In this document: positions 1 through 64,000 of the stretch, one piece after another
Numbering within the stretch: position 1 is the first letter of the stretch
How the letters are laid out: every line of letters starts with the position of its first letter
Source of the DNA: Acidobacteriota bacterium
GTDB taxonomy: Bacteria; Acidobacteriota; Terriglobia; 2-12-FULL-54-10
Reading direction: 5' to 3'
DNA length: 64,000 nt
Assembly (NCBI GenBank): GCA_016191085.1
Contig: JACPPJ010000070.1
Coordinates: 6,123 to 70,122 of the forward strand
Made by a program: the position numbers and the translations under genes
Notes under the pieces: generated by a model
Told to the model about the DNA's origin: nothing
The model's database searches: none
What the model saw: the letters and a program-made list of their open reading frames with translations, nothing else

Positions 1-150
1 TTTCCAAAGAACTGCCTCGATAATTCCACGGGCAGCGGAGGGCGTCATGACCGGATAAGACACTCTCTCGACCTTAAGCTCCGGTCGAGTAAAACATGCG
101 AGAAGACCGCGAGCGCGCAATCGCATTGTGGGGCTTCTAGGCACTGTCAT
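1..150 (-). CDS. cas5: Cas5c (type I-C Cas5d) N-terminal fragment; gene continues beyond the left edge of the window
   Basis: RBS AGGAGAGAG then ATG at 150 (minus strand), 50 nt downstream of the cas3 stop. Translation [50 protein letters not shown] matches the conserved Cas5d N-terminus (..[31 protein letters not shown]). The cas3-cas5c order is typical of type I-C. Confidence 0.7.
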
Positions 151-200
151 TGCTCTCTCCTTTCTAATTTCGTGATCGGCTGTTTCTTGCTAAAGCGTGT

Positions 201-2477
201 TCAAGCCATGAGGGCCGCAGGGTCGGCGTACAGCTCGTCACCAATTGTCAAACCGAATCTCTTGTCATAGTACTTCTCGTAAGGCTTAGAGAGGGTGAAT
301 ATACTTTCTGTTACTTCTTCCAACGCTCCTGCTTTGGTTAGCTTGTCAAAGGCATTGGGGTAAACATTCACGGTGAACCTCTGAAGATTGCGTAGTGTCT
401 CCCGCCTCGGCCCCTCAGTGCGGAGACGCAGCAGGTGTTCGGCTACCCCTTCGTAAGGAACAACGATAGATTTGGTAAAGCCATCCTCTATCAGCCGGAA
501 CTCACGTCCTACGGAGGCGAAGTTGAACTCCTGGCGGAGTGTCTGGATGTGCTTCATGTCGAGGTCCTTCGTAAAATAGAGCATCCTGAAATATTTTTCG
601 AACAATTCAGGATCGGCTGGGTCAAGAGTCCCTCCAGCCTCTTGCAGCATGGCTTCCATAACACCCAAAGCCTGCTTTGGAGTGCCGGGCGGGGGAGATG
701 ACTCAGCCCGGAAAATTACGACCTGACCCTTATCGCGGCGACCTTCCCGGTTGCACCTGCCAGCGGCCTGCACCATGCTGTCCAGCCCACCGAGCGCGCG
801 GTACACAATAGGAAAATCCAAATCCACTCCGGCCTCCACCAATTGCGTTGATACGACACGGCAGGGGCTTCCTTGCGTGCGTGTTCCTTTGATCTCCGCT
901 AACTTTGCCGAGCGATGCGCCGCGCACATTAAGGCCGAGAGATGGAAAACAGGGGTGTCGGGATCGGATTTATAAAGCTGCTGGGCCAGATTGCGAGCGT
1001 CGTCTCGTTTATGCACTATGGCCAGAACTTGCTGATGGTCCAACAGGTTGCTAGTGAGTTGCTCCCACGTCATCGCGGGAGCCTGAAGGTCCGGCCAGAA
1101 ATATTCTACTCGCTTCAGTTTCTGCGCCAATTCCTTGGGATTCGCAACGATCTCTCGAATTCCGTGGAGTCCCTTTTCAAAACCGATTCTCGCGGCAAGG
1201 GCTGGAGGAGTCGCCGTGGATAGGACAACCGTACACCCATAGTGGGTCACCAGTGCGTTGAGCGCATCGACGATACTGAGGAGGAATCCAGGCGGCAAGG
1301 ATTGAACCTCGTCCAGGATAATCACGCTTCGCGCAATGTTGTGGAGTTTGCGGCAGCGTGAAGGATGATTCGAGAACAGGGATTCGAAAAATTGAACTGT
1401 TGTTGTGACAATGATGGGAGCGTCCCAGTTTTCGCAGGCGAGTTCGTTCCTGTCTGTAAATTCCTGGCCGTACTGGCGCTTTGCTTTCTCTGGATCAAGG
1501 TTGGAGTGATGCTCCACGACGTTCTCGGCTCCAAGGGCTCGCCTATAAACGTCGGCGTTCTGCTCGATGATGCTGGTATATGGTATAACCACGATGACTC
1601 GCCGATGTCCCCACCGCTCGGCGTGACCAAGCGCGAACGACATCCCTGACAAGGTCTTCCCCCCGCCCGTTGGAACGGTGAGGCTGGAAATGCCTGGCTC
1701 CAACATGGCGGCTGTTCGGCATGCATTGAGGATGTGTGCGCGCGCTAGGTTCAGTTGGCTGGATTTTCCGAGAGCGGTGAGACCGGCCATCTCTTTGTCA
1801 ATGAATGAGTCTAGTTTTTCCCGAAGCGTGCCTATGAGAGAGAATCGGCTTCGAAGAGCGGACTTCGCCGGATCACAGAATTCCTCTGTATCTAGGCGGT
1901 CGGCGTCCACTAAGGCTGAGAACAAGAAACGGGTCCAGAATTCAGATGTTCGACAAAGCTCAAAACGCTCCTCGGGTAGCAACCCGGAGTGGGCCAAAAG
2001 GAACGCGGGAAGCTGGGGCATTGGACCGTCTGCTATTTCGGCAGGGATCATTGGGGTTATTTTTTCGAGTACCTTAGCGTTTTCTTTTAGTCGCTCCTTT
2101 AGTGGTTTCGGGGCACTCGGCTCGGACGAAATAGGATTGGCGAGTCCAGCGTGGTGAGCCGCAATTACAAAGGCTAGCGGTTCTCCCAAACTCTTGTTTT
2201 TTTGAATTGCGAGAGCGGCCCCCGCGCCAGAGTGTTCGACCGATTCCCGCGCCCCCAGCAGTTTCCGTTGAAATTCAACCTGGTACTTGCCAAGATCGTG
2301 CCAGAGTCCCGCGCAGTAGCCCCACTCGCGAGACTGAAACGCCTCCGCGAATTGACCGGCAAGTTTCGCAACACGAAGGAGATGTTCATTCAACTTGTCC
2401 CAGTTCGCAGGGGGCAAGCCTTCGCGACTGTGCGCATAGAAGACTGGGGTTTCGTTTACTTCAATGCTGTCGGTCAT
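201..2477 (-). CDS. cas3: CRISPR-associated helicase/nuclease Cas3 (HD domain fused N-terminal to SF2 helicase), 758 aa
   Basis: N-terminal HD motifs (YAHS.., GLWHDLGKY..FQ). Walker A TVPTGGGKT, DEVQ box (VIILDEVQSL), SAT motif (VLSTATPP), and a C-terminal helicase domain. Confidence 0.9.
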   Translation of the reverse strand: MTDSIEVNETPVFYAHSREGLPPANWDKLNEHLLRVAKLAGQFAEAFQSREWGYCAGLWHDLGKYQVEFQRKLLGARESVEHSGAGAALAIQKNKSLGEPLAFVIAAHHAGLANPISSEPSAPKPLKERLKENAKVLEKITPMIPAEIADGPMPQLPAFLLAHSGLLPEERFELCRTSEFWTRFLFSALVDADRLDTEEFCDPAKSALRSRFSLIGTLREKLDSFIDKEMAGLTALGKSSQLNLARAHILNACRTAAMLEPGISSLTVPTGGGKTLSGMSFALGHAERWGHRRVIVVIPYTSIIEQNADVYRRALGAENVVEHHSNLDPEKAKRQYGQEFTDRNELACENWDAPIIVTTTVQFFESLFSNHPSRCRKLHNIARSVIILDEVQSLPPGFLLSIVDALNALVTHYGCTVVLSTATPPALAARIGFEKGLHGIREIVANPKELAQKLKRVEYFWPDLQAPAMTWEQLTSNLLDHQQVLAIVHKRDDARNLAQQLYKSDPDTPVFHLSALMCAAHRSAKLAEIKGTRTQGSPCRVVSTQLVEAGVDLDFPIVYRALGGLDSMVQAAGRCNREGRRDKGQVVIFRAESSPPPGTPKQALGVMEAMLQEAGGTLDPADPELFEKYFRMLYFTKDLDMKHIQTLRQEFNFASVGREFRLIEDGFTKSIVVPYEGVAEHLLRLRTEGPRRETLRNLQRFTVNVYPNAFDKLTKAGALEEVTESIFTLSKPYEKYYDKRFGLTIGDELYADPAALMA

Positions 2478-2638
2478 AAGCTAATGACCCACTGCCGAAC
2501 TGAGTCGTTTCCTGAACGGTCTGCCTCTCCCCAATGATCGACTTCTTGGGCGGCTGCTAAGCTATAATCACATCAGACCAAGCGCAGAGAAGTGTACACC
2601 GGATCAGATGCTTCCTGAAACTGCTTAGGTCTGTCGAT

Positions 2639-3193
2639 TTGGGGCAAGAAGTTTGGTTCGATTGCATGGTTTTCTTTTCGGAAAGGAGACCTGGTATGCG
2701 GGGTACAGGAGGGCGCGAATGGCTAGCGTGGGGCGATTCTAGGATAGTTGACGATGGTGCGAGGCGCGAGCTTTCAACCAAGGGAGCATTGCTCGAAACA
2801 TTGGATATCCTGATTGCAGAAGCGGTGAAGTTCTCCGACACGTCCAGGACAACAATGATCGGTGAGTTAATCGGTCTGAAGAATCGGGCACGTTATTGTC
2901 TCGCCGACCTTGGACCAGACGCTCGTGACGCCTTGCGTGTGAGTGCGGAAATTAATTTTCCGAAGGCCTCAGAACCAAAATTCGAGGAGCAATGCTACGA
3001 GCTTGTGGATCAGTTACGGCGCGTTCTGGAATCAGTCCGAAGCAAAATCGAGAATCGCGTCCCATTGGTACCTAACCGAACTAAAGTGGGGATGGCGAAG
3101 AAAACTAGAGCAAGGAATCAATCTCCCTTTGCCTACTCCGATGAGGACCACAGGCTATACGACTTGATCGGTCCGTCGGCGGGACATTTTTGA
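2639..3193 (+). CDS. hypothetical protein (start uncertain; an internal ATG near 2696 is possible)
   Basis: Long ORF, co-directional with the downstream element genes, no recognisable motif. Confidence 0.35.
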   Translation: MGQEVWFDCMVFFSERRPGMRGTGGREWLAWGDSRIVDDGARRELSTKGALLETLDILIAEAVKFSDTSRTTMIGELIGLKNRARYCLADLGPDARDALRVSAEINFPKASEPKFEEQCYELVDQLRRVLESVRSKIENRVPLVPNRTKVGMAKKTRARNQSPFAYSDEDHRLYDLIGPSAGHF

Positions 3194-3236
3194 CGAATGG
3201 ACATTTGCGACCGACCCGGCCAACTTACAACCCAAG

Positions 3237-3533
3237 GTGCGCCCAGCCTTGCGGAAAGCCGCCGAACACCTCAGAAAATATCCTCCAGTAGGAATGACGC
3301 AAGAGGAAATAGATCGCTTAGTGGAAGCCATAGAAGCCCCGTGGGGCAACCGAATCGAGAAGCAAATCCGGGAGGCAATGGAATCACCAGACGGTACAGC
3401 GGCCTCCATAGCGGTTGCCGAGACCGTGAAACGCCTCGGCCTGGAGCCTTTCAAAGCCCCTGATCCTCTGCCTCCCATCGAGCCGCAAGACATCAAGCTG
3501 ATTTGCTGGCTGGCAGTGGATACGGCGAGTTAG
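3237..3533 (+). CDS. hypothetical small acidic protein (GTG start)
   Basis: 98-aa ORF with protein-like composition (MTQEEIDRLVEAIEAPWGNRIEKQIREAME). No homolog recognised. Confidence 0.3.
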   Translation: MRPALRKAAEHLRKYPPVGMTQEEIDRLVEAIEAPWGNRIEKQIREAMESPDGTAASIAVAETVKRLGLEPFKAPDPLPPIEPQDIKLICWLAVDTAS

Positions 3534-3733
3534 GGACTTTCCCGACCTGAATTGGCGAGGGGCACCATGCCCTGCTGGAGTCCAGAACTGGACGGTAGCT
3601 TGGGGAGAGGGGCAGAATCGCAGACTCAGCCCGCCGCTTGTGAGAACATTTCCTTCCTCTCGGGGAATGCGTACAATGTGCTTCAAAGGGTCGGCTATCC
3701 TTTCCGTCCAAATGACCCAACAATCTGGTAAGC

Positions 3734-4189
3734 GTGGGGCAACCGATCATGGACCACCGGGACAAGATCATCGCCGACATTGCGGAAAGGGAATGCAGGC
3801 GCGTCTCTCGGAAAGTCATTGTCGCCCTCCAAAAGATGACCGAAGGTATGCAGTCAGGAGATGGCTCCATTCTCAAGAATGTCTGGGATGAGGTGTGCGT
3901 CCAAGTCCAGTTTCAGCAATCGGTAATGTGGGATGCCTACCTTGAGACCATCAGCACGTTTATCGGGGGCGAAGTTGAGGGACTGGATGCTTTACAAAAG
4001 CAAGCCATTTGGCTCCAGACTGACAACGGAATGGAGTGGGAGGCGGAAAACGAGGGCGAGGGAACAGTTACATTCTGCGAGGACGATATCACCGAATACA
4101 TACTCCATAAGTTTGTGCTGTCGGCGGCTGCCGATTGGACCAACAAACGCATTGAGAAATACCTTGCACTCTTTATTGAATTTGATTGA
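3734..4189 (+). CDS. hypothetical strongly acidic protein (151 aa, about 28 D/E vs 14 K/R)
   Basis: Clean ORF. Composition recalls DNA-mimic anti-defence proteins. No motif recognised. Confidence 0.45.
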   Translation: MGQPIMDHRDKIIADIAERECRRVSRKVIVALQKMTEGMQSGDGSILKNVWDEVCVQVQFQQSVMWDAYLETISTFIGGEVEGLDALQKQAIWLQTDNGMEWEAENEGEGTVTFCEDDITEYILHKFVLSAAADWTNKRIEKYLALFIEFD

Positions 4190-4303
4190 TCGCCCAACTA
4201 TCGGCGGCGGCGGAGTATAGGTCAACGCACTGAAAAGTGACTGCATCCCCAAGCCGCCTGCTGCCGGTCTATTTTTATTCGGGAACCGGCGCGGGAGACG
4301 GGA

Positions 4304-5482
4304 TTGGCCAAGCAAACCCAGAAACAAATCGGGTACAGAATCGAGGATATTCGCTGGCTTTTCTGGCAAGTCCTTCGGCGATCTCCGAAATACCGGAAAT
4401 CAGTGGCCCGTCTTCTTAGGCTTTGGCGTAAGGATTCCAAGCTCAGGCCATGGAAGCCAGGGCTGACAGATAACCAGCGGGAGTGGCGACGGCACAAAGC
4501 ACATGCAGCTCAGGCAATGTTGCGAGCGTATAAGGGGTTGCAATTCGGTGAGATAAAACTATCTGCCGAGCAGTCCGACCTAAAGTTTGAATGGGGCAGC
4601 CTGGATCTAGAAAGCTTCTCGCAGCTAGAGCGTACAGGGGTGGTTCCCAGGCGGAGAGGAGATCGCAAGAAAGGGTCTTACCACGCAGAGGTTTTCCGGG
4701 CAGGCAAGAGAGCAAAGCCGCGTGGTACAGAGAGATTCCAGAGGGGCGTCCATCGGACGATGACTGAATTGGAGTGCATTACGAGCAAGGCTCTTCGTTC
4801 TCGCTATTACACACCAGGAACGGGGAAAACTGCGGTGGAAATACTTTTCTCCAGGCACCGAAAGGACGCGTTACCCGAACTGGAAAACTTCACGCGTCGC
4901 TGGAAGATGCGCTTCCCTGTACCTCCCTCCATAGAAGTGCCGCTAGAGCATGATATGACGAGCCCTTGGGCGTGGCCAGTAGTGATTCGTCATTTGAAAC
5001 TCACCGAAACCTTAGTCCTGGAAATTAGACCGGAAATTGGAAAAGGGATTGTTCTAGCGTTTATCGGTGGCGCAGTCTGGCACAGCATGAAGAAACGTCG
5101 AGACGGCACCATGCTTACGTCTCGCAAGCATGGACAAAAACGAGAGATGCATGTCAGTAAAAAATCCAACCACCAACTCTTGGTAGAAATCTCGCTCCCG
5201 GCTAACAAGGAAGACGTGTTGCGGGAGGTAGATAAGCATTTGGCCATCCACTCGCCCCACTTCCAGCTTGCTGAGAAACCTGATAAAAAGATTTCCCTCG
5301 ACAGAGAGTATTACGCGTTGATGTTCCAGGCTATTGATCTGCGGAAACGCGGGAAACGCGGTCTGAAGTTGGCAGACATAGCCGCAAGGTTCTGGCCGGA
5401 CCGTCAGAAGGATGCCCGCTCGGTTCGTGACCTTGCGGTAGCTTTCTCTGAACTCGCAACCAGATTTGACATCCCCCGGTAA
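4304..5482 (+). CDS. hypothetical basic protein (392 aa)
   Basis: Long ORF rich in K/R, no recognisable domain. Part of the element gene set. Confidence 0.45.
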   Translation: MAKQTQKQIGYRIEDIRWLFWQVLRRSPKYRKSVARLLRLWRKDSKLRPWKPGLTDNQREWRRHKAHAAQAMLRAYKGLQFGEIKLSAEQSDLKFEWGSLDLESFSQLERTGVVPRRRGDRKKGSYHAEVFRAGKRAKPRGTERFQRGVHRTMTELECITSKALRSRYYTPGTGKTAVEILFSRHRKDALPELENFTRRWKMRFPVPPSIEVPLEHDMTSPWAWPVVIRHLKLTETLVLEIRPEIGKGIVLAFIGGAVWHSMKKRRDGTMLTSRKHGQKREMHVSKKSNHQLLVEISLPANKEDVLREVDKHLAIHSPHFQLAEKPDKKISLDREYYALMFQAIDLRKRGKRGLKLADIAARFWPDRQKDARSVRDLAVAFSELATRFDIPR

Positions 5483-5523
5483 TTCCTGCCTTTACCTGCC
5501 CCCAAACTTCCGAATGCAATCCG

Positions 5524-5745
5524 TTGCAAGAGGAATACGCTTGCCTCATGCAGCACACGATATTTTTGACAACTTCCGAAGCCGCTAAAATTCTGCGCCT
5601 CACGCCGGCATCGGTAAGGGCATTGGAACGATCGGGGAAAATGAAGGCGCTCCGAACTCCCTCCGGGGTACGCATCTTCCGACTGGAGGACGTTCAACGT
5701 TTCTTAAAGGATCGTGAAGCGCACCGCGAGGGTAGAGGCAAGTGA
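5524..5745 (+). CDS. HTH_17 / excisionase-family (MerR-like) DNA-binding protein
   Basis: LTTSEAAKILRLTPASVRALERSGKMKALRTPSGVRIFRLEDVQRFL matches the excisionase-family HTH pattern. Confidence 0.6.
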   Translation: MQEEYACLMQHTIFLTTSEAAKILRLTPASVRALERSGKMKALRTPSGVRIFRLEDVQRFLKDREAHREGRGK

Positions 5746-5797
5746 TGGAGTGCGTTGCGATGCTCCAAGGCAACCGATCATACGTCGAGGTGCTTTA

Positions 5798-6895
5798 ATG
5801 CGTAACTACGCGATGATTTCTCCACTGTTTTGGATTGACGAGACCGGTAAAAAGCTCCGCCGTGCGGGAGAGGGAGTTCAACTGGTCGCCCTCTACTTAA
5901 TGACCTGCCCGGCAGCAAATATGTTGGGCCTCTACTACCTCGCACTCCCAACGCTCTGCCACGAGGTCGGGAAGGACAAAGAGGAAGTTTCGAAGGCTTT
6001 GAAAATCCTCTCTGATTTAGGGTTTGCTCACTACGATGCCGAAAGCGAGTATGTGTGGATACCGGAAATGGCCCGGATTCAGATCGGGCAAACGTTGAAG
6101 GTCGGGCAAAGGTTGAAGGCAGGCGACAAGCAGCGAGTCGGTATCGAGAGAGAACTTCAACAGATCAGGAGCAAGAAACTTGTCAACTTATTCCTGGAGC
6201 GGTACGCCGACGATTTCAATCTTGAAATCGAGACGGAGTCTGACCGCCACGGAGGGTTTAACGGAGGAGAAGATACCCCATCCGAAGGGGTAGCAAATCT
6301 CGCAGAACCCCTCTCGAAGCCCCATCGAAGGGGTACGAATAACTCCGCGAAGCCCATTCGAAGCAAAGAACAAGAGCAGGAGAATTACCAGGAACAGGAA
6401 CAAGAACAAGAATTTATTATGAAGGGGGAGTGTGAGGGGGAAACCAATTTCAAAAATGGTGGAAGCAATCCCAGGAAAAAGCCCCCGCAAAAGCGGGGAC
6501 CCCATTCTTCTTTTACAAAGTCCAGAACTGGGCATCCCGTCATAGACATGAACCAGGATGTAATTTCCTGGATGGAGAAAACCGGCAGGGAGTCCGGGAA
6601 GCGGTGGACGTACAGCAAGGACAAGCGGAAGAACCAAGGGCCGACTCCGGGGATGGAAGCCGAGATTCAGGAGAAGGACCGCACCGACGGGCCGTTCTTT
6701 CGCCCCGCGTGGTTGGATTATCTCCAGACGGACAGTGCGCGGACGGAGCGGTATCCGTACCGGAATTTTCTGGAGGGGTTCTGGCAACGCCGGTTGTCGG
6801 AGTTGGCCGAGGCGCAAGGGGCCGTGGAGCACGCGGCGAACATGGCGCGGTGGAAAGCTAAAGCACAGATTGGCGAATTACCAGAGGAGGGCTGA
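5798..6895 (+). CDS. putative replication-initiator / replisome-organizer-like DNA-binding protein with QEQEQE low-complexity linker
   Basis: The N-terminal region (LVALYLMTCPAANMLGLYYLALPTLCHEVGKDKEEVSKALKILSDLGF) resembles winged-helix replication-organizer N-domains. The ORF-track start at 5714 overlaps the upstream gene, so ATG 5798 is preferred. Confidence 0.4.
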   Translation: MRNYAMISPLFWIDETGKKLRRAGEGVQLVALYLMTCPAANMLGLYYLALPTLCHEVGKDKEEVSKALKILSDLGFAHYDAESEYVWIPEMARIQIGQTLKVGQRLKAGDKQRVGIERELQQIRSKKLVNLFLERYADDFNLEIETESDRHGGFNGGEDTPSEGVANLAEPLSKPHRRGTNNSAKPIRSKEQEQENYQEQEQEQEFIMKGECEGETNFKNGGSNPRKKPPQKRGPHSSFTKSRTGHPVIDMNQDVISWMEKTGRESGKRWTYSKDKRKNQGPTPGMEAEIQEKDRTDGPFFRPAWLDYLQTDSARTERYPYRNFLEGFWQRRLSELAEAQGAVEHAANMARWKAKAQIGELPEEG

Positions 6896-7124
6896 GGGTT
6901 TGTCAAGAAAACACCCAACGGTCGAGGAATTAAACCGCAAGCGGGAGAACATCGCTAAGCAGCGCGGAATTGTCCGCATCAGCATCGAGGACATTATGGA
7001 GGCGCGGGCCTATAAGCACGGATTCGATGCGGCCAGGGTTTCTGGTGCGAGCGCGGTGAGTGCATTCCGAATCGCCAAGGGAAGGACCCGACGTGGCGAC
7101 TGAGATGTAGCGGATGACGGCAAG

Positions 7125-7355
7125 GTGTGGAATATGAATTATCCCCAGGGCGATTTTTCTGCCCGTTATTTTTGCCGGGGCTGCGGCGAGCCACTGGTGG
7201 GCGGGGAACCGCGTGACTTCCATCCCGATTGCCTAAAAGCCGACAAGCGTCGCCGGACGAGGGAAAAGCGCCTCCGCGAGAGAACCAAGTTTCAAAGCTG
7301 GCTGCGGCGGCAGATGTGCCCCCATTGCGGCGGGAAGTTTGGCAAGCCGGGATAG
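7125..7355 (+). CDS. small zinc-ribbon protein (CxxC...CxxC), basic C-terminus
   Basis: CRGCGEP...HPDC...CPHCGGK cysteine pairs. Confidence 0.35.
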   Translation: MWNMNYPQGDFSARYFCRGCGEPLVGGEPRDFHPDCLKADKRRRTREKRLRERTKFQSWLRRQMCPHCGGKFGKPG

Positions 7356-7497
7356 AAGCTTCCGATGCTGCGAGGAATCTGCCTGTGAAGCTTCACACAG
7401 ACCGTCACTCGTGGAACTGGATGTCGTGCCAGTGAATGTCTTGACGAACCGGCTGCGGCAACGTCTAAAGAACGGCCTTGAGCTTGGACCGAAAAGC

Positions 7498-7932
7498 ATG
7501 AGTATGAACTCAATCCCGAAGTTGAGCGAGTTGCTGGAGCAGCCGGAAAAGGTGTCCACGCTGCCCTTGGAAGCGGTCCCGGCGTTGCGGGGCAAGCTCG
7601 CCGAGTTGGACACGCTGCTACAGATGCGCGTGGCGATGGCCCAGAGCAACGGCTCTATTGTCCCGGTTCCGCTCGCTGGACAGCCTGAGCTAATTGACTC
7701 CCCGGAACTGGCAAGGCGATGGAGCGTGCCGGAGTCCTGGGTACGGGATTGTGTTCGCAATCGGAGCGGAGACCCTATCCCTTGCGTCCGGCTTGGGAGA
7801 TACGTCCGTTTTGAATGGGGCTCGCCGGACCTGGAGGCGTGGTTTGGTCGCCGAAAAAGCGGGGCTAATTCCAAGCCGGAAGGTAGAACAAGAAACCGCT
7901 TGACAAGGCATCCTATTTCGGTTTATCAATAA
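7498..7932 (+). CDS. HTH_17 / AlpA-excisionase-like DNA-binding protein
   Basis: The C-terminal LIDSPELARRWSVPESWVRDCVRNRSGDPIPCVRLGRYVRFEWGSPDLEAWF fits the excisionase-family HTH. ATG 7498 or 7504 is preferred over the ORF-track start at 7339. Confidence 0.5.
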   Translation: MSMNSIPKLSELLEQPEKVSTLPLEAVPALRGKLAELDTLLQMRVAMAQSNGSIVPVPLAGQPELIDSPELARRWSVPESWVRDCVRNRSGDPIPCVRLGRYVRFEWGSPDLEAWFGRRKSGANSKPEGRTRNRLTRHPISVYQ

Positions 7933-7936
7933 TAAC

Positions 7937-8143
7937 ATGGGGCGAAGAAAAGCAGGACGGCCTAAGAAGAATCCCGAACACCGGCATAGCAAGTGGGTCA
8001 TGATCCGCCTGACACCGGGCGAGCATCGTAGCCTGCAAAACTACGCAGAACAGAGGGGTACTACGATGGCTGAATTCGTGCGTCACCTTGCGCTCCGCCG
8101 AATAGGGTACAGGGGCGAGTCTCGAAAGGAGGAAACAAAATGA
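7937..8143 (+). CDS. ribbon-helix-helix DNA-binding protein (MobC/CopG-like), possible Xis or regulator, translationally coupled to int
   Basis: KWVMIRLTPGEHRSLQNYAEQRGTTMAEFVRHLAL matches RHH/MobC consensus. The stop overlaps the int start (ATGA). Confidence 0.5.
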   Translation: MGRRKAGRPKKNPEHRHSKWVMIRLTPGEHRSLQNYAEQRGTTMAEFVRHLALRRIGYRGESRKEETK

Positions 8144-9315
8144 AGACTCGCCGGCAAGAAGGTCATATCTTCAAGGACGCTGGATATTGGTACGTTCGGT
8201 TTTACCAGGACGAAATCGGAGAAAGTGGGCAGATTGTGCGGCGTCAACGCGCAAAGAAGCTTGCGAGGGTCTCCGAATATCGTTCCAAAAAATCAGTCGA
8301 GCCGCTGCGAGATGAAATGCTCGAACGGCTCCAAGTCAACTCGCCGCACTACAACCCGGAAAGCACGATGACCATTGCCGGGTTTGTGAAGGAGCACTTC
8401 TTTCCGCATCACGTCTCCCAACTCAAGCCCTCGGTGCGCCCTTCCTATGAATGCAACTGGAAGAAGCACTTGGAGCCTGTGTGCGGGCAGATTCGGTTGC
8501 GGGATTTCCGAACCAGCGACGGCGAGCGTGTCATGAGGGAACTCGTGAGGCGGAACTTGGGCCGAAACACCGTTCGCCACTGCAAGAGCATCCTGAGCGG
8601 AATTTTCTCTGAGGCGATCCGCTTGGGCGTGCTCGACACCGGGAATCCTGTTCGGGAAGTCCGAATCCCGAGCAGCAAGCTCCGGCCGCCGGAAGAGACG
8701 GGTGCCTACTCGCTGGAAGAGATCACGAGGATGCTCCGCAACTTGATCGGGCCAGCCAGAGCCATTATCGCGGTGTTCGCCTACACGGGCTTGCGGAAGG
8801 GCGAAGTCGCGGCGCTCCGGTGGGAGTCTTGGCGGGACGGTGCCTTATGGGTCGAGCAATCGGCTTGGCGGACACAGCTTACCGATCCGAAATCCGTCAA
8901 GAGCAAGTCCCCGGTTCCGGTGATTGCTCCGCTGGCCGCGATTCTCTCAGAGCACCTGAACGGTCGCGCCGAAGGTCTGATGTTCAGATCAAGCAGGGGG
9001 ACTCCGCTGAACCTGGACAACTTTGCCAAGCGGACCATCCGGCCCCTACTCGAAAAACTGGGTATTGGCTGGCACGGCTTCCATGCCTTCCGCCGTGGGC
9101 TTGCGACAAACCTGAACGAGATGGGCGTTGACCCGAAGGTTGTCCAGGCGATAATGCGGCACGCCGATTTCCAGACCACGATGAATCACTACGTCAAAGC
9201 GGTCCCGGAGTCGGCAAGAAAGGCCATGGAAGGGCTCGAACGGCTAATATGCAGCCAGTATGCAGTAGAAAAGGACCTGGACCGTTGCGAAACTCCCGTA
9301 ACTCGCTTAAACTAA
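8140..9315 (+). CDS. int: tyrosine-type site-specific integrase (intact, 391 aa)
   Basis: Catalytic residues in context: AYTGLRKGE (Arg), HAFRRGLAT (His-x-x-Arg), MRHADFQTTMNHY (Tyr). The gene ends 6 nt before tRNA-Arg. Confidence 0.9.
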   Translation: MKTRRQEGHIFKDAGYWYVRFYQDEIGESGQIVRRQRAKKLARVSEYRSKKSVEPLRDEMLERLQVNSPHYNPESTMTIAGFVKEHFFPHHVSQLKPSVRPSYECNWKKHLEPVCGQIRLRDFRTSDGERVMRELVRRNLGRNTVRHCKSILSGIFSEAIRLGVLDTGNPVREVRIPSSKLRPPEETGAYSLEEITRMLRNLIGPARAIIAVFAYTGLRKGEVAALRWESWRDGALWVEQSAWRTQLTDPKSVKSKSPVPVIAPLAAILSEHLNGRAEGLMFRSSRGTPLNLDNFAKRTIRPLLEKLGIGWHGFHAFRRGLATNLNEMGVDPKVVQAIMRHADFQTTMNHYVKAVPESARKAMEGLERLICSQYAVEKDLDRCETPVTRLN

Positions 9316-9321
9316 AACCAC

Positions 9322-9399
9322 GCGCCTGTAGCTCAGTCTGGATAGAGCGTTGGTCTCCGGAACCAAAGGTCGGAGGTTCGAATCCTCTCAGGCGCGCCA
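9322..9399 (+). tRNA. tRNA-Arg (anticodon CCG)
   Basis: Cloverleaf: acceptor GCGCCTG/CAGGCGC, anticodon loop CTCCGGA, T-arm GGAGGTTCGAATCCTCT, discriminator G plus CCA. Near-identical to E. coli argX. Confidence 0.9.
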
Positions 9400-9502
9400 T
9401 ACATCTCCTTGCAGAACCAAAGAGTTAGAGATGATGGCGAAAAGGTGTGTTGCACCATTATTTGGTGCACCTGTGTAGCTTCTGTGTAGTTTCTCGCATT
9501 GG

Positions 9503-9841
9503 CTAGCTGGTTCTCCCGACCGCCTCTTGCTGGATCGCAATGACGGTCTGTTGTTGCTCCTGTTGCTTTGCTACGGCCTGTAGATACTGCTGGGTCTTGA
9601 GCAAGGCCTCCTGCTGGTCTCGCTCGTCTACGATGTCGTACCGGGTGAAGATGGAGCGGGTACGATGACCCAGAACCATCATGCAAACGTCTTCTGGGAC
9701 ACCGGCCCGGCGCATATCACGCGCCCTGGTTCGCCGCAGATCATGGAACAGTTTCTTGACCCCGGCATTCTTGCAAGCCGTTGCCCAAGCCTTACGGATG
9801 TCTCCAACCGGCGCGCCGGGCGCACTGTGCCCCGGCGACGT
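9503..9841 (-). pseudogene. C-terminal fragment (about 113 aa) of a second tyrosine integrase, N-terminus deleted
   Basis: Minus-strand frame reads ..[59 protein letters not shown] (HxLRHT, LGH, Y motifs). The frame opens directly after a stop at about 9842 with no N-terminal domains. Confidence 0.7.
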
Positions 9842-10157
9842 TCATTTCACCGACGCGGCTTTCCAGCCCGTATTCGCCCTGTGAAATGGCGTTGGAGTTG
9901 AACGTGTTGGTTTCGATGATATCGGCGCCGGCCTCGAGATATTGCCGGTGTATGTCTTCGATGATGTGAGGCTGAGTAACATTGAGTACGTCGGCGTTGA
10001 GCCGCAACTCTCTCGGATGTTGCGCGAACTCCTTGCCGCGATAATCCGCTTCAGTGAGGTGGAAGGCTTGAATAACGGTGCCCAGCGCGCCGTCGAGGAT
10101 GACAATGCGCCGGTCGAGGGTCTCTTTAAGCCGGGCGACACGTTCCGGGTTGGTCAT
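9792..10157 (-). pseudogene. metH: N-terminal about 120 aa of methionine synthase MetH (homocysteine-binding domain), remainder deleted
   Basis: MTNPERVARLKETLDRRIVILDGALGTVIQ...VTQPHIIEDIHRQYLEAGADIIETNTFNSNAISQ aligns to the MetH N-terminus. Homology stops mid-domain and the frame terminates at 9792, overlapping the integrase fragment. Confidence 0.65.
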
Positions 10158-10222
10158 GCATTGATGTGTGAACTGCGATGGCCCTCCCACGAATCAGTAT
10201 ACACTGCGGCAGCGATGACGCG

Positions 10223-10990
10223 ATGCGCGACGTTACTAAACTTGCGCTGCAGAGATCGATGTGGAGTAAAATTGCGATTCTTGAAAGTAGAGTAGAGCGG
10301 ATGATCCAAATCGAATTCCAAGCGGGGATGCTGCAAATCCGGTCCATTGGGTTCTTCGGCCATTTTACAAGCTCGCGAGCCGGGAACTTAATTTTGGGCT
10401 GGGGACGCATTTTCCAAACCGCCAGTGGTCGTGTGGTCATGCTTCGCGCGGGACAACAGATTTCGTGGCGAATCGTGCCACGGCTTGGTCGGTTGACGGC
10501 TGACACTTCAGGGCAGACAGTGCCTTTGTCCTCCGACATTGAGGCAGGACAGCCAAATAATAGAGTCGTGAGAATCTGCGAGGGCGAGTTGCTTTGGCAG
10601 GCTGAAATCGAAAGACCACGAGACGGAAGCGTTGCGGACACGGGGCATGCCGTCATTAGTGACTGGGGTTCGCCCGGCGGATGCAAAGGGGGATTTTATG
10701 TGTTCGCTCCGGATGGCACCGTATTGATAAACCAAAAGATGCGGGCCAACATGGGCATTACGGGAATTGCAGACGATGGAACACTTGCTTGGTGCACTAC
10801 TATTTACTCTAGTCAACAAAAATATGACGATAGGTTAATTGTCTTTTCGCTTTCTCCGCCAAAAGCGATTCTGAATGCGGCAAACCCTGCCTCGCAGTCG
10901 AAGATAATTCATGTGCAAAAGGTCGATAAGACGATCGAGGTGTCGACAATCGGAGAACGATACCTCTACGACGTAAGCGGGAGATTGTGA
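10223..10990 (+). CDS. hypothetical protein in a locally low-GC stretch (probable horizontally acquired remnant)
   Basis: 270-aa ORF (ORF-track start 10178). The opposite-strand ORF has antisense-like S/P/R/C composition. The 3' half is visibly AT-richer than its flanks. Confidence 0.4.
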   Translation: MRDVTKLALQRSMWSKIAILESRVERMIQIEFQAGMLQIRSIGFFGHFTSSRAGNLILGWGRIFQTASGRVVMLRAGQQISWRIVPRLGRLTADTSGQTVPLSSDIEAGQPNNRVVRICEGELLWQAEIERPRDGSVADTGHAVISDWGSPGGCKGGFYVFAPDGTVLINQKMRANMGITGIADDGTLAWCTTIYSSQQKYDDRLIVFSLSPPKAILNAANPASQSKIIHVQKVDKTIEVSTIGERYLYDVSGRL

Positions 10991-11039
10991 GTGTGGTGTA
11001 CGATGTTAGCGGTTGCATCTTCGGAGCGAGGAGCTAGCG

Positions 11040-11501
11040 ATGAGGAATTACGTGCTCGGTGTCATTTTGCTTTTCGCGATTGGAGCGCACCCGCTTTGGG
11101 CGCAAGAAGGTGTTGGAATCCGTGGAGGCGTTAGCATCGATCCTGACCAGTTTTATTTTGGCGGCCATGTCGGAGTGGGACCACTGGTCGAACGGCTTTG
11201 GTTCCGCCCCAACGTGGAGATCGGGATCGGAGATAACCGGACCCTGGTGGGGCTGAACGGCGAATTCACTTACTGGTTTCCGCTGCCGCGTTCCGAGTGG
11301 CAGGTCTATGTGGGTGCAGGCCCCGCGCTGAACATCATTCGCTTTGCCGATGATCGCAGGGGCCGTGACGACACGGACGCCGAGGGTGGCTTCAATATTC
11401 TTTTGGGGCTGGCGCACCGGCAAGGATTTTTCGCCGAGTTCAAGGTGGGCGCGTTGCACAGCCCCGAGGTGAAGTTTGGCGTCGGTTACACGTTCCGCTA
11501 G
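11040..11501 (+). CDS. small outer-membrane beta-barrel (OmpW/porin-like) protein with signal peptide
   Basis: Signal peptide MRNYVLGVILLFAIGAHPLWAQ, alternating aromatic/hydrophobic beta-strands, C-terminal GVGYTFR. Confidence 0.55.
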   Translation: MRNYVLGVILLFAIGAHPLWAQEGVGIRGGVSIDPDQFYFGGHVGVGPLVERLWFRPNVEIGIGDNRTLVGLNGEFTYWFPLPRSEWQVYVGAGPALNIIRFADDRRGRDDTDAEGGFNILLGLAHRQGFFAEFKVGALHSPEVKFGVGYTFR

Positions 11502-11561
11502 AATCTTGGCCGAGCGACTCTAACGGGTCGCACTCTACGGTTTCCCACATCGGGCAGTTGC

Positions 11562-12395
11562 TCAGAGGAATTCCACTTTCGGTTGAACGGGGATGAAGCC
11601 CTTTTCGTATCCTAGTTGCAGGAACTTTTCGATTGCTTCGCGTCCATTGTCGCCGTAATCGAGCGTGTAGTCGTTGACATACATTCCAACGAAACGGTCG
11701 GCGAGTTCTGGGTCCATGTCTCGGGCAAACTGCAGCGCGTAAGATAGGGCTTGGGGGCGGTGATCCATGGCGTATTTCACGCTGCGGCGGAGTGCATCAC
11801 TAATTTCGTTTGCAAGGTCGCCGCGCAAGTTCTTGCGGATGGCGTTGCCTCCTAGCGGGAGCGGCAGGTCGTAAAGGTCCTTCCACCAGCGACCGAGATC
11901 GACGACACGGTAAAAGCCGTCGCGGCCAAAGGTGAGCTGGCCCTCATGAATCAACAATCCCGCGTCCACTTTCCGGTCTTTCACCGCCTGACTGATTTCG
12001 TCAAATCGTGTAATCACGGGGACGAACTCCGGCTGGTACAGCTTCATGGTTAGATAAGCGGAAGTCATCGTGCCGGGGATAGCGATCCGCTTCCCGCGCA
12101 ACTGATCCGGCGTAAGATTCTGGTTGCTGACGACGATCGGGCCATATCCGTCGCCCATGCTGCCTCCGCACGGCATCAGCGCGTAATGCTCGGTGATGTA
12201 CGGCAGAGCAGCAAAGGAAATGGCAGTGACGTCCCAGATGCCGTCTTTGGCCTCACGGTTTAGTGTCTCGATATCGTTGAGGTGGTGCCTGTAGGCGAGA
12301 TTCGGCGATTCCGCCTTGTTTGTCGCCAGGGCATAGAACATGAATGCGTCATCGGAGTCCGGACTGTGAGCGATTGTGATTTCCCGTTTGGCCAT
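11562..12395 (-). CDS. menaquinone (futalosine pathway) MqnA/MqnD-family protein
   Basis: The N-terminus ITIAHSPDSDDAFMFYAL is the hallmark of the MqnA/MqnD family. 277 aa. Confidence 0.65.
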   Translation of the reverse strand: MAKREITIAHSPDSDDAFMFYALATNKAESPNLAYRHHLNDIETLNREAKDGIWDVTAISFAALPYITEHYALMPCGGSMGDGYGPIVVSNQNLTPDQLRGKRIAIPGTMTSAYLTMKLYQPEFVPVITRFDEISQAVKDRKVDAGLLIHEGQLTFGRDGFYRVVDLGRWWKDLYDLPLPLGGNAIRKNLRGDLANEISDALRRSVKYAMDHRPQALSYALQFARDMDPELADRFVGMYVNDYTLDYGDNGREAIEKFLQLGYEKGFIPVQPKVEFL

Positions 12396-12420
12396 TCTGC
12401 GTACCGAATGTTTTCCTTCC

Positions 12421-14091
12421 TTATTTATGCAGCAAGAAGTTGCCGATGATCATGTCGTCGATGCCCGAGCAGTAGAAGCTGCGGACTGCGTCGCGCGGCG
12501 AGCAGACCAGCGGTTCCCCGAAGAGGTTAAAAGAGGTGTTGAACAGCACAGGAATGCCGCATTTCCGGTCGAATGCACTGAGCAGTTCCCAGAAGAGCGG
12601 GTTTGTGTTGCGGCTGACCGTGTGGACCCGGATGCGCGAGGCGGGCTCGGCGCCACCGCCACTCTCTGATGGGCGATTGGCGAGCACGTTCGACGCGAAC
12701 GCTTTCAGGTGCTCAGGCTTTACCCGGCCAACAGTGGCGAGGAAACGCGCCATAGGCCCGAACTCGAAAAATTCGGCTGCACGCTCCTCGACGACTGAAG
12801 CGGCAAAAGGCCGGAACTTCTCCCGATGTTTTACATACTGGTTCAGGTTCTCGTTGACGTAAGGTCCCAACGGGGAGGCGAGAATGCTGCGCGAGCCCAA
12901 CGCTCGCGGCCCAAACTCTGCGCGTCCCTGGAACCAGCCCAGGATGCGATTCTGTTCCAGAATTTCTACGGCAGCCTTCACGACCTCATCGCGGCTGCGG
13001 AGATACCGGAAACGAAGCTTGCAATTTTCCAATACGTCTTTGATTTCGCCGACGGAGTATTCCGGGCCGTAGTAGAGATGTTCCAGACGGGAGCGTCGCG
13101 GCAGGCCCAGCATCGTGTGAGCGCAGTAAAGCGCCGCCCCCAGCGCGTTACCGGCGTTGCCGGCGGCGGGTTGCACAAAAATTCCAGCGAACAATCCACT
13201 GCTCTCCAGTTTCTCCACCATCAGTGAGTTCAGCGCCAGCCCACCCGCCAGACAGAGATTCTCGACATCGCCGCGCGCAGATAAACGGCAGCAGATCTCC
13301 TCCACCTTTTCTTCCATGACCTGCTGGATGCTGGCTGCCAGATCGGCTTGTACCTCATCGCTGAGCCGTTGCGTGGGATCAATACCGGCGGCCTGGAAGA
13401 ACTTCTCAGCGAAACCGCCGCGGCCATTCCGGCGTGCGTGGAAATAAGTCTGGTCAAGGTCAAGCAAGGAATCCCGTTCGCGCCTTACGATCTGGCGAAA
13501 TACGCCGGCGTAAGCCGGCTTGCCCCACGTGCTGAGCCATTGCAGCTTGTGCTCGTCTCCGACACCGGCAAAGCCCACCAGCCGCGCCACGCTGCTGAAG
13601 ATATGGCCCAGCGAATCGGGGAAGTATGAGTCTTCGAGTGGTTCCAGCATCGATCCGCGCGCAATCGACAGACTGCCCGTTTTCATGTCGCCGTTTTCAT
13701 CGAGGGTCAGAACTCCAGCCTCTTCGAATGGGGAAGGAAAGTAAGCGGCGGCGGCGTGACAGAGATGATGGTCTAGCACCACGACTCTCGCGGACGGGAA
13801 CTCCTCCTTGAGATGTTTGGGAATCCATGATTCGCCCGGTTCGCGCTCATCGGGTCCTTGATACAGCGGACGAGCCAGAGCAATGTGATCAATCTGATCC
13901 GGGTTGACGTTGGATGCTTGCAGACAATACTGGATCGCCTGAACGGGCAAGCCGCGCATTCGCCGGATGCGAACGAGTTTTTCCTCCTCGACAGCAGCAG
14001 TCAACTCGCCGCCCTTCAAGATAGCGGCCGCAGCATCGTGATTGCCGCCGGAGATCCCCAAAATGGTCGGGTTTCGATCCTCTTGCGCCAT
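12421..14091 (-). CDS. carbamoyltransferase (NodU/CmcH family)
   Basis: Carbam_trans_N start ILGISGGNHDAAAAILKGGELTAAVEEEKLVRIR, 556 aa with C-terminal carbamoyltransferase domain. Confidence 0.8.
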   Translation of the reverse strand: MAQEDRNPTILGISGGNHDAAAAILKGGELTAAVEEEKLVRIRRMRGLPVQAIQYCLQASNVNPDQIDHIALARPLYQGPDEREPGESWIPKHLKEEFPSARVVVLDHHLCHAAAAYFPSPFEEAGVLTLDENGDMKTGSLSIARGSMLEPLEDSYFPDSLGHIFSSVARLVGFAGVGDEHKLQWLSTWGKPAYAGVFRQIVRRERDSLLDLDQTYFHARRNGRGGFAEKFFQAAGIDPTQRLSDEVQADLAASIQQVMEEKVEEICCRLSARGDVENLCLAGGLALNSLMVEKLESSGLFAGIFVQPAAGNAGNALGAALYCAHTMLGLPRRSRLEHLYYGPEYSVGEIKDVLENCKLRFRYLRSRDEVVKAAVEILEQNRILGWFQGRAEFGPRALGSRSILASPLGPYVNENLNQYVKHREKFRPFAASVVEERAAEFFEFGPMARFLATVGRVKPEHLKAFASNVLANRPSESGGGAEPASRIRVHTVSRNTNPLFWELLSAFDRKCGIPVLFNTSFNLFGEPLVCSPRDAVRSFYCSGIDDMIIGNFLLHK

Positions 14092-14231
14092 GTGTTACCC
14101 GCAGTGACGTGTGAGAACTCAGACAAACAGACAGGCTCACCATCTCAACAGCAGTTCAACATCGTATCACGGTAGCAGCAGCGGGGATAGTGACGCGCAA
14201 CTCTATAGGCGTTTGGTGAGACGCCGTTGTT

Positions 14232-14873
14232 TTAGGAGGCAGTAGACACGAGCGAGCGAGCCTGTCCGGCGGCTCGTCTGCGCCGCTCTTGCAGGCGCAC
14301 CGTGACGCGGTAGGCCAACAGCAGGAACACCATAGAGCCATACATTACCGGTTTTCGCACGTCGGATTTCACCAACCAGTAATAATGAACAACGCCGGCG
14401 ACGGCGGTCAGATAAATTAGCCGGTGCAGTGCCTGCCATCGCTTGCCGCCCAGCCGCCGAACCCATCCGGCGGTTGAAGTGACGGCGAGAGGAATCATCA
14501 ACAGAAACCCAGTGAAACCCACCGTGATGTAGCGGCGCTTGGCAACGTCTGCCACCATTTCCGGCCAATCGAAAAACTTATCGAGCCCGATCCATGTGCC
14601 GAAATGTAGGAAAGAATAAAAGAAGGCGAACAATCCGACCATGCGGCGGAACCGGATCAGGTCAGGGAATCCGAGCAGCTTGCGTGCCGGAGTGATCGCC
14701 AGCGTCAGAACGAGAAAAATGAGGATCCAGTCACCCGTCTCATGCGTGATGAACTCGATGGGATTTGGGCCCAGCCCACCATGGAAGGCTTTCCACCCCA
14801 ATCGTGCGGCGGGCACCAGGCAGAGCATGAAAACAACCGCCTTCGTCCATTTGCTCGTGAGTAACGATCTCAT
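14232..14873 (-). CDS. msrQ: protein-methionine-sulfoxide reductase heme-binding subunit MsrQ (YedZ)
   Basis: Polytopic ferric-reductase-like membrane protein with conserved His residues, immediately downstream of msrP. Confidence 0.8.
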   Translation of the reverse strand: MRSLLTSKWTKAVVFMLCLVPAARLGWKAFHGGLGPNPIEFITHETGDWILIFLVLTLAITPARKLLGFPDLIRFRRMVGLFAFFYSFLHFGTWIGLDKFFDWPEMVADVAKRRYITVGFTGFLLMIPLAVTSTAGWVRRLGGKRWQALHRLIYLTAVAGVVHYYWLVKSDVRKPVMYGSMVFLLLAYRVTVRLQERRRRAAGQARSLVSTAS

Positions 14874-14887
14874 ATCACCGCGAATTG

Positions 14888-15850
14888 TTAGAAGTATTTC
14901 CGCAAATCCATTCCCGAGTAAAGGTTCTCGACCTGATCGGCGTAGCCGTTGAATGGCAGGGTGGGGCGTTTGAGAAATTCGCCCAATCGCCGCTCTTTGG
15001 CTTGGCTCCAGCGCGGATGGTCCACCTTGGGGTTTACGTTGGAATAGAACCCGTACTCATTCGGCGCCGCCATGTTCCACGTGGTGCGAGGCTGCTTTTC
15101 CACCAACGTGATTTTCACGATTGACTTGATGCTCTTGAACCCATATTTCCACGGCACGATTAGCCGGACAGGAGCGCCATCCTGCGGCGGAAGGGTTTCT
15201 CCGTACATGCCCACACAAACCAGCGTCAGCGGATGCATGGCCTCGTCCAGACGCAGCCCCTCGCGATACGGAAACTCGATGCCCGTCCCCCGCGCCTTGG
15301 GCATCTGCTTGGGATCGTAGAAAGTCTCGAACGCGACGAATTTCGCTTTCGGAGTGGGTTCCACTTTCTGTAGCAAAGCGCTCAGCGGAAAACCGATCCA
15401 GGGCACCACGATGGACCATGCCTCAACGCACCGGAGCCGGTAGATTCGCTCTTCCAGCGGAGCCATTTTTAGGATGGCGTCCATATCGAACTTCTGAGGC
15501 TTGGTCACATTGCCTTCTACGGACACGGTCCAGGGAGACGTCCTGAAATTCTTAGCGTTCACGGCCGGATCGTCTTTATCCGACCCGAACTCGTAGAAAT
15601 TGTTGTATTGCGTTACGTCGTTATAGGGGGTCCGCGGTTCATTCGTACTCAGCGGGCTTTTACTATAGCCGCTCAGCTTTGTCCCCGCCAGCGCTGTAGT
15701 TCGCGGCGAAATCACGTCGAGCACCACGCGGCCGCCGAGCATTGCCGCTCCCACGCCCGCAGCACCGGCAAGAAACTTGCGCCGATCAACGTAGATGCTC
15801 TTCGGAGTGATATCCGAATACTTTAAATCAGCCGGTTTCTTGATGAGCAT
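14888..15850 (-). CDS. msrP: protein-methionine-sulfoxide reductase catalytic subunit MsrP (YedY), molybdopterin, Tat signal
   Basis: Tat motif [15 protein letters not shown] and YedY-family core. Forms a msrPQ operon. Confidence 0.85.
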
Positions 15851-15940
15851 GGTTACCCCTCAAAGCGTCAGATTGCAGCCGGCGTTGAGTTGAGCGCCAA
15901 CCGAATTCAGATAAATTTGGAGAAGGACCGCCAGCCGCCC

Positions 15941-15968
15941 GCCATGTACATGTAGCCATGTACATGTA
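15941..15968. promoter_or_regulatory. tandem 14-bp direct repeat (GCCATGTACATGTA x2), each with a perfect 10-bp palindrome CATGTACATG, about 90-120 bp upstream of msrP
   Basis: Read directly in the sequence. Perfect copies are atypical for chance, and the position suits an operator for the msrPQ promoter. Confidence 0.3.
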
Positions 15969-16292
15969 AATGATACCTCTTTTCTTAGACGATGGAGTAG
16001 GTACGTCTCACGCATTGAATGCTGGGCGATCTATCATGCCCACATGAATGCCCGGTTTGATGGCGAACTGTGGTGTATCAGGGATTTAGAGTGCCAGGAA
16101 GGCAGCGGATTCAAAGAATACGCGGGAGAGGCGCGCACGCGCCCGCTCTGACCAGTGAGGCTCGCAATGCATACGGTGACTGGTCGCTGAAACACGTTTT
16201 ACTATACGGTGGTTTAGTTTATAATTCCTCGATTTTGCAAATTCCCGAAGCGCCGTGGAGCCGCTGCCGGTCCCGGAAGTACGAGGCTCGCA

Positions 16293-17738
16293 ATGGTAGG
16301 ACAATCGGTACAAACAGCACCTCCACCTGTAGTCGAGGCAACGCCGGCGGCCAGTTCTAAACTGAAGCTAGCCGGCCGCGCTTTGGCGGTGCTCATACCT
16401 CTGGGGTTTTGGTTCGTACCGCTGGGGCTTGAGGCGACGGTGCAGCACGCTCTGGCAATCACCACCTTCATGATCCTGGGCTGGATCACCGAGGCTTTCG
16501 ATCATGCCATTACCGGTTTTCTCGGATGTTTCCTCTATTGGTTTCTGGAGGTCGTCAGGTTCCCGGTGGCATTCAGCGGTTTTGCCAACGACACCACCTG
16601 GTTCCTGTTCGGGGCTATGCTGATCGGCATGATGGCCATGAAGACTGGGCTGGCGCGGCGCATCGCCTTCATGATCATGCTTACGGTGGGCAACAGCTAC
16701 GCGCGCATCCTGCTGGGACTGATTATTGTCAATTATGTACTGACGTATTTCGTTCCATCGGCTATCTCGCGACTGGTGATCGTGGCGGCCATTGGCATGG
16801 GGCTGATGGAAATCCTGGGCGTCGGGAAGGGAAGTAACATCGGCCGCGGGATGTTCATGATTCTGACCTACGTTGCTAACATCTTCGACAAGATGATCCT
16901 GGCGGGAGCTTCCGCGCTGACCGCCAAGGGCCTAATGGAGCAAATTGCGCAGATCCAGGTGTCCTGGGGGGGGTGGGCCTACGCCTTTCTGCCCTGCGGC
17001 ATCATCACGATTTTTGTCGCATGGCGGCTGGCGCTATGGCTGTATCCCCCGGAAGTCGAGCAATTGCCCGGGGGGGCATCCTATTTCCGGCAAGAGCTCG
17101 CCAAGATGGGCCGCTGGAGCATCGACGAAAAGAAAGCGGCGCTCCTGCTGGTCGCGGCCCTGGGTCTGTGGCTGACGGACACAAAGCATGAAATGCCCGC
17201 CGCTATGGTGGGCTTGGGCATTGGACTGCTTGCCGTGTTGCCCGGCATCGGAGTGCTGAACGTGGAAGATCTGAAAAAAGTGAATTACCTGCCGGTGTTT
17301 TTTGTGGCTGCGGCCATCAGCATGGGCCAGGTGCTGGTCGCTACCAAATCACTGGATGTGCTGACGAACGCCATGTTCAACTGGATGTCGCCGCTGATCA
17401 CAGGTACCTTCAGTGCCGCTATCGTCCTTTACTGGACCGCATTCGCATACCATTTGTTCCTGGCCAGCGAAATATCCATGCTGGGCACCTCCACGCCGAT
17501 GATCATGCAGTTTGCGCTCTCGCACAACATGAGCCCGCTCATCCTGGGAATGCTGTGGGTTTTCGGGGCCGGTGCGAAAATCTTTATTTACCAGTCCGGC
17601 GTCATGGTGGTGGGATATTCCTATGGATATTTTGGCACCAAGGACATGTTCAAAGTGGGCCTCTGGCTCACCATCATTGAATTTTTTATCCTGCTCGGCC
17701 TGGTAGCTGTTTATTGGCCGATGATCGGCTTACGTTAA
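16293..17738 (+). CDS. SLC13/DASS-family anion (di/tricarboxylate) permease
   Basis: 481-aa polytopic membrane protein with DASS-type repeats. Confidence 0.8.
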   Translation: MVGQSVQTAPPPVVEATPAASSKLKLAGRALAVLIPLGFWFVPLGLEATVQHALAITTFMILGWITEAFDHAITGFLGCFLYWFLEVVRFPVAFSGFANDTTWFLFGAMLIGMMAMKTGLARRIAFMIMLTVGNSYARILLGLIIVNYVLTYFVPSAISRLVIVAAIGMGLMEILGVGKGSNIGRGMFMILTYVANIFDKMILAGASALTAKGLMEQIAQIQVSWGGWAYAFLPCGIITIFVAWRLALWLYPPEVEQLPGGASYFRQELAKMGRWSIDEKKAALLLVAALGLWLTDTKHEMPAAMVGLGIGLLAVLPGIGVLNVEDLKKVNYLPVFFVAAAISMGQVLVATKSLDVLTNAMFNWMSPLITGTFSAAIVLYWTAFAYHLFLASEISMLGTSTPMIMQFALSHNMSPLILGMLWVFGAGAKIFIYQSGVMVVGYSYGYFGTKDMFKVGLWLTIIEFFILLGLVAVYWPMIGLR

Positions 17739-17796
17739 GAAGATCGCGTTCGGGAGATAATTAGGCGGCAGAGGGGACAGATACAGCAATGAAAGG

Positions 17797-19290
17797 TTGG
17801 GCATGAGCACTACTGTTGCACCGTCTGATAAGCCGGGGTTGGCGGAGTTGTCGCTTAGCAGCTTCATTCAAATGATGGAAAAGAATTTTCCGAATGAAGT
17901 CATCCGCGTCAGCCGACCCGTGGAACCGGCGAAATTCGAGGTTTCCGCGATTCTCAAACATCTTGAGAACCGCGGGAAATTCCCGCTGCTGGTATTTGAA
18001 AATCCGACAGACGTTGAAGGCCGCAACGCGTCCATGCCTCTGTTGAGCAACATCTACGCCAGCCGGGAGCGCTGCGCCGTCGCAATGGGCTTGAAACCGG
18101 AACAGGCGGGAATGGAGCTGAGTCTTGAGTATGCGCGGCGGCTGGAGAACCCCATCACGCCGATACGTATTTCGCGGGCCGAAGCGCCTATTAAGGAAGT
18201 GGTCGAGCGCGGCGAGCAGTGCGATCTGAGCAAGTATCCCATCGTTCGCCATCATGAGATGGACCCCGCACCCTACATTGACATGACGCCAGTCATGCGA
18301 CATCCCGACGAGGGTTTTTACAATGTGGCGTTCCTGCGCAACATGTATAAAGGGCCGCGCAAGCTAGGAATCCACATGAGCCCCCGTCACAATTGGCAAC
18401 TGAACCGCATCTATGAATCTCGCAAGCAGCCAACGCCCGTCGTGGTTGTGGTCAGCCATCATCCGGCGTTTTACCTGGGCGCTCTAAACGTTGAGGCATT
18501 TGGGAAAGATGATTACTCCATCATCGGGGGGATCGCCGGCCGTGCGCTGCGAGTGGTGGAGTCGGAGACCTGGGGCGACAAGTTCATGGTTCCGGCCGAC
18601 GCAGATATGGTCGTCGAAGGCGAAATCTATCCCGGCGAAAAAGAGGTGGAAGCTCCGTTTGGCGAGTTTACAGGTTACTACGGCCCGCAGAGGCTTCGCC
18701 CGGTGATCCACGTGACAGCGATTTCACACCGCCGCCAGGCTCATTTCCAACACATCTTTGTCGGTCACCGCGACAACTGGTTCTTGGGCGGTATTCCCAA
18801 GGAGGGATCGCTTTACAACGTCATCAAAGGTGTGGTGCCGACGCTGAAGGCGGTGCATTTCGCGCCTTCGGGCAGTTGCCGGTTTAACTGCTACATCTCT
18901 ATAGACAAGAAAGTTCCGGGAGAGAGCAAGCAAGCGGCGCTGGCCGCGTTCGGCACGATTGATTTCATCAAGAACATCGTCGTTGTGGACGCCGACATTG
19001 ACCCGTTTAACGAGCAGGAGGTAATGTTCGCGGTCGCCACGCGCACGCAGGCCCGCGAGTCGGTGGACATCATCAAGAACGTGAAGGGGAATACGTTAGA
19101 CCCGTCGCAGACGGACTACATCATGACGGACAAGCTGCTGATCGACGCCACCGTGCCCATCGGCAGGCCCTTCGCCGCGCGCATCCGCGTGCCTGCGCAG
19201 GCACTCCAGAAGTATGTTTTGGACGATTACATTGACGCCCGAAAACTGGAGGCATTACCGACGTTTCTCGATTCGCGCCGCAGCGTTTAG
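17797..19290 (+). CDS. UbiD-family (prFMN-dependent) decarboxylase
   Basis: 497 aa. The conserved UbiD motif GEFTGYYG and overall UbiD architecture. Confidence 0.85.
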   Translation: MGMSTTVAPSDKPGLAELSLSSFIQMMEKNFPNEVIRVSRPVEPAKFEVSAILKHLENRGKFPLLVFENPTDVEGRNASMPLLSNIYASRERCAVAMGLKPEQAGMELSLEYARRLENPITPIRISRAEAPIKEVVERGEQCDLSKYPIVRHHEMDPAPYIDMTPVMRHPDEGFYNVAFLRNMYKGPRKLGIHMSPRHNWQLNRIYESRKQPTPVVVVVSHHPAFYLGALNVEAFGKDDYSIIGGIAGRALRVVESETWGDKFMVPADADMVVEGEIYPGEKEVEAPFGEFTGYYGPQRLRPVIHVTAISHRRQAHFQHIFVGHRDNWFLGGIPKEGSLYNVIKGVVPTLKAVHFAPSGSCRFNCYISIDKKVPGESKQAALAAFGTIDFIKNIVVVDADIDPFNEQEVMFAVATRTQARESVDIIKNVKGNTLDPSQTDYIMTDKLLIDATVPIGRPFAARIRVPAQALQKYVLDDYIDARKLEALPTFLDSRRSV

Positions 19291-19348
19291 GAAATATTTG
19301 GCGCGCGGAAGCAGGCGGTTTCCCGTAATCACTCGCGGAGATATACCA

Positions 19349-19498
19349 ATGGTCAGGATTTTTTGGGCGACGTGCCCGGAGTGCAAAGGACGTTTTCAGT
19401 GCCACTGGGAGGAATTACGCCATAAGGGTATACCCCTCCTGTGTCCCTATTGCGGCAAGAAGTTTCTGGACGAAGAAAGTCCTGCAATCGAAGAGTAA
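19349..19498 (+). CDS. small zinc-ribbon protein (49 aa)
   Basis: MVRIFWATCPECKGRFQCHWEELRHKGIPLLCPYCGKKFLDEE, two CxxC pairs. Located between the decarboxylase and the second transporter. Confidence 0.35.
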   Translation: MVRIFWATCPECKGRFQCHWEELRHKGIPLLCPYCGKKFLDEESPAIEE

Positions 19499-19665
19499 AA
19501 GCAGCAGGGACCGGCGCTCTGAATTTAATGCTTGGAAGGCGGAGTTCTTATACCCGCCTACTTCCAGAAAGGTTCTTCAAATGAAAATCCTCCCATTGAG
19601 GACTGATCGCAGCCGCCCTGCTGCGTGTTTCGCCATCTCCGAAAGCTTGGAGTGTTTTCCAGGAT

Positions 19666-21210
19666 ATGCATGCCGGTCCCCCAGTGGAAGATAAGTTGTC
19701 CATTCGCACTGAACCTGTTCCCGCTAGCTCTGCCACGGGTACGGTTGAGCGTAATGTGGGCACCTTGCTGCTAAAGTTTGCCTCCGGGCCTTTGGTTTTC
19801 CTGCTCCTCTATGTGGCCCCCTACGAAGGTTTGTCCACCCAAGGCCGCGCCGTGCTGGCGATCTTCGGCTGGATGATCATGTGGTGGATGGTCGAGCCGC
19901 TTCCCTGGGCCATCGCCGCTTTGCTGCCCCTGGTGTTGTTTCCCAGCCTTGGCCTAATGAATGTAAACAGAACCATAGGGCTGTACGGTCAGCCTATTTT
20001 TTTCTGGCTGATGGGTACAGTTCTGCTGGGCTACGTCATCCAGCGCCACGGTTTGGCGAAACGTTTTGCCCTGTGGTTTCTCGCCCGCCGCTTGATCGGC
20101 GGCAATATATATCGCCTGATTTTTGGCTTTATGCTGGCGACGGCTGTCTGCTCGATGTTTATTTCCGACACCGCCACGGTAGCCATGATGATGCCCGTGG
20201 GACTATCTCTGGTTTACTACATCCGGACGGTTGGGGGAATCCCGAATTCACAAAAGACCAATTTGGCCACGTTCATGTCGCTGGCGTGTTTGTATGGGGC
20301 CGTAGCCGGCGGTACAGCAACCGTGGTGGGAACTCCTTACAATGTGCTCAGCGCCGGCCTGCTGCAAACATTGACCGGACGGAGCCTCGGTTTTGTGAAC
20401 TGGCTGACGGTGGGTATCCCGGTGTTCCTGGCAAGTCTTACTATGTTTTACTTTGTTCTGGCGGCGTTCTTACGACCCGAGGTTCCACAACTTCCTGGCG
20501 GACGCCGGTTCATTGATGAGGAGCGCAAAAAGTTGGGGCCTCTTTCCCCTGCCGAACGCGCCACTCTTTTCGTTTTCCTGACAATGATCACCCTGTTCAT
20601 CCTCCCTACTTTGGCTGAGCTGGTATTGGGCAGGCAACACTCGCTCACGCAATGGATCACCACGGCCCTTTCCCTCTATGTCGTGCCCCCCATTATGTTA
20701 CTGCTCATGTTCAGCATTCCGGTGAATTGTCGGAAAGGCGACTTTCTGTTGACGTGGCGGGAAGTGACAGAGCACGCCCCCTGGAACGTTATGCTGATGA
20801 CCACCTCGGCCGTGGCCATCACGGCTGCCCTGGCCGAGTTTGGCTTTATCAAATTCGCCGAGGGCCTCATCGCCGGGCTAGGCCTTGGGCGTTATTCGCT
20901 GCCGTTTGGGACCGCCTTCCTGGTGGCGGTAGCAGCGAATACGGTCACCGCCTCTGCTGTGACGGCATTGTTCGGAACCGTGTTAATCCCAGCTGCCCAA
21001 TTAGTTGGCTTGAATCCTGGCTCGATGGCAATATTGATTCCCCAAATGGCTACAGGTACCATGTTGCCGTGGTCCGGGCCTGCGGTGGCCGTAGCCTTCG
21101 CTAGCGGAGAGGCATCGCTGAAAGATATGATCCGAATCGGCATCGTAGCAACGGTGTTGTTAGCGGTTCTCGTGGCAGCTATCCATATTTTGCTCGCCCC
21201 TTTCATCTAG
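19666..21210 (+). CDS. SLC13/DASS-family anion permease (second paralog)
   Basis: 514-aa membrane protein, same family as 16293..17738. Confidence 0.8.
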   Translation: MHAGPPVEDKLSIRTEPVPASSATGTVERNVGTLLLKFASGPLVFLLLYVAPYEGLSTQGRAVLAIFGWMIMWWMVEPLPWAIAALLPLVLFPSLGLMNVNRTIGLYGQPIFFWLMGTVLLGYVIQRHGLAKRFALWFLARRLIGGNIYRLIFGFMLATAVCSMFISDTATVAMMMPVGLSLVYYIRTVGGIPNSQKTNLATFMSLACLYGAVAGGTATVVGTPYNVLSAGLLQTLTGRSLGFVNWLTVGIPVFLASLTMFYFVLAAFLRPEVPQLPGGRRFIDEERKKLGPLSPAERATLFVFLTMITLFILPTLAELVLGRQHSLTQWITTALSLYVVPPIMLLLMFSIPVNCRKGDFLLTWREVTEHAPWNVMLMTTSAVAITAALAEFGFIKFAEGLIAGLGLGRYSLPFGTAFLVAVAANTVTASAVTALFGTVLIPAAQLVGLNPGSMAILIPQMATGTMLPWSGPAVAVAFASGEASLKDMIRIGIVATVLLAVLVAAIHILLAPFI

Positions 21211-21398
21211 TTGTTGGATGAAGTTCGTCTTCAAGAACGAGCTGAATCCGCTGGCGCCGGACAGGGAGTGGAGTTCGCCAAACCGTCGCAGCCGCTATGA
21301 ATATTTTGACACCACGCGATGAAGTGATAATGTAGGGTTTCTTGTACGCGCGCCCGCAAAGGCTCGCTTGTCATTTCTAACTAGAGGAGCAGAGGTTT

Positions 21399-23321
21399 AT
21401 GAGAACTCGATGGACGTTCCTAGGTTTCGCGCTCGCCGTGCTGCTTGCCGCGCCACGTATTATGAGCGCCCAGACGCTTCCGCCCGAAGTCGCCCAAAAT
21501 GGCTACGCGGACATGATCATCGTGAACGCCAAAATCATCAGCGTAGACGACGCTGGGTACAACAACAATCCCGGTCGCATTTATCAGGCCATGGCCGTAA
21601 AGAAGGACCGCATCATGGCGCTCGGGGACGCCACAAGGATTCGCGCCATGGCGGATTCTCGTACCACCGTTTATGACATGGCGGGCATGACGATCATCCC
21701 GGGAATTGTCGAGAGCCACGTGCATATCTTCGGCGATAGGCAAGTAGCTACCGAGATGGGCCTGAAGGGCGCCGCCATCAACGTCAGTGTAGAGGCCGGC
21801 AGAGACATTGAAGCGACGCGTCTCAAGGTGGAAAACGCCATCACGGACTCGGTGAAGAAAGTGAAACCAGGCGAGTGGGTCCACGTTACCATACGCCCCA
21901 ATGAAAAGGAAAAGGTTGACGCCTCTCGCGTATTTAGCTGGGTCACGCTGGGCAACTTCGAGCCTCGCGAGCGCCTCGACCGCATAGCCCCGAATCACCC
22001 AGTAATCGTTCAGGTGGCCAGTCGCGCGACGATCAACAGCGCCGCGTGGAAAACCATGCAGAACTATTTCCCCGATCTAGACGATTACTATGAATCCACG
22101 CTGCCCGATGTACCCAAGTCTGGCGGCAAAGGAGTGATCGGTGTGGAAGGGCAAGTCGCGTTGCAATGGGAAATCTGGTGGGGCTCGCAGCCCATCAGCC
22201 TGTTGGCCGATATGATGCGTCGCACCATGCAGAAGGCCGCCTCCCACGGGATAACCACTTTTAGTTCGCGTATGACCCATCCCAGGCTGGTGGATACTTA
22301 TACGTTGCTCAACCGCGAAAATGCTGCGCCGATCCGTTTCGGGCTGCTGCTCGAAGGGCACCGCCGTCCGCGCGATCAGAAGACGGTACGGCAGATCTAT
22401 CAAATGACGGGGAACTTGACCAATCTCGGCGGCGATTATCTGTGGATTAACGGTGTCGCCAGCGAGTTGTGGGACTCCAGCTTCCCGCAGGGGTGCCTCG
22501 GCCCGGACGTGCCCGCTCCGGCGGAGATTAAAGCGCGCGAGATGTGCCCGCAACCTGGCATGCTCTATTACGATACTCTGAAGAACGCGCTGGGCGCGGG
22601 CTGGCGGCTGGCCGGTATTCACGGCGTCGCAAGCCATGGCGTTCGTAGCTTCATTAACATGGTTGACTCTGTCGTAAAGGAGCAGGGGTTGTCTGTCGAA
22701 GACATGCGGAAACGCCGCCTCACGGTGGAGCACGCGGAAGCGATGGGCCAACAGCCGGACATCATCGCGGGCCTGAAGAAGTACGACATCATCGTGAGCG
22801 TACATCCACCGCGCTTGTTCCGTACGCGAGATTACGTGGCCGATTATGGTCCCAAGGTTCTGCCATTCATGCAGCCGGTGAAGACTTGGCTGGATTCCGG
22901 CGTGAAAGTTGTAGGTCAGATGGAGCGGTATACGAATGTCGGTTATGTCTGGACAATCCTTATGACTCGCGATATCGGCGAAGGCATGAAGGTGAACCCC
23001 GAGGAGGCGCTCGGTCGCGAAGTAGTCCTGAAGATGTGGACGAAATGGGCCGCCGAGTACGTTATGAAGGAGAACGACCTCGGTTCGCTCGAAGTCGGCA
23101 AAATGGCTGATTTTGTGGTGCTTGACAAGGATTATTTGACGGTGCCGATTGCGGAAATTCCTTCCATCAAGCCGCAAATGACGGTCGTCGGTGGCAAGCC
23201 GGTGTTCTTTGATGCTGAATTCGCGAAGAAGTTTAGCAAAGACGGCGTCGGCTGGCAGTTCCCGGCCGGCTACAAACCGTGGGGCGAGTACGTGCCGGAA
23301 TACGGCGCCGGAGACTTGTAG
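21399..23321 (+). CDS. secreted metal-dependent amidohydrolase (Amidohydro_3 family)
   Basis: Signal peptide, HVHIFGD metal-binding motif, 640 aa. Confidence 0.8.
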   Translation: MRTRWTFLGFALAVLLAAPRIMSAQTLPPEVAQNGYADMIIVNAKIISVDDAGYNNNPGRIYQAMAVKKDRIMALGDATRIRAMADSRTTVYDMAGMTIIPGIVESHVHIFGDRQVATEMGLKGAAINVSVEAGRDIEATRLKVENAITDSVKKVKPGEWVHVTIRPNEKEKVDASRVFSWVTLGNFEPRERLDRIAPNHPVIVQVASRATINSAAWKTMQNYFPDLDDYYESTLPDVPKSGGKGVIGVEGQVALQWEIWWGSQPISLLADMMRRTMQKAASHGITTFSSRMTHPRLVDTYTLLNRENAAPIRFGLLLEGHRRPRDQKTVRQIYQMTGNLTNLGGDYLWINGVASELWDSSFPQGCLGPDVPAPAEIKAREMCPQPGMLYYDTLKNALGAGWRLAGIHGVASHGVRSFINMVDSVVKEQGLSVEDMRKRRLTVEHAEAMGQQPDIIAGLKKYDIIVSVHPPRLFRTRDYVADYGPKVLPFMQPVKTWLDSGVKVVGQMERYTNVGYVWTILMTRDIGEGMKVNPEEALGREVVLKMWTKWAAEYVMKENDLGSLEVGKMADFVVLDKDYLTVPIAEIPSIKPQMTVVGGKPVFFDAEFAKKFSKDGVGWQFPAGYKPWGEYVPEYGAGDL

Positions 23322-23344
23322 TATTCCTTTCGCGGACAGAGAAT

Positions 23345-23380
23345 AGCCACAGCACGGCAGCGTGCCGTGGCTATTTTTTC
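23345..23380 (+). terminator. Rho-independent terminator after the amidohydrolase gene
   Basis: GC-rich hairpin AGCCACAGCACGGCAGCGTGCCGTGGCT followed by ATTTTTTCTTT. Confidence 0.5.
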
Positions 23381-23398
23381 TTTACCGTCGAGAGACTG

Positions 23399-26017
23399 TT
23401 ATGATGTCGTTGCTGGTGTTTTCTGTTCTGCGAAGTACGCCAGGATTTCGCTTCGTGACCGCTCCCGCCAGGCCACATTGGACCGCAATATCTCTATAGT
23501 TTTCTTAACGGCCCGTTCGGTGCCCGGCACGCGGTGCGCCTGGAAGAAGCTCTCTACGTCAGCTAATTCTTGGCTTTGAGTAAAGCCGCTGGCGATTCCG
23601 ATGATTCTGGAGAGCAGGCCGATGCCGCCTCCGTTGTACCGGTCGACAAACGTATTCCAGTGCTGCTTGAAGAACTCCCATGCAAGATTTCTGCCCAGCG
23701 GGTGATTCGCAGCGCTCGCCATCACGATGGGGGTATCTTGTGATCGCACGCCTTCCGACAGTGAAAAATCCAGCAGTTGCCTCAGTACCGGTTCCTGCTT
23801 GCAGTTTCCGGCGGCGTTGAGGACTCGAACTCTCTCCTCGTGCAGTTGAGTGCCGTTGTAAATCTCCAGCAGGTCCCGATACTCCTTTTCGTCCCCGTTT
23901 TCGGCTACCAATGTGTAGACGGCCTGCCTCAGATCGGGATCAAGCGACCCTTGATTCCGGAATTGCTCAAAACGGTTTCTTGCTTCGTCGATCGTGGCGC
24001 GATCACCGTATCCGCCCAGGTTCCGCAGAGCCAGCGACCGAAGCATCACGTCGAGATGCCCGTCTCCGGCTTGCTTGTTCCACCCCTTCGATGACGCGAT
24101 GGTGTGGAAGAAGTTCCGTGCCGCTTCATTAAGCGGTTCACGCTCCGGTTCAGGGGAGAGCAGGTTATCGAGCGTGTGAAAGACACCCGAAATAATGGTC
24201 CAGACGCTGAAATCCTGTTCGGAATCGTATGCCATCAAAACAGAGAGCGCCGTGGAAGTATCAATGTACCCGGCTCGCGCGAGCGCGAAGGCGTCGTCCA
24301 GAATTCCAAGCCGGTCGACGGTGGGCATCGCTCCGGCCTTTACGGCGCGCGCCAGGCTCTGCCACATGTCTGGGGGATAAGCCACGCGGTAGAAACCGCT
24401 TTGACCGGGATTGAACTTCACCCACTTATCGGACGCTCCATCGCCGGCGCCGTTCGTGAATACGCTCAGTTTGTGGCGCGCGCCTTCCATATACTCGAAG
24501 GCGGGCTGTACGGAGTCTGAAGTCAGCACACCCACAGGGATCTGCCACAGCATCCGCTTCGGCTCTTTGGTGCCGTCGACTACAAAGCGGCGCTGCTCCA
24601 GCCGGTACTCAACTCGATCGCGCTTCTTCTTGGAATCAATTATCAACACCGGATAACCCGCCTGGCGCGTGTAGCTGGCCATCATGGCTGTCACGGGCTT
24701 GCCGGAGGTCTCTTCGATTGCGTGCCAGAGGTCGCCCGTGGTGGCGTTTCCAAAGGAGTGGGTCGTCAGATAGTGCTTAAGTCCCTTGCGCAGATCTTCC
24801 TCCCCGAGGTAGTGCTCCAGCATGCGGTTGATGACCGATCCCTTGCTGTAGGAAATGGCGTCAAAGACCTCGCGAATCTCGTATGGATTTTTGACCGGCA
24901 CCTCCACGGGATGAGTGCTCTTCAGCGCATCTTCGTGAAGCGCTGACATGTACCGCTGCGCCACGAACTGCGTCCAGGTGTCCCACTCAGGGAAGTGGTG
25001 GTCGGAGGCTTTGGGTCCCATGTAGGACGCGAAGCCCTCGTTCAACCACAGATCCGTCCACCACTTCATAGTTGTGTAGTTGCCGAACCACTGGTGCGCG
25101 AGTTCATGGTCTACCACTTCAGCTACGCGCTGCCGCGCCGATGCGGAAGAATTCTGCGGATCAATCAACAGCGCCGTTTCGCGGTACGTAACCAGCCCCC
25201 AGTTCTCCATAGCACCCGCGGCGAAGTCGGGCAACGCCACCATGTCCAGCTTCGGAAAGACATACGGCACACCAAACCATTCTGCGAAATATGGCAATGT
25301 GTGCAGCGCGGCTTCCAGCGCGAACTGCCCATGATCGCGCTTTCCAGGATTGGTCCACACGCGGATTGGAATGCCGTTGCGATCGGTGGCTTCCAGATAT
25401 TCCAGGTCAGCAATCACCACCGCAACCAGATAAGTGGACATCACCGGAGTCTTTTCAAAAGCGATTCGCTTCCATCCATTGCCCAGTCTGGTCTCCTCAC
25501 GCGGCGGCATATTAGACAGCGCCGTGAGGTGATCCGGCACCGTAAGCGTGATGCTGAAGGTAGCTTTGCGCGCGGGCTCATCCCAGCAGGGGAAAGCGCG
25601 ACGGGCGTCAGTAGCCTCGAATTGCGTTGCGGCGCCCCAGGTCTTCTGTCCGTTCATGAGATAGGACGTACGGTAGAAGCCGTGCATCTTGTCGTTCAGC
25701 TCACCGGAAAACTCCAGCCGAAGCTGTGCCTCGCCAACTTCGAGTTGCCGGCCGAAATCGATAATAATACTCTCCATCTTCTTGCTGCGGGTGATTCGCT
25801 TGGACCGCACCCAATCGCCCCCTGCGGGCCGAACCTCCGCTTTCTTGACCTTCAGCTCCAGGGCATGAAGAGTGACCCGCGCCGTTGGCTCTTTGATAGC
25901 GACCTGAATAGTTTCAGAGCCCGAGAACGTGAACTTCGTAAGATCGGGCCGGAGTTCAATGTTGTAGTGAATCGGGTCAACATTGCCCGGCAGAAGATAC
26001 GGATTGCGTGTAGTCAT
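23399..26017 (-). CDS. pepN: aminopeptidase N (M1 family zinc metallopeptidase)
   Basis: GAMEN motif (AGAMENWGL) and HELAHQWFGN...E zinc site. 872 aa. Confidence 0.9.
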   Translation of the reverse strand: MTTRNPYLLPGNVDPIHYNIELRPDLTKFTFSGSETIQVAIKEPTARVTLHALELKVKKAEVRPAGGDWVRSKRITRSKKMESIIIDFGRQLEVGEAQLRLEFSGELNDKMHGFYRTSYLMNGQKTWGAATQFEATDARRAFPCWDEPARKATFSITLTVPDHLTALSNMPPREETRLGNGWKRIAFEKTPVMSTYLVAVVIADLEYLEATDRNGIPIRVWTNPGKRDHGQFALEAALHTLPYFAEWFGVPYVFPKLDMVALPDFAAGAMENWGLVTYRETALLIDPQNSSASARQRVAEVVDHELAHQWFGNYTTMKWWTDLWLNEGFASYMGPKASDHHFPEWDTWTQFVAQRYMSALHEDALKSTHPVEVPVKNPYEIREVFDAISYSKGSVINRMLEHYLGEEDLRKGLKHYLTTHSFGNATTGDLWHAIEETSGKPVTAMMASYTRQAGYPVLIIDSKKKRDRVEYRLEQRRFVVDGTKEPKRMLWQIPVGVLTSDSVQPAFEYMEGARHKLSVFTNGAGDGASDKWVKFNPGQSGFYRVAYPPDMWQSLARAVKAGAMPTVDRLGILDDAFALARAGYIDTSTALSVLMAYDSEQDFSVWTIISGVFHTLDNLLSPEPEREPLNEAARNFFHTIASSKGWNKQAGDGHLDVMLRSLALRNLGGYGDRATIDEARNRFEQFRNQGSLDPDLRQAVYTLVAENGDEKEYRDLLEIYNGTQLHEERVRVLNAAGNCKQEPVLRQLLDFSLSEGVRSQDTPIVMASAANHPLGRNLAWEFFKQHWNTFVDRYNGGGIGLLSRIIGIASGFTQSQELADVESFFQAHRVPGTERAVKKTIEILRSNVAWRERSRSEILAYFAEQKTPATTS

Positions 26018-26135
26018 TCAGTTCTCCCCGTCCATGGCTGATTTGGATTAAGAATAGATTCTAGCATGGTGGGTACACCACCCTTGCCCTGGACACCAAA
26101 GGAGCTATGGAACACAATACTGACGCTGATCAGAA

Positions 26136-26672
26136 TCAGCGTGTAATGGGGCTTTTCTCGCGAATGGGATTCTCGTTGCGTTTTTCGGACATCCCCTTCG
26201 GGATGCTGATCCATTTCCATTCGTCATAAGCAAGGATGCGTGCGAGCAGCACGATTTGCCCGGCGTGGTAGGCAATATGCGCCAGGGAGCGGAGCAGCGC
26301 GGCTCGGACGGTCAGCGCACTGCCGCGGATGGTTACAGTTTTTTCCAAGTCGTCCTGTGTGAGCGAGGCCAGCGCGTTTTCCAAGGTCTGCCAACCCTTC
26401 TCCCATAACTCACGAGTTTCTTGCCGGGAGTATTCTCGGGTTTGGAACTCCAAGTCACGGTCGCGCCAGGGCTTTTCCCCGTCCGTTGTGAGGAAGTCCG
26501 TGAAACGCGAGATCAGATTGCCGCTGACGTGCCGTACGAGCATCGCAACCGAATTGCCATTGGGCGCAAGCACGCGGTTGAGAGCCTCATCAGAGACTTG
26601 ATCCAATGCTTTCTCAGCAATAGTGTAGTAGCGGCGTGTTTCTTCGATAAAGTCCTGAACGGCGGGTATCAT
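26136..26672 (-). CDS. DinB_2 / DUF1572-family protein
   Basis: 178 aa, DinB-like four-helix pattern with conserved His residues. Confidence 0.6.
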   Translation of the reverse strand: MIPAVQDFIEETRRYYTIAEKALDQVSDEALNRVLAPNGNSVAMLVRHVSGNLISRFTDFLTTDGEKPWRDRDLEFQTREYSRQETRELWEKGWQTLENALASLTQDDLEKTVTIRGSALTVRAALLRSLAHIAYHAGQIVLLARILAYDEWKWISIPKGMSEKRNENPIREKSPITR

Positions 26673-26715
26673 GAATGCGTCCTCTTACGAGCGGAGTAAC
26701 ACGGTATTGAATCAA

Positions 26716-26791
26716 TGGTGGACCTGGCGGGAGTCGAACCCGCGACCTCTTCAATGCCATTGAAGCGCGCTCCCAACTGCGCCACAGGCCC
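26716..26791 (-). tRNA. tRNA-Ala (anticodon GGC)
   Basis: The reverse complement folds as GGGCCTG acceptor with G3:U70, anticodon loop ATGGCAT, T-arm GCGGGTTCGACTCCCGC, CCA end. Confidence 0.9.
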
Positions 26792-26939
26792 ACATTTCGA
26801 AGAGATGCCATTATAAGTAACATCTTTCCCGGCGCAGTGTCAAACGTACTCGGAGCGTGCATTGCTACACAGACCGGAGTGTTTGGCGGGCAATTGACAA
26901 GCTCTCTTGTGATTGACAGAATACAATTTGCCCTATCCC

Positions 26940-27026
26940 GCGGATGTGGCGGAACTGGCAGACGCGCTAGATTCAGGTTCTAGTGCCCTAACGGGCGTGG
27001 AGGTTCGAGTCCTCTCATCCGCACCA
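26940..27026 (+). tRNA. tRNA-Leu (anticodon CAG), 87 nt with long variable arm; attL of the downstream island
   Basis: Acceptor GCGGATG/CATCCGC, anticodon loop TTCAGGT, long variable arm, T-arm GGAGGTTCGAGTCCTCT, ACCA end. Confidence 0.9.
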
Positions 27027-27042
27027 ATTGATTCCACAGTAT

Positions 27043-28155
27043 TTACGCTCCAACTGCCGCCACAGTTTCAAATACCTGTTTTTCGCCGGTGTCAGTTTTG
27101 GTGCCAGTTGCTCCCGCCGTCAGTCTCTCGACTGCCTCTTGCAAGTGGGCCTCTCCAAGGTGGGAATACCGCAGAGTCGTTTCAATCCGCTTGTGTCCCA
27201 TAAGCACCTGGACGGCCCGCAAGGGAACCGCAGCCATAACAAGACGACTGGCGAAGGTATGCCGTAGATCGTGCCAGCGGAAGTTTGCAATCTTTGCTGC
27301 GGTCAGACACTCGTTGAACCAATCCTGCCTGTCGTGAATCGGAGCGCCGTCAGAGCCGGGGCAGACGTGCCCGATTGCGCCGTGAAGCTCCCGCAGCTTC
27401 AGAAGCGCAGCCTTTGCCGCAGAGTTAATATGGACGTGCCGGGCTTCCCCGTGCTTGCTCCGGGCAATGGTGATGATGCCGCGCTTCAGGTCTACGTCCT
27501 GCCAGCGCAGCCCGTATTGTTCCCCGCGTCTCATGCCAGTGTGAAGGGCAAGCTCAAACTCCGGCTCCCGCTCCGGGCAAACCTCTTTGATCTTCTCCCG
27601 CAGCGCGGTTTCTTCTTTCTCATCCAGGAAGCGCACCCGCTCGTTGTTTTCGGTGAGCGGCTTCACCTGCCGGACAGGATTCGAGGACACCTTGCCATTG
27701 CGTATCGCCAATGAGAAAACCAAGCTCAGAAGCGCACGGTAGCGGTTCAGGGTTGCGGGCTTGCGTCCGTCTTCGGCAAGGGCGTGGAGCTTGCGTTCAA
27801 TATCGTGAGGCAGAATATCCGCCGCCGCACGCTCGCCAAACCAGTCTTTCAGGGTTGCCATGTGCCAGCAGTCAATGCGGTACGCTTCCGGCACCTTGCG
27901 CGCCTCGCAGTGTTCGAGCGCCTCATCTGCCATTTTGCTGAAGGAAACATGCACGTGCCGCAACTTCTCGGGCAATTTCTTCCGTTGGAGCACTTCCGTT
28001 TTGCGCTTGCGGTATAGAGTCTTTGCCGCTTCTTTTAACCCGGCCTTCTCCCGATGAATCCGCCCCGTAGCATCGGCATAGCGAACCCACCAAACATCCG
28101 AGCCGGGCACCTTCTCGTAAATTCCGCGTATTTTCTTCGCTTCCTTCTTAGCCAT
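27043..28155 (-). CDS. int: tyrosine-type integrase (intact)
   Basis: R..HDLRHT..LMGH..TLRY catalytic motifs. Convergent on tRNA-Leu, ending 16 nt from it. Confidence 0.9.
   Translation of the reverse strand: MAKKEAKKIRGIYEKVPGSDVWWVRYADATGRIHREKAGLKEAAKTLYRKRKTEVLQRKKLPEKLRHVHVSFSKMADEALEHCEARKVPEAYRIDCWHMATLKDWFGERAAADILPHDIERKLHALAEDGRKPATLNRYRALLSLVFSLAIRNGKVSSNPVRQVKPLTENNERVRFLDEKEETALREKIKEVCPEREPEFELALHTGMRRGEQYGLRWQDVDLKRGIITIARSKHGEARHVHINSAAKAALLKLRELHGAIGHVCPGSDGAPIHDRQDWFNECLTAAKIANFRWHDLRHTFASRLVMAAVPLRAVQVLMGHKRIETTLRYSHLGEAHLQEAVERLTAGATGTKTDTGEKQVFETVAAVGA
27088..27110. promoter_or_regulatory. putative arm-type recombinase binding repeat (GGTGTCAGTTTTGGTGCCAGTTG), paired with a near-identical copy at 33396..33418
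   Basis: A 23-nt sequence with 2 mismatches lies in direct orientation just inside attL and just inside attR. Confidence 0.35.
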
Positions 28156-28372
28156 GTTTTTTCGGTTCCTTTCCAGCCGTAGCACGTCGTTTCAAAGTCT
28201 TTCTGTGCCCCTGAGCGAGCGTGTGCAACGCCAACGCAAGCATAGAGGGAATTTTGCGGGTGCCAGTCTCCCAACGCGCAACGGCAACCCTGTGGACTCC
28301 GAGGGCGGACGCGAGCTGTTCCTGAGTCATTCCCAGCTTGTCGCGAATCACTCTAAGTTCTTCCGGGTTCAT
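28148..28372 (-). CDS. XRE-family HTH transcriptional regulator
   Basis: LGMTQEQLASALGVHRVAVARWETG is a canonical XRE/Cro-C1 HTH. Confidence 0.6.
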   Translation of the reverse strand: MNPEELRVIRDKLGMTQEQLASALGVHRVAVARWETGTRKIPSMLALALHTLAQGHRKTLKRRATAGKEPKKHG

Positions 28373-28518
28373 GTAGCCAATGGTTACATACAGAGAGATG
28401 GATGTCAAGCGGAAATTTCGCAGATCACGCTAAAACCCTTTCGGGCTGCGATCCCTACAATGGTGTTATACTGCTTTCGCAATTATTCCGGGTTCTTGAA
28501 ACAGGCCGGAAGCCGGAA

Positions 28519-28806
28519 TCAGCCTTTCTTAACCGTCCGTGCTCGATCCAGTGCGCGTTCGATTTGTAGCAGAACTTTCGAGGGTTTCACGCTTAGCGTT
28601 GCAGAGATATTGAAAATCGTGCGAAGGGAAGGACTCTTCTGCCCATTTTCCAGCAAGCCGATGTACGTCCGATGGTATCCGCTCTTGTCGGCTAACCATT
28701 GTTGAGATTTTCCCTGCTTGCGCCGGATTGCCCGCACAACAAAACCAAAAGCAAGTTCCGGCGTGGATAACCTCTCCGTCTCATCGGTACGCTTCAGCCT
28801 GCCCAT
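28519..28806 (-). CDS. XRE-family HTH transcriptional regulator (repressor candidate)
   Basis: IRRKQGKSQQWLADKSGYHRTYIGLLENGQKSPSLRTI is an XRE HTH. Confidence 0.65.
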   Translation of the reverse strand: MGRLKRTDETERLSTPELAFGFVVRAIRRKQGKSQQWLADKSGYHRTYIGLLENGQKSPSLRTIFNISATLSVKPSKVLLQIERALDRARTVKKG

Positions 28807-28826
28807 AGGCAGACATCATTTCGTTA

Positions 28827-28860
28827 TTGACGACTAAAGAGTGACACACTATAGTCGTCA
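28827..28860. promoter_or_regulatory. divergent promoter/operator: perfect 8-bp inverted repeat GACGACTA-N13-TAGTCGTC with TTGACG and TATAGT hexamers
   Basis: Lies between the XRE gene (minus) and the secreted-protein gene (plus). Read directly from the sequence. Confidence 0.35.
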
Positions 28861-28914
28861 CTTGCCCGCTGATGTTGTTCTGCGAGGGAAATCAAATGCG
28901 AGAGGAGAATTCTC

Positions 28915-29769
28915 ATGCGACATATGCTGATTGCTGTGCTGCTGTTGTTTGCGTCGGTTCCCGCACATTCTCAGGGGATATCTGTGCAGGCTGCGCCAGA
29001 AGAAAAGAACACTATCATCGGTTCTTATCGCGGAGCCTATCGAAAACAAGTGTTTGTCGGCCCCACAGATCAAGTATTTCCGCACATTGCTACCGGTGGC
29101 GGCTGGGAAACGGTGATCGTGATTTTGAATATGGGAAGTGCAAGGGTGGATTTTAGGCTGCGTTTTTACGGGCAGGATGGGAGGCCCTTGGCCGTTACGT
29201 TCCGCGATTATCCAGACTTGAACATGGTCACAACGTCAGCCGCCGTAGGCTTCTTGGGTCCTAATGCCAGCTTCAACTTTGCTCTTTTCGACTCTACTCC
29301 GGACACTCGCGTAGGTTGGGCTTCCCTCGATTACGATTCCACGGGAGCGCGGATGGGAGGCTATGCAATCTTTCGCCAACGAGTACCCGGACGCCCAGAT
29401 TACGAAGCACTTGTGCCACTAAGTGCGTATGACGATTACAAGTTCTATATGCCCTTCGACAACATTCAGGGCTTTGTTACTGCTATGGCGCTGGTCAATC
29501 CGGCATCGAATCTCAGTAGCCGGATTACGATCACGGCTTTCACTCTTAGAGGGGTTGTGATAGATCGCATAGTCATTACCCTGCCGCCTGGAGGTCAGAC
29601 TGCCTTCGTACTTGCAGACCGCTTCCCTGCCTTCGCCAACACTCTCGGGACCTTGTACGTCGAAAGCGATACCACGAGAATGTCAGCGCTTGGACTTAGG
29701 TTTAATACAGCCGGCGGCAACGCGTTCTCCTCCATCCCAATCCTGAACTGGGGCGGCATGTTTCCGTAG
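28915..29769 (+). CDS. secreted hypothetical protein (signal peptide), island cargo
   Basis: MRHMLIAVLLLFASVPAHSQG signal. 284 aa, beta-rich composition, the only plus-strand gene of the island. Confidence 0.55.
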   Translation: MRHMLIAVLLLFASVPAHSQGISVQAAPEEKNTIIGSYRGAYRKQVFVGPTDQVFPHIATGGGWETVIVILNMGSARVDFRLRFYGQDGRPLAVTFRDYPDLNMVTTSAAVGFLGPNASFNFALFDSTPDTRVGWASLDYDSTGARMGGYAIFRQRVPGRPDYEALVPLSAYDDYKFYMPFDNIQGFVTAMALVNPASNLSSRITITAFTLRGVVIDRIVITLPPGGQTAFVLADRFPAFANTLGTLYVESDTTRMSALGLRFNTAGGNAFSSIPILNWGGMFP

Positions 29770-29850
29770 ACCAGATCAGTCCCCCAGCAATTTCATGCCT
29801 GTTTGGTAGCGGTAGCCCATCTATAACGACATCGGCTTTGTCAAGCATGC

Positions 29851-30162
29851 TCATTGCACCTTCCCCTGTGGCTTCCATCGCTCGAACCATTCCTTAACTT
29901 CGTGGGAAATTCGGGGCGGATGAATGTACCGGCCGCCGGAAATCGCATAGCACCCGCCACAGTGCTCCGGGCCAGGGCAGCCGGTCCGGTTTTTGATTTG
30001 ATCTGTGCGCTCAAGTGCACGTTCTTTCCGCTCCGGCTCCAGAGTGATTAAAACGGTTGCGGCTTGTGCTGACGCCTCCGTTTGCTGCGTGCCGAATCCG
30101 GCATCCCGAAGCGCCTTCAGTGCCCGTTCCACTACGTCGTTCATATGCCCGCTAACCCTCAC
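29851..30162 (-). CDS. hypothetical Cys-containing small protein
   Basis: ORF in operon orientation. CPGPEHCGGC motif. Confidence 0.3.
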   Translation of the reverse strand: MRVSGHMNDVVERALKALRDAGFGTQQTEASAQAATVLITLEPERKERALERTDQIKNRTGCPGPEHCGGCYAISGGRYIHPPRISHEVKEWFERWKPQGKVQ

Positions 30163-30283
30163 TACAACGTTTCAAACCGCAACATCCGCCACAAGGCCCG
30201 TCAGCGTTGACCAAAACGCATTTTTTCAAAGTGCAACAGAGCCGCCGTGTTGCGGTTGCGAAAAGTGCTTGAAACCAGCGTCA

Positions 30284-31495
30284 TTATTGGTTTGTGGCGC
30301 TTGTTGCACTTTCAGAACCGACATAGAGGGAAATAGCCTCTTCCAATTCCGCTTTTAAGTAGCCCTTCGGTGTCTTATCTCCGACGCGAACGCCTCTAGG
30401 CTCCGGGCCAAAGTGCTTCAGCATCCGGGCCAGTTTGTTTTGCGTCAACTCCCGCCCCGGCTCATTCCAGGGCGATACCGGCAGTGCTTTCAGCTTTGAA
30501 ACCAGTTCTTCTGACGGAACCTTCTCGTCAAAGGCAGCCAGCAGCTCTCCAATATCTGCCAGCAGTTTCAGCGGCAAGGAATCATCGGTGTCTGACTCTG
30601 CCTTTCCTTTGCTGAGGGCAACCGCTGCCTGTCTCAGTTCCGCTATCCGGCCCGGCGCGAGTACCGCACACACGGCAAACAACGACTGCCAGATTTCTTC
30701 ATTGCGGTCGCTCAAATCATCCATCTCAGGCAATTGTGAATACACCTGTGACACGTCCGCCGCTCGACGGACGGCCATTGACGCCAGCGCCGCTCGCATG
30801 GGGTCCGACTCCGTTTTTGCCTTTCGAGAAAGAAACCGTCCAACGGGTTCCCCGTTTTTGCGCCGCCGCATTCTGATGACAATGCTTCTATCGAACACGG
30901 TATCCGGCAGCGAGCCGATGGCGATGACGGCCTTCGGCCCGTAAACGCTGAAGGGCTGCAATTCATGTTTGGGTGGAACGCATCGGTACACAGAGGCACC
31001 TTGCCGGTATCCTGCATTCAGGATGCTGACGATTGCCTGTGATCGTTCGTTTCTCTTCTCTTTCAGAGCCTCCGCTTCATCTAGCAGCAGCGTGCAGCCG
31101 CCCTTGTCCACCAGCCGGAACAGTGCCGCCTCACTGATTCCGGTTGTCAGGACGGGATTCAGCGCCACACAGCCGAGCACTTCAGCCAAGCGAGTCTTAC
31201 CGCACCTCTTTGCGGGCGAGACGATGCTAAGGTACGGGAACGAGTCGAAACATTTGTATAGATACGTTGCAACCGTCCAGCACGCTAGGGGTAGAGCGGC
31301 TTTTTCCGGCAATATAAGGTACTTCGTCAGAAACGATTCCAACGCCGGAATAATTTCGGCTTCCACCAGCGCCGCCGCAGCGACGTTTGGCTTATTCCGG
31401 TACTCGTGATCCCGAGTGATTTTTTCCAGCAACACAGGATCATTCTGAATTGCACCTTCAACGGCAGCTTGCGCCGCGTAAAGATCGTTACTCAT
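30284..31495 (-). CDS. DUF3631-like P-loop protein (primase/helicase C-terminal-domain-like), replication module
   Basis: Walker A SPAKRCGKTRL and Walker B TLLLDEAE. Architecture typical of DUF3631 proteins of integrative elements. Confidence 0.55.
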   Translation of the reverse strand: MSNDLYAAQAAVEGAIQNDPVLLEKITRDHEYRNKPNVAAAALVEAEIIPALESFLTKYLILPEKAALPLACWTVATYLYKCFDSFPYLSIVSPAKRCGKTRLAEVLGCVALNPVLTTGISEAALFRLVDKGGCTLLLDEAEALKEKRNERSQAIVSILNAGYRQGASVYRCVPPKHELQPFSVYGPKAVIAIGSLPDTVFDRSIVIRMRRRKNGEPVGRFLSRKAKTESDPMRAALASMAVRRAADVSQVYSQLPEMDDLSDRNEEIWQSLFAVCAVLAPGRIAELRQAAVALSKGKAESDTDDSLPLKLLADIGELLAAFDEKVPSEELVSKLKALPVSPWNEPGRELTQNKLARMLKHFGPEPRGVRVGDKTPKGYLKAELEEAISLYVGSESATSATNQ

Positions 31496-32133
31496 GCCGC
31501 ATTCTCCCTAGCCGCAAATTCGCGGTATAGTTCCGCCGCGTTTTGCTCGAATTCGCATAGCTGCTGATAACGTGCGTCGGCGCGCTCCTGCCATTGCGCC
31601 AACACTTGCAGTTTTGTAAACACCTCCTCGCCGACAGACTGCCCGGCAGCGAGTTGCTGTTGACCGATTCGCCGCCATTCAGCTTCGTAGCGATCCAAGT
31701 CTCGTATAAGGGCTGCGCTCGCAATGCGCCTTTGTCGCGCCCACTCCGTAAATTGCTCTGCCTCACGTCGAACGATCTGACGTTGCCGCTGCTCTTCGTG
31801 GGTGTCGCGCCTTTGCTCCATGCCAAGCTCGCGGGCCAGAGTCCAGGCGTTCCCGCTCCAGCCGCATTTGTGGCAATGGAAAACTTCAGCGTTGTAACTT
31901 CCAGTCCGCCGCGCGTGGCATTCCGGGCAGTCGAACCGGCTGTTTCCGCGCAACTCCGCGCCGGCCTGCAGTAGCAGTTCCGGGATCGTCGCCGCGCTCA
32001 TGGCTCGCCTGCTGTGTTTTGTGAGTACGGCCGATTTTTTCCCGGCCCGCCGCTGCGTTCCAAGAGAGCCAGCAAGAACCGCCGATGGCCCGCCATAAAT
32101 CCCGCAGCGCGCTTGCGAAATTGCGGCGTGCAT
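31492..32133 (-). CDS. zf-CHC2 (DnaG-primase-type zinc finger) protein
   Basis: FDCPECHARRTGSYNAEVFHCHKCGWSGNAWTLAREL matches the CHC2 primase zinc finger. The start is uncertain (ORF-track start 32235 overlaps alpA). Confidence 0.5.
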   Translation of the reverse strand: MHAAISQARCGIYGGPSAVLAGSLGTQRRAGKKSAVLTKHSRRAMSAATIPELLLQAGAELRGNSRFDCPECHARRTGSYNAEVFHCHKCGWSGNAWTLARELGMEQRRDTHEEQRQRQIVRREAEQFTEWARQRRIASAALIRDLDRYEAEWRRIGQQQLAAGQSVGEEVFTKLQVLAQWQERADARYQQLCEFEQNAAELYREFAARENAA

Positions 32134-32191
32134 CGTTCGAGCGCCAGCCGGTGCAATTCTTCGAGCGTCAACCCTTCCAATTCTTCGCGCC

Positions 32192-32383
32192 TCATTGCCC
32201 GCCCCCGTTCCCCGCCGTCTCTGGGCTACGGGCAAACTTTTCCAGAGCTACCCTCGGAATTAGGGTTCTCTTTCCCAATTTCCGCGCCGGGATCTTCCCT
32301 TGCGCGATCATGTAGTCAAGGTTCCGAACCGAAATGCTCAATGCCTTTGCAGCGTCCAAACGCGATACCAAAATCTGCTCCAT
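32192..32383 (-). CDS. AlpA-family HTH transcriptional regulator / excisionase-like
   Basis: LDAAKALSISVRNLDYMIAQGKIPARKLGKRTLIPRVALEKF matches AlpA/HTH_17. Confidence 0.6.
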   Translation of the reverse strand: MEQILVSRLDAAKALSISVRNLDYMIAQGKIPARKLGKRTLIPRVALEKFARSPETAGNGGGQ

Positions 32384-32807
32384 GCGTTGTGCTCCTTTTG
32401 CTGAATGCGAGTTGTTGCTGCTTTCCACTTGTCTCCAGAAATGCGAAAAGCCCCTGAGAACCGTACTTGCGATTCTCAGGGGCCTTGATTTTCCCGGTTC
32501 CCCGGGGTCTTGGTTGTCCCTACAAACTAACGATCAATCCTGGTTTGGAGATGCGGCTCCACTTCCGCCGGATTCCCCTCTTCCATCCTCACTATAAACT
32601 CACTGGATTTTTTGTCAACTAAAAAGTTGGCTCTGGAGCTTCGCATCGCTTTCAGGTGCATCTTTGTGCAGTTCCCGTAGTTCGATATTCGCCCGCAGAA
32701 ACAGAGCCTCCTTGATCCGCCCAAGCTCTCCAGACAGGTCTCATCCGCCCAATACGGCGGGAATTAAAAACCGAGAGAGCCAACCCCCAATCACCTATTC
32801 CAGCGGC

Positions 32808-33242
32808 TTATTTCGCGTACGCCATTTCTGCCGCGAACTGTGCTTCCCACATGGCATCTAAGATTTCCTCGAATGGGACCCCAAACCGTTCCTCAATCTC
32901 TTCGATTTCTTTTTTTACCCGGCTCGTGTATTCATACACGCCCAGCCGGTTCATACATGCCACGGCGCGTCGCGCCTGCGCATAATGAAGTCCGCTGCGC
33001 AGCACCAGCATGACGGAGCGGTACAATGTCTCTGAAACATCATGCCTTAATTCCGAGAAGGCTTCCTCTCGGAGTTCTTGAATGCGATCCTGAATCTCAC
33101 CCTTTCTAACCCACTTGTATGCTCGCGTGTGGGCGGAGCGCCGAGGACATCCGCTCCTGATTGCGGCCAGCGTTCCATTGCCTGTCAAGGCGTAGTGCTG
33201 CGCAAACAATTCCTGCCTGCCCGTGAGCCTTGCTGTTTTCAT
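32808..33242 (-). CDS. terminase small subunit-like protein (Terminase_2 family HTH)
   Basis: LTGRQELFAQHYALTGNGTLAAIRSG....AHTRAYKWVRKGEIQDRIQEL fits the Terminase_2 N-terminal pattern (LTxKQexF..y...gN.t.AairAGYS...A......l......I.el). Confidence 0.55.
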   Translation of the reverse strand: MKTARLTGRQELFAQHYALTGNGTLAAIRSGCPRRSAHTRAYKWVRKGEIQDRIQELREEAFSELRHDVSETLYRSVMLVLRSGLHYAQARRAVACMNRLGVYEYTSRVKKEIEEIEERFGVPFEEILDAMWEAQFAAEMAYAK

Positions 33243-33395
33243 GTCCCTATTCTACCAAACGAAAATTTTCTGAATTTTTTTTTTGGAAAAAAGGCGGGCA
33301 ATGAATTCGAGAGAGGAACAGGGTTCCCATAGCCCTATATGCCTATTGAGATGCGGGGGACCCTACCCCCATGTGGCCCTGTCCCCCGGTTCCCC

Positions 33396-33418
33396 GGTGT
33401 CAGTTCTGGTGTCAGTTG
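33396..33418. promoter_or_regulatory. second copy of the arm-type repeat (GGTGTCAGTTCTGGTGTCAGTTG)
   Basis: See 27088..27110. Confidence 0.35.
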
Positions 33419-33543
33419 CGTTTCGGGTTTGGTGCGCTCCGCTGCGCCGCGTTGCAGCGAGACGTTGCGCTGAAACCCCGATAAACATTGGTGAATTTCG
33501 CTGTGCTGCATTTTCGTGCGCTCCCGTGCTTTTGCCCCATTTA

Positions 33544-33602
33544 TAGATTCAGGTTCTAGTGCCCGCAAGGGCGTGGAGGTTCGAGTCCTCTCATCCGCAC
33601 CA
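33544..33602 (+). repeat. attR: 57-nt direct repeat of the tRNA-Leu 3' portion (anticodon stem to CCA)
   Basis: gattcaggttctagtgcccgcaagggcgtggaggttcgagtcctctcatccgcacca differs from tRNA positions 26970..27026 at 3 positions in the variable arm. Confidence 0.8.
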
Positions 33603-34081
33603 ATACAGTCATTGAAGCTCAATGACTTGCATGAGACCACTTCCCACAGAAGCACGATCTGTGGCGTTTCTGTTCCCATTTTGTCAGGAAGCGGGGGCAC
33701 GGAAACTTTTGGCCGTTGCTCCGCGCATTGCTGCACTATTTACGCAGGTACTCCGACCGGGGTTTTCAAAACCCCTAATAGCGGCGAAACATGGCGGCCA
33801 GTCGATTCCGATCTGGCGAGTTCCCCTGGGTGTGTGGGGGTATTTTCAAGAGCACGGATGATTGGCAGAGTTGGGCGCGACCCTGCGCCGCAGCTACCTG
33901 GATGCGAGATGGATGGACGGTGGAGCCGATTAGTATCGGCTCCACTTTGAGTTGCACTATAACTGTCGAGAGGCATTGGCGAACTTATGTCGCACACCGC
34001 TGGATTTAGCTTAGCTCGGGCCGTCCTGCTCTTGCAGCGCGGCCTCCTTGCGCTGCGAACTCAAACGCTCAAGATGACTAC

Positions 34082-34831
34082 TTACTTTCTCGCTTCATGC
34101 TTCGCCGAATACTGCTCCAGCGCTCGTATTAGAGGATGAGCGGCAGGCGGTGGAGTGATGTTGCCGGCTAGCAAGAGCTCCCTCGCAGAGACAGCTTTGC
34201 CATACAGCTCACGATTATCGTCCTTGTCAGCCTTAACAACAGCACCTTCCAACGCCAACCCACCAAACACGCCACGAGAACGCGAGTAAGTCAGAATCTT
34301 AGCGGCCATCTTAATATCGGTGTTGGCACTTACCGTACGCCCGACCGGCCCTGCAGCCACAGAAGCATTTCCGCCCAGTGTGAACTTGTCATCCAGTAGA
34401 TCTTCCATTCCATCCCGGTTCATAATCAACATGACTAAATCCGTCTGAGATACGCCTGCCTGAAAACCCCAACTTCCGCCCGAGATCTCATAGGCGGCTG
34501 GAGGTCCCCAACCGCCACCCTGCCTACGGCAGGTCACGAAACCGTCCCCGTGCCTTCCGCCCACAATGAGAGCCGCCTTCGTCACGCTAGGGAATATGCC
34601 GACGCAATCAGCATCTTCAAATAGTTCCTGTGGAATGCCCTTGTCCGGTGTCCTCATGATTTCCTGGAACACTTCGGCAGCTTCCGCAAGCTTTTCAGCT
34701 TGTTCGCCGGCTCGTTGTGGCTCCTGTTTTTCTGGCCCGGCAGTGTTTTCTTGTGCTTCTTCCGAACTCCAAGCTCCTGTTGTTAGAACCAAAAGCCCGG
34801 AGAGGAAAATGGTTGGAAATATGCTACGCAT
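34082..34831 (-). CDS. SYLF (DUF500/Ysc84) domain lipid-binding protein with signal peptide
   Basis: SYLF motifs GGRHGDGFV, GGSWGFQAG, GGNASVAAGPVGR, YSRSRGVFGGLALEG. Probable start at MRSIFPTIFLSGLLVL. Confidence 0.7.
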   Translation of the reverse strand: MRSIFPTIFLSGLLVLTTGAWSSEEAQENTAGPEKQEPQRAGEQAEKLAEAAEVFQEIMRTPDKGIPQELFEDADCVGIFPSVTKAALIVGGRHGDGFVTCRRQGGGWGPPAAYEISGGSWGFQAGVSQTDLVMLIMNRDGMEDLLDDKFTLGGNASVAAGPVGRTVSANTDIKMAAKILTYSRSRGVFGGLALEGAVVKADKDDNRELYGKAVSARELLLAGNITPPPAAHPLIRALEQYSAKHEARK

Positions 34832-35296
34832 TGGAACGACCTCCATACTGCCCGTGACGTCTGCGTCACGAGCAACACTATTTTTGGGCTTGCGATGTGG
34901 CGCCAGCTCATTCATTGTGATACCAGGCGTCACATTCGCTGGCACACATGGTTCACTCTTTTTTGTTTGATGATTTGACATGTTTTTTCGGCAGCACGAT
35001 TAAAGAGCTTCCTTTCTGGTCCAGGGAGTCGGATTTGCCGGAGGATTTCTCGTCGAGCTCATGCCAAAGCGCTGGATTCAAATCAGCGGTTTGGCAGCGC
35101 GGAGTTATGCCTAAAACCCGCGAAAACATGATTTTAAGGTGAATCCGAGAGACAATTATTTGTATCGTCTCACAGAGTAGCGCAACCAGGGGGAAATTCG
35201 AGGACGAGCTGCAACCACCAATTCGTCTCGTCTGCCCGTAAAGAGGAGTTCCGCAATCCCATCCGCCATTCCCGATTTCGAATGTAGGGGGCTTGA

Positions 35297-35725
35297 TTGT
35301 CCGCAATATTTGACCGCATGATACGGGCCGCCAGGCTTGATTCTCACGTTTACGAGGAAGTAGAAGCTGATCGCAGCGCCACAGCACAGGCGATGTTGGT
35401 GGTGATTCTTGCAAGTGTGGCAATGGGACTGAGTTCCTTCTCGCGAGTCGGAGTGAGGGGTCTCTTAGGCGGCACACTGGCTGCTTTGGTTGCATGGTTT
35501 GTGTGGGCATTGCTCACGTATTGGATCGGCACGCGCCTTCTTCCAGAACCTCAGACGCAAGCGAATTTGGGGCAGATGTTGCGAACCACCGGCTTTTCCA
35601 GCGCTCCCGGCGTGCTCCGGATTTTCACATTCATTCCGGGGCTGTGGAATCTGGTGATCATAAAGAGGTCTGGCGGGTCGAGCCGCCGAACGGTGACGAC
35701 ATGGCCCGATTCGCATTCTCACTGA
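35297..35725 (+). CDS. small Yip1-like membrane protein; C-terminus possibly frameshifted
   Basis: Hydrophobic helices. An overlapping plus-strand ORF (35494..35766) in another frame suggests a frameshift near 35640. Confidence 0.35.
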   Translation: MSAIFDRMIRAARLDSHVYEEVEADRSATAQAMLVVILASVAMGLSSFSRVGVRGLLGGTLAALVAWFVWALLTYWIGTRLLPEPQTQANLGQMLRTTGFSSAPGVLRIFTFIPGLWNLVIIKRSGGSSRRTVTTWPDSHSH

Positions 35726-35923
35726 CTAACGGAAATGGTCCTGGAACTATCAGGATTCCTCCCTAGATGATTTGCCGGATTGTTTCATTCCCTCGGTGGT
35801 GAGAGTCTAAGTACATCGAGATTGCGGATTATGGTGTGTGGACGGATTTGGCTGCGCAACTACCTGCCTTTCGATTCCATTCAATTCCCAACCGCAACGA
35901 GAGTATAAGGAGAGTAATAGAGT

Positions 35924-36253
35924 ATGAAAAACCTGTTCGTCGGTAACATCAGCTTCCAGACCACAGAAAGTGAACTGCGAGCTGCTTTCGAGCAATTTGG
36001 CGAAATCGATCGCGTCCGGATCATGACCGACCGCGACACGGGCCGTTCCCGCGGGTTTGCTTTCGTGGAGATGCCCGATGAGGAAGAGGCCTCCAAGGCT
36101 ATTGCGGGATTGAATGGAAAAGAAGTGGGTGGGCGCGTAATCAACGTAAGCGAGGCGCGGCCCAAACCAGAAAGAATTGGACCTAGATCTACCTACGCTG
36201 GCAGCCGTGATTCCTATTCCCGTCCTCGCGACTACACACGCCGTAGCTCCTAA
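35924..36253 (+). CDS. RNA-binding protein with RRM domain (RNP-1/RNP-2)
   Basis: RNP-2 LFVGNIS and RNP-1 RGFAFVEM, plus an RS/RD-rich tail. Confidence 0.85.
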   Translation: MKNLFVGNISFQTTESELRAAFEQFGEIDRVRIMTDRDTGRSRGFAFVEMPDEEEASKAIAGLNGKEVGGRVINVSEARPKPERIGPRSTYAGSRDSYSRPRDYTRRSS

Positions 36254-36358
36254 TACTGCGTTGCTGTTTTTGGCCTGTCGTCCTGTGTCTGTGAGCCTGA
36301 GGGCTTGCAGACACGGACGAGCAGGATACGTGTTGCACCTTCGCAAGCTGACACCGGT

Positions 36359-37804
36359 TTACGCCCCGGAAGGGTTAACCACCAGCACGCGAGGCTCGGT
36401 GAACTCCTGAATCGCGTAGCGCACGCCTTCGCGACCTATGCCGGAGTCTTTTGTCCCGCCGTACGGCATAGGATCAGCGCGATACGTTGGAACATCGTTG
36501 ACGATGATGCCGCCCGCCTCGAGTTTTTCGAAGGCCTGCATGATGGCGCGCATGTCGTTGGTGAAGACTCCAGCTTGCAGCCCGTAAGGGGAGTCATTGA
36601 TCCGGGCGAGCGCATCTTCGATGTTGTCGTAGCTTTCCAGAGTAACAACGGGCGCAAATACCTCTTCCGCGCACACGTTCATCTCAGGCTTGGTCCGGGT
36701 CAGAACCGTCGGCTGCAGGAATGAGCCGTCGCGTTCGCCGCCGGCCAGCAGATGCGCGCCGGCATTCACGGCATCCTGGATCCAGCCCTCCGCCCGCTGC
36801 GCCGCCTGAGCCGAAATCATCGGACCCATATCGGTTTGCTCGGACAGGGGATCTCCCAGGCGCAGACGCTTGACGCGGTCGAGCAGCTTCGACGCGAACT
36901 CATCAAAGGCCGGTTGGTGAACGTAGATCCGCTGCACGGAGATGCAGACCTGTCCGGAATAGGCGAATCCGCCCATCACGCATCGGTCGGCAGCAAAATC
37001 GAGATTGGCATCCGAATGAATCGCCACTCCGGCATTGCCTCCCAGCTCCAGGACGACTCGTTTCTTTCCCGCCTTCGCTTTCAGCGCCCATCCCACGGCT
37101 GCGCTACCTGTGAACGACAGCACTTTCAGGCGATCATCCTCCACCATGCCTTGAGCTTCGGGAATCCCGCAGAGCAGGGAATTGACCGCTCCGGGAGGCG
37201 CACCGGCTTCGTGTGCAATGCGGGCCAGCCCCATGGTCGAAAGCGGCGCCTGTGGCGGTGGTTTCAGGATGGCCGAGGCTCCACACGCCAGCGCCGGGGC
37301 GAGCTTGTGAGCGACCAAGTTTACAGGGAAGTTAAAAGGCGTGATCGCCAGCACCGGACCTACTGGAAATCTCCGCACCAGTGCAAAGCGGCCGGTGGAG
37401 TTCGCATCGAGGTCCAGCGGTAGCCATTCACCACGGATTCGCTTGCTTTCTTCCAGCGCGTCAGTGAACGTGAGCACGGCGCGCGTAGCTTCAGCGCGGG
37501 CCATCTTGATGGGCTTGCCGGCCTCGAGCGCAATCAGGCGAGCGATCGTTTCCTGCTGGGCTTTCAGCGCCTGCACGATGTTCTGGAGTATCTCGGCGCG
37601 ACGCCACGTCGGCAGAGATCGGGTTTGGTGGAACGCCTGTGAAGCAGCCTGTACCGCTTGCTCCACTTGCTCAGGCGAGGCTTCATACGTGATGCCGACC
37701 ACTTCACCGTTGTATGGTGAGCGAATCTCAACAGGATGTGGAGACGTCTTCCATTCTCCGGCGGCTAGAAACTTATGTTCTTGAGCCAACGTTTGAGTAC
37801 TCAT
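36359..37804 (-). CDS. NAD(P)-dependent aldehyde dehydrogenase
   Basis: ELGGNA glycine motif and catalytic Cys in FAYSGQVCISVQR. 481 aa. Confidence 0.85.
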   Translation of the reverse strand: MSTQTLAQEHKFLAAGEWKTSPHPVEIRSPYNGEVVGITYEASPEQVEQAVQAASQAFHQTRSLPTWRRAEILQNIVQALKAQQETIARLIALEAGKPIKMARAEATRAVLTFTDALEESKRIRGEWLPLDLDANSTGRFALVRRFPVGPVLAITPFNFPVNLVAHKLAPALACGASAILKPPPQAPLSTMGLARIAHEAGAPPGAVNSLLCGIPEAQGMVEDDRLKVLSFTGSAAVGWALKAKAGKKRVVLELGGNAGVAIHSDANLDFAADRCVMGGFAYSGQVCISVQRIYVHQPAFDEFASKLLDRVKRLRLGDPLSEQTDMGPMISAQAAQRAEGWIQDAVNAGAHLLAGGERDGSFLQPTVLTRTKPEMNVCAEEVFAPVVTLESYDNIEDALARINDSPYGLQAGVFTNDMRAIMQAFEKLEAGGIIVNDVPTYRADPMPYGGTKDSGIGREGVRYAIQEFTEPRVLVVNPSGA

Positions 37805-37995
37805 AATCCAATTGTAAGACGAATTTGGCGTGAGCGCAGGGCGACAGAGGCACAGAGGTGTAAGCTTTGCTTAGGTCTTGCCACACCTCTTATCACATCC
37901 TTCTGTAAGTAATAATACAGACACACGTGCTGGGCCTGGAGAAGAATGTACTGTCTCCCAGTGTTGCAGCTAACTTGGTTAGCGGGAGGGATTGA

Positions 37996-38416
37996 GATGG
38001 ACAACCCGAAGCGTCTGCGGGTGTTGGCCCTCAGAGGTGATGCTCCAGGTGACGAGGATCTTTTCCGCCGTCTGCAAGATCAGGTATTGCTAACCTCGGC
38101 GTGGACTATAGAGGAATTAGAAGTGCTGCTGAAGGGAGGCAGCTACGACCTGTTTCTGTGTACCCGCTTGTTTGGAGGGCGCGACTGCCGCGCGGCCTTC
38201 CGGCTGGTACGGCAGAATGCTCCGCTGCTGCCTGCCGTCTCCTACTGCACGGAAGGCCGGCACGCGAACAAGCTGCACATCATGCAAGCCGGGGCGGCCG
38301 GAATTGTGCCGCAGAATTTTTTTGCAAGTCCGGTACTTTCGATGTTGGAGAAGTTAGCGTTGCGCGGAGGTATCGAATCTGCAGAAGTGACACGAACGCA
38401 GTCTCGGGCTTCATGA
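37996..38416 (+). CDS. hypothetical receiver-domain-like protein (degenerate REC?)
   Basis: LRVLALRGD...YDLFLCTRLFGGRDC resembles the response-regulator receiver pattern. Start chosen at MDNPKRL. Confidence 0.3.
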
Positions 38417-39157
38417 ATGCACGCGCGGAAGTTTCCTCTGCGGCGCGAATATTTCTCGCACTACGCGATAGCACTCGCAGACGGCCGCCTCTAGCCTGAT
38501 ACGATCCACTATAGAAACTTTTCCCCTCGTGTATCGTATATACCCGGCGATTCGAAATTGATGTGCCGCCTTCGCCACTTCCGGTCGGGTGCTGCCCAGC
38601 AGGCGGCTCATGAAGTCATGTGTCATCGTGAATTCCGCACCGCCCGCCTGGTCATGAATGCTCAACAGCAACCATGCCACTCGCTGCTCCACAGTATGAA
38701 TGCGGTTGCACGCCACATGTTGAGCGATCAGGAATAGCTGCCGCTGGATACACTTTAGTATTTGATTCTGGAAAACACCGGGGCGCTTAAACTCGCCGAG
38801 GAAGGTCTCCGCGCTCATCTGCAAAGCCGTGCCAGACAACGAGACAATCGCTTCGTGTCCGGCATGATTGGACCCCAAAGCCAGATAGATCCCCAGCATC
38901 CCTGTCTGTCCCACTTGCGCTATTTCGACGCTGCTTCCGTCTTCCAGTTCAGCCAGCACTGAAATAAGGCAGCTCTCTGGGAAATATACGCGCGATATGG
39001 GGCGGCTGGCGTCATGAATAACCTGCCCTTGTATCAGATCCACACGGTGCAAATACGGGAATATGCGTAGGAGATGCTCGGTAGGAAGCGCTGCTAGCAG
39101 TGCATTCGAACATTCAACGTACGAAGAAGAATTCAGAGCAGGGCGGAGATTAATCAT
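38411..39157 (-). CDS. Crp/Fnr-family transcriptional regulator
   Basis: cNMP-binding fold followed by C-terminal HTH (RVAWLLLSI...TMTHDFMSRLLGSTRPEVAKAAHQF). Confidence 0.8.
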   Translation of the reverse strand: MINLRPALNSSSYVECSNALLAALPTEHLLRIFPYLHRVDLIQGQVIHDASRPISRVYFPESCLISVLAELEDGSSVEIAQVGQTGMLGIYLALGSNHAGHEAIVSLSGTALQMSAETFLGEFKRPGVFQNQILKCIQRQLFLIAQHVACNRIHTVEQRVAWLLLSIHDQAGGAEFTMTHDFMSRLLGSTRPEVAKAAHQFRIAGYIRYTRGKVSIVDRIRLEAAVCECYRVVREIFAPQRKLPRVHS

Positions 39158-39297
39158 TCAGTCTTCCTCTGACGAAGTTCCGGACATCTACGCTGCTTGA
39201 GATATACCGTACCGTTTCAACCCAGCCCAAACAAGTCCTAAAAATCCTAGAGGTACTAGTGCTGGAACAGTCAGTACGGGGCATTTGCCCCACCCAG

Positions 39298-40623
39298 CTA
39301 CAGCTCCGTGATATGACCGAGACGGTCGAAGAAGTCGGGGAAGGAAATGATGGCGGCGTCGCTGTGGTGTAGGAGGCTTTCAGTTGTGGCGGCGAGTGCG
39401 GCGATGGTGAACGCCATCGCTATACGATGATCGCCAAACGAATCGAGTTCCGCGCCTAATAAGTGTTGTTGTCCGGGAATGTCCAAGCCATCGGGGCGGA
39501 CCTCCACACTGACGCCCATGCGGAGTAGATTGTCCGCTACTGTGGCTATACGATCCGTTTCTTTGACGCGCAGCTCGGTCGCATCGCGGATGCTGAGACC
39601 TTGTTCCGTTTGTGTGCCGAGCACTGCGAGAATGGGAATTTCATCAATCAGACCGGCGACCATCTCCCCTTCAATGCGCCCACCGGTGAGCTTGCCGCCT
39701 GATACGTGAATGTCTCCGATCAGCTCGCCGGATTCCTCGGCCAAATTCAGCAGTTTTACTGATGCCCCCATGCCGCAAAGGAAATCCAAAAGCGCGGTTC
39801 GCGTGGGGTTGAGTCCTACATCGTGGAGATAAAGATCGGAGGAGGGGAACAGCAGCGCAGCGCAGATGAAAAAGGCCGCGGAAGAAAGGTCTCCCGGTAC
39901 AGTCAAGCCCCTGGCCTTCAAAGCGCGTCCTCCTCGGACTGTAGCGGATCTGCGCCGCCGAGTGATGTCGGCCCCGAACTGCTGTAGAGCGATCTCGGTG
40001 TGATCTCTGGTTTGAACAGGTTCGACGACGGTGGTTTCTCCATCGGCCAACAGTCCGGCAAGCAGGACCGAGCTCTTCACCTGGGCGCTGGGCACCGGCA
40101 ATTCGTAATGTATGCCACTGAGCTTTGTGCCGTGAATTCTCAGGGGCGGATAGTTTCCGTCGCGAGCTTCGAAACGCGCGCCCATTTGGGACAGCGGCTC
40201 CATCACCCGTTTCATGGGCCGGCGCTGCAAGGACTCATCGCCGGTGATGGAGGTGTCGAAAGAATGCCCGGCCAGCAAGCCGCTCAACATTCGTATCGTC
40301 GAGCCGGAGTTGCCCGCATCCAGCGTTTCACGCGAGGGTTCGAGTCCACGCAAGCCGCGGCCTCTGATATGCAACTGCTCAAACGGCTCGCCAATTTCCG
40401 GCTTCACCTGTTTCCTGTAGATTTCTACGCCCAGTTGTTGCAGGCATCTCAGCGTCGAGGCACAGTCCGCGCCAGTCGAATAGTTGCGAATGACGGTTTC
40501 GCCTTCGGCGATGGCACCCAGCATGGCGTACCGGTGCGAAATGGATTTATCACCGGGCAGGCGAAGCCCGCCGGAAATGTTCTTGGCTGGCTGAATTCGT
40601 CGGTCCATCCTTCGAATTGTCAC
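39298..40623 (-). CDS. aroA: 3-phosphoshikimate 1-carboxyvinyltransferase (EPSP synthase)
   Basis: LPGDKSISHRYAMLGAIAEG and overall EPSPS fold. 441 aa. Confidence 0.9.
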   Translation of the reverse strand: MTIRRMDRRIQPAKNISGGLRLPGDKSISHRYAMLGAIAEGETVIRNYSTGADCASTLRCLQQLGVEIYRKQVKPEIGEPFEQLHIRGRGLRGLEPSRETLDAGNSGSTIRMLSGLLAGHSFDTSITGDESLQRRPMKRVMEPLSQMGARFEARDGNYPPLRIHGTKLSGIHYELPVPSAQVKSSVLLAGLLADGETTVVEPVQTRDHTEIALQQFGADITRRRRSATVRGGRALKARGLTVPGDLSSAAFFICAALLFPSSDLYLHDVGLNPTRTALLDFLCGMGASVKLLNLAEESGELIGDIHVSGGKLTGGRIEGEMVAGLIDEIPILAVLGTQTEQGLSIRDATELRVKETDRIATVADNLLRMGVSVEVRPDGLDIPGQQHLLGAELDSFGDHRIAMAFTIAALAATTESLLHHSDAAIISFPDFFDRLGHITEL

Positions 40624-40648
40624 CCGGTTTGTTGTCGCGGCGCAACTT

Positions 40649-40912
40649 TTAGTCCAGAGAATCGACGAGAGTTGGTGCCCCTTGTCTATCTGTCAAGCAG
40701 TTCGAAATATCGCTCTCGCGACATTCCGGCCGTGCGCAAATTGTTCTTGATGATAAAGACGGGTACCATGAATATTTCGGTATGACAACGGGCCGAATTA
40801 CGCCTGGTTTCGTGAAGACCATATGATCCCCTTCTTCCCTGACGCAGCGGAAACCATCGGATTCAAAAACGCATACCAACGTCTTATAAGAGACGGGAGT
40901 GAGTTTTTGCAT
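40649..40912 (-). CDS. hicA: HicA-family toxin (mRNA interferase); C-terminus atypical
   Basis: DGFRCVREEGDHMVFTKPGVIRPVVIPKYS matches HicA (GW..VRQ.GSH..F..PG....TVP.H). Overlaps hicB. Confidence 0.5.
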   Translation of the reverse strand: MQKLTPVSYKTLVCVFESDGFRCVREEGDHMVFTKPGVIRPVVIPKYSWYPSLSSRTICARPECRESDISNCLTDRQGAPTLVDSLD

Positions 40913-41183
40913 GTGGGGCGGGCAGAAGAATCGAGACTTGTTGGAGGCTGACGAACTTTGGGCCTTCCAGCTTTGCCCGGCGCCTGGAGTACCCAGCTTC
41001 TTCGAGGATTCGTGTCAGTGTCCCCATCCTTTCGGCCTCTTCCAGGAACAGTCGCACCGCCTCCTTGAGGTTCTTGACCGCTTTTTCCTTAGTGCCGCCG
41101 CAAGAGGAGATGTCCAACTGTGAAGTGTGAGCAACGTACATCCGACCTTCTTTGAAGATTTGGGTTGTGAATTGAATCTCCAT
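40884..41183 (-). CDS. hicB: HicB-family antitoxin (UPF0150)
   Basis: IFKEGRMYVAHTSQLDISSCGGTKEKAVKNLKEAVRLFLEEAE matches the HicB/UPF0150 pattern. Confidence 0.6.
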   Translation of the reverse strand: MEIQFTTQIFKEGRMYVAHTSQLDISSCGGTKEKAVKNLKEAVRLFLEEAERMGTLTRILEEAGYSRRRAKLEGPKFVSLQQVSILLPAPHAKTHSRLL

Positions 41184-41186
41184 ACT

Positions 41187-41813
41187 TCAATACTCAATGA
41201 GTTTGCCCAAAATGTCTAGCAGCGCCCCAGCAATGCTTTTGCGCCCCTCAGCGCCTCTTGAGCGGCTGGCATTCCAGCGCAAGAACAGCCATGCTACCGT
41301 TGCAATCATTCCTATCCACCCTAATATCTTCACGACGTGAGCAATCGCCGTGTCATGTTGCAGCAGCCCCAAGCTGGAAAAGATGTTGAACCAATCGTGA
41401 CCACCCTGTTCCGGGTCGCCAACGGCGACGAGCGGCAGTGCCTGAGCGCGGGCGTCTGCCATGTAGACGGAGATGTAAAGAAAGTTTTCAAAGAAGAAGA
41501 ACGATGCGAACGCGGACGCAGCAGGTTGGCGGCAGAGTACGAAATAACACGCCAGCGCGAATGGAACCAGCAGTTCCATCAGAGTGCCGCCCCACAGGCC
41601 GAGCGTCCGGCCAAACCACCCGAACAGCAGGTGACCAGACTCGTGCACAATCAGGTTTACGTTATCTATGAAGAGGAATCCATTGGAATGTGTTGCCGCA
41701 TAGACCAGGAACAGTGCGTAGAAAACTAACCAGCCGGTAAGCGCCGCCGTCGAAACGGGCTGCCAATTTTCGCTGAGTGCTTCTTCAACAGATTCGAGAA
41801 ACTCGAGTTCCAT
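41187..41813 (-). CDS. polytopic membrane protein with HExxH motif (putative zinc metalloprotease, DUF3267-like)
   Basis: HESGH inside a hydrophobic protein. Start chosen at MELEFLESV. Confidence 0.45.
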   Translation of the reverse strand: MELEFLESVEEALSENWQPVSTAALTGWLVFYALFLVYAATHSNGFLFIDNVNLIVHESGHLLFGWFGRTLGLWGGTLMELLVPFALACYFVLCRQPAASAFASFFFFENFLYISVYMADARAQALPLVAVGDPEQGGHDWFNIFSSLGLLQHDTAIAHVVKILGWIGMIATVAWLFLRWNASRSRGAEGRKSIAGALLDILGKLIEY

Positions 41814-41959
41814 GTGACTTCTTAGACGCGAAAATCCAAACAGCGAATTGTAACACCACGCAAGTACCTTGAGCGCAAAACCGAATTCAACGACAATGAA
41901 AGCTTTCAAGCGGGCGTACTGCCGACATCGCTCGTCGTAGTACCTGTTCAGGAGAGCTT

Positions 41960-43159
41960 ATGAAAACAGACGTGATCGAACTCGAAAAAAAGTATCTCAT
42001 CCAGACTTACGCTCGCGCGCCATTGATCTTGGAGCGCGGCAAAGGCTGTTGGGTATGGGACGTGAACGGGAAGAAGTACCTGGACTTTGTCTCCGGCCTG
42101 GGCGTGAACGCCCTAGGACATGCGCATCCGCGCTTGACGAAAGTGATACGGGATCAGGCCGGCAAGCTGATTCACGCTTCGAACCTTTACTACCATCGTT
42201 ATCAGGGGTTGTTGGCGGAGCGGCTGGCGAAAGTCACTGGAATGGATCGCGCTTTCTTCTGCAATAGCGGCACGGAGGCGATTGAGGGCGCCATTAAGCT
42301 GGCGCGCGGATACGCCGCGCATCACGGCAAGGGCAAATTCGAAGTGGTGGCGCTGGATAATTCATTTCACGGCCGCACGATTGGCGCGCTCTCCGCGACA
42401 GGTCAGGAGAAGTATCGCAAAGATTTCGAGCCCTTAGTGCCCGGGTTCCACTTTGTTCCTCTGAACGACGTCAAGCAGCTACAGATGCGCGTCAATGAGA
42501 ATACCTGCGCGCTGATCCTGGAGCCGGTCCAGGGCGAGGGCGGCATCTTTGAGGTCAGCCGGGAGTTCATGCAAACAGCGGCAAAGCTGGCGCGGCAAGT
42601 GAATGCGCTGCTGATCATGGACGAAATTCAGAGCGGACTGGGCCGTACAGGAGAATACCTGGCGTCAAAATCGCTTGGCGCTCAGCCTGACATTGTCGCG
42701 CTGGCAAAGCCCATTGCCGGAGGTCTGCCGCTCGGCGTCATTCTGGCCAGGGAAGAGGTGGCTTCCGGGTTGACGGCGGGCATGCACGGTACCACCTTCG
42801 GCGGCGGGCCGCTAATCTGTCGCGTGGCTCTTGAATTCCTGGATGTAATTGAGAAGGAAAAGATCCTGAAGAACGTCCGCAAGACCGGCGAATACATGCG
42901 CAAGAAGCTGCTGGCGCTGAAGAAGAAATATCCGTTTATTCGCGACGTGCGCGGGCGCGGGCTGATGTTGGCGATTGACCTCGCCATGCCCAGCCGCTCA
43001 TTCGTGCAATTGGCGCTCGACCGCGGGCTCATCATCAACAGCACGCATGACACCGTTCTGCGGTTCTTACCGCCTCTGATCATCGAAAAAAAGCATGTCG
43101 ATCAATTTTATAAGATCATGGATGAGATCTTCGCGGCGACGGAGTGGGAAGGGAAGTGA
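41960..43159 (+). CDS. argD: acetylornithine aminotransferase (class III PLP aminotransferase)
   Basis: Strong ArgD-like sequence: GLGVNALGHAHPRL, CNSGTEAIEGAIKLAR, DEIQSGLGRTG, and PLP lysine context ALAKPIAGG. Confidence 0.85.
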   Translation: MKTDVIELEKKYLIQTYARAPLILERGKGCWVWDVNGKKYLDFVSGLGVNALGHAHPRLTKVIRDQAGKLIHASNLYYHRYQGLLAERLAKVTGMDRAFFCNSGTEAIEGAIKLARGYAAHHGKGKFEVVALDNSFHGRTIGALSATGQEKYRKDFEPLVPGFHFVPLNDVKQLQMRVNENTCALILEPVQGEGGIFEVSREFMQTAAKLARQVNALLIMDEIQSGLGRTGEYLASKSLGAQPDIVALAKPIAGGLPLGVILAREEVASGLTAGMHGTTFGGGPLICRVALEFLDVIEKEKILKNVRKTGEYMRKKLLALKKKYPFIRDVRGRGLMLAIDLAMPSRSFVQLALDRGLIINSTHDTVLRFLPPLIIEKKHVDQFYKIMDEIFAATEWEGK

Positions 43160-43242
43160 AAGCAGCGGTCGGCACTCAGCCTTCAGCAATCAGCATCCAG
43201 CGACCAATCGCCGGGCTGACCGCTCGACGCTGAAAGCTGCCG

Positions 43243-44313
43243 CTACTCGCCCAGCAGGCTGCCGTACTTTTTGAGCCCCGGGAAATTGTCGCAGACGGCC
43301 TTAGCGGCGGCGGCAATGGGGACCGCCAGGATCAGGCCCATAGCGCCCCACATCCAGCCCCAAACGAGGAGTGCCAACGTCACCGCGACAGGATTCATGT
43401 TCACCCGCGATCCAACGATTTTGGGGAACAATACGTTGAGCGCGATGACATGGAACGCAATTAGGGTTCCGATCAGAACGATGTATGGCGGCACTGTATG
43501 GATGTATGGAAGCGCGACGACTACAGGTCCAGCAATTGCCAGCAGCACTCCCAAATATGGAATCAGGCTCAAAAACCCGCTGAGCAATCCAAGCACGATT
43601 CGGAACTGCAGTCCGAGAATGAAAAACAACAGAGCGGAGGCTGCCGAGAGTATCAGTCCCACCACGATGTTTCCCACCAAATAGCCGCGCATTGTTGAGG
43701 CGATGCCCCTCAGCCCGTTGGCGACACCGGGTTGGTCGGCCTCGCTGAAAGCTTCGACGGCAGTACGGCGGAGGTGCTCCTTCCAGGAAAGCATGAAGAA
43801 GACCAGGAACGGGATGAATGTAATCATCAGCAAAGCGGTCGCGGCCGTTTCAACGCCAGGGAAAAGATATCTCGACATAATCGACGGTTCCGCCATCGTG
43901 ACCGTCTGAACACGTTCCGGAGAGCGGGGTATTACTTGCTCCGTTTGACGCCGGAACTGCTCGATACGGCGGCGCACATTCATTACAGCGGTGCGGATCG
44001 TGTTTGAGTACCGAGGCAGATCGCTGGCAAAATCCTGCACGCGGTTGTACAGAAAGACGGAAGCGATGCCGAGGAAGGTGACCAGAAGTACTACCACGAT
44101 AAATGCCGCGAGAGCTCTCGGAAAGCGAAGCCGCACGAGAGCTTCGACCAAGGGGTCGAGAAAGATCGCCAGGATGATTGACACCAGCGTCGTTTCGATC
44201 ACCGAGGCGGCAAAATAGCAAATCCCCATAATGACGCCGAATGCGATCACGCCGGAGGCAAAACTGGATTTTTGCGCCATATCTGTTCGTACGATGGTGT
44301 CGTCGGCTGGCAT
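43243..44313 (-). CDS. AI-2E family transporter (UPF0118/PerM-like)
   Basis: 356-aa membrane protein with the AI-2E topology/pattern. Confidence 0.75.
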   Translation of the reverse strand: MPADDTIVRTDMAQKSSFASGVIAFGVIMGICYFAASVIETTLVSIILAIFLDPLVEALVRLRFPRALAAFIVVVLLVTFLGIASVFLYNRVQDFASDLPRYSNTIRTAVMNVRRRIEQFRRQTEQVIPRSPERVQTVTMAEPSIMSRYLFPGVETAATALLMITFIPFLVFFMLSWKEHLRRTAVEAFSEADQPGVANGLRGIASTMRGYLVGNIVVGLILSAASALLFFILGLQFRIVLGLLSGFLSLIPYLGVLLAIAGPVVVALPYIHTVPPYIVLIGTLIAFHVIALNVLFPKIVGSRVNMNPVAVTLALLVWGWMWGAMGLILAVPIAAAAKAVCDNFPGLKKYGSLLGE

Positions 44314-44528
44314 GGGCTTAAATCCACGGGAGTGAACTGCCGGAAGCTCTACGGCTGGTCACGAACCATCTTGATAGTAGCGAACAAAGGCTCATGGCTG
44401 CAATACTTTCAGCGTGACCTGTTTACTATCTCATGCATTCACATCTGCGCAGTTCCACTTGGCTGTTTCCGGGTATACATTAAGGGAATCATCCTGCGCC
44501 GGCCCGCCCGGCAGAGTAGAGGTCGAGC

Positions 44529-45722
44529 TTGGCTGTATTTTCATGGGGACTGACGGCGCTTCTGATCGGGATGGTTGTGGGCGCAACTTGCTACACTCTG
44601 ATTGCGCTATACGCAGCCTGTAAATTTCAGCGAACAAAGCCTCTTGGGTCCGTCGGCTTCACGCCGCCCGTTTCACTCCTCAAGCCGCTCTACGGCCTGG
44701 ACCGGAAATTGGAGCGCAATCTCGAGAGTTTCTGCACCCAAACTTATCCTGTCTACGAAATTCTTTTTTCCGTACGGCACGAATCGGATCCGTCCGTGGC
44801 TGTGGTACGCAAGCTACAGCAACAGTTTCCCTCCCTGCCGATTCGTTTGCTCGTAACCGGACCTCCGCGATATCTCAACGCGAAAGTGCATGGTCTTGAA
44901 GAGATGGCCAAAGCGGCTCGCTATGACATATTCATCATCAGCGATAGCGACGTGCGCGTTGGGCCGGAATACCTCAAAGGAGTGGTGGCGCCGTTCGCCG
45001 GTCCGAGTGTGGGAATGACAACGTGTCTTTCCCGGGGCGTGCCTTCAAACTCCGTCTGGTCAGTTATGGAAGCATTGGGGATGAATACGCAGTTTCTCCC
45101 GGGCGTTCTTTCCGCGTGGCTGCTGATCGGGATGGAGTTTGCATTAGGGCCCACGATGGTCATCCGAAAGCAGCAGTTGGAGGAGATTGGTGGATTTAGG
45201 ATTTTGCGAGACTACCTGGCCGACGATTTTGTCCTGGGCGAGACCGTGGCCAAAGCGGGGTATGGCGTGGTCCTGACCCATGTTATTCCGGATCATCTCT
45301 TCGGGGGACACACGATGAGCGAGTCGCTGGCGCACCGTTTGCGCTGGGAGCGAAGTTCAAAGTGCTCGCGGCCGGCGGGCTACGTTGGCCAGGTGTTCAC
45401 ACATTCTCTGCCTCTGGCGCTTCTGGCGGTGGCGCTTGCACCGCAAGCGAGAACGTATGTGCTCGCAATGACGGCGCTATGCATCGTCGCCCGGTTCGCT
45501 CTTGCCTGGAAGGTCGGATGGAGTTTGCTTCGCGATTCCACTCTGCGCAAATTCTGGTGGCTTTTGCCTATCGAAGACCTGCTGAGCTTTGGTATCTGGT
45601 GCTGGGCGTTCTTTGGAGGTGAAATCGTCTGGCGAGGCACTCGCCTCAAAGTGCTGCGGGGCGGCAAGATGGTCGCGACCGGCAATGCGATGGAAGAGCC
45701 TGCGCCGGCTGCCACCAGGTGA
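44529..45722 (+). CDS. GT2/GT21 glycosyltransferase (ceramide glucosyltransferase-like / HpnI-like)
   Basis: N-terminal TM, DSD motif (IISDSDV), and C-terminal TMs characteristic of the GT21 family. Confidence 0.65.
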   Translation: MAVFSWGLTALLIGMVVGATCYTLIALYAACKFQRTKPLGSVGFTPPVSLLKPLYGLDRKLERNLESFCTQTYPVYEILFSVRHESDPSVAVVRKLQQQFPSLPIRLLVTGPPRYLNAKVHGLEEMAKAARYDIFIISDSDVRVGPEYLKGVVAPFAGPSVGMTTCLSRGVPSNSVWSVMEALGMNTQFLPGVLSAWLLIGMEFALGPTMVIRKQQLEEIGGFRILRDYLADDFVLGETVAKAGYGVVLTHVIPDHLFGGHTMSESLAHRLRWERSSKCSRPAGYVGQVFTHSLPLALLAVALAPQARTYVLAMTALCIVARFALAWKVGWSLLRDSTLRKFWWLLPIEDLLSFGIWCWAFFGGEIVWRGTRLKVLRGGKMVATGNAMEEPAPAATR

Positions 45723-45748
45723 GCTTACTGCTTGGCTCAATGGCCGAA

Positions 45749-45794
45749 CTGAGGGTTCCAGACAAAAAAAGGGACTCCGAAGAGTCCCTCAGTT
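45749..45794 (-). terminator. Rho-independent terminator downstream of atpE (hairpin GGGACTCTTCGGAGTCCC plus T7 on the minus strand)
   Basis: Perfect 7-bp stem with tetraloop-like loop followed by TTTTTTT on the minus strand. Extended complementary flanks AACTGAGGG/CCCTCAGTT. Confidence 0.6.
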
Positions 45795-45807
45795 CCATCC
45801 CTGAATT

Positions 45808-46122
45808 CTAGACTGTCACTTTCGCAAAAATGATCACGAGTGTATAGAGCGCCAGCGATTCAATTAACGCCAGACCCAGAATCAGCGCGGTTTGAATTGC
45901 TTTGGCAGCGCCAGGATTTCTTGCCATGCCTTCGACGGCCGAAGCCGTGGCCTTTCCCTGGGCCAGCCCGCAGAATGCGGACGCTATCGCCATTGCGAAG
46001 CCTGAGGTAATTACCACCCACATCTGAGCGGAAGGTGCCGCTGCGGCAGCTTCCTGCGCGAAAGCGGGAGCCGCCGACGCAAACAGGATCAGTCCCCATA
46101 AGGTTCGTTGCAGTTTCTTCAT
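45808..46122 (-). CDS. atpE: F0F1 ATP synthase subunit c with N-terminal leader
   Basis: GLAQGKA...ARNPGA...LILGLALIESLALYTLVI matches the c-subunit hairpin including the conserved carboxylate context. Confidence 0.8.
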   Translation of the reverse strand: MKKLQRTLWGLILFASAAPAFAQEAAAAAPSAQMWVVITSGFAMAIASAFCGLAQGKATASAVEGMARNPGAAKAIQTALILGLALIESLALYTLVIIFAKVTV

Positions 46123-46228
46123 TTACTCTCTCCTTGTTGTATGAACTTGCCCCAGTGGGTGGTTGCTCCACACCCCCTCTTACAGTGAAGCCTCACGCTG
46201 AGGCAAAAATGATAATGGCTGAACCAGT

Positions 46229-46966
46229 CTAATGGCCTTCGGAAACGGCTCCGGACAAATAAACCGTCGTCAAAAGTATAAAAATGAATGTCTGGAGCGC
46301 GCCCACCGCAATATGTATGCCCATGAATACGGCGGGAACGCCGACTGGAATAAGGGAGAAGAAGACGGCTGTGATGTTTTCTCCCGCCAGCATGTTCGCA
46401 TAGAGTCGGACAGAGAGCGAAAGCGCGCGAGCCATGTGGCTGATCAACTCAATGAGGAACATCAGCGGAGCCAGCCAGAAAACTGGTCCGAGGAAAGTCT
46501 TCAGATAGCCGCCGGCTCCGTGATGGCGGAAACCCCAGAAGTTGTAATAGCAGAACGCAACCAGTGCACACCCGAGCGTAACTTGGATAAAGGCCGTGGG
46601 AGTTTCGAAGCCGGGTATCTCGCCAAGAACGTTGCTCGGGAAAATAAAGAGCACCAATGTGAAAAGCAGGGGTATGAAGTGCCGGCTGCCATGGCCGATG
46701 ATTTCCTCACCCTGCGTCTGCAACCCGCCCACGATCAGTTCGATCACTTGCTGAACATGACCAGGGCGGTCAGAAGACAGCCTCGTTCGCAACCATCCCA
46801 GAAACACTATCAGAAACACCACCACCAGAATCTCCATGGCAAAGAAATTACTGATGGGATGTTCCGGTAACTGAGGAGTGATGCCGATGGCTTGCAAAAC
46901 GCTTGTGACAGCTGGGCCAAAAATGCGGTTCAGAAATGCGGTAAACCAGAGCTCGTGGTGTTCCAT
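46229..46966 (-). CDS. atpB: F0F1 ATP synthase subunit a
   Basis: LSLSVRLYANMLAGE matches the conserved Arg-containing helix of subunit a. Confidence 0.85.
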   Translation of the reverse strand: MEHHELWFTAFLNRIFGPAVTSVLQAIGITPQLPEHPISNFFAMEILVVVFLIVFLGWLRTRLSSDRPGHVQQVIELIVGGLQTQGEEIIGHGSRHFIPLLFTLVLFIFPSNVLGEIPGFETPTAFIQVTLGCALVAFCYYNFWGFRHHGAGGYLKTFLGPVFWLAPLMFLIELISHMARALSLSVRLYANMLAGENITAVFFSLIPVGVPAVFMGIHIAVGALQTFIFILLTTVYLSGAVSEGH

Positions 46967-46990
46967 CGTTTGATTCTTGATCCTACGGTT

Positions 46991-47467
46991 TTATGGACTG
47001 CTGAGCCCGCGCCAGAGTTCGTAGCACACCTCTACTAAAACCGCGCCGACAAACAAAAACAGTCCGGCAAAGAATGCTTCCAGGCTGATAAACGAACTCA
47101 CGAATATAGCATAGCCCGCTGCTCCTATCAACGCGTACCGAAGCATGATTCGGAGGGCGCTGCCTGCCGCACCAGGCGGCCTCACAGGAGAGTTATTTTC
47201 ATCGCGGCCTTGAGGCAGGAACGAGCGTGTTATGGAGTCAATCGCGCGGTACATCCAATGAAAGTTCAACGCCGAGAGCGCCGAACCCACAGCGAAGCCC
47301 GCTGCCCATCGCCAGCCGTACCAGACCCAGCAAACTGCCGTACCCGTTACGCCGAGCACCAACATGAATCGATACATGCGGCGTCCGGAGCCGGACAAAA
47401 ACTTTTCCTGATCCGGAGGTAGAGGAATTGGGTCAGGTGCGTTGGTTGCGCCGGAGGCCGTTTCCAT
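46991..47467 (-). CDS. atpI: ATP synthase protein I-like membrane protein
   Basis: Small hydrophobic protein directly upstream of atpB. Confidence 0.5.
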   Translation of the reverse strand: METASGATNAPDPIPLPPDQEKFLSGSGRRMYRFMLVLGVTGTAVCWVWYGWRWAAGFAVGSALSALNFHWMYRAIDSITRSFLPQGRDENNSPVRPPGAAGSALRIMLRYALIGAAGYAIFVSSFISLEAFFAGLFLFVGAVLVEVCYELWRGLSSP

Positions 47468-47471
47468 GAAG

Positions 47472-47759
47472 TCACTTCGAATTTCGGTTCACAATCCGAA
47501 TCAGCTCGACGAACGCAGCGGCGATTCCCAAGAGAAGGAAAACGATGTAGAGAAACGAGGTGTGAAAGACTCGGTCAAGCGCCAATCCAGACAGGTATCC
47601 TACGACGACGCAAGCGGGGAACATGAAGCCGATCGAGGCGTAGTCGCTGATCTGGGACCACAAAGGTTTCCGGGGAGCCGCCATAGTGCCGCACCTGAGA
47701 ATGCCCAGCAGCACTCCCTTCCTAAGGCATTGGTCAGCCGCTGAGAGACTGAACCTCAA
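47472..47759 (-). CDS. AtpZ/AtpI-family small membrane protein
   Basis: 95-aa two-TM protein between nuoN and atpI. Confidence 0.45.
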   Translation of the reverse strand: MRFSLSAADQCLRKGVLLGILRCGTMAAPRKPLWSQISDYASIGFMFPACVVVGYLSGLALDRVFHTSFLYIVFLLLGIAAAFVELIRIVNRNSK

Positions 47760-47802
47760 CGGTACCGCTGAAGCCGTGCCTTCCTAGTGCTGTCTACGGT
47801 CA

Positions 47803-49275
47803 TTATCGCATGACTGCGAGAACGGTGCGATTGGCGAATTCGATGAACGGATTTGGGTAGATTCCGATGATCAGCGTCATAGCGGCGGTCACGCCCAGCG
47901 CCACGCGGATTCCTGGAGACATGCTGGGCAGTTCTTTATCGATCGGCTCGCGCATGAACATCACGCTTACGATTCGGAAGTAATAGTAGAGCGCGACCGC
48001 GACATAGAGGACTGCGATGACAGCCAGCGTATAGTGCCCCGTTTCCAACAGGGAAAGAAAGATGAAATACTTTCCGAGGAAACCGGCGGTCGGCGGAATA
48101 CCGGCAAGCGAGAGAAGAAAGATCACCATCAATACGGCGGCAGTCGGGCTCTTGTACATCAATCCCGCCATGTCGTCTATCTCATCGCCGATCAGGTCGC
48201 GGCGCCGCATCGCGACAATCACGGTGAAAGCGCCAAGATTCATGAAGGCGTACACCAACAGGTAAATCGAGATGCCTTTCAGTCCTGTATCGTTGCCTGA
48301 GACCAGCCCTAACATTAGATACCCAACATGCGATATAGCCGAGTAGCCAAGCAGCCGTTTGATATTCGACTGGCTGATAGCAGCGAGATTGCCAAGCGTC
48401 ATGGTGGCAATGGAGACACCAATCAATAATGGCAGCCATTGATCGCGTACAGGCCCGAGCGGCACCATAAAAATCCGCAAAAACAACGCGAATGCTGCGG
48501 CTTTTGGTCCGACAGACATAAAAGCAGTTGTAGGGTGCGGCGCGCCTTCGTAAACGTCAGGCAACCATTGATGGAAGGGGACCGCGCCGATTTTGAAGAA
48601 CAATCCTGCCGCGAGCGTCACCACCGCCATCATAACCAGCGGATCACCCGCAGGCCGCTGCGCTAGCTTGGACTGAATCTCCACGAGATTCGTTGAGTTG
48701 CTGATGCCGTACAGTAGCGACATTCCATATGCCAGGATGCCGCTTGAAAATGCTCCCAGGAGCAGGTACTTGAGCGCGGCCTCGTTGGAGCGCCGGTCAC
48801 GCTTCAGAAAACCGGTGAGAATGTATATGGAAATGACCATCAGCTCGAGGGAGACGAACAGCGTGATCAGGTCCATGCCGGTGGCCAGCAGGATCATTCC
48901 GGCTGTGGCGAAAAGGATAATCGCGTAGTGCTCGCCGTGGTTTTCTTCTTCAATCTCCAGGTACCGGATGGAGATGATGATGGTGATGGCCGTGGAGATC
49001 AGGAATATCCAGGTGAAGAAGATGCTAAAGCTATCGAGAACGATTGCGCCACGAAACGCCTCATAGACGCCGGCGCCATCGCGATTCATTTGCGACTGAA
49101 TCATCCACATCGCGACGGATGCGAAGCCGACACCGACGAGAGCCGTAACGGCATTGAAGTACTTATTGTGCTTTTCCAGTAGCAGGTCCGTCAGCATGAC
49201 GCCCATTCCGAAGAGGACGAGCAGAATGACGGGTTTCAATACCAGGAAATCGCCCGGCGTGAAATATTCGTTCAT
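47803..49275 (-). CDS. nuoN: NADH-quinone oxidoreductase subunit N
   Basis: 490-aa antiporter-like subunit. Last gene of the partial nuo cluster. Confidence 0.85.
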   Translation of the reverse strand: MNEYFTPGDFLVLKPVILLVLFGMGVMLTDLLLEKHNKYFNAVTALVGVGFASVAMWMIQSQMNRDGAGVYEAFRGAIVLDSFSIFFTWIFLISTAITIIISIRYLEIEEENHGEHYAIILFATAGMILLATGMDLITLFVSLELMVISIYILTGFLKRDRRSNEAALKYLLLGAFSSGILAYGMSLLYGISNSTNLVEIQSKLAQRPAGDPLVMMAVVTLAAGLFFKIGAVPFHQWLPDVYEGAPHPTTAFMSVGPKAAAFALFLRIFMVPLGPVRDQWLPLLIGVSIATMTLGNLAAISQSNIKRLLGYSAISHVGYLMLGLVSGNDTGLKGISIYLLVYAFMNLGAFTVIVAMRRRDLIGDEIDDMAGLMYKSPTAAVLMVIFLLSLAGIPPTAGFLGKYFIFLSLLETGHYTLAVIAVLYVAVALYYYFRIVSVMFMREPIDKELPSMSPGIRVALGVTAAMTLIIGIYPNPFIEFANRTVLAVMR

Positions 49276-49278
49276 ATA

Positions 49279-50907
49279 TTATCGTCCGCCCTCCGTAGCC
49301 GGCGTGCCAGTCTGGATAGCTGCCGGAGCGGTGGCGGCTATTGGGGATGCAGGGATGGGAGTAGCCGTCCTGGAGGCCCCGGGACCTCCGAACGCCTCAG
49401 GGTGCGCTGCGTAATAATCCGGCCGCACACGTTGAATGATGTTGGCAACCGGTCTCTCTAGAACTTTGAAGAATGGCTTCGGATACAGTCCGATCCAGAA
49501 AGCCCAGATGACGAGCGGAACCAGCGTCATCACCTCACGGAAGTTGAGATCCTTCAACTTCTCGTTCTTGGGATTGTTCAGGGTTCCGAACATAGTCCGC
49601 TGATACAGCCATAGTAGGTAAGCTGCGCCGAGAATGATCCCCGCGACGGCGAATGCGGCCCAAACCTTGCTCTCCTCGAACGCTCCCTGCAAGATGACGA
49701 ACTCGCCAATGAAGCCGTTCAAGGTCGGAAGACCCAGGGAAGACATCATCATAATCATAAAGAAGGTGGCGAATACGGGCATGACGGTCGAGATACCGCC
49801 AAACTCCGAAATTTCGCGGGTGTGCCGCCGCTCGTAAATGAGTCCGACGATCAAGAAGAGTGCGCCGGTCGAGATGCCGTGATTGACCTGCTGAATGATG
49901 CTGCCGGCCACGCCGTTCGGATTCAGGGCGAACAGACCGAGAGTACAGAATCCCAGGTGGCTGACTGAAGAATAGGCCACCAGCCTCTTCATATCCTTCT
50001 GCATTAGGCTGACCAGCGCGCCGTAAATAATAGCGACAATCGACAGGAAGATCATGGCGCGGACAATGCGGGAATCGCTTGATGCATTCGGCAGCATGGG
50101 CAATGAGAATCGCAGGAAACCATATGTTCCCATTTTCAGCAGAACGCCAGCCAGTATGACCGAGCCGGCGGTGGGCGCTTCCACGTGCGCGTCAGGAAGC
50201 CAGGTGTGGAACGGGAACATCGGCACTTTGATGGCGAAACCGACGAAGAACGCCAAAAACACCCAGATCTGTATATTCGTCGGCATCGTCAGTTGCTGGA
50301 GCGCAGGAATGTCGAACGTGTAGATGCCCGTCTGCGTGTGATTCCAGAAGTACAGCATCAGGATACCGAGGAGCATCAGTACCGAACCGACCAGCGTGTA
50401 GATGAAGAACTTGATTGCGGCGTAGAGCTTGCGTGGACCTCCCCAGATTCCAATGAGAAAGTACATCGGGACCAGCATGACTTCCCAAAACACGTAAAAC
50501 AGGAAGAAATCCAGAGCCATGAATACGCCGAGCATCCCAGATTGGAGGGTCAGCATGAAGACGTAGTATTCCTTCACGCGGTCTTCAATGGCTGTCCAAG
50601 ACGACAGGATGGCGATGGAGCCCAGTAGCGTAGTCAGCATGATCAGCAGCAGGCTGATGCCGTCGATGCCGAGCGCGTAGTTGGCGCCGATGGACGGAAT
50701 CCAAATGGCCTTTTCCACGAACTGGAAGCCGTCTTTGGAGCTGTCAAACCAGAACGCTAACGGCAGAGAGACCACGAAGCCGGCCAGAGCGATCAAATTG
50801 GCCAGCCAGCGGATCAGGTTCTTCTGCTCCTTCGGCACGAAAAGCAGCAAAATCGCGCCCGCCAGCGGCAGGAAGAGCACGATGCTCAAGATGTGATTGT
50901 TGAACAT
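49279..50907 (-). CDS. nuoM: NADH-quinone oxidoreductase subunit M
   Basis: 542-aa NuoM/ND4-like. Confidence 0.85.
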   Translation of the reverse strand: MFNNHILSIVLFLPLAGAILLLFVPKEQKNLIRWLANLIALAGFVVSLPLAFWFDSSKDGFQFVEKAIWIPSIGANYALGIDGISLLLIMLTTLLGSIAILSSWTAIEDRVKEYYVFMLTLQSGMLGVFMALDFFLFYVFWEVMLVPMYFLIGIWGGPRKLYAAIKFFIYTLVGSVLMLLGILMLYFWNHTQTGIYTFDIPALQQLTMPTNIQIWVFLAFFVGFAIKVPMFPFHTWLPDAHVEAPTAGSVILAGVLLKMGTYGFLRFSLPMLPNASSDSRIVRAMIFLSIVAIIYGALVSLMQKDMKRLVAYSSVSHLGFCTLGLFALNPNGVAGSIIQQVNHGISTGALFLIVGLIYERRHTREISEFGGISTVMPVFATFFMIMMMSSLGLPTLNGFIGEFVILQGAFEESKVWAAFAVAGIILGAAYLLWLYQRTMFGTLNNPKNEKLKDLNFREVMTLVPLVIWAFWIGLYPKPFFKVLERPVANIIQRVRPDYYAAHPEAFGGPGASRTATPIPASPIAATAPAAIQTGTPATEGGR

Positions 50908-50968
50908 TCTCTGTGAGTCCCTCTGTCAAGCGATCTCTGGACTGGCAAGGGCCAGCCGGAATCGGAAG

Positions 50969-53023
50969 TCAGCGTATTAAGTAATAGCTGAAAAAAATCA
51001 ACACTCCGAACACGATAAATAATGCGTAGACTTGCACCAAGCCCGTCTGCAACAGCCGGACGGGGTAGGAAAGCACCTTCACTGTGAACGAACTCAGCCG
51101 CACCGCGCCATCGATCACCCACGTGTCCCACCAGATTGACAGGCGCGAGGTGAGCAGCGTCAACCAAGCGGAGCCGTTCACGCCTCCGTCCACGATGCGC
51201 GCGTCAAAGCGGCCCAGCGCGGTGCCGCCACCCTTCGCAAAGCCATCGACGAACACGGCGTTATAGACTTCGTCCACGTAATACTTGTTGTAAAGCAGCC
51301 GCTGCACGCCCGGTACAGTCTGCACAATACGATCCGCGGCCTCAGGGCGCCGGATGAAGAAATACCATGCGATGAAGACGCCGAAGGCGCCTACGGCAAC
51401 TGAGAGAAACATAAACAGGTATTCTTGCGCCGCCGCCCCGTGTTCCGCTTCGTGTGCCAGCAGCTTTGAAGAATGCTCGAACACCGGTTCGAGCCACGTC
51501 TCCAAACGATTGCTCCCGCCGAGAATCCTCGGCCAGCCCACCCATCCGCCGACGATCGACAGCACTGCTAGGGTCATCAGCGGGATGGTCATGGTTTTTG
51601 GCGATTCGTGGATGTGGTGTTCTACTTCATGATCCACGCGCGATTGTCCGAAGAATGTCAGAAACACCAGACGCCAGATGTAGAGTGCCGTCAGTCCGGC
51701 TGTTACGAAGCCGACGACCCAGAGCAGCAGTCCCGCGTGAGTCTCGGCAGAAAATGCCTTCCAAAGGATTTCATCCTTACTGAAGAAGCCCGCAAACGGC
51801 GGCGCGCCTATGATAGCCAGCGATGCAATAAAGAAGGTCCAGAACGTAACTGGAATCTTGTGTCGCAGGGCGCCCATCTTGCGCATGTCCTGCTCGCCGG
51901 AAAGCGCGTGAATGACGCTGCCCGATCCAAGGAAGAGCAGGGCCTTGAAGAAGGCGTGCGTCATGAGATGGAAAATTCCCGCGCCGTATGCACCTACGCC
52001 GCAGGCCAGAAACATGTAGCCGAGCTGGCTGACGGTGGAGTAAGCCAGCACGCGCTTGATGTCGTACTGAGCCAGACCAATCGTAGCCGCGAAAATCGCT
52101 GTCAAAGCGCCTACGCCGGCGACCATCGCCATAGTTTGCGGCGACAGGGAGAAGAGGACATTCGAGCGCGCCACCATGTAGACCCCGGCGGTGACCATCG
52201 TCGCAGCGTGGATCAAGGCGCTGACCGGTGTCGGGCCTTCCATTGCGTCGGGCAGCCAAACGTAAAGCGGGATCTGCGCCGATTTTCCGGTTGCGCCGAT
52301 GAACAGCAGCAGTGTCATAAGCGCGACAGTCGCGTCACCGGAAGTTAGCAATCCGGTTTCGACCTGCCGGTTCACCTCGCCAAAAACGCTGGTAAATCGG
52401 AGTGAGCCGAACGTCGCGAGCATCAGCAGCACGCCGAGTACGAACCCGGCGTCGCCGATTCGGTTCACGATGAATGCTTTAATGCCGGCCTTGGTAGCCG
52501 AATCGCGGAGGAAATAGAACCCGATCAGCAGATAAGAGCAGAGACCAACGCCTTCCCACCCGACGAACAGCAGCAGGTAGTTATTGGCCAGAACCAGCGT
52601 GAGCATGAAGAATATGAAAAGGTTCAGGTAGCCGAAGAAGCGGTGGTAACCGGCTTCATGTCCCATGTAGCCCACGGAGTATACGTGGATGAGGAAGCCA
52701 ACGCCCGTCACCACCAGAATCATCACCGAGGAAAGCGGATCGAGCAGGAATCCCCAGTCGGCCTGCAGGTGACCCATCTGGCCGTTGGTCAGGTGGAATG
52801 GGCCGCCGGGCAGCCAGGTATAAAGAATCTTTTCGTAAGAGTGCTCGGACAGGCGAGCGAGCTGTAAAACGGCCCCCAGCGACATGAGGAAAGATACCAG
52901 CACCGTTCCGGGGCAGATCACGCTCACGGCGGCTTTGGGCAGTTTCTTGCCAAACAGCAGCATTAGAATGGCGCCTGCAGCCGGGAACAGCGGAATCATC
53001 CAAATGGAATCGAGAAAATTCAT
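50969..53023 (-). CDS. nuoL: NADH-quinone oxidoreductase subunit L
   Basis: 684 aa with a long C-terminal amphipathic helix region. NuoL/ND5-like. Confidence 0.85.
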   Translation of the reverse strand: MNFLDSIWMIPLFPAAGAILMLLFGKKLPKAAVSVICPGTVLVSFLMSLGAVLQLARLSEHSYEKILYTWLPGGPFHLTNGQMGHLQADWGFLLDPLSSVMILVVTGVGFLIHVYSVGYMGHEAGYHRFFGYLNLFIFFMLTLVLANNYLLLFVGWEGVGLCSYLLIGFYFLRDSATKAGIKAFIVNRIGDAGFVLGVLLMLATFGSLRFTSVFGEVNRQVETGLLTSGDATVALMTLLLFIGATGKSAQIPLYVWLPDAMEGPTPVSALIHAATMVTAGVYMVARSNVLFSLSPQTMAMVAGVGALTAIFAATIGLAQYDIKRVLAYSTVSQLGYMFLACGVGAYGAGIFHLMTHAFFKALLFLGSGSVIHALSGEQDMRKMGALRHKIPVTFWTFFIASLAIIGAPPFAGFFSKDEILWKAFSAETHAGLLLWVVGFVTAGLTALYIWRLVFLTFFGQSRVDHEVEHHIHESPKTMTIPLMTLAVLSIVGGWVGWPRILGGSNRLETWLEPVFEHSSKLLAHEAEHGAAAQEYLFMFLSVAVGAFGVFIAWYFFIRRPEAADRIVQTVPGVQRLLYNKYYVDEVYNAVFVDGFAKGGGTALGRFDARIVDGGVNGSAWLTLLTSRLSIWWDTWVIDGAVRLSSFTVKVLSYPVRLLQTGLVQVYALFIVFGVLIFFSYYLIR

Positions 53024-53027
53024 CGCG

Positions 53028-53336
53028 CTACCATTTCATCAGGTCAATTTCGTCGGCGTTTATGGTTTCCTTGTTGCGGAACAAAGCGATGATGATGCCC
53101 AGTCCCACCGCAGCCTCCGCCGCAGCGTCCACAATGATGAAGACAGCAAAGGCTTGTCCGTTAATCGAGAGCAACTGCTTTGAGAACGCCACCAGGTTGA
53201 TGTTCACCGCGTTGAGGATCAGCTCGATGGACATGAGAATAATCACCACGTTACGGCGGGTGAGCACGCCGATGGTGCCGATGGTGAAAAGCGCCGTGCT
53301 CAAAAATATGTAATGAGCCGTTGTAACCTCTGGCAC
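53028..53336 (-). CDS. nuoK: NADH-quinone oxidoreductase subunit K
   Basis: 102 aa, three TM helices, ND4L-like. Confidence 0.85.
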   Translation of the reverse strand: MPEVTTAHYIFLSTALFTIGTIGVLTRRNVVIILMSIELILNAVNINLVAFSKQLLSINGQAFAVFIIVDAAAEAAVGLGIIIALFRNKETINADEIDLMKW

Positions 53337-53346
53337 GAATCTTCTC

Positions 53347-53931
53347 CTAGATTTCCTTCTTCGCCATTACGACCGCGCCTACAATCGCTACAAGAAGCAG
53401 CACGGAAGCGATCTCGAATGGCAGCAGGTAATCGCGGTACAGAGCGCAGGCGATCAGTTCAGTATTAGGTTGCAGGAAACCTCCAGGCCCAAGTCCTGGA
53501 ATATCCCGGCAGGACTTCAAAAACTCAATGACGGCGGCGTCCGGGTTTAACGTGCCGGTGCCAGTATCGCCAAACCGGAACGATTCCCTGCCCTTTACGA
53601 TGAAATAAGCGAGTTCCGCCATGAGCGCCAAGGCGCATCCGACAGCAATGGTCCACTGATGATTGAACTGGCGCTGCTTGGCGGCTTCATCCAGATTGAC
53701 TAGCATGATCACGAACAGAAACAGCACCATGATGCCGCCGATATAGACCAGCACCTGCACAGCGGCCAAAAATTCGGCGTGCTGATTCAGATAAATACCC
53801 GCGACACCGAGGAGGGTAACGATCAGCCAAATGGCGCTGTGCACCGCGTTGCGGCGTGTAATCGTCAGGATCGCCCCGCCGAGAATAATGGCGGACAGCA
53901 GGTAGAAGAAAAACCCTGGTAAGACGTTCAT
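53347..53931 (-). CDS. nuoJ: NADH-quinone oxidoreductase subunit J
   Basis: 194 aa, ND6-like. Confidence 0.8.
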   Translation of the reverse strand: MNVLPGFFFYLLSAIILGGAILTITRRNAVHSAIWLIVTLLGVAGIYLNQHAEFLAAVQVLVYIGGIMVLFLFVIMLVNLDEAAKQRQFNHQWTIAVGCALALMAELAYFIVKGRESFRFGDTGTGTLNPDAAVIEFLKSCRDIPGLGPGGFLQPNTELIACALYRDYLLPFEIASVLLLVAIVGAVVMAKKEI

Positions 53932-53987
53932 AACGTTGATTTAGCGCGATCAGCTTTCAACTCTGACTGCTGATCGCTGGTTGCTGG

Positions 53988-55160
53988 TTAAGAGCCTTTC
54001 AATACCATTACGATTCCGGTGACAATCACGTTTGCAATCGCCAGAGGAATCAGCCAGTGCCATCCGATGTTCATCAACTGGTCGTACCGGTAGCGCGGGA
54101 AAGTGAAGCGGACCCAGATGAAACCGTAAATACACAAAGCGACCTTCAAGCTGAACCAGAACAACCCTTGAATCCAGGTCAGCACTGCGGGCATCGCGAA
54201 CAGGCCGGCCAGCATGAGGCAGACGATACCAAGGCCGGCCATGCCGATCTTTTCTGGCGGACGGCTTTCGCGGCCCGCTCCCATAAACGACAACCCAGCG
54301 AGGACGATCATGGCTATGATGGGGGTATAGCGCAGGAAATCGAGCGCCTGAACGTTGGGAAACGGCCGTAGCCAGCCGCCGAAAAAGAGCGTAACGGCTA
54401 TGGCAGAGACCACCACGATGTTGGAATATTCGGCCAGGAAATAAAGAGAGAAGCGGAAACCGCTATACTCCGTGTGATATCCGGCAACAATTTCGGATTC
54501 AGCTTCCGGCATATCGAACGGCGCGCGGTTGGTTTCAGCCAGCGCGGCGACCACATAGATGAAGCAGGCCACCGGCTGATAAAAGACGAACCACATGCCG
54601 GCGTCAAGCTGCGCCTTTACGATCCCTTGCATGCTGAGCGTGCTGGCCACCATCAATCCGCCGATCAGCGCGAATCCAAGCGCAACTTCATAACTCACGA
54701 GCTGCGCCGCGGAACGGAGAGCGCCCAGTAAAGGGTAATGACTGTTCGAACTCCAGCCGCCCAGAATAATGCCGAGAATGCCGACCGAAGATACCGCCGT
54801 TATGAAGAGCAGCCCGATGTTCACATCAGTGATATAGAACTTATCGCTGAAGGGAATGACCGAGAAGGACACGAACGCTGCGGTAACGGAGATGACCGGC
54901 GCCAGCCAAAATACCCATTTGTCGGCGTTTGCGGGAATGATGTCTTCTTTGATCAGCAGCTTGACAGCGTCTGCGATAGGTTGGAGCAGCCCGTGAGGAC
55001 CCACCCGCATCGGTCCCAACCGCACCTGGATGTCGGCCATGACTTTCCGTTCGAGCAGCACGATGTATCCGGCGACCAACGGAAACACCAGTATGATAAT
55101 CAGGATAAAAATTGTTGGCCAGAAGTATGGCTGAAACGCGGCGGGTAGTTGCAAGGGCAA
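53988..55160 (-). CDS. nuoH: NADH-quinone oxidoreductase subunit H
   Basis: ND1-like motifs (LERKVMADIQVRLGP). Confidence 0.85.
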   Translation of the reverse strand: MPLQLPAAFQPYFWPTIFILIIILVFPLVAGYIVLLERKVMADIQVRLGPMRVGPHGLLQPIADAVKLLIKEDIIPANADKWVFWLAPVISVTAAFVSFSVIPFSDKFYITDVNIGLLFITAVSSVGILGIILGGWSSNSHYPLLGALRSAAQLVSYEVALGFALIGGLMVASTLSMQGIVKAQLDAGMWFVFYQPVACFIYVVAALAETNRAPFDMPEAESEIVAGYHTEYSGFRFSLYFLAEYSNIVVVSAIAVTLFFGGWLRPFPNVQALDFLRYTPIIAMIVLAGLSFMGAGRESRPPEKIGMAGLGIVCLMLAGLFAMPAVLTWIQGLFWFSLKVALCIYGFIWVRFTFPRYRYDQLMNIGWHWLIPLAIANVIVTGIVMVLKGS

Positions 55161-55190
55161 CTCGGGGGCCTCCTCGAACGGACTTATAAG

Positions 55191-55365
55191 GGCACAGCTT
55201 TAGCAGGCTGCTGAAAAATGCCTGTGGATGCCATCCTGAAGACCGGCGCTTTTTGCCGGGCTGAAGGATCTGCTTTTGTTTTCAATACGGCCAGAGAAAG
55301 CAGATTCCTCGCTGCGCGCGGAATGACATCATCGGAACATTTTTCAGCAGCCTGTTAGCCGTGCC
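55191..55365. repeat. MITE-like or structured intercistronic element in the nuoD-nuoH gap: about 28-30-bp terminal inverted repeats flanking about 115 bp with internal hairpins
   Basis: Left arm GGCACAGCTTTAGCAGGCTGCTGAAAAATG. The reverse complement of the right arm (55338..55365) is GGCACGGCTAACAGGCTGCTGAAAAATG. Internal hairpins CCGGCgctttttGCCGG and CTGCTTT..AAAGCAG. Confidence 0.45.
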
Positions 55366-55439
55366 GTAGCTCCAGCCTTCGCTGGCCCTTAGGCTCTGAA
55401 GTTCAAGCTCTCAGTGGCGGAAGCCGGAACGTTCCTGTC

Positions 55440-55470
55440 ATATTTCGGCATGGCTGAAGCCATGCCCTTA
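55440..55470. repeat. palindromic repeat unit GGCATGGCTGAAGCCATGCC (same family as 58977..58997, 59071..59092, 62254..62273, 62364..62384)
   Basis: Perfect palindrome read in the sequence. Related copies sit in every intergenic gap of the nuo clusters. Confidence 0.5.
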
Positions 55471-55483
55471 GGACTTTTCAACT

Positions 55484-56605
55484 CTACCGGTCTACTTCGC
55501 CCAAGACAATGTCGATGGTGCCGATGATAGCGACCACATCGGCGATTAAGTGCCCGCGCACCATTCGGTCGAGGGCCTGCAAATTAATGAATGATGGCGG
55601 CCGCACTCTAACGCGGTATGGCTGCGTGCTCCCGTCGCTTACCACCAGATATCCAAGCTCTCCCTTGGGCGCTTCAATCGAGTGGTAAACTTCACCCGGA
55701 GGCGGCTTCATGATCTTGGGTACCTTCGCCATGATGGGGCCGTCAGGCAGGCGGTCTACGGCTTGGCGAGTAATACGGATGGCCTGCCGCATCTCTTCCA
55801 TTCTCACCATGTACCGGTCGAACGTGTCGCCGTTTTCACCTGTGGGAATATCGAATTCAAAATCGCTATACGCTGCGTACGGCTTCGCTTTGCGCAGGTC
55901 CCACTTTACTCCGCTGGCGCGCAGCAACGGACCCGTGACACCCAGATCAATGGCTGCTTCCGCCGTGAGAATGCCAATCCCCTTGGTCCGCTCCAGCCAG
56001 ATCCGGTTTCCGGTGAGCAGGGCCTCATATTCTGCGACCTTGCTCGGGAATACGTCGCAGAACTTCCTCACCTGGTCTTCGAAACCCTCGTAGGTCTCAT
56101 ACTGCAGACCGCCGATGCGGAACGCATGAGTAGTCAGCCGAGCCCCGCAGTAGGACTCGAATATCTTCAAAATCTCTTCGCGCTCACGGAAGCAATAGAA
56201 CAAAGGCGTGATGGCGCCGATGTCGAGCGCATGCGTGCCCAGCCAGAGCAGGTGACTGGATATGCGGTTCAGCTCCGTCAGGATGGTGCGGACGTAGCGC
56301 GCGCGGGGCGGCGCTTCGACGTTCAACAGTTTCTCGACGGCCTCGCAGTATCCCAGGCCGTTGGACACTGCGGCCACGTAGTCCATCCTGTCTACGTAGG
56401 GGTTGAATTGTACCCAGGTGCGGTGCTCAGCGATCTTTTCCACACCGCGATGCAGGTATCCGATCACGCAATCGGCGCCCAGGATCTTCTCGCCATCGAG
56501 CTTCAGGATGACGCGCAGCACTCCGTGCGTGGAGGGGTGCTGCGGTCCCATATTGATGATGACTTCGTTGGAGTCCAGGAACGTGGCCGTGGGCACGCTG
56601 CTCAT
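55484..56605 (-). CDS. nuoD: NADH-quinone oxidoreductase subunit D
   Basis: 49-kDa subunit motifs ([13 protein letters not shown]...). Confidence 0.85.
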
Positions 56606-57258
56606 TGGCCGCTCTCAATGTGCAGGTTTTCACGCACCCACTTCACGTCCTGCTGGATGATGCTGTAGTCCTTGCGGAGGGGATGTCCCTCCCATTCGTC
56701 CGGCAATAGAATGCGCTTGAGATTGGGGTGATTTGCGAACCGGATGCCGAACATGTCAAAGGCTTCCCGCTCCAGCCAGTCGGCTGCTGCCCACACTGCC
56801 ACAACGCTCTCGATGCTCTCGTCCTCGGCAAGCGGCGCTTTCAGGCGAAGTTGCTCGTTGCGCGGAAAGGAGTAGAGCTGGTAAATCACTTCAAAACGCT
56901 TCTCGCGCCTGGGGTAGTCAACCGCCGTCAGGTCAGTGAGCATGTCGAACTTGCATTCGGATTTCAAATAGAGCGCGATGGGAAGAATGCTTTCGCTCGG
57001 GAGAATCAGAAAATTCTGATGCAAGTAGGTCAAAGCCTCGATCGCGATGCCCGGAAAGGCTCCGCGAATCGCGGTAACTAGCTCGCTTTCCCACGGAGTT
57101 GGCGCCGGTCCCGCTGCTTTGGGGGGAGCGGCTTTGGCCGCTTCTTTGGCTTCTGCTTCGGGCTTGGCGCCAGCGCCTGGCTTGGCAGCCGCCGGCTGAG
57201 ACGGCCCAGCCGGCGCGGTACCGCTTGTGGGTTGCTCTGGCTGTTTTTCGTCCGGCAT
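56602..57258 (-). CDS. nuoC: NADH-quinone oxidoreductase subunit C with about 60-aa Pro/Ala/Lys-rich N-terminal extension
   Basis: 30-kDa subunit core (..[10 protein letters not shown]...FEVIYQLYS...[12 protein letters not shown]...). Start chosen at MPDEKQPEQ (57258), not the ORF-track 57582. Confidence 0.75.
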
Positions 57259-57563
57259 TGAGTGACACCTATCGTGAACCTGGACGCTCGCGAAACTCTC
57301 ATAAATATCACACGCCCCAAAGGGTGTCAACAACAACCGGGGTATGGTATAGCCTATGCACTTCGTATCCCCCCTGTGGAGTTGAAGTGTGTTAGTCAGA
57401 AGAGCCATCAAGGCCACTTGGCGGCTCTTCCAGCAAATCTCGGAGACCAAGGTATCTGGGGATTCGGGTGCTGATCTCGCCTCGGCCGGATAGGCCGGAC
57501 CATTGAACAAAAACCGATCAAACTCGAAGGAGTTGCCCTCGGCACAGAGTTGAATGCCGATCA

Positions 57564-58880
57564 CTACGCCGGAGGGGCGCAACGGAAGCGCCGGGCTTTC
57601 AGCTCCGGGCGGGGAAGCGAGCCGGGCGGCGCGAATTCCACCGTGGGACGCAGGTTAAGGGTGGTTCGCATTTCTGTGACGATCCTTTCCGCCAGTGCGT
57701 CATGCTGACGGTTCTGCATTCCGGCGGTTTCAACGCGCAACAGTAGCTCCTGCATTTCGCGTTGAATCACAACCTCGCCTTGAAATTCCACAATTTCCGG
57801 GAATCGCCACAGGATGTTTTCGATGGCGGACGGAAACACATTGACGCCGCGTACCGTGATCATGTCGTCGGCGCGGCCCAGAATTCCGCCTTTGAGCAGC
57901 GCGAACGTTCGTCCGCAGGCGCACCGTTTCCGTGTAACCTCGGCCAGATCACCGGTGCGGTAGCGGATTAGTGGGGAGCCTTCGCGGCCCAACGTGGTCA
58001 AGATCACCTCACCGCGCCGGCCGTCTTCCACAGGCTTGCTTGTGGCGGGATCAATTACCTCGATGATGTACTCCGTCTCATTGGTGTGAGGGCCGAGTTG
58101 TTTGCTGCACTCGTAGCCGTACGCGCCGACCTCGGTCATGCCGACATGATCGTAAGCTTTCGATCCCCAGTATTCCTCGATGCGGCGGCGCGTGGACGGA
58201 ATGCCCGCTCCCGGCTCGCCTGCGTGAACGGTGATGCGAATTCCCATCTTGGCCGTCTCTACACCGTGCGATTGCGCCACCTCGGCCAATCGCAATGCGT
58301 ACGTGGGAGTGCAGACCAGCACCGTTGGCCGCCAATCGCACATGGTAGCGATGCGCTGCTCTGTGGTTTGGCCGCCGCCGGTCAGGGCCATTGCGCCTAT
58401 GTGTTGAGCGCCTTCGAATGCTCCCCAGAATCCGATGAACGGCCCAAACGAAAACGCTACAAACACACGATCGCCGGGTGCTACGCCCGCTCCGCGCAAC
58501 ACAAAGCCCCACTCACGTACGTAGGTGTGCCACGATTCAGGAGTGTCGGGCCAGCGCAGCGGCGCCCCTGTGGTGCCGGAAGTTTGATGCAGGCGTGTGT
58601 AACGTTCCAGCGAGAATGTCAGTTTGTTTCCGAACGGAGGGTGCGCGGCCTGATCGGCCATCAGCTCGGCCTTTATTGTAAATGGAAGCTCTGAGATGCG
58701 GTTGAGCGGCATCGGCTTGCGAATTCCGGCCTCATGCAGCTTTTGACGGTAGAAAGGATTACTCTTCAGCAGCAATGATTGCAGCTTGCGGAAGCGTTTG
58801 TCTTGCAGCTCGTTCAGCTTTTTGCGCGAGAGCGTCTCCAGCTTCCGGTCGTAAAAAAGTTCTGGGGATTTGCTTGGCAT
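57564..58880 (-). CDS. phenylacetate-CoA ligase (PaaK)-like / F390-synthetase-family adenylate-forming enzyme
   Basis: 438 aa with PaaK-family architecture (TSGTTGAP P-loop-like AMP motif, YRTGD). Confidence 0.75.
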   Translation of the reverse strand: MPSKSPELFYDRKLETLSRKKLNELQDKRFRKLQSLLLKSNPFYRQKLHEAGIRKPMPLNRISELPFTIKAELMADQAAHPPFGNKLTFSLERYTRLHQTSGTTGAPLRWPDTPESWHTYVREWGFVLRGAGVAPGDRVFVAFSFGPFIGFWGAFEGAQHIGAMALTGGGQTTEQRIATMCDWRPTVLVCTPTYALRLAEVAQSHGVETAKMGIRITVHAGEPGAGIPSTRRRIEEYWGSKAYDHVGMTEVGAYGYECSKQLGPHTNETEYIIEVIDPATSKPVEDGRRGEVILTTLGREGSPLIRYRTGDLAEVTRKRCACGRTFALLKGGILGRADDMITVRGVNVFPSAIENILWRFPEIVEFQGEVVIQREMQELLLRVETAGMQNRQHDALAERIVTEMRTTLNLRPTVEFAPPGSLPRPELKARRFRCAPPA

Positions 58881-58959
58881 GACGCCTAACTTAGCAAGTT
58901 CGGGCGATACAATGCAAGCAATGCAGGGGTTAGCGTGCTGGGTCAGTTTGAATTTCGCC

Positions 58960-59105
58960 GTGAAATCCGGAAGGGCATGGCTTCAGCCATGCCGAAACGG
59001 AATGCACCGACGCGGCTTTAGCCGCTGGCGTCCGCACCTCAGGCGCTGAAGCGCCTCGCTTGCTAATTGTACCGGCACGACTGAAGTCATGCCCTTCCGT
59101 TTTTA
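58960..59105. repeat. composite palindromic intergenic element R1 (hairpin GGGCATGGCTTCAGCCATGCC, GGCTTTAGCCGCTG, AGGCGCTGAAGCGCCT, hairpin GGCACGACTGAAGTCATGCCC) flanked by a 15-bp direct repeat CAGGGGTTAGCGTGC (58924..58938 and 59119..59133)
   Basis: Read in the sequence. The right direct-repeat copy contains the nuoN(2) stop codon. Confidence 0.5.
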
Positions 59106-59124
59106 ACTGACCCACTACCAGGGG

Positions 59125-60633
59125 TTAGCGTGCCTGCTGCAGCCATTGGGCGGCTTGCGTTGCGAGGTCCATCACGTTTTGAGGAAAGAGGCCGAGGTAA
59201 AGTGTCCCAACGACACTAATAGCGAGCGCCAGGCGCTCGGGTGCACGGAGCGGTTCACACGGCACCTCGCGCGCGGGGGCGCTCATATACATCGAGACCA
59301 GCACGCGCAGGTAGTAATACGCCGCGATGCCGCTGTTCAGAACGCCCAGCACGGTGAGCCAGACCAAGTCGCCGTGAATGGCGGCGCGGAATACATAGAA
59401 TTTGCCAAGAAAGCCGGCCGTCAGCGGCACGCCGATCAACGATAGAAGAAAGATGCTGAACATCCCGGCCAGAAACGGGAACCGGAATCCCAGGCCGGCA
59501 TAGTCTTCGATCTCCAAATACCGCTCCCCTCGCCCACCCAAGTGCGTGACGACAAGGAACGCCCCGATATTCATAAAGGCGTACGCAACCAGGTAATACA
59601 GCACGGCCGCGACGCCGTCGGCCGAATGTGTCGTAAACGCTACCAGCACGTACCCGGCATGCGCGATGGCGGAGTATGCCAGCATGCGTTTGATATTGGC
59701 CTGCAGCAGCGCCCCGAGATTACCTAAGAACATCGAGAGCACGGCCACTATCCACAGCAGCCAGGACCATCTGCCGGAATAAGCCCCCAGGCCGACCATA
59801 AAGATTCGTAAGAACGCCGCGAACGCCGCCGCCTTGGGAGCAGTCGAAAGAAAGGCCGTGACCGGAGTAGGCGCACCCTGGTACACATCGGGAGTCCAGA
59901 TTTGGAACGGCGCGGCCGACACCTTGAATGCCAAGCCTACGAACATCAGCGCAATTGCAACACCGACGAGCGAAGCGGGGAATTGGGTACTGACCGCCAG
60001 ATTAGCAGCGGCGGGATGCACAGGAGTGCCAGCCGACTGCCCACGGAGCGCAGTGTTGAAGGCTTCATTGATCTGCGTGAGCCGCGTGCTGCCTGTCGAG
60101 CCGAACATCAATGCCACGCCATAAAGGAAGAAGGCAGTGGCAAACGATCCGAGCAGAAAATATTTTAGCGAAGCCTCGCTGCTGGTTGGCACGTCGCGGC
60201 GGAAGCCCACCAGGACATAGCTGGCGAGCGAGGAAATCTCCAGGCCAATGAAAACCAGAATCAATTCGTTGGCCGATGCCATTACGCCCATACCTACGGT
60301 GCCGAAAAGCAGTAAAGCGTAATACTCCGCGGCGGAGAGGCCTTCGCGGTGCAGGTATGTCGAAGACGAGAGCACCACCAGCAGCGCGATCAGGAGAAAC
60401 AGCAGGCGGAAGAAACACCCAAACGAATCCGCCAGAAACACGCCGCCGAACGCCGCTACGGGATGGTTGAATTGAACAGCAACGGCTATGATGGCGGCGA
60501 TCAGCCCTGCATAGGTTGCACCGGCGGCAATGCGCTCTGACTTCTCGAAAAAGGCGCCGAGCAGCATAACGAGTATCCCGGCGGCCGTCAGGATGATCTC
60601 GGGCAGGATTGCAATGGCATCAGACGGTTGCAT
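59125..60633 (-). CDS. nuoN: NADH-quinone oxidoreductase subunit N (second nuo locus)
   Basis: 502-aa NuoN paralog. Confidence 0.85.
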   Translation of the reverse strand: MQPSDAIAILPEIILTAAGILVMLLGAFFEKSERIAAGATYAGLIAAIIAVAVQFNHPVAAFGGVFLADSFGCFFRLLFLLIALLVVLSSSTYLHREGLSAAEYYALLLFGTVGMGVMASANELILVFIGLEISSLASYVLVGFRRDVPTSSEASLKYFLLGSFATAFFLYGVALMFGSTGSTRLTQINEAFNTALRGQSAGTPVHPAAANLAVSTQFPASLVGVAIALMFVGLAFKVSAAPFQIWTPDVYQGAPTPVTAFLSTAPKAAAFAAFLRIFMVGLGAYSGRWSWLLWIVAVLSMFLGNLGALLQANIKRMLAYSAIAHAGYVLVAFTTHSADGVAAVLYYLVAYAFMNIGAFLVVTHLGGRGERYLEIEDYAGLGFRFPFLAGMFSIFLLSLIGVPLTAGFLGKFYVFRAAIHGDLVWLTVLGVLNSGIAAYYYLRVLVSMYMSAPAREVPCEPLRAPERLALAISVVGTLYLGLFPQNVMDLATQAAQWLQQAR

Positions 60634-60639
60634 GTTAGA

Positions 60640-62244
60640 TCAGGGCCTGCGCTCGGAATCGCCACTGGGATGCGCCGAATGCATTCGCTTGGAAACCCAC
60701 GGCACAGAAACCGTGCCGGGGCTACCCACGAAAGGATGCGGCGTGTCGTTGATGCGCACGTGCTGCTTCGGTGCCAATCCGCCCTTGTTCAGGATCGCCG
60801 CCGTAGATGCATCTATTCTGCGGAGGAAGTACGGCGAGAAGATGCCCATGATGACCATCAGCGCCACGGCGGGAAACAAAATGAGTTTTTCGCGCGCGTT
60901 CAGGTCCGGCATATGTTTGTTGTGGTCGGCCGTCTCTCCGAGAAATACACGCTGGTACATCCACAACATGTATATCGCTGACAGCACGGCGGCAGTCGCG
61001 CCAAGCACGGTATAGAGCAAACGCGCTTGCTTGACCCCGACCAGGATCAGAAATTCACCCACGAAGTTATTCAACAGCGGCAGGCCGATGCTGGAAAGTG
61101 AGGCGATCAGGAAATACGTCGCCAGTGCGGGCGCCGGTGTGGCCAGTCCTCCCATACGGCTGATCTCGCGCGTGTGGCTGCGCTCGTAAATCATTCCAAC
61201 CAGCAAGAACAACATTCCCGTCGAGACTCCATGATTGATCATCTGGTACAGCGCGCCTGCGATCGCAATCTCGTTGAAGCAGAAGATTCCCAACACTACA
61301 AAGCCGAGGTGACTGACAGAGGAGTACGCGATCAGCTTCTTCAGGTCGGGCTGTACCATGGAGACCAGAGCGCCGTAGATGATTCCGAAGATGGCGAGTG
61401 CGATGATGGCTGGCGCAAAATGCTGAGCGGCATCAGGGAACAGCGGCAGGCAAAAGCGCAGCATTCCATATGCGCCCATCTTCAGCAGGACTCCCGCCAG
61501 CATGACGGAACCCGCCGTAGGAGCCTCGACGTGCGCGTCGGGCAACCAGGTGTGCAGCGGGAACAGCGGAACTTTGATCGCGAATGCCACAAAAAAGGCG
61601 AGAAAGAGCCAGAACTGCTGCGGGTACGAAAGCTTCAGCGCGCCTATGGCGATGCCGTGCGAGATGGACAAATAATCAAACGTGCCGAACACGTTGTGCA
61701 GCCAGATGATTCCCACCAGCATCAACAGTGAGCCGATGCTGGTATATAAAAAGAACTTCACTGCTGCATAGATGCGGCGCTCGTGTCCCCAGATGCCGAT
61801 AAGGAAATACATGGGCACGAGCGTCACTTCCCAAAAGACGTAAAACAGCAAAAGATCGAGCGCCAGAAACACGCCGATAGTTCCGGTTTCGAGCAGCAGG
61901 AGAAAAAAGAAAAACTCCTTGACGTGTTCCTGGACCGAGCGCCAGGAGACCAGCACGCACAGCACGCTGAGAAACGTGACGAGCAGGACCAGGAATAAAC
62001 TGATCCCGTCCACGCCGATGTAGTAGCGGATGGTAGGCGACTGAATCCAGGCCTTGTCGGTAATGAACTGCATCTCGGCGCTGCTCGCCTGGAATCCGGC
62101 CAACAGCCCAAGCGACAGAACGAAGGTCGCCAGTGAGAAGACCAGCGCGATTATGCGAATGGCAGATGGGCGCCGCGGCAGAAACAGCAACAGCAGTGCG
62201 CCTACCGAGGGCAGGAAAAGGACGACATTGAGCAAGTTTCTCAT
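60640..62244 (-). CDS. nuoM: NADH-quinone oxidoreductase subunit M (second nuo locus)
   Basis: NuoM paralog. ATG at 62244 is preferred over GTG at 62259, which overlaps the palindromic repeat. Confidence 0.85.
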   Translation of the reverse strand: MRNLLNVVLFLPSVGALLLLFLPRRPSAIRIIALVFSLATFVLSLGLLAGFQASSAEMQFITDKAWIQSPTIRYYIGVDGISLFLVLLVTFLSVLCVLVSWRSVQEHVKEFFFFLLLLETGTIGVFLALDLLLFYVFWEVTLVPMYFLIGIWGHERRIYAAVKFFLYTSIGSLLMLVGIIWLHNVFGTFDYLSISHGIAIGALKLSYPQQFWLFLAFFVAFAIKVPLFPLHTWLPDAHVEAPTAGSVMLAGVLLKMGAYGMLRFCLPLFPDAAQHFAPAIIALAIFGIIYGALVSMVQPDLKKLIAYSSVSHLGFVVLGIFCFNEIAIAGALYQMINHGVSTGMLFLLVGMIYERSHTREISRMGGLATPAPALATYFLIASLSSIGLPLLNNFVGEFLILVGVKQARLLYTVLGATAAVLSAIYMLWMYQRVFLGETADHNKHMPDLNAREKLILFPAVALMVIMGIFSPYFLRRIDASTAAILNKGGLAPKQHVRINDTPHPFVGSPGTVSVPWVSKRMHSAHPSGDSERRP

Positions 62245-62249
62245 AACAC

Positions 62250-62385
62250 GCCAGGGCACGGTTCAGCCGTGCCATAAAATCCAACATACGCCGGCTTTAA
62301 CCGCTGAGGGCCAATCCTCAGAGGCTCAAAGCCCAAGAAGCAGCGGCCGTATCGGCACGGCTGAAGCCGTGCCCTGACGGCCTGG
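62250..62385. repeat. composite palindromic intergenic element R2, homologous to R1 (hairpin GGGCACGGTTCAGCCGTGCC, GGCTTTAACCGCTG, hairpin GGCACGGCTGAAGCCGTGCCC)
   Basis: Same module order as R1. Sits between nuoL(2) stop and nuoM(2) start. Confidence 0.5.
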
Positions 62386-62415
62386 TACACGAATTCTGCA
62401 AGTTCGCCAACATTT

Positions 62416-64000
62416 TTAAGACTCGGCCGTAACCATAAAAGCGATCAAAACAACCGCTCCCAGCAATACCCATCCGGCGTATGAGCGAATGTTTCCCGAC
62501 TGCATGCGGCGCAGACTATCTCCAAAACCGCGCGTGCGCTTTGCCGCGCCGTTCACCATACCGTCAATCGTCCCCGCGTCGATCGCCCTCCATAGCAGGT
62601 ACGTGGAGCCGGCGACAACGGGCCGCACGATTAGAAGCTGGTAAATCTCATCCATGTAGTATTTGCGCACCAACAGCGTGTGGAAGTGCCGGAACTGCGC
62701 CGCCAGCGCGTCCGGCAGTTCCGGCTTGCGCACGTACAGCAGGTAAGCGAGGCTGATCCCCATAAGAGAGACCACCACGGAGACTACAGGGAAGATGATC
62801 TCGGTTGAGTTTTCCCCAGCAGGAAGATGCGCAATCGCAACAGAGGCCTGCTGGAACACGGGACCGAGAAAATCGTTGAACCGCTTGGCTACCCAGCCAC
62901 CGGTCAGCGACAGAACAGCCAGGATCATCAAAGGCCAAGTCATCAGCGGCGGTGATTCTTGGAAGCCGTGAGCGTGCTGATGATCGGCATCGGCGCCGCG
63001 AGCTCCAATTTTGGTGTGCCCTGCGACGACAGCACGATTCTCGCCATGAAACGTGAGGAAGAACAGCCGGAAGATGTAAAAGGACGTGATCGCGGCCGTC
63101 ACAAGTCCAACGAGCCAGAACGCGAAACCTCCACGTCCGCTTATGTAGGCACCCCACAAGATTTCTTCCTTGCTGAAAAAACCGGAAAACGGCGGCATCG
63201 CGGCAATCGCAAGGCATGCTGCCAGCATGCTCCAGTAGGTGCGGGGAAGATGCTTGCGCAATCCGCCCATCCTGCCGATATCCTGTTCGCCACCCACGGC
63301 GTGAATGACGCTCCCGGCCCCGAGGAAGAGCAGCGCCTTGAAAAATGCGTGAGTCATCAGGTGAAAAATGGCGGCGCTGAAAGCAGCCACGCCACAAGCC
63401 ATCACCATGTAGCCGATCTGACTGATGGTTGAGTACGCCAGCACGCGTTTGATATCGGTCTGCGCCACGGCGATTGTGGCCGCATAAAAAGCAGTAATAG
63501 CACCTACCGCTGCCACTGCGAACATCGCTTGCGGCGCATGGACATAAAGCGTCGAGGAGCGCGCGATCATGTATACACCGGCGGTCACCATAGTAGCGGC
63601 GTGGATGAGAGCGCTGACCGGTGTGGGGCCCATCATAGCGTCAGGCAACCATACGTAGAGCGGTACCTGCGCTGATTTGCCACAGGCGCCCATCAGAAGC
63701 AGGAGGCATATAAGGGTAAGCGGCCCATCCCAGCCGGCCGATTCTACTGGGAAAGATTGCGCCGCGGAAAAGACCGGCTCGAAATCGAGCGAATCGAACG
63801 TCCAATAAATCAGCACCAGCGCGATCAGGAAGCCAAAGTCACCCAGCCGCGTCACAATGAATGCCTTCTTGGCTGCGTCGCCTGCTTTGTCCTGGCGGAA
63901 ATAGTAGCCGATCAACAGGAACGAGCAGAGGCCGACGCCTTCCCATCCCACGAACATCAGCACATAGTTGCCGCAGAGCACTAGCGTGAGCATGAAAAAC
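62416..64000 (-). CDS. nuoL: NADH-quinone oxidoreductase subunit L (second nuo locus), N-terminal part beyond the right edge
   Basis: NuoL paralog. The ORF runs to the window end. Confidence 0.8.
   Translation of the reverse strand, partial: FFMLTLVLCGNYVLMFVGWEGVGLCSFLLIGYYFRQDKAGDAAKKAFIVTRLGDFGFLIALVLIYWTFDSLDFEPVFSAAQSFPVESAGWDGPLTLICLLLLMGACGKSAQVPLYVWLPDAMMGPTPVSALIHAATMVTAGVYMIARSSTLYVHAPQAMFAVAAVGAITAFYAATIAVAQTDIKRVLAYSTISQIGYMVMACGVAAFSAAIFHLMTHAFFKALLFLGAGSVIHAVGGEQDIGRMGGLRKHLPRTYWSMLAACLAIAAMPPFSGFFSKEEILWGAYISGRGGFAFWLVGLVTAAITSFYIFRLFFLTFHGENRAVVAGHTKIGARGADADHQHAHGFQESPPLMTWPLMILAVLSLTGGWVAKRFNDFLGPVFQQASVAIAHLPAGENSTEIIFPVVSVVVSLMGISLAYLLYVRKPELPDALAAQFRHFHTLLVRKYYMDEIYQLLIVRPVVAGSTYLLWRAIDAGTIDGMVNGAAKRTRGFGDSLRRMQSGNIRSYAGWVLLGAVVLIAFMVTAES

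Follow-up and report, generated by a model that had tools for sequence, protein, structure and literature searches.

Type I-C is among the most prevalent CRISPR-Cas subtypes (PMC7684278), and both the role of Cas5c in pre-crRNA processing and the internal start of Cas11c within cas8c have already been described (PMC7684278). The D. vulgaris type I-C system (7KHA, 8DEX, 8DEJ; PMC7684278) supplies Cas5c, Cas8c and Cas11c chains that match the locus reported here, but it comes from another phylum and its sequences have diverged, and the acidobacterial locus is known from sequence alone. In common with the D. vulgaris system, the locus here has no cas6, and the 32-nt repeat ends in GTGGATTGAAAC. 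We take the D. vulgaris gene set to be cas3-cas5-cas8-cas7-cas4-cas1-cas2, the set that we also find here. The nearest solved structures are the Cas3 chains of 8ZNS and 8G9U and the Cas5, Cas8 and Cas11 chains of the 8G9S/8G9T/8G9U/8GAF series, all of which we believe to be type I-C systems. The Cas3 chain 8zns_A is longer than its counterpart here (854 aa versus 758 aa), and the last ~110 residues of the Cas3 described here align poorly.

Positions 1..2477 (minus strand) of the window, by which we mean the whole 64,000-nt stretch of DNA that was analysed, very probably make up the promoter-proximal end of a type I-C (Dvulg/Csd) locus that is complete and canonical and sits in the chromosome of an uncultured, Terriglobia-like member of the Acidobacteriota. 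This end of the window contains the following features:

1..150, minus strand: start of cas5c (Cas5d), 50 codons, truncated at the window edge; on the public contig L001 the complete gene occupies 3281-3973 (230 codons)
151..200, minus strand: cas3-cas5c intergenic spacer, 50 nt, read directly
201..2477, minus strand: cas3, 758 aa, in which an N-terminal HD nuclease is fused to an SF2 (DExQ-box) helicase, followed by the C-terminal domain of Cas3
2478..2695, unstranded: divergent intergenic region, with cas3 on one side and the neighbouring cluster's first gene on the other

The sole long ORF in 1..2640 is cas3, which has an ATG start and a TGA stop at 203..201. Its product matches the HD domain model TIGR01596 (99.3 bits; cut-off 43.45), the helicase core model TIGR01587 (106.5 bits; cut-off 102.45) and the Pfam domains HD, DEAD and Cas3-like_C_2, and the type I signature, an HD nuclease at the N-terminus of an SF2 helicase, is present. 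Residues 13-648 are matched by the solved chain 8zns_A (E=6.6e-126) and residues 14-647 by 8g9u_P (E=2e-123), and the motifs HDLGK, HHAGLA, DADxLD, PTGGGKT (Walker A) and ILDEVQ are conserved in the alignment to 8zns_A. A scan of 185,579 species genomes returned no relative of this Cas3, so that set contains no close representative of the source lineage. Inspection of the sequence upstream of the cas3 ATG revealed no obvious Shine-Dalgarno sequence.

The first-pass annotation had placed a type I-C cas3-cas5c pair at the window edge, with an ORF beginning 50 nt past cas3 whose first 50 residues were said to be a Cas5d N-terminus, and each of these statements holds. Exactly 50 nt (200..151) separate the cas3 stop from the next ATG, which lies at position 150 on the minus strand, and this spacer contains an AGGAGAG ribosome-binding site 7 nt ahead of that ATG. 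The frame exits the window after 50 codons. The resulting 50-aa fragment matches the Cas5 N-terminal model TIGR02593 (E=5.9e-17, 61.2 bits; cut-off 17.8) and Pfam Cas_Cas5d (E=7e-12), and the best of the subtype models is that of Cas5c, TIGR01876 (E=3.7e-12), ahead of two Cas5b models (5e-4 and 1e-3). We judge the matches to TIGR02593, TIGR01876 and Cas_Cas5d to lie far beyond chance.

Only 150 nt of cas5c are within the window, and the remaining cas genes were read from L001, a separate public short-read contig of 9,062 nt (Logan SRR12113390) that extends leftwards past window position 1. L001 is identical to window 1..3430 at 3430/3430 nt, as is a contig from another sequencing run (L002). 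We infer that L001 is the true continuation of the source genome, a 3.4-kb identity being no strict proof. In addition to the full cas5c, the following genes are found on L001:

3970-5871: cas8c, the subtype signature gene, matching TIGR01863 (Cas8c/Csd1) at 369 bits (cut-off 218.65)
cas7c: Csd2 family, matching TIGR02589 at 403.2 bits (cut-off 182.25), with the I-B Csh2 model under its cut-off
cas4: stand-alone gene, 117.1 bits (cut-off 65)
cas1c: matching TIGR03640 (I-C clade) at 524.5 bits (cut-off 385)
cas2: 66.1 bits (cut-off 24.5)

On L001, cas5c, cas8c, cas7c, cas4, cas1c and cas2 all pass the NCBIfam curated cut-offs, and four of the genes (those for Cas5c, Cas8c/Csd1, Cas7/Csd2 and Cas1c) do so with type I-C models. 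The ORF at the window edge goes on as Cas5d, as had been anticipated: the full-length 230-aa Cas5c scores 153.9 bits against TIGR01876 (cut-off 85) and has matches in two D. vulgaris I-C chains named “pre-crRNA processing endonuclease”, 8dex_A and 7kha_A (E=4e-60), and in chain 8g9t_N (E=8e-51). Likewise, the prediction that cas8c-cas7-cas4-cas1-cas2 would lie left of the window is borne out on L001, whose 3,430-nt overlap with the window is 100% identical. The gene calls put all the genes on one strand, in the order cas3-cas5-cas8-cas7-cas4-cas1-cas2, and their spacings (-4 to 50 nt) are consistent with a single operon; all seven cas ORFs are full length. No cas6-like gene occurs among these seven contiguous genes. 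The solved Cascade Cas8 chains 8g9t_K (E=3.9e-60) and 8dej_I (E=3.9e-58) match Cas8c, and its C-terminal 123 residues (489-611) can be aligned to 7kha_K and 9jhb_B, which are Cas11c chains in their own right (E ~4e-25). Given an in-frame ATG at residue 489 and an AGGAGG 11 nt upstream of it, the 3' part of cas8c has the sequence potential for an internal Cas11c start.

Using Cas1 to scan metagenomes, we recovered 80 related loci (best identity 82%), among which the source contig was absent. The nearest relative found, L003 (Ga0315282_10024451), has a Cas1 82% and a Cas3 72% identical to those here, and a second locus, L051 (Ga0187784_10004942), carries a 48-repeat array; both come from other species. 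L001 ends 186 nt past cas2, in GTCGCTCCCCGCGCGGGAGCGTGGATTG, which reproduces exactly nucleotides 1-28 of the 32-nt L051 repeat. At the leader-repeat junction, the leader closes with GGAATCAACGCATTAGATAAGGTTC and the repeat opens with GTCGCTCCCCGCGCGGGAGCGTGGATTGAAAC. The single repeat visible at the end of L001, shortened to 28 nt, is hairpin-forming; in the fold of the repeat, a 7-bp hairpin precedes an 11-nt tail that ends in ATTGAAAC. In 54 of the 80 related loci, arrays of 3 to 107 repeats, with 32-nt repeats running from GTCGC to GCGTGGATTGAAAC, begin ~480-600 nt past cas1; the repeat on L001 begins 487 nt past cas1, at the same offset. We infer that a multi-spacer array follows this leader-proximal repeat. 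The earlier expectation of a 32-bp repeat array is thus upheld for the repeat, 28 of whose 32 nt follow cas2 and are identical to L051, but not for the array itself, which was not recovered. That the window contains no array is also correct: we found in it neither a CRISPR-like tandem array nor direct repeats at close spacing, and no copy of the repeat when up to 3 mismatches were allowed. To look for I-C targeting of the mobile elements in the window, we compared it with 1,392 spacers from the related arrays, which produced only chance matches of 14-17 nt.

On the far side of cas3 lies a cluster of genes pointing the other way, which ends beside a tRNA gene:

2696..9315, plus strand: integrase-bearing, mobile-element-like cluster of eight co-oriented ORFs, outside the CRISPR-Cas system
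2696-3193, 3237-3533, 3734-4189 and 4304-5482, plus strand: family-less ORFs of the cluster
5524-5745, plus strand: excisionase-like HTH_17 protein (PHROG 1e-8; Pfam HTH_17)
5798-6895, plus strand: DnaD-like helicase loader (PHROG 3e-40)
7339-7932, plus strand: HTH-containing ORF of the cluster
8140-9315, plus strand: tyrosine integrase (PHROG 3e-58; Pfam Phage_integrase)
9322..9399, plus strand: tRNA-Arg (CCG), called by ARAGORN (Rfam tRNA 69.3 bits)

The presence of integrase, excisionase-like and DnaD-like genes beside tRNA-Arg supports the view that 2696..9315 is a mobile element, and the tRNA, which begins 6 nt past the integrase stop codon, is likely the landmark of an integration hot spot adjoining the cas locus. 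Searches for att-type direct repeats with 10-nt seeds over 2300-9800, for 11-mers of the tRNA-Arg region across the whole window (together with blastn-short), and for exact repeats of at least 8 nt between 9290-9420 and 2380-2760 were all negative. Therefore, the ends of the cluster are undefined. Its ORFs are absent beside all 80 related I-C loci, and L003 and L051 accordingly have no integrase cluster beside cas3. Exact-protein look-ups of the cluster genes gave no match, for which the choice of start codon is the probable reason. A chromosomal gene and one ORF in its 146-aa form turned up solely on short contigs of two runs (SRR12113390 and SRR12113401), on which we saw no alternative context or empty site. 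Should the cluster encode an anti-CRISPR or a regulator of the divergently transcribed cas3, the candidates would be the 165-, 98-, 146/151-aa (acidic) and 392-aa ORFs, which sit upstream of two HTH genes in an Aca-like arrangement.

The gap between cas3 and this cluster spans 2478..2695 if translation of the divergent ORF begins at its ATG, which has a good ribosome site; judging by position, the cas3 promoter presumably lies there. A consensus promoter scan of 1..3300 detected no sigma-70-like site in 2478..2695 on either strand; a perfect TATAAT at 2563-2568 (plus strand) faces the 165-aa ORF, not cas3. The first-pass annotation had the cas3 promoter region, given as 2478..2640, abutting a mobile element. 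Mobile-element genes do adjoin it, and it is plausible that the element abuts cas3 directly, but neither the ends of the element nor the promoter was found.

These observations bear on other readings of the locus. A decaying or orphan remnant, with no array, or just one repeat left of it, or with its expression lost, would confer no immunity. The one partial repeat at the end of L001 and the missing promoter consensus upstream of cas3 would fit such a remnant, as would displacement of regulatory DNA by the adjoining mobile-element-like cluster. However, the seven full-length ORFs score above curated cut-offs with catalytic motifs intact, contigs from a De Bruijn graph are expected to end at the first repeat of a real array, and the 54 relatives with arrays have them at the same position, so we regard decay as very improbable. 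We give next to no weight to the reading that the locus belongs to another type I subtype, for example I-G or I-B. By E-value, the top NCBIfam model for Cas3 is in fact that of the I-G Cas3g, and Cas5b models weakly match the 50-aa Cas5 fragment. However, the Cas3g match of 113.7 bits covers only the helicase core and falls far under the 400-bit cut-off, cas4 and cas1 are unfused (on L001 the I-G Cas4-Cas1 fusion model stays under its cut-off), and the repeat is of the same I-C kind as in the relatives. Given that Cas8c/Csd1, Cas7/Csd2, Cas5c and Cas1c pass I-C-specific cut-offs while the I-B, I-D and I-G models fail theirs, I-G and I-B are effectively refuted, unless L001 is misassembled.

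The cluster itself allows two further interpretations. Rather than being ancestral chromosome, the cas locus could be carried as cargo by a larger genomic island whose anchor is tRNA-Arg and whose mobility module is 2696..9315. An intact integrase 6 nt from the tRNA with the cas operon on its far side, the lack of an att repeat between the tRNA and the region upstream of cas3 (so that the left end could lie past the cas locus), and an operon GC of 0.545 versus 0.56 for the window all point in that direction. However, the GC difference is trivial, a position 5' of the tRNA is an unusual geometry, the cluster genes never accompany the 80 related I-C loci, and the far end of such an island, past the array, is unseen; we therefore consider the island unlikely. 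We consider it less likely still that the cluster is a satellite or a prophage-like element, small and integrative, whose persistence beside an active I-C system is owed to an anti-CRISPR or cas3-regulator ORF. We favour a complete type I-C locus with a mobile-element-like neighbour. Its gene identities, intactness, order and subtype, for all seven genes and one leader-proximal repeat, are established at the level of sequence, and it is probably active.

Taking the mechanism over from characterised I-C systems, we propose the following model. The full layout would be cas3, cas5c, cas8c (with the internal Cas11c start), cas7c, cas4, cas1c, cas2, a leader of ~186 nt and the CRISPR array. Given that there is no Cas6, Cas5c would be the pre-crRNA cutter and would cleave the array transcript in the repeat hairpin. 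The crRNA would then assemble with Cas5c, seven Cas7, Cas8c and two Cas11c subunits into a minimal Cascade, which would locate PAM-flanked protospacers in invading DNA and recruit Cas3. The Cas3 helicase would reel in the non-target strand for degradation by the HD nuclease, and Cas4-Cas1-Cas2 would insert new spacers at the leader end.

This is confirmed as an ordinary I-C locus, as expected in its genes and their order, its internal start for Cas11c and its type of repeat. Its host is an uncultured Terriglobia-like acidobacterium of a poorly sampled lineage, whose NuoL is at most 69% identical to that of any species representative. A complete I-C system is thereby documented in that lineage, a finding of little import beyond annotation. 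It also illustrates that a cas operon can be called correctly from 50 codons at a window edge. Once recovered, the spacers could connect this host with its viruses, and also with the two integrative elements that the same window contains.

Window positions 1..2640 contain a single long ORF, at 201..2477 (-), whose 758-aa product carries an HD domain at its N-terminus, an SF2 helicase and a Cas3 C-terminal domain (Pfam). The first-pass annotation had read it as an HD-plus-helicase Cas3, and both NCBIfam domain models agree, scoring above their curated cut-offs (TIGR01596, Cas3 HD domain, 99.3 bits, cut-off 43.45; TIGR01587, Cas3 helicase core, 106.5 bits, cut-off 102.45). Solved Cas3 chains match at E=6.6e-126 (8zns_A) and E=2e-123 (8g9u_P). 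The cas3 stop (TGA, 203..201) is followed by a gap of exactly the 50 nt noted earlier, containing AGGAGAG, and then by a cas5c frame that opens with ATG at 150 and runs 50 codons to the window edge. This 50-residue fragment matches the Cas5 N-terminal model (E=5.9e-17), and Cas5c is the best of the subtype models (3.7e-12 versus ~1e-3 for Cas5b models), as expected from the earlier identification of a Cas5d N-terminus. Given that the models for both Cas3 and the Cas5 N-terminus match, the original observation is exact and far beyond chance.

Using an exact-protein look-up of Cas3 among public contigs, we recovered two contigs from different sequencing runs, L001 (9,062 nt) and L002 (4,056 nt), each matching window 1..3430, reverse-complemented, at all 3430 positions. 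L001 reaches 5,632 nt past the window edge and carries the genes that had been expected to the left, set -4 to 50 nt apart and with no cas6 among them:

Cas genes on L001, with bit scores and curated NCBIfam cut-offs
cas5c, 230 aa; Cas5c, 153.9 bits (cut-off 85)
cas8c, 633 aa; Cas8c/Csd1, 369 bits (cut-off 218.65)
cas7, 300 aa; Cas7/Csd2, 403.2 bits (cut-off 182.25)
cas4, 228 aa; Cas4, 117.1 bits (cut-off 65)
cas1, 343 aa; Cas1c, 524.5 bits (cut-off 385)
cas2, 96 aa; Cas2, 66.1 bits (cut-off 24.5)

Every Cas product on L001 passes its cut-off and, wherever subtype models exist, the I-C model is the one that passes, so that the subtype first read from the cas3-cas5c order holds. L001 Cas5c matches the “pre-crRNA processing endonuclease” of the D. 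vulgaris I-C Cascade (E=4e-60), and Cas8c matches the Cas8 chains of solved Cascade structures (E=4e-60). Residues 489-611 of Cas8c also match 7kha_K, a separately translated small subunit (Cas11c), and the first codon of this stretch, 489, is itself an in-frame ATG with AGGAGG 11 nt ahead of it. An internal start in cas8c giving Cas11c is the arrangement reported for I-C systems (PMC7684278; preprint 10.1101/2020.04.18.045682).

The window was said to be without an array, and searches for repeat copies at up to 3 mismatches, closely spaced direct repeats and CRISPR-like tandem arrays were all empty there. On L001, cas2 is followed by a 186-nt leader and then by GTCGCTCCCCGCGCGGGAGCGTGGATTG at the contig end. 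Of the 32-bp repeat array predicted to the left, 28 nt of one repeat are visible before the contig stops. Searching metagenomes with Cas1 yielded 80 related loci (59-82% identity). In 54 of them cas2 is followed by an array built of 3 to 107 copies of a 32-nt GTCGC...GCGTGGATTGAAAC repeat, beginning ~480-600 nt past the cas1 end (487 nt on L001). The repeat of one locus, with a 48-repeat array, is identical to the 28 nt visible here; when folded, the full repeat forms a 7-bp hairpin and leaves an 11-nt 3' tail. Graph-based assembly would be expected to stop at an array's first repeat, so a real array most likely follows the end of L001.

To the right of the gap upstream of cas3, eight co-oriented ORFs extend to 9315:

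2696..5482 (+), four ORFs of 165, 98, 146/151 and 392 aa, adjoining cas3 and divergent from it, without convincing Pfam or PHROG match
within the cluster (+), excisionase-like HTH_17 protein
within the cluster (+), DnaD-like helicase loader
within the cluster (+), further HTH-containing ORF
8140 (+) to a stop 6 nt before the tRNA-Arg(CCG) 5' end, tyrosine integrase (PHROG integrase, 3e-58)

None of these ORFs occurs beside any of the 80 related I-C loci; this absence, together with their family matches, makes it reasonable to call the cluster a mobile element. That the cas3 upstream region directly abuts such an element, as stated earlier, is plausible; four methods gave no flanking direct repeats that would mark the element's ends. 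The geometry at 8140..9399 is unusual: the intact integrase gene and its element sit upstream (5') of tRNA-Arg, not downstream of its 3' end, and no att repeat of at least 8 nt was found. By position only, the four ORFs at 2696..5482, including the 146/151-aa ORF with its abundant acidic residues, are anti-defence or regulatory candidates; we consider it quite improbable that the cluster encodes an anti-CRISPR or regulator. Within the DnaD-like gene, 6276..6364 form a 44-nt tandem duplication (2 copies, 78% matches), near a low-complexity Glu/Gln-rich stretch of its protein. Position 1 of both L001 and L002 is window 3430, inside the 98-aa ORF, and the next ORF is on a separate 929-nt contig; the same stop base in two independent runs suggests that the graph branches there, owing to strain variation within the sampled population or to a repeat.

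Three other readings of the locus were weighed, and all are unlikely. That the cas genes are cargo of a tRNA-Arg island would fit the neighboring integrase; against it, the related loci lack the cluster's genes, and we hold it to be unlikely. In favor of a decayed locus, no sigma-70-like promoter was found in the 218-nt divergent gap right of cas3; against it, Cas3 keeps its HD motifs, its Walker A loop (PTGGGKT) and its DExQ box (ILDEVQ) in the alignment to 8zns_A, and this reading is quite unlikely. Models for I-B, I-D, I-E and I-G score below their own cut-offs on the L001 proteins, and assignment to a subtype other than I-C is extremely improbable.

The window holds other traces of integration. 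A second, well-delimited integrative element of ~6.6 kb spans 26940..33604:

26940-27026, tRNA-Leu(CAG)
27043-28185 (-), tyrosine integrase
within the element, two HTH_3 regulators
30284-31495, DUF3631 protein
within the element, HTH_17 protein
32808-33242, small-terminase-like protein
33544-33604, 61-nt copy of the tRNA-Leu 3' part (58/61 identical to 26968-27028), marking the element end

Its layout resembles that of a phage satellite or a small prophage. Just beyond the tRNA-Arg 3' end, 9503..10190 (-) holds what is left of a further tyrosine integrase, a C-terminal piece (Pfam Phage_integrase positions 109-166 of 172, E=6e-8). Joined to it, in another frame, is the N-terminal part of a homocysteine S-methyltransferase (MetH-like, positions 1-84 of 283); the whole looks like the scar of an older tRNA-Arg insertion plus deletion.

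The remaining window is ordinary chromosome, with nuo genes, aminopeptidase N and transporters. Genes for antiporter-like subunits of NADH-quinone oxidoreductase form two sets, at 47803..53023 and 59125..63993:

49279-50907 and 60640-62259, nuoM paralogs
50969-53023, nuoL
59125-60633, nuoN

With two such sets in one window, complex I modules seem to be duplicated in this genome. Across 185,579 species genomes the identity of NuoL does not exceed 69%, its best matches being Terriglobia and Bryobacterales Acidobacteriota MAGs, and a pattern scan of the same genomes detected no relative of Cas3.

Judging from family membership, the leader would drive transcription of the array and Cas5c would cut the repeat at the hairpin base. 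The crRNA would then nucleate a Cascade of Cas5c, Cas7(x7), Cas8c and Cas11c(x2), the Cas7 and Cas11c stoichiometry being that of PMC7684278. This complex would bind PAM-flanked protospacers (the D. vulgaris PAM is given as 5'-TTC in 10.1101/2022.06.15.496202) and recruit Cas3, which would nick the displaced strand and degrade it processively, while Cas4-Cas1-Cas2 would add new spacers. The type I-C CRISPR-Cas locus is complete and seems to be intact, and the first-pass finding is correct and ordinary: a type I-C locus of a very well-known kind, in a host from an under-sampled lineage of Acidobacteriota.

Follow-up and report, generated by a model that had tools for sequence, protein, structure and literature searches.

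We here describe a 6,576-bp element in the tRNA-Leu(CAG) gene of an uncultured Acidobacteria genome, having ten open reading frames that are all intact, to which we give about an even chance of being a very small satellite, i.e. a parasite, of a phage. A phage parasite is probable because the element combines integration, excision and replication genes with a phage-type small terminase (TerS) as its sole transfer-type gene. Its class would plausibly be that of a type B PICI of PICMI or VEIME size and, if the reading is true, this would be the first phage satellite of such kind reported for the soil phylum Acidobacteria. The element was studied within a 64,000-nucleotide stretch of DNA, here called the window, in which a first-pass annotation had noted a candidate phage satellite. 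Our analyses confirmed what that annotation had observed and partly supported its satellite interpretation.

Integration into a tRNA-Leu(CAG) gene

The presence of an integrative element of about 6.6 kb at tRNA-Leu, as claimed in the first pass, was borne out by an ARAGORN tRNA call and a 61-nt att repeat with a spacing of 6,576 bp (Table 1). The attL core begins at the anticodon stem and ends 2 nt beyond the tRNA 3' end, and the target tRNA is still intact after the insertion. All three mismatches between the cores fall in the variable-arm loop (TAAC vs GCAA), as would be expected if attP and attB had recombined with the crossover on the 5' side of that loop. These results showed that a tyrosine integrase recombined the element into the part of tRNA-Leu(CAG) between the anticodon stem and the 3' end, thereby rebuilding the tRNA.

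The near-identical repeats annotated just inside the att sites were found to be 30 nt long and 90% identical, each holding a pair of GGTGYCAGTT decamers 12 bp apart. All four copies of this decamer in the window lie at the two arm sites, vs 0.19 expected, and the arm-site 22-mer gave two matches in the window vs 0 expected. A 22-nt part of the distal site, AACTGACACCAGAACTGACACC on the minus strand, is identical in five elements, and the arm motif also occurs at the int end of the two related elements L004 and L094.

Table 1. Features of the element, in window coordinates
Feature	Position	Strand	Basis
tRNA-Leu(CAG), integration target	26940-27026	+	ARAGORN; Rfam tRNA 52.7 bits
attL core	26968-27028		61-nt direct repeat D1, 95% (58/61) identical to 33544-33604
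Tyrosine integrase, 370 aa, MBI2817827.1	27043-28155	-	Phage_integrase 4.3e-27 (Pfam)
Integrase-proximal arm-type site, 2 x GGTGYCAGTT, within int 3' end	27082-27111		Repeat D3, motif statistics
XRE/HTH_3 regulator 1	28148-28408	-	HTH_3 3.7e-11 (Pfam)
XRE/HTH_3 regulator 2 (XRE2)	28519-28806	-	HTH_3 5e-12 (Pfam); PADLOC Control_protein 1.1e-13
Promoter-like site TTGACG-17-TATAGT plus palindrome, candidate XRE2 operator	28827-28860	+	Sequence
Accessory gene, 284-aa protein with N-terminal signal-peptide-like sequence	28915-29769	+	ORF
Cys-rich ORF, 103 aa, downstream of helicase gene	29851-30162	-	ORF; recurrence
Candidate origin, three iteron-like TGTTGCNNTTTSAAA copies	30170-30316		Motif count
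DUF3631/RepAM AAA+ helicase-initiator, 403 aa	30284-31495	-	DUF3631 4.6e-29 (Pfam)
Zn-ribbon protein, 169 aa, degenerate CHC2-like finger	31492-32001	-	Zn_ribbon_DnaG E 0.073 (Pfam, sub-threshold)
Conserved ORF, 65 aa, no function assigned	31998-32195	-	Orthologues in L004 (7.6e-25) and L094 (3.8e-17)
HTH_17/excisionase-family protein	32192-32428	-	HTH_17 2e-9 (Pfam); TIGR01764 (NCBIfam)
17-bp hairpin with U-rich tail, leader of excision/replication operon	32447-32486	-	-37.1 kcal/mol, z -5.86
Sigma-70-like promoter TTGACA-16-TATAGT	32591-32618	-	Consensus match only, 11/12
Small-terminase-like protein (TerS), 144 aa, MBI2817836.1	32808-33242	-	Terminase_2; phrog_51
Conserved non-coding leader between arm site and TerS	33243-33389		Four-element alignment
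Distal arm-type site	33390-33419		Repeat pair with 27082-27111, motif statistics, alignment
attR core, partial copy of tRNA-Leu 3' part	33544-33604		61-nt direct repeat

Regulatory and accessory genes

The annotated integrase and XRE pair were both verified with Pfam (Table 1). The integrase, whose ORF is open to 28185 with 28155 as the called start, also matched Phage_int_M (2.2e-7, Pfam) and phrog_1 (4.2e-63, PHROGs). The first XRE gene overlaps the int start with its 3' end and likely begins at an ATG at 28372, while XRE2 is similar to the C (control) proteins of restriction-modification systems. The palindrome that had been assigned to the XRE genes as their operator does exist, as TGACGACTA-N15-TAGTCGTCA at 28828-28860, overlapping the promoter-like site in the divergent region between XRE2 and the gene of the 284-aa protein; its role as operator is that of a candidate.

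The gene named AlpA in the first pass belongs to the HTH_17/excisionase family and not to Phage_AlpA, with 29.9 bits to the TIGR01764 excisionase family at a cut-off of 28.8 (NCBIfam) and a likely start at 32383 according to the gene call. Judging from its family, the protein is likely a recombination directionality factor or an activator. The strong sigma-70-like promoter lies upstream of its operon, and the hairpin in the leader may be a terminator or attenuator.

The seven genes listed in the first pass were all found, with the 284-, 103- and 65-aa ORFs having been omitted. The 284-aa protein, encoded by the sole plus-strand gene of the element, gave no family match in Pfam, PHROGs, NCBIfam or PADLOC and has a homologue in another DUF3631 island, L043. 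The Cys-rich ORF is present in nine DUF3631 loci.

The replication module and its relation to conjugative elements

Of the two-gene primase-like replication module proposed earlier, the DUF3631 gene was substantiated and the primase nature was not. The DUF3631 protein has its Walker A (GKT 99-101) and Walker B (DE 139-140) motifs among the invariant alignment columns, and its AlphaFold2 model (pLDDT 87.4) matched MCM, PriRep1, SCCmec Cch and NrS-1 helicases using Foldseek (E 2.6e-6 to 1e-4). DUF3631 is the domain of RepAM, which initiates replication of pMEA300 (PMC3218068), and relatives of the protein carry fusions to DnaG-type primase, Prim-Pol/PriCT or DnaB_N domains. The 'zf-CHC2' assignment of the neighbouring Zn-ribbon protein was not upheld, as the Zn_ribbon_DnaG match was sub-threshold and the domain search found no Toprim domain, with phrog_47 primase matching at 4.5e-5 (PHROGs). 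Orthologues in L004 and L094 are conserved upstream of the helicase gene, with that of L094 reaching E 0.0012 to Zn_ribbon_DnaG (19 bits vs a gathering score of 24.9). By these domain and fold matches, the module is not a primase but a helicase-initiator of the RepAM/DUF3631 kind, as is typical for integrative conjugative elements of actinomycetes. The iteron-like TGTTGCNNTTTSAAA copies flank the stop codon of the DUF3631 gene, with four matches in the window, three of them within 30170-30316, vs 0.19 expected, and one copy with its flank is conserved in L004. That interval may therewith be a replication origin.

The chassis of the element (int, xis and RepAM), as judged from its gene content, is that of an actinomycete integrative conjugative element, with TerS replacing the Tra module. 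It is accordingly possible, albeit in our view rather doubtful, that the element is no satellite but an integrative mobilisable or replicative element on an AICE-derived chassis that lost Tra or never had it, and that spreads through mobilisation by a conjugative element, through transformation or through vesicles, or is inherited mostly vertically. RepAM/DUF3631 being an AICE replication initiator, with a gene order parallel to that of a Streptomyces AICE plasmid, agrees with this explanation, against which stands the finding that no relaxase, FtsK/TraB, coupling protein or type IV secretion system gene was found in the element using Pfam and PHROGs.

The small-terminase homologue

The distal TerS-like ORF annotated in the first pass exceeded the Terminase_2 gathering score (5.4e-12; 47 bits vs 26.1), so that the failure at this profile which the first pass had named as refuting did not occur, with the match covering profile positions 1-66 of 141 only, and it also matched PHROG 51 terS (3e-16) and, among PDB sequences, an SF6/SPP1-like TerS DNA-binding domain (4.7e-7). 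The model of the protein (pLDDT 88.8) is all-helical, with an HTH at the N-terminus and a long helical stretch after it. Its best seven Foldseek matches were all small terminases, with 4zc3 giving TM 0.87 and rmsd 1.3 A, whereas the full-length fold matches were weak (E 0.4-2). Terminase-like character is thus demonstrable for the N-terminal DNA-binding half only.

That the likeness by sequence is limited to the HTH half would suit a non-satellite element, in which the protein would use its HTH to bind DNA for regulation, partition or origin binding and not for packaging. Several observations speak against such a role. The full-length protein is conserved end to end, well beyond the HTH, with 47-67% identity in at least four elements with differing cargo, and an HTH followed by a long oligomerisation-type helix is the layout of small terminases. 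Moreover, five elements have the gene at the same end next to their att and arm sites, and three other small HTH regulators are already encoded by the element. The conserved leader of the gene, containing a GGGGGTAGGGTCCCCC block and an A/T tract, may be a promoter, a pac site or a site for an accessory factor.

Related elements in Acidobacteriota

At least four further acidobacterial elements have the same TerS end with the invariant 22-nt arm motif. Two of these, L004 (7,213 bp, with a 43-nt perfect repeat at its borders) and L094 (12.4 kb, with a 42-nt repeat), were complete enough to compare; both are found at tRNA-Thr and share the order TerS, HTH_17, orf65, Zn-ribbon, Rep, cargo, int, with tRNA target and cargo differing from those of the window. 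The region between Rep and int is variable, giving an SNase/'SNc+LTD' PADLOC match in L094 and holding unassigned genes in the window and in L004. In L092/L093 and L099, the 22-nt motif lies directly upstream of TerS at the junction with chromosomal genes.

As these sister elements share TerS end, arm motif and gene order at different tRNA genes, the element is a member of a functional family in Acidobacteriota and not prophage debris; nor is it a lone decayed copy, since its sisters retain TerS, gene order and arm sites. A decayed prophage that by chance kept int, terS, a replication gene and part of its regulators is very improbable, even though one isolated phage and true phage contigs with TerL or tape measure protein (L086, L087) also have DUF3631 helicases, and although L094 is itself decaying, with a truncated TerS and a frameshifted int. 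All ORFs of the element are intact, it retains the two att cores as well as the two arm sites, Pfam and PHROGs revealed no remnants of structural or lysis genes, and the compact gene order is repeated at different tRNA genes with different cargo at 6.6-7.2 kb, which random decay would not produce.

The wider surroundings of the family are those that a non-satellite element might also have. Among about 30 related tRNA-bounded DUF3631 islands of 5-14 kb, the 14 surveyed had no terminase of the listed families, and TerS is therefore dispensable for persistence of the wider family. TerL, portal and capsid genes were absent from all eight genomic contexts recovered for TerS-clade relatives, of which one (L091) includes DnaB and a polyvalent protein, the latter of a type that conjugative elements have too, and another (L095) a serine recombinase and a toxin-antitoxin pair. 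A pattern scan of IMG/VR and GTDB species genomes gave no TerS-clade relatives.

Proposed mode of transfer

As the first-pass annotation had claimed, no ORF of the element matched capsid, tail or lysis genes, and the same held for TerL and FtsK/Tra families (Pfam, PHROGs). The implied dependence on a helper phage was not substantiated, in that IMG/VR and the Logan contigs of the source runs yielded no helper phage, virome copy, attB, concatemer or excised circle, the Logan contigs ending at the att core or inside adapter sequence. Satellites of 5-7 kb that are packaged as concatemers, some with terS, have precedents (PMC10803314, PMC9618062).

With the element as a satellite, the XRE proteins would keep the island quiet until a pac-type helper phage infects the cell or is induced. 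Transcription of the HTH_17, orf65, Zn-ribbon and RepAM genes would then start from the promoter at 32618-32591, upon which Int and the HTH_17 protein would excise the island and replication would proceed from the iterons beside the helicase gene. The island TerS could bind island DNA and recruit the TerL of the helper, so that concatemers of the 6.6-kb genome would fill helper capsids of full size by headful packaging. This mode, which has been shown for PICMI and marine VEIMEs, would require no capsid-resizing gene. The pac site, origin and regulation invoked here are putative.

The element could also be a phage-defence or phage-interference island, with TerS serving mainly as a decoy for the TerL of an invading phage, which it would sequester or misdirect. 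Packaging would then abort, and the island itself would be transferred little or not at all. Known satellites indeed disturb helper packaging via TerS or Ppi-like proteins (PMC10085698), and the variable region between Rep and int resembles a cargo hotspot, as with the SNase match in L094. We consider this improbable, with PADLOC recognising no known defence system in the element of the window and with self-replication and excision being difficult to account for unless the element is amplified to be packaged or transferred.

Comparison with known systems

The first-pass annotation had likened the element to the PICI/satellite blueprint. Of the five core components by which SatelliteFinder defines PICIs, the element has four (integrase, regulator, replicase and terS), which corresponds to the 'Type B' pattern (PMC10085698). 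As in PICIs including SaPIs, int is found at one end and terS at the far end, with a MerR/excisionase-type regulator, helicase-initiator replication with a fold related to SCCmec Cch, and no structural or lysis genes. The blueprint fails in that there is no capsid-morphogenesis gene and in that the XRE genes and the rep operon do not have the divergent arrangement known for Stl of SaPIs. The element is also smaller (6.6 kb vs a PICI median of 9.5 kb), and its DUF3631/RepAM replicase lacks a catalytic primase domain. Proteobacteria and Firmicutes account for more than 99.9% of detected PICIs (PMC10085698), whereas the present host is of the Acidobacteriota, and any induction or packaging of the element is putative.

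In size the element falls with PICMI115 (6,110 bp) and VEIMEs (<5 kb to 16.8 kb; PMC10803314, PMC9618062), and it shares with PICMIs of Vibrionaceae and marine VEIMEs a minimal set of int, AlpA-like protein and replication gene without capsid remodelling; some VEIMEs also have terS homologues. By analogy, concatemer packaging would be the expected mode. PICMIs, however, adjoin fis and have a primase and no terS (PMC10803314), compared with tRNA, RepAM helicase and terS here, and the element has no virion-derived reads.

With pMEA300-type AICEs the element shares a tyrosine integrase, a small HTH Xis, a RepAM (DUF3631) initiator and tRNA integration, and the order of its rep, xis and int block is that of the AICE plasmid NZ_CP108973.1 (traB/traA, prim-pol, DUF3631, HTH, int). 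It differs in being half as large, from another phylum, and having TerS where AICEs have their transfer module, with no TraB/FtsK-SpoIIIE translocase or Spd genes (Pfam, PHROGs).

Compared with SPP1/SF6-type TerS (Terminase_2; PDB 3ZQQ, 4ZC3), finally, the C-terminal half of the protein lies outside the Terminase_2 match, similarity to TerS core folds is weak and no TerL is adjacent, whereas the N-terminal HTH (32% identity, TM 0.87, rmsd 1.3 A), the long helix that follows it and the overall length are alike.

Integration site and boundaries of the island

The island was found inserted at tRNA-Leu(cag), between two copies of an att core (see the table). The left copy extends from the anticodon stem to 2 nt beyond the 3' end of the tRNA, while the right copy is a tRNA fragment. 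All three mismatches between them fall within the loop of the variable arm (TAAC vs GCAA), as would be expected if attP and attB had differed there and strand exchange had taken place in the anticodon region, on the 5' side of the loop. Each copy of the inner repeat holds GGTGYCAGTT twice, 12 bp apart, and the four copies of this decamer in the 64-kb window, against 0.19 expected, are all located at these repeats; the arm 22-mer gave two matches in the window and none in 100 shuffles. When attP was reconstituted, decamer pairs flanked the core on both sides in direct orientation, at 125 bp and 54 bp, which is how arm-type integrase sites are arranged. The coordinates, att sites and 23-nt repeats proposed in a first-pass annotation, made from the sequence alone, were thereby found to be correct, as judged from the 61-nt and 30-nt direct repeats and the decamer counts.

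In the search for an empty site or an excised form, 100%-identical Logan contigs from SRR12113390 and SRR12113401, retrieved through exact-protein look-ups with two flanking genes, ended either within the perfect 30-nt stretch of the att core or in Nextera adapter, and the contig of the island itself (L001) had its termini inside int and inside TerS. The flanks encode housekeeping functions (M1 aminopeptidase, DinB, Ysc84, RRM protein, aldehyde dehydrogenase, EPSP synthase and others), with no phage genes among them, so that the suggested search for a resident prophage with a partner TerL (large terminase) found none in the window.

Rfam gave the two tRNAs as its sole matches. At tRNA-Arg(ccg) (9322-9399; region 8140-9399), a second tyrosine integrase of 391 aa (Phage_integrase 6e-18) ends 7 nt before the tRNA, and a 112-aa integrase fragment (5.8e-8; 9506-9841) lies just beyond it on the opposite strand. 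The ORFs upstream of that integrase (2639-7932) had no Pfam match, and no flanking repeat of at least 12 nt was found at the locus, which may represent a second island or stacked remnants. The window starts with a Cas3-type protein having HD, DEAD helicase and Cas3 C-terminal domains (201-2477, - strand); Tandem Repeats Finder detected no CRISPR array in the window.

Features of the island, listed from its tRNA end, with its predicted junctions (slash, point of joining) and the core repeats of sister elements
Feature	Position	Strand	Details
tRNA-Leu(cag)	26940-27026	+	ARAGORN
att core, direct repeat, 61 nt	26968-27028 and 33544-33604		58/61 identical, spacing 6,576 bp; repeat search
Inner (arm-type) repeat, 30 nt	27082-27111 and 33390-33419		90% identical, just inside both element ends; repeat search
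Predicted attB junction	26994-27028 joined to 33605-33626		GGTTCGAGTCCTCTCATCCGCACCAAT / ACAGTCATTGAAGCTCAATGAC
Predicted attP junction	33530-33604 joined to 27029-27048		TTTTGCCCCATTTA / TAGATTCAGG...CCGCACCAAT / TGATTCCACAGTATTTACGC
Tyrosine integrase (int)	nearest tRNA end	-	Phage_integrase 4.3e-27
Two XRE/HTH_3 proteins	after int	-	3.7e-11 and 5e-12
Palindrome	28827-28860		TGACGACTA-N15-TAGTCGTCA, over promoter-like TTGACG-17-TATAGT
284-aa protein	28915-29769	+	signal-peptide-like N-terminus; no family match in four libraries
103-aa Cys-rich ORF	between 284-aa and DUF3631 genes	-	
DUF3631 protein, 403 aa		-	4.6e-29
Zn-ribbon protein, 169 aa	after DUF3631 gene	-	
65-aa ORF (orf65)	between Zn-ribbon and HTH_17 genes	-	
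HTH_17 protein		-	2e-9; TIGR01764 "excisionase family", 29.9 bits (cut-off 28.8)
Hairpin, 17 bp, perfect, U-rich tail	32447-32486	-	-37 kcal/mol, z -5.9
Promoter-like site	32618-32591	-	11/12 consensus matches, strong
TerS, 144 aa	distal end	-	Terminase_2 5.4e-12; PHROG 51 "terminase small subunit" 3e-16
Core repeats of sister elements	L004 4116-4158 and 11329-11371; L094 2298-2339 and 14687-14728; L092 about 7780-7830		

Gene content and regulation

NCBI annotates ten proteins in the island (MBI2817827.1 to MBI2817836.1), the source contig being 92,376 bp long and assigned to an uncultured "Acidobacteria bacterium". All genes except that for the 284-aa protein lie on the - strand (nine of ten). 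Searches of the ten ORFs against Pfam and PHROGs gave no match to capsid, morphogenesis, portal, tail, lysis, TerL, relaxase or FtsK/Tra proteins, bearing out the first-pass statement that capsid, tail and lysis genes are absent; three ORFs had no assigned function. The DUF3631 helicase was the sole P-loop protein, and none of the ten ORFs matched FtsK_SpoIIIE in Pfam.

The gene first read as AlpA instead belongs to the HTH_17/excisionase family, Phage_AlpA giving no match, and the second XRE protein resembles control proteins of restriction-modification systems (PADLOC 1.1e-13). A palindromic operator had also been proposed; the palindrome is present, but it lies between the second XRE gene and the 284-aa gene, away from the replication operon. 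Upstream of that operon, the perfect hairpin follows a near-consensus promoter and precedes the HTH_17 start codon; it may act as a transcription terminator for terS or as an attenuator of the replication operon. It is not kept in either of the sister elements L004 and L094, and because the region between the TerS and HTH_17 genes is unconserved among the elements, the hairpin and promoter there are specific to the window.

Neither the 284-aa nor the 103-aa protein had a PADLOC match that would mark it as defence cargo. A homologue of the 284-aa protein was located within a DUF3631 island at tRNA-Leu(taa) of a Bryobacteraceae MAG (L043, 14109-14930), both proteins showing a faint DUF5719 signal and nothing more; the protein may be a recurrent secreted cargo.

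Replication module

DUF3631 is the family of RepAM, which initiates replication in the pMEA300 type of actinomycete integrative and conjugative elements (PMC3218068). In an alignment of 30 homologues, the Walker A (G99 K100 T101) and Walker B (D139 E140) residues were invariant. The AlphaFold2 model (pLDDT 87.4) matched MCM subunits at E 2.6e-6, and further the archaeal plasmid PriRep1 helicase, the SCCmec Cch helicase and the helicase region of phage NrS-1; these relationships came from the fold search, the alignment profile having no match among PDB sequences. Many of more than 790 homologues are fused to Zn_ribbon_DnaG plus Toprim, to Prim-Pol plus PriCT, or to DnaB_N. The Walker motifs, fold matches and fusions together identify the protein as a replicative helicase-initiator.

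No catalytic primase domain (Toprim or Prim-Pol) was found in the element. The assignment of its partner as zf-CHC2 was too strong, since the CHC2 finger of the Zn-ribbon protein scored sub-threshold (E 0.073; 0.0012 in an orthologue), no Toprim was present and the protein could not be aligned to the primase part of fused homologues. A split primase was considered but is not supported, since comparison with the primase part of one fused homologue (P0008) gave no significant alignment.

Three copies of the iteron-like TGTTGCNNTTTSAAA cluster around the DUF3631 stop codon (30170-30316), against 0.19 expected in the whole window, and one copy with its flank is kept in the sister element L004. From its sequence, we infer this cluster to be a candidate origin.

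The TerS-like protein

The TerS ORF cleared the gathering threshold of Terminase_2 (47.0 bits vs 26.1), the HMM check proposed at first pass. This match (PF03592) covers the N-terminal half only, with profile positions 67-141 unmatched. The N-terminal 56 residues also match the solved DNA-binding domain of SF6/SPP1-like small terminases (E 4.7e-7 to 1.1e-6), and the best matches among isolated phages, 32-42% identical across the first 70-100 residues, were TerS proteins. A structural model built with 19 homologues (pLDDT 88.8) was all-helical, with an HTH, next a helix of 36 residues and then three further helices. Its seven best matches in the PDB were all small terminases, tight for the DNA-binding domain only (4zc3: TM 0.87, rmsd 1.3 Å) and weak over the full length (3zqq, NV1 and PaP3 TerS; 3zqq, 7joq and 6w7t, E 0.4-2, probability 0.3-0.9). 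The protein thus combines a generic terminase DNA-binding domain with a private C-terminal half that is conserved within its lineage.

That lineage is rare, as indicated by the few clusters found in an exhaustive HMMER scan of 1.84 billion cluster representatives, with only 22 at E <= 1e-10; at E <= 1e-3 the scan gave 254, most of which aligned to residues 5-70 only. With back-translated patterns we found two relatives in JGI metagenomes, none in GTDB species genomes and none in IMG/VR.

TerL was absent from the element and from all of the eight genomic contexts of TerS-clade relatives. Such a missing neighbour is expected for the TerS of a satellite, but it makes a packaging role for the clade no more than putative. 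A role of the island's TerS homologue as decoy or in phage interference we hold to be improbable.

The sole relative outside islands was found on a 10-kb metagenome contig (L091), which encodes DnaB, TerS, a 166-aa ORF, a 417-aa ORF and, downstream of the DnaB and TerS genes, a 1,750-aa polyvalent protein with LPD38 and ddrB-ParB domains (3568-8820). As a candidate helper phage this contig was set aside, its 417-aa ORF having no Pfam or PHROG match and therefore giving no TerL or portal call, and it was not counted as phage. Its context looks as much plasmid- or conjugative-element-like as phage-like.

A family of TerS-bearing elements

In an Acidobacteria MAG (GCA_016199645.1), the sister element L004 carries TerS, HTH_17, orf65, Zn-ribbon and DUF3631 (67% identity) genes, unrelated cargo and int, within 7,213 bp between perfect 43-nt repeats of tRNA-Thr(cgt). 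The Logan contig L094 has the same gene order at tRNA-Thr(cgt), in an element of 12.4 kb bounded by a 42-nt repeat; this element has decayed through a 5' truncation of TerS and a frameshift in int, and has gained an SOS/mutagenesis cassette (SRAP peptidase, S24 LexA/UmuD-like peptidase and the Y-family polymerase IMS; 2611-5282) between the att-proximal leader and the truncated TerS. An SNase-domain gene in its cargo region matches a PADLOC candidate defence model. In the partial elements L092/L093 and L099, a chromosomal gene, tRNA-like core, arm motif and TerS follow each other in succession. The 22-nt arm motif AACTGACACCAGAACTGACACC was identical in all five elements, and additional non-coding blocks are conserved from the core to TerS.

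Intact ORFs, with gene order and sites kept while tRNA targets and cargo differ, indicate a functional mobile family and argue against the island being a prophage remnant. Such an origin, for which the TerS homologue would be the residue of a phage genome, we consider very improbable indeed.

The sister elements lie upstream of their own tRNA and duplicate its 5' 42-43 nt as far as the anticodon stem-loop, whereas in the window's element the insertion follows tRNA-Leu and it is the 3' part that is duplicated. One integrase lineage with its arm sites thus serves both orientations relative to the tRNA gene, and an upstream-placed island must supply the tRNA 5' half and, probably, its promoter as well. 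Two DUF3631 elements lie close together on another acidobacterial contig (L036, 9767-12313), the second with the arm motif of the TerS family and with neither integrase nor TerS detected.

DUF3631 islands at large

A DUF3631 profile scan of GTDB species genomes yielded 80 loci, mostly from Acidobacteriota, with some from Solirubrobacterales, Chloroflexota, Verrucomicrobiota and others. Together with IMG/VR and look-up loci these made up 89, of which 63 had an integrase homologue and about 30 were bounded by a tRNA and a 23-60 nt repeat, giving islands of 5.4-14 kb. A Pfam census of 14 such islands (143 ORFs) found DUF3631 and integrase in every one and HTH_17 in five, with neither Terminase_2 nor FtsK/Tra among the 25 families listed of 43 matched. 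The TerS-clade HMM, run against all ORFs of the 89 loci, matched L004 only. These results mark TerS as a gene added in a single small sub-lineage within a large island family. The wider family of tRNA-integrated DUF3631 islands (L006-L085), which carry Sel1, Kelch, Rap1a-immunity and Gp49/HTH_37 proteins among their cargo, has no recognisable transfer gene and is apparently undescribed.

DUF3631 also occurs in true phage contigs, one with TerL (L086; phrog_38, 8.6e-90) and one with a tape measure protein (L087), in one isolated Pseudomonas phage, and in small Streptomyces plasmids that are circular-form AICEs, such as NZ_CP108973.1 (traB/traA, prim-pol, DUF3631, HTH, int).

Proposed mechanism and significance

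The element carries features of site-specific integration, homologues of an excisionase and a helicase-initiator, a TerS homologue and no further transfer genes. That it is a phage satellite packaged by a helper is a reading to which we give an even chance. Under such a scheme, the XRE proteins would repress the island until a helper phage set off transcription at the promoter-like site, whereupon the transcript would cross the stable-hairpin leader into the HTH_17, orf65, Zn-ribbon and RepAM genes. Int and the HTH_17 protein would excise the island, RepAM would amplify it, and TerS would bring the helper TerL to island DNA, with concatemers filling normal-sized heads. For this last step there are direct precedents: PICMI115 (6,110 bp) is packaged as 8-mers (PMC10803314), and marine VEIMEs, which range from <5 kb to 16.8 kb and in some cases encode terS homologues, as 8-17-mers (PMC9618062).

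The satellite reading is weakened by the empty outcome of the searches for a helper, junction reads, concatemers and virome copies (IMG/VR scan with TerS; Logan contigs ending at att core or adapter), as well as by the consistent lack of TerL in TerS-clade contexts, the ambiguity of L091 and the persistence of the wider islands without TerS. The main rival is a non-satellite mobilisable or replicative island in which the TerS-like protein would be just a DNA-binding factor; we regard it as less probable than the satellite reading, though likelier than a decoy role or a prophage remnant.

Acidobacteriota rank among the commonest bacteria in soil, yet little is known of their phages or of how they transfer genes. 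A full-text literature search found no description of a phage satellite in this phylum, its one hit being an unrelated review. Minimal TerS-bearing satellites are already established as an idea, and the evidence for the present element is genomic only; what seems not to be described in the literature searched is the combination of a RepAM chassis, a private TerS lineage, a 6.6-kb size and this host phylum. We propose, tentatively and with somewhat less than even confidence, that these islands are the first Acidobacteriota phage satellites, a distinct minimal family of 6.6-7.2 kb when intact, on the int/xis/RepAM chassis that is known elsewhere from conjugative elements of actinomycetes, with a private TerS, as sole hijacking gene, turning a helper TerL towards packaging island concatemers. 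If confirmed, such a TerS-only mini-satellite would add a major soil phylum to the known range of satellites and, through the TerL that partners its TerS, offer a handle for helper phages; the many TerS-less DUF3631 soil islands might then be satellites or mobilisable elements of other kinds. Even if the element is no satellite, a large unannotated family of about 5-14 kb tRNA-integrated RepAM islands is revealed in Acidobacteriota, Solirubrobacterales, Chloroflexota and other groups.

Comparison with known mobile elements

Compared with PICIs (PMC10085698), the element clearly has integrase and terS and lacks other phage structural and lysis genes, with no capsid-morphogenesis gene found in Pfam or PHROGs. 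As possible counterparts of the PICI regulator (a homologue of alpA, merR or stl) it has an HTH_17/excisionase-family protein and two XRE proteins, with Phage_AlpA unmatched, and as a possible counterpart of the primase-replicase a DUF3631 AAA+ helicase-initiator of MCM/Cch-like fold; regulator and replicase can be recognised only loosely. Judged from the published definition of SatelliteFinder, this is the PICI "Type B" pattern (PMC10085698). The element is not a PICMI, as those reside beside fis with a core of int, iolg, alpA and prim and without terS (PMC10803314), whereas it occupies a different site, tRNA-Leu, and carries terS.

By the Bordeleau/Ghinet criteria for AICEs (PMC3218068), its Phage_integrase and DUF3631 proteins correspond to the integrase and the replication protein (RepSA, RepAM or Prim-Pol), but the lack of Tra, no FtsK/SpoIIIE translocase being present, sets it apart from AICEs. 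The rep, xis, int block is common to the AICE NZ_CP108973.1 and the window's element, with TerS standing where the AICE has its transfer module. If the satellite reading holds true, one integrative-replicative chassis would have received, in alternation, Tra as a module for conjugation or TerS as a module for phage hijacking, so that conjugative and phage-parasitic lifestyles would be exchanged as modules on a single chassis.

Follow-up and report, generated by a model that had tools for sequence, protein, structure and literature searches.

A complex I gene cluster of Terriglobia without nuoA, nuoB and nuoI, and the probable supply of its iron–sulfur subunits from elsewhere in the genome

The 64-kb stretch of Acidobacteriota DNA analyzed here (hereafter, the window) carries a nuoC-D-H-J-K-L-M-N cluster (47803–57258, all genes on the minus strand, identified by NCBIfam and Pfam matches). 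The set, coding for respiratory complex I, is intact and strongly conserved; it is neither misassembled, nor made up of pseudogenes, nor recently duplicated. Among Terriglobia such a layout is standard rather than an oddity of one genome; this lineage-typical variant has been mentioned in passing in the literature and never analyzed. We consider it reasonably probable that a third locus provides the iron–sulfur subunits NuoB and NuoI in trans and that several paralogous scaffolds likely share them.

None of the eight nuo reading frames is truncated, and each exceeds the score cutoffs of its family (NCBIfam, Pfam and TIGRFAM). The gene nuoC (56602–57258; 218 aa; TIGR01961, PF00329) lies in an open reading frame spanning 56602–57582, up to a TTG at 57582. 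The ATG at 57258 is the likely start, since the sequence MPDEKQP matches the family N-terminus MxDExxP in an alignment with relatives; the 108 codons 5′ of this ATG show no family match and no similarity to anything. The Pro/Ala/Lys-rich N-terminal extension of NuoC (about 55 aa), pointed out in the initial annotation, is real and proved to be a trait of the whole family (35–80 aa in relatives), as is the 17-residue C-terminal tail, which follows the family pattern QQDxxWVxENLxIESGQ.

The gene nuoD (55484–56605; 373 aa) encodes a protein of the short type, matching NF008974 at 528.6 bits (cutoff 522). Its quinone-site and N2-facing motifs are intact: HPSTHG (the HPxxHG loop with the quinone-site His), DRMDY (DRxDY, providing the Tyr) and LHRGVEK (LHRGxEK, providing the N2-facing Arg). 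The best structural match is Aquifex aeolicus complex I "subunit C/D 2" (PDB 7q5y). The gene nuoH (53988–55160; 390 aa; PF00146, 394 bits) begins with TTG, with a GAGGAGG ribosome-binding site just ahead; in its product, residues 268 and 328 flank an insertion of about 60 aa, and the 13-residue quinone-channel loop motif is retained. Retention of the NuoD and NuoH motifs points to an ordinary quinone site needing cluster N2.

The cluster continues with nuoJ (53347–53931; 194 aa; PF00499), nuoK (53028–53336; 102 aa; PF00420, NF004320), nuoL (50969–53023; 684 aa; TIGR01974, 748.8 bits), nuoM (49279–50907; 542 aa; TIGR01972, 640.9 bits) and nuoN (47803–49275; 490 aa; TIGR01770, 440.5 bits). Membrane subunits H, J, K, L, M and N are thus all present and intact by the Pfam and TIGRFAM cutoffs. 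Models of Mrp-type antiporters and membrane-bound hydrogenases scored far below their cutoffs, the best family matches being Nuo models. A duplicated nuoM, the hallmark of "2M" complex I with two nuoM genes between nuoL and nuoN (Chadwick et al. 2018, as cited in PMC11636273), is absent, each of the two nuo loci in the window having a single copy. Comparison with the related locus L003 gave dN/dS values of 0.07–0.16 with saturated dS, indicating purifying selection.

The cluster was initially described as a partial operon lacking nuoA, nuoB, nuoI, nuoE, nuoF and nuoG, with two gaps too short to hide them, and both statements hold: none of these genes is found in the cluster or the gaps. The insert between nuoD and nuoH (55161–55483, 323 bp) consists of nested inverted repeats, MITE- or REP-like, and could not encode a Nuo subunit. 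It is all that separates D from H, where the N-module genes nuoEFG are missing; in most relatives (e.g., L004) nuoD and nuoH abut. The nuoH–nuoJ gap is only 56 bp and leaves no room for nuoI. The spacer 5′ of nuoC (57259–57563, minus strand, 305 bp) is non-coding and has no Pfam match.

A six-frame search of the whole window for the NuoI motif C..C..C...C and the NuoB motif CC..E returned nothing credible, tblastn queries with the NuoA, NuoB and NuoI proteins of related loci gave no match in the window at E ≤ 1, and no PF00507-like sequence (nuoA) occurs there. With no family match 5′ of nuoC either, hidden or fused versions of these three subunits were rejected. NuoB carries cluster N2, and NuoI carries clusters N6a/b. 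Lacking both, as well as NuoA, the locus is not self-sufficient as a redox enzyme, as had been claimed at the outset, and the partner subunits must be encoded elsewhere. A homologue search seeded with NuoB from the locus L136 returned proteins of Latescibacterota and Krumholzibacteriia and no Terriglobia nuoB; neither nuoB nor nuoI was located in any genome carrying this cluster type, the sole NuoB search having reached Latescibacterota proteins. The top NuoI homologues examined again stood in an H-I-J context, that is, in the same operon family and not in a third locus.

A candidate promoter 5′ of nuoC was read from the sequence (TTGACA at 57330–57325, a 17-nt spacer ending in TGA, and TATTTA at 57307–57302); a consensus promoter scan did not call it. 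At the other end, the cluster runs past nuoN into an atpZ-like gene (47472–47759; PF09527, ATPase_gene1; found in the same position in L161–L165), atpI (46991–47467; ATP synthase protein I, PF03899), atpB (46229–46966; F0 subunit a, TIGR01131, NF004481) and atpE (45808–46122; F0 subunit c), all on the same minus strand. A terminator-like hairpin with a T-run lies 3′ of atpE (45769–45790, minus strand). No other strong hairpin of this kind occurs between the PaaK-family gene upstream of nuoC and atpE, hinting that the operon likely ends there; the nuo genes and atpZ-atpI-atpB-atpE are probably one transcription unit. Mobile-element genes are present elsewhere in the window.

The C-D-H-J-K-L-M-N layout is kept in related taxa, in about 80 independent Acidobacteriota (Terriglobia) assemblies. 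We define here a Terriglobia family, nuo(A)-C-D-H-(I)-J-K-L-M-N-atpZ-I-B-E, which the window cluster fits in gene order, orientation and the F0 genes downstream; its NuoD is 78–85% identical to the listed family members. None of the 80 related loci contains nuoB, and a stand-alone nuoB is likewise missing from the 10 kb around each of about 90 loci. The D-to-J stretch is visible in 76 loci, of which 61 read D-H-J without nuoI, while the nuoI-bearing variants read D-H-I-J (7 loci) or D-I-J..N-H (8 loci); L161–L165 retain nuoI and still lack nuoB. An upstream nuoA is found in 64 of the 80 loci. It is missing, as in the window cluster, from L001, L003, L035, L041 and L002 (the last cut before nuoJ). 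Downstream, atpB follows on the same strand in 41 of the 56 loci with a full nuoN. By this gene-order comparison, most family members have lost nuoI from the operon and a few, including the window cluster, have lost nuoA, the losses being stepwise and falling in different sublineages. The nuoB slot, i.e., the nuoA–nuoC gap, holds a small conserved ORF with a bPH domain in 43 relatives; this ORF is absent from the window. A nuoB remnant in that gap was rejected as a candidate, as no similarity was found and many relatives have the bPH-domain ORF instead.

In our reading, the eight products of the cluster belong to an enzyme of the complex I family that pumps protons and reduces quinone: H, J, K, L, M and N, which are all but one of the seven membrane subunits, and the Fe-S-free Q-module subunits C and D. 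NuoA, NuoB with N2 and NuoI with N6a/b would come in trans. The neighboring locus, probably of the A-C-D-E-F-G-H-J-K-L-M-N type, could contribute NuoA and perhaps NuoEFG but neither B nor I. These two would most likely derive from a third locus, as in Acidobacterium capsulatum, and may be shared among two or three paralogous C/D/H/membrane-arm scaffolds, producing isoenzymes with a common Fe-S connecting module.

In A. capsulatum, the entries for nuoB and nuoI are blank in the NDH-I operon ACP_0296–0284 (Table S3, PMC11636273). The only nuoB (ACP_2566) and nuoI (ACP_2569) listed there, in a table that represents its authors' annotation, belong to the cluster ACP_2565–2576, arranged A-B-C-D-I-H-J-K-L-M-M-N, in which the low-oxygen response of nuoA and nuoB differs from that of nuoD–N (PMC11636273). 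The operon ACP_0296–0284, which belongs to a member of the same bacterial class, resembles the cluster in the window in lacking nuoB and nuoI and in adjoining atpB/atpE (ACP_0282/0283). However, it possesses nuoA, and nuoEFG between D and H, making it the counterpart of the second locus of the window and not of the cluster studied; moreover, its atpB-atpE pair is convergent with nuoN, whereas that of the window is co-oriented with it.

Among other known systems, peat Acidobacteria MAGs were described as having "nuoACDHJKLMN operons" (Hausmann et al., bioRxiv 10.1101/197269), where the arrangement is only listed and the source of B and I is not discussed. These operons match the 55 nuoA-bearing related loci in order and in the lack of B and I, and differ from the window cluster in having nuoA. 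An HMM-mining survey credited most Acidobacteriota with a "complete" complex I, and a complex I genome survey leaves Acidobacteria unmentioned. The 11-subunit complex I (nuoABCDHIJKLMN; Bacillus, Bacteroidetes, Chlorobi and cyanobacterial/plastid NDH-1) likewise has no NuoEFG between D and H and a short NuoD, and the Bacillus-type model NF005832 shares a low-complexity N-terminal extension of NuoC. However, in such systems each enzyme type has its own single B and I genes (NdhK, NdhI), whereas the operon family of the window offers no such pair.

Aquifex aeolicus has several paralogous nuo sets, and some of its single-copy subunits may take part in several isoforms; a literature search on this sharing found nothing usable. 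It differs from the present case in its fused C and D, its phylum and its gene distribution. For the second complex I set of Chloroflexus aurantiacus, the missing NuoG was proposed to be shared with the complete operon (PMC3150298). That set is also paralogous and incomplete, but it lacks N-module subunits instead of B and I and contains two nuoM genes.

A less probable, though serious, alternative is that unlinked stand-alone nuoB, nuoI and nuoA genes serve this cluster alone, with no sharing. Strong purifying selection acts on a cluster that requires B and I, the stepwise loss of nuoI and nuoA is expected if copies exist elsewhere, and extra stand-alone nuoB and nuoI genes would fit the data equally well. 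Cyanobacteria provide a precedent in their dispersed ndh genes, where a common core takes variable subunits. Against such dedicated copies stand the single nuoB and single nuoI in the A. capsulatum table and the lack of a stand-alone nuoB near any of the related loci.

Another potential source is the adjacent second nuo locus, whose tail was recognized initially at 59125–64000 and comprises nuoN2 (59125–60633), nuoM2 (60640–62259) and nuoL2 (62416–64000, cut by the window end), all on the minus strand. A gene encoding a PaaK-family adenylating enzyme (57564–58880, minus strand; 438 aa; well below equivalog cutoffs) lies between the two nuo loci on the same strand, as was also noted initially. 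A PaaK-like gene comes after nuoN2 homologues in L081 and L082, and by synteny this gene belongs to the second locus. The second-locus proteins of the window share 39–51% identity with their counterparts in the first cluster. Paralogs of the two locus types are only 39–54% identical, which marks them as old by sequence divergence and rules out a recent duplication of the neighboring locus.

The window ends before reaching the 5′ part of the second locus; the composition of that part is read from the nearest relatives of this locus, whose NuoM proteins are 71–75% identical (two of them, at 72–75%, also share the downstream PaaK-like gene). Those examined (L081/L166, L168/L169 on a 4.93-Mb contig, L170 and L171, with L083 for the H–J junction) read nuoA-C-D-E-F-G-H-J-K-L-M-N, without B and I. 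The nuoA–nuoC junction was read in four of these relatives, and in three the two genes overlap or adjoin each other, leaving no slot for nuoB; H and J are adjacent or parted only by repeat hairpins.

That this locus supplies all missing subunits, B and I included, is suggested by the position of the two loci side by side on one strand, by the same neighborhood of the two cluster types in other Acidobacteria (L134, L090, L096 and L101) and by the nuoA and nuoEFG that the second locus very probably carries. We regard this as unlikely, given that all examined relatives, like ACP_0284–0296 of A. capsulatum, lack nuoB and nuoI and mostly have no place for nuoB. The initial proposal that the subunits come from the second locus therefore stands as far as partners encoded elsewhere are concerned, while as the source of B and I this locus is probably wrong.

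It is more doubtful still that C-D-H-J-K-L-M-N represents a redox-independent ion-translocating module, or one with a non-homologous electron input, perhaps tied to F0. The absence of nuoB from every related locus and of nuoI from most, the conserved co-orientation with atpZ-I-B-E with no terminator between, and the bPH-domain ORF filling the nuoB slot are in line with this idea. We can speculate, with similarly little confidence, that the Terriglobia scaffold without NuoB and NuoI is a complex-I-derived ion pump or regulator lacking N2/N6, with a non-homologous partner (e.g., the bPH protein), co-expressed with and tied to F0 subunits a and c. However, conservation of the quinone-ligand His and Tyr, the N2-facing Arg and the NuoH loop is difficult to account for unless electrons arrive from N2; the same retained motifs speak against the initial suggestion of a divergent set of membrane-arm paralogs working with another partner. 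Furthermore, the sister 12-gene operon has NuoEFG and also lacks B and I, which must come in trans there, and atpB/atpE are housekeeping F0 genes that are not co-oriented with nuo in A. capsulatum. A decaying remnant or an assembly artefact, as the three missing core genes, the repeat element between nuoD and nuoH and the mobile-element genes might suggest, is scarcely credible and effectively refuted by the full-length reading frames above family cutoffs, the low dN/dS and the same gene order in some 80 independent assemblies, contigs of more than 1 Mb among them.

Terriglobia rank among the most abundant bacteria in soil, and the loci compared here suggest that two of their complex I operon types, the NADH-oxidizing A-C-D-E-F-G-H-J-K-L-M-N operon and the type found in the window, never encode NuoB and mostly lack NuoI. 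If one NuoB/NuoI pair does serve two or three scaffolds, this would represent a modular complex I, with isoenzymes built around a shared Fe-S connector. Such an organization would bear on complex I assembly, on the tuning of respiration to oxygen supply (compare the A. capsulatum nuoA and nuoB transcripts, which differ from the rest of their cluster) and on metabolic calls made from genomes, in which operons of this kind are often scored as "incomplete". The sharing hypothesis is directly testable in cultivable strains.

The minus-strand cluster-1 comprises nuoC (ORF 56602–57582), nuoD (55484–56605), nuoH (53988–55160), nuoJ (53347–53931), nuoK (53028–53336), nuoL (50969–53023), nuoM (49279–50907) and nuoN (47803–49275), called from an ORF listing and TIGRFAM/Pfam family scans. 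All eight genes are intact and exceed the curated cutoffs of matching TIGRFAM or Pfam models. The NuoC domain lies within the final 140 residues of its ORF; the ATG at 57258 is most likely the start codon, since the resulting ‘MPDEKQP...’ fits the family N-terminus ‘MxDExxP’, and the 108 codons 5′ of it gave no family match in a Pfam scan. A candidate promoter (57302–57330; TTGACA and TATTTA, separated by 17 nt of which the last three are TGA), not called by a consensus scan, is located 45–70 nt upstream of this start. Upstream of the cluster lie a gene for a PaaK-family adenylating enzyme (57564–58880), which scores far under the cutoffs of the equivalog models, and the tail of a second nuo locus (nuoN2, nuoM2 and nuoL2, the latter truncated at the window end). 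Downstream, on the same strand as nuo, follow an atpZ-like gene (47472–47759; PF09527), atpI (46991–47467; PF03899), atpB and atpE. The sole strong terminator-like hairpin between the PaaK-family gene and the last of the F0 genes (45769–45790) is found 3′ of atpE, with hpnI beyond it on the opposite strand.

The initial annotation described a complex I gene set without nuoA, B, I, E, F or G, and this description holds as written. A six-frame motif search of the 64 kb revealed nothing credible for the NuoI ferredoxin motif or the NuoB CC..E motif, and tblastn with NuoA, NuoB and NuoI queries from related loci gave no window match at E ≤ 1; inspection of the gaps likewise revealed no hidden small nuoA, nuoB or nuoI ORFs. 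The nuoH–nuoJ gap is 56 bp long. The nuoD–nuoH spacer (55161–55483) is a 323-bp insert of nested inverted repeats, MITE- or REP-like in appearance, with 20-nt inner arms (55201–55220/55338–55357, 117 nt apart) and 18-nt outer arms (55187–55204/55453–55470, 248 nt apart). This element contains stop codons in the frame tried, is single-copy within the window and has no counterpart in most relatives, whose nuoD and nuoH abut. Similar hairpin repeats fill the H–J gap (6722–7064) of L081, a metagenome contig carrying a second-locus relative.

The window NuoD and its family members retain the β1–β2 loop ‘GPQHPSTHG’ and the motifs ‘DRMDY’ and ‘LHRGVEK’. We take these to bear the quinone-ligand His, the quinone-ligand Tyr and an Arg adjoining Fe-S cluster N2, respectively, with roles as in Thermus Nqo4 and the Yarrowia 49-kDa subunit. 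NuoH retains ‘[26 protein letters not shown]’. Judging by these residues, cluster-1 has the appearance of a functional scaffold for quinone reduction; a quinone site so conserved implies electron delivery from N2, and the complex therefore needs NuoB, plus NuoI to reach NuoB. We consider it fairly probable that both subunits come from outside cluster-1, a confidence kept modest because a NuoB homologue search located no Terriglobia nuoB. That a scaffold of this type works without NuoB and NuoI in a non-redox capacity is highly improbable, as the conserved quinone-site and N2-facing residues speak against it. Compared with all solved NuoH/ND1 structures, the window NuoH also has an insertion of ~60 residues (268–328); the family ranges from 390 to 451 aa in length, with or without nuoI in the operon.

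NuoD relatives, drawn from one-genome-per-species contigs, share 78–85% identity with the window protein and all belong to Acidobacteriota, chiefly to Terriglobales and in some cases to Bryobacterales or Solibacteraceae. Eighty related loci were annotated using the window proteins and surveyed for nuoA and nuoI. The order D-H-J without nuoI occurs in 61 loci: nuoA precedes nuoC in 55 of them, two are cut, and four (L001, L003, L035 and L041) lack nuoA. Locus L002 shows no nuoA either, and falls outside the 61, being cut before nuoJ. Seven loci have the order D-H-I-J, and eight Bryobacterales-type loci the order C-D-I-J-K-L-M-N-H. Motif search and tblastn detected nuoB in none of the 80; it is absent from the operon family-wide. 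Independent long contigs display A-gap-C-D-H-I-J-K-L-M-N-atpZ-atpI-atpB-atpE, again without B. The CDHJKLMN arrangement recurs in related Acidobacteriota, and cluster-1 is typical of its lineage rather than accidental. In its likely history, the operon lost nuoB early, later nuoI within a large subclade, and nuoA within a few lineages including the window's. The cluster-1 nuo genes are under strong purifying selection, with dN/dS against L003 of 0.07–0.16 for D, H, J, K, L, M and N (dS > 1.3).

The Pro/Ala/Lys-rich N-terminal extension of NuoC, pointed out in the initial annotation, is real and characteristic of the family, whose members also share a ‘PWES’ motif and a tail of 14 residues at the C-terminus; second-locus-type NuoC has none of the three. 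Same-strand atpB lies 3′ of nuoN in 41 of the 56 loci showing full nuoN, and co-transcription of cluster-1-type nuo with the genes for F0 a and c seems to hold in most relatives too. The nuoA-to-nuoC gap (median 506 bp), the usual nuoB slot, holds a conserved ORF of ~105–113 aa in 43 related loci (e.g., L004, 8870–9190; L163, 6289–6630), and the L163 product attains the Pfam cutoff for bPH_2, a bacterial PH domain. This ORF is absent from the window, L001–L003, L161 and the Bryobacterales loci.

Metagenome relatives of NuoM2 (L081 and L082; 72–75% identity) have the same PaaK-like gene after nuoN, so this gene belongs to the second-locus synteny. Second-locus relatives share the order nuoA-nuoC-nuoD-(small insert)-nuoE-F-G-nuoH-nuoJ-K-L-M-N; of four with the nuoA–nuoC junction read, three have the two genes overlapping or directly adjoining, and the H–J junction holds hairpin repeats only, or nothing. 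It is likewise free of nuoI in L083, and L168/L169 (a 4.93-Mb contig), L170 and L171 have the same B/I-free layout. The neighbouring locus had been suggested as the source of B and I, but its relatives' operons carry neither, and we infer the same composition for the window's own copy. The two types are 39–54% identical and are thus old paralogs; a recent duplication of the neighbouring locus is rejected.

The two types are also adjacent in other Acidobacteria (L134, L090, L096 and L101), but convergently, the EFG-type ...L-M-N facing atpE-atpB-atpI-N-M-L-K of the other; in the window they stand in tandem with the PaaK-like gene in between. This tandem looks like a local rearrangement, which may have cost cluster-1 its nuoA.

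In second-locus-type NuoD, LHTGIEK replaces LHRGxEK in all four relatives read (L166, 8054–9247; L169, 8681–9874; L170, 8422–9630; L171, 7659–8864), changing the N2-adjacent Arg to Thr; the window's own copy falls beyond position 64000. The nuoD–nuoE junction of this 12-gene operon type looks like an insertion hot spot within an essential operon, its small insert differing between relatives: an AF2212-like and PIN toxin–antitoxin pair (L166, 9365–9980), a 125-aa ORF without assigned family (L170, 9627–10004) and a 23S_rRNA_IVP gene (L171, 8912–9283). In L166 a UbiD gene precedes the second-locus homologue by a few kb, and window region 16293–21210 has a UbiD-family decarboxylase (17797–19290) between two DASS-family (Na_sulph_symp) transporters. 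At least one integrated mobile element in the window's first half is suggested by genes for a Cas3-like HD-helicase, two tyrosine integrases and a DUF3631 protein (201–2477, 8140–9315, 27043–28185 and 30284–31495).

The B/I-free composition of cluster-1 and the second-locus relatives is found also in Acidobacterium capsulatum, whose NDH-I operon comprises ACP_0296 (A), 0295 (C), 0294 (D), 0292–0290 (E, F, G), 0289 (H) and 0288–0284 (J to N), with nuoB and nuoI rows blank in the expression table (PMC11636273 supplement). Its atpB/atpE (ACP_0282/0283) adjoin nuoN convergently, whereas the window's F0 genes are co-oriented with nuoN. The only nuoB (ACP_2566) and nuoI (ACP_2569) in that table belong to a third cluster, ACP_2565–2576, ordered A-B-C-D-I-H-J-K-L-M-M-N without EFG. 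At low O2, its nuoA and nuoB are up and its nuoD–N down (same supplement), a mere hint of a NuoB role outside its own cluster. By our proposal, a third locus in the source genome would carry B and I, and NuoB and NuoI may be common to several complexes rather than duplicated. An analogous idea was put forward for Chloroflexus, where a missing NuoG was proposed to be common to two clusters (PMC3150298).

Hausmann et al. (bioRxiv 10.1101/197269) noted ‘nuoACDHJKLMN operons’ in Acidobacteria from peat, with nuoEFG also present in one operon of each MAG; our literature search found no other mention of B/I-less acidobacterial nuo operons, nor a paper addressing the retention of nuoB/nuoI outside two complex I operon types of these abundant soil bacteria, the Terriglobia, or its consequences for assembly. 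Many Terriglobia have the arrangement, published tables show it and one paper mentions it briefly, so the window does not stand alone; new here is a variant also without nuoA, in tandem with the 12-gene type.
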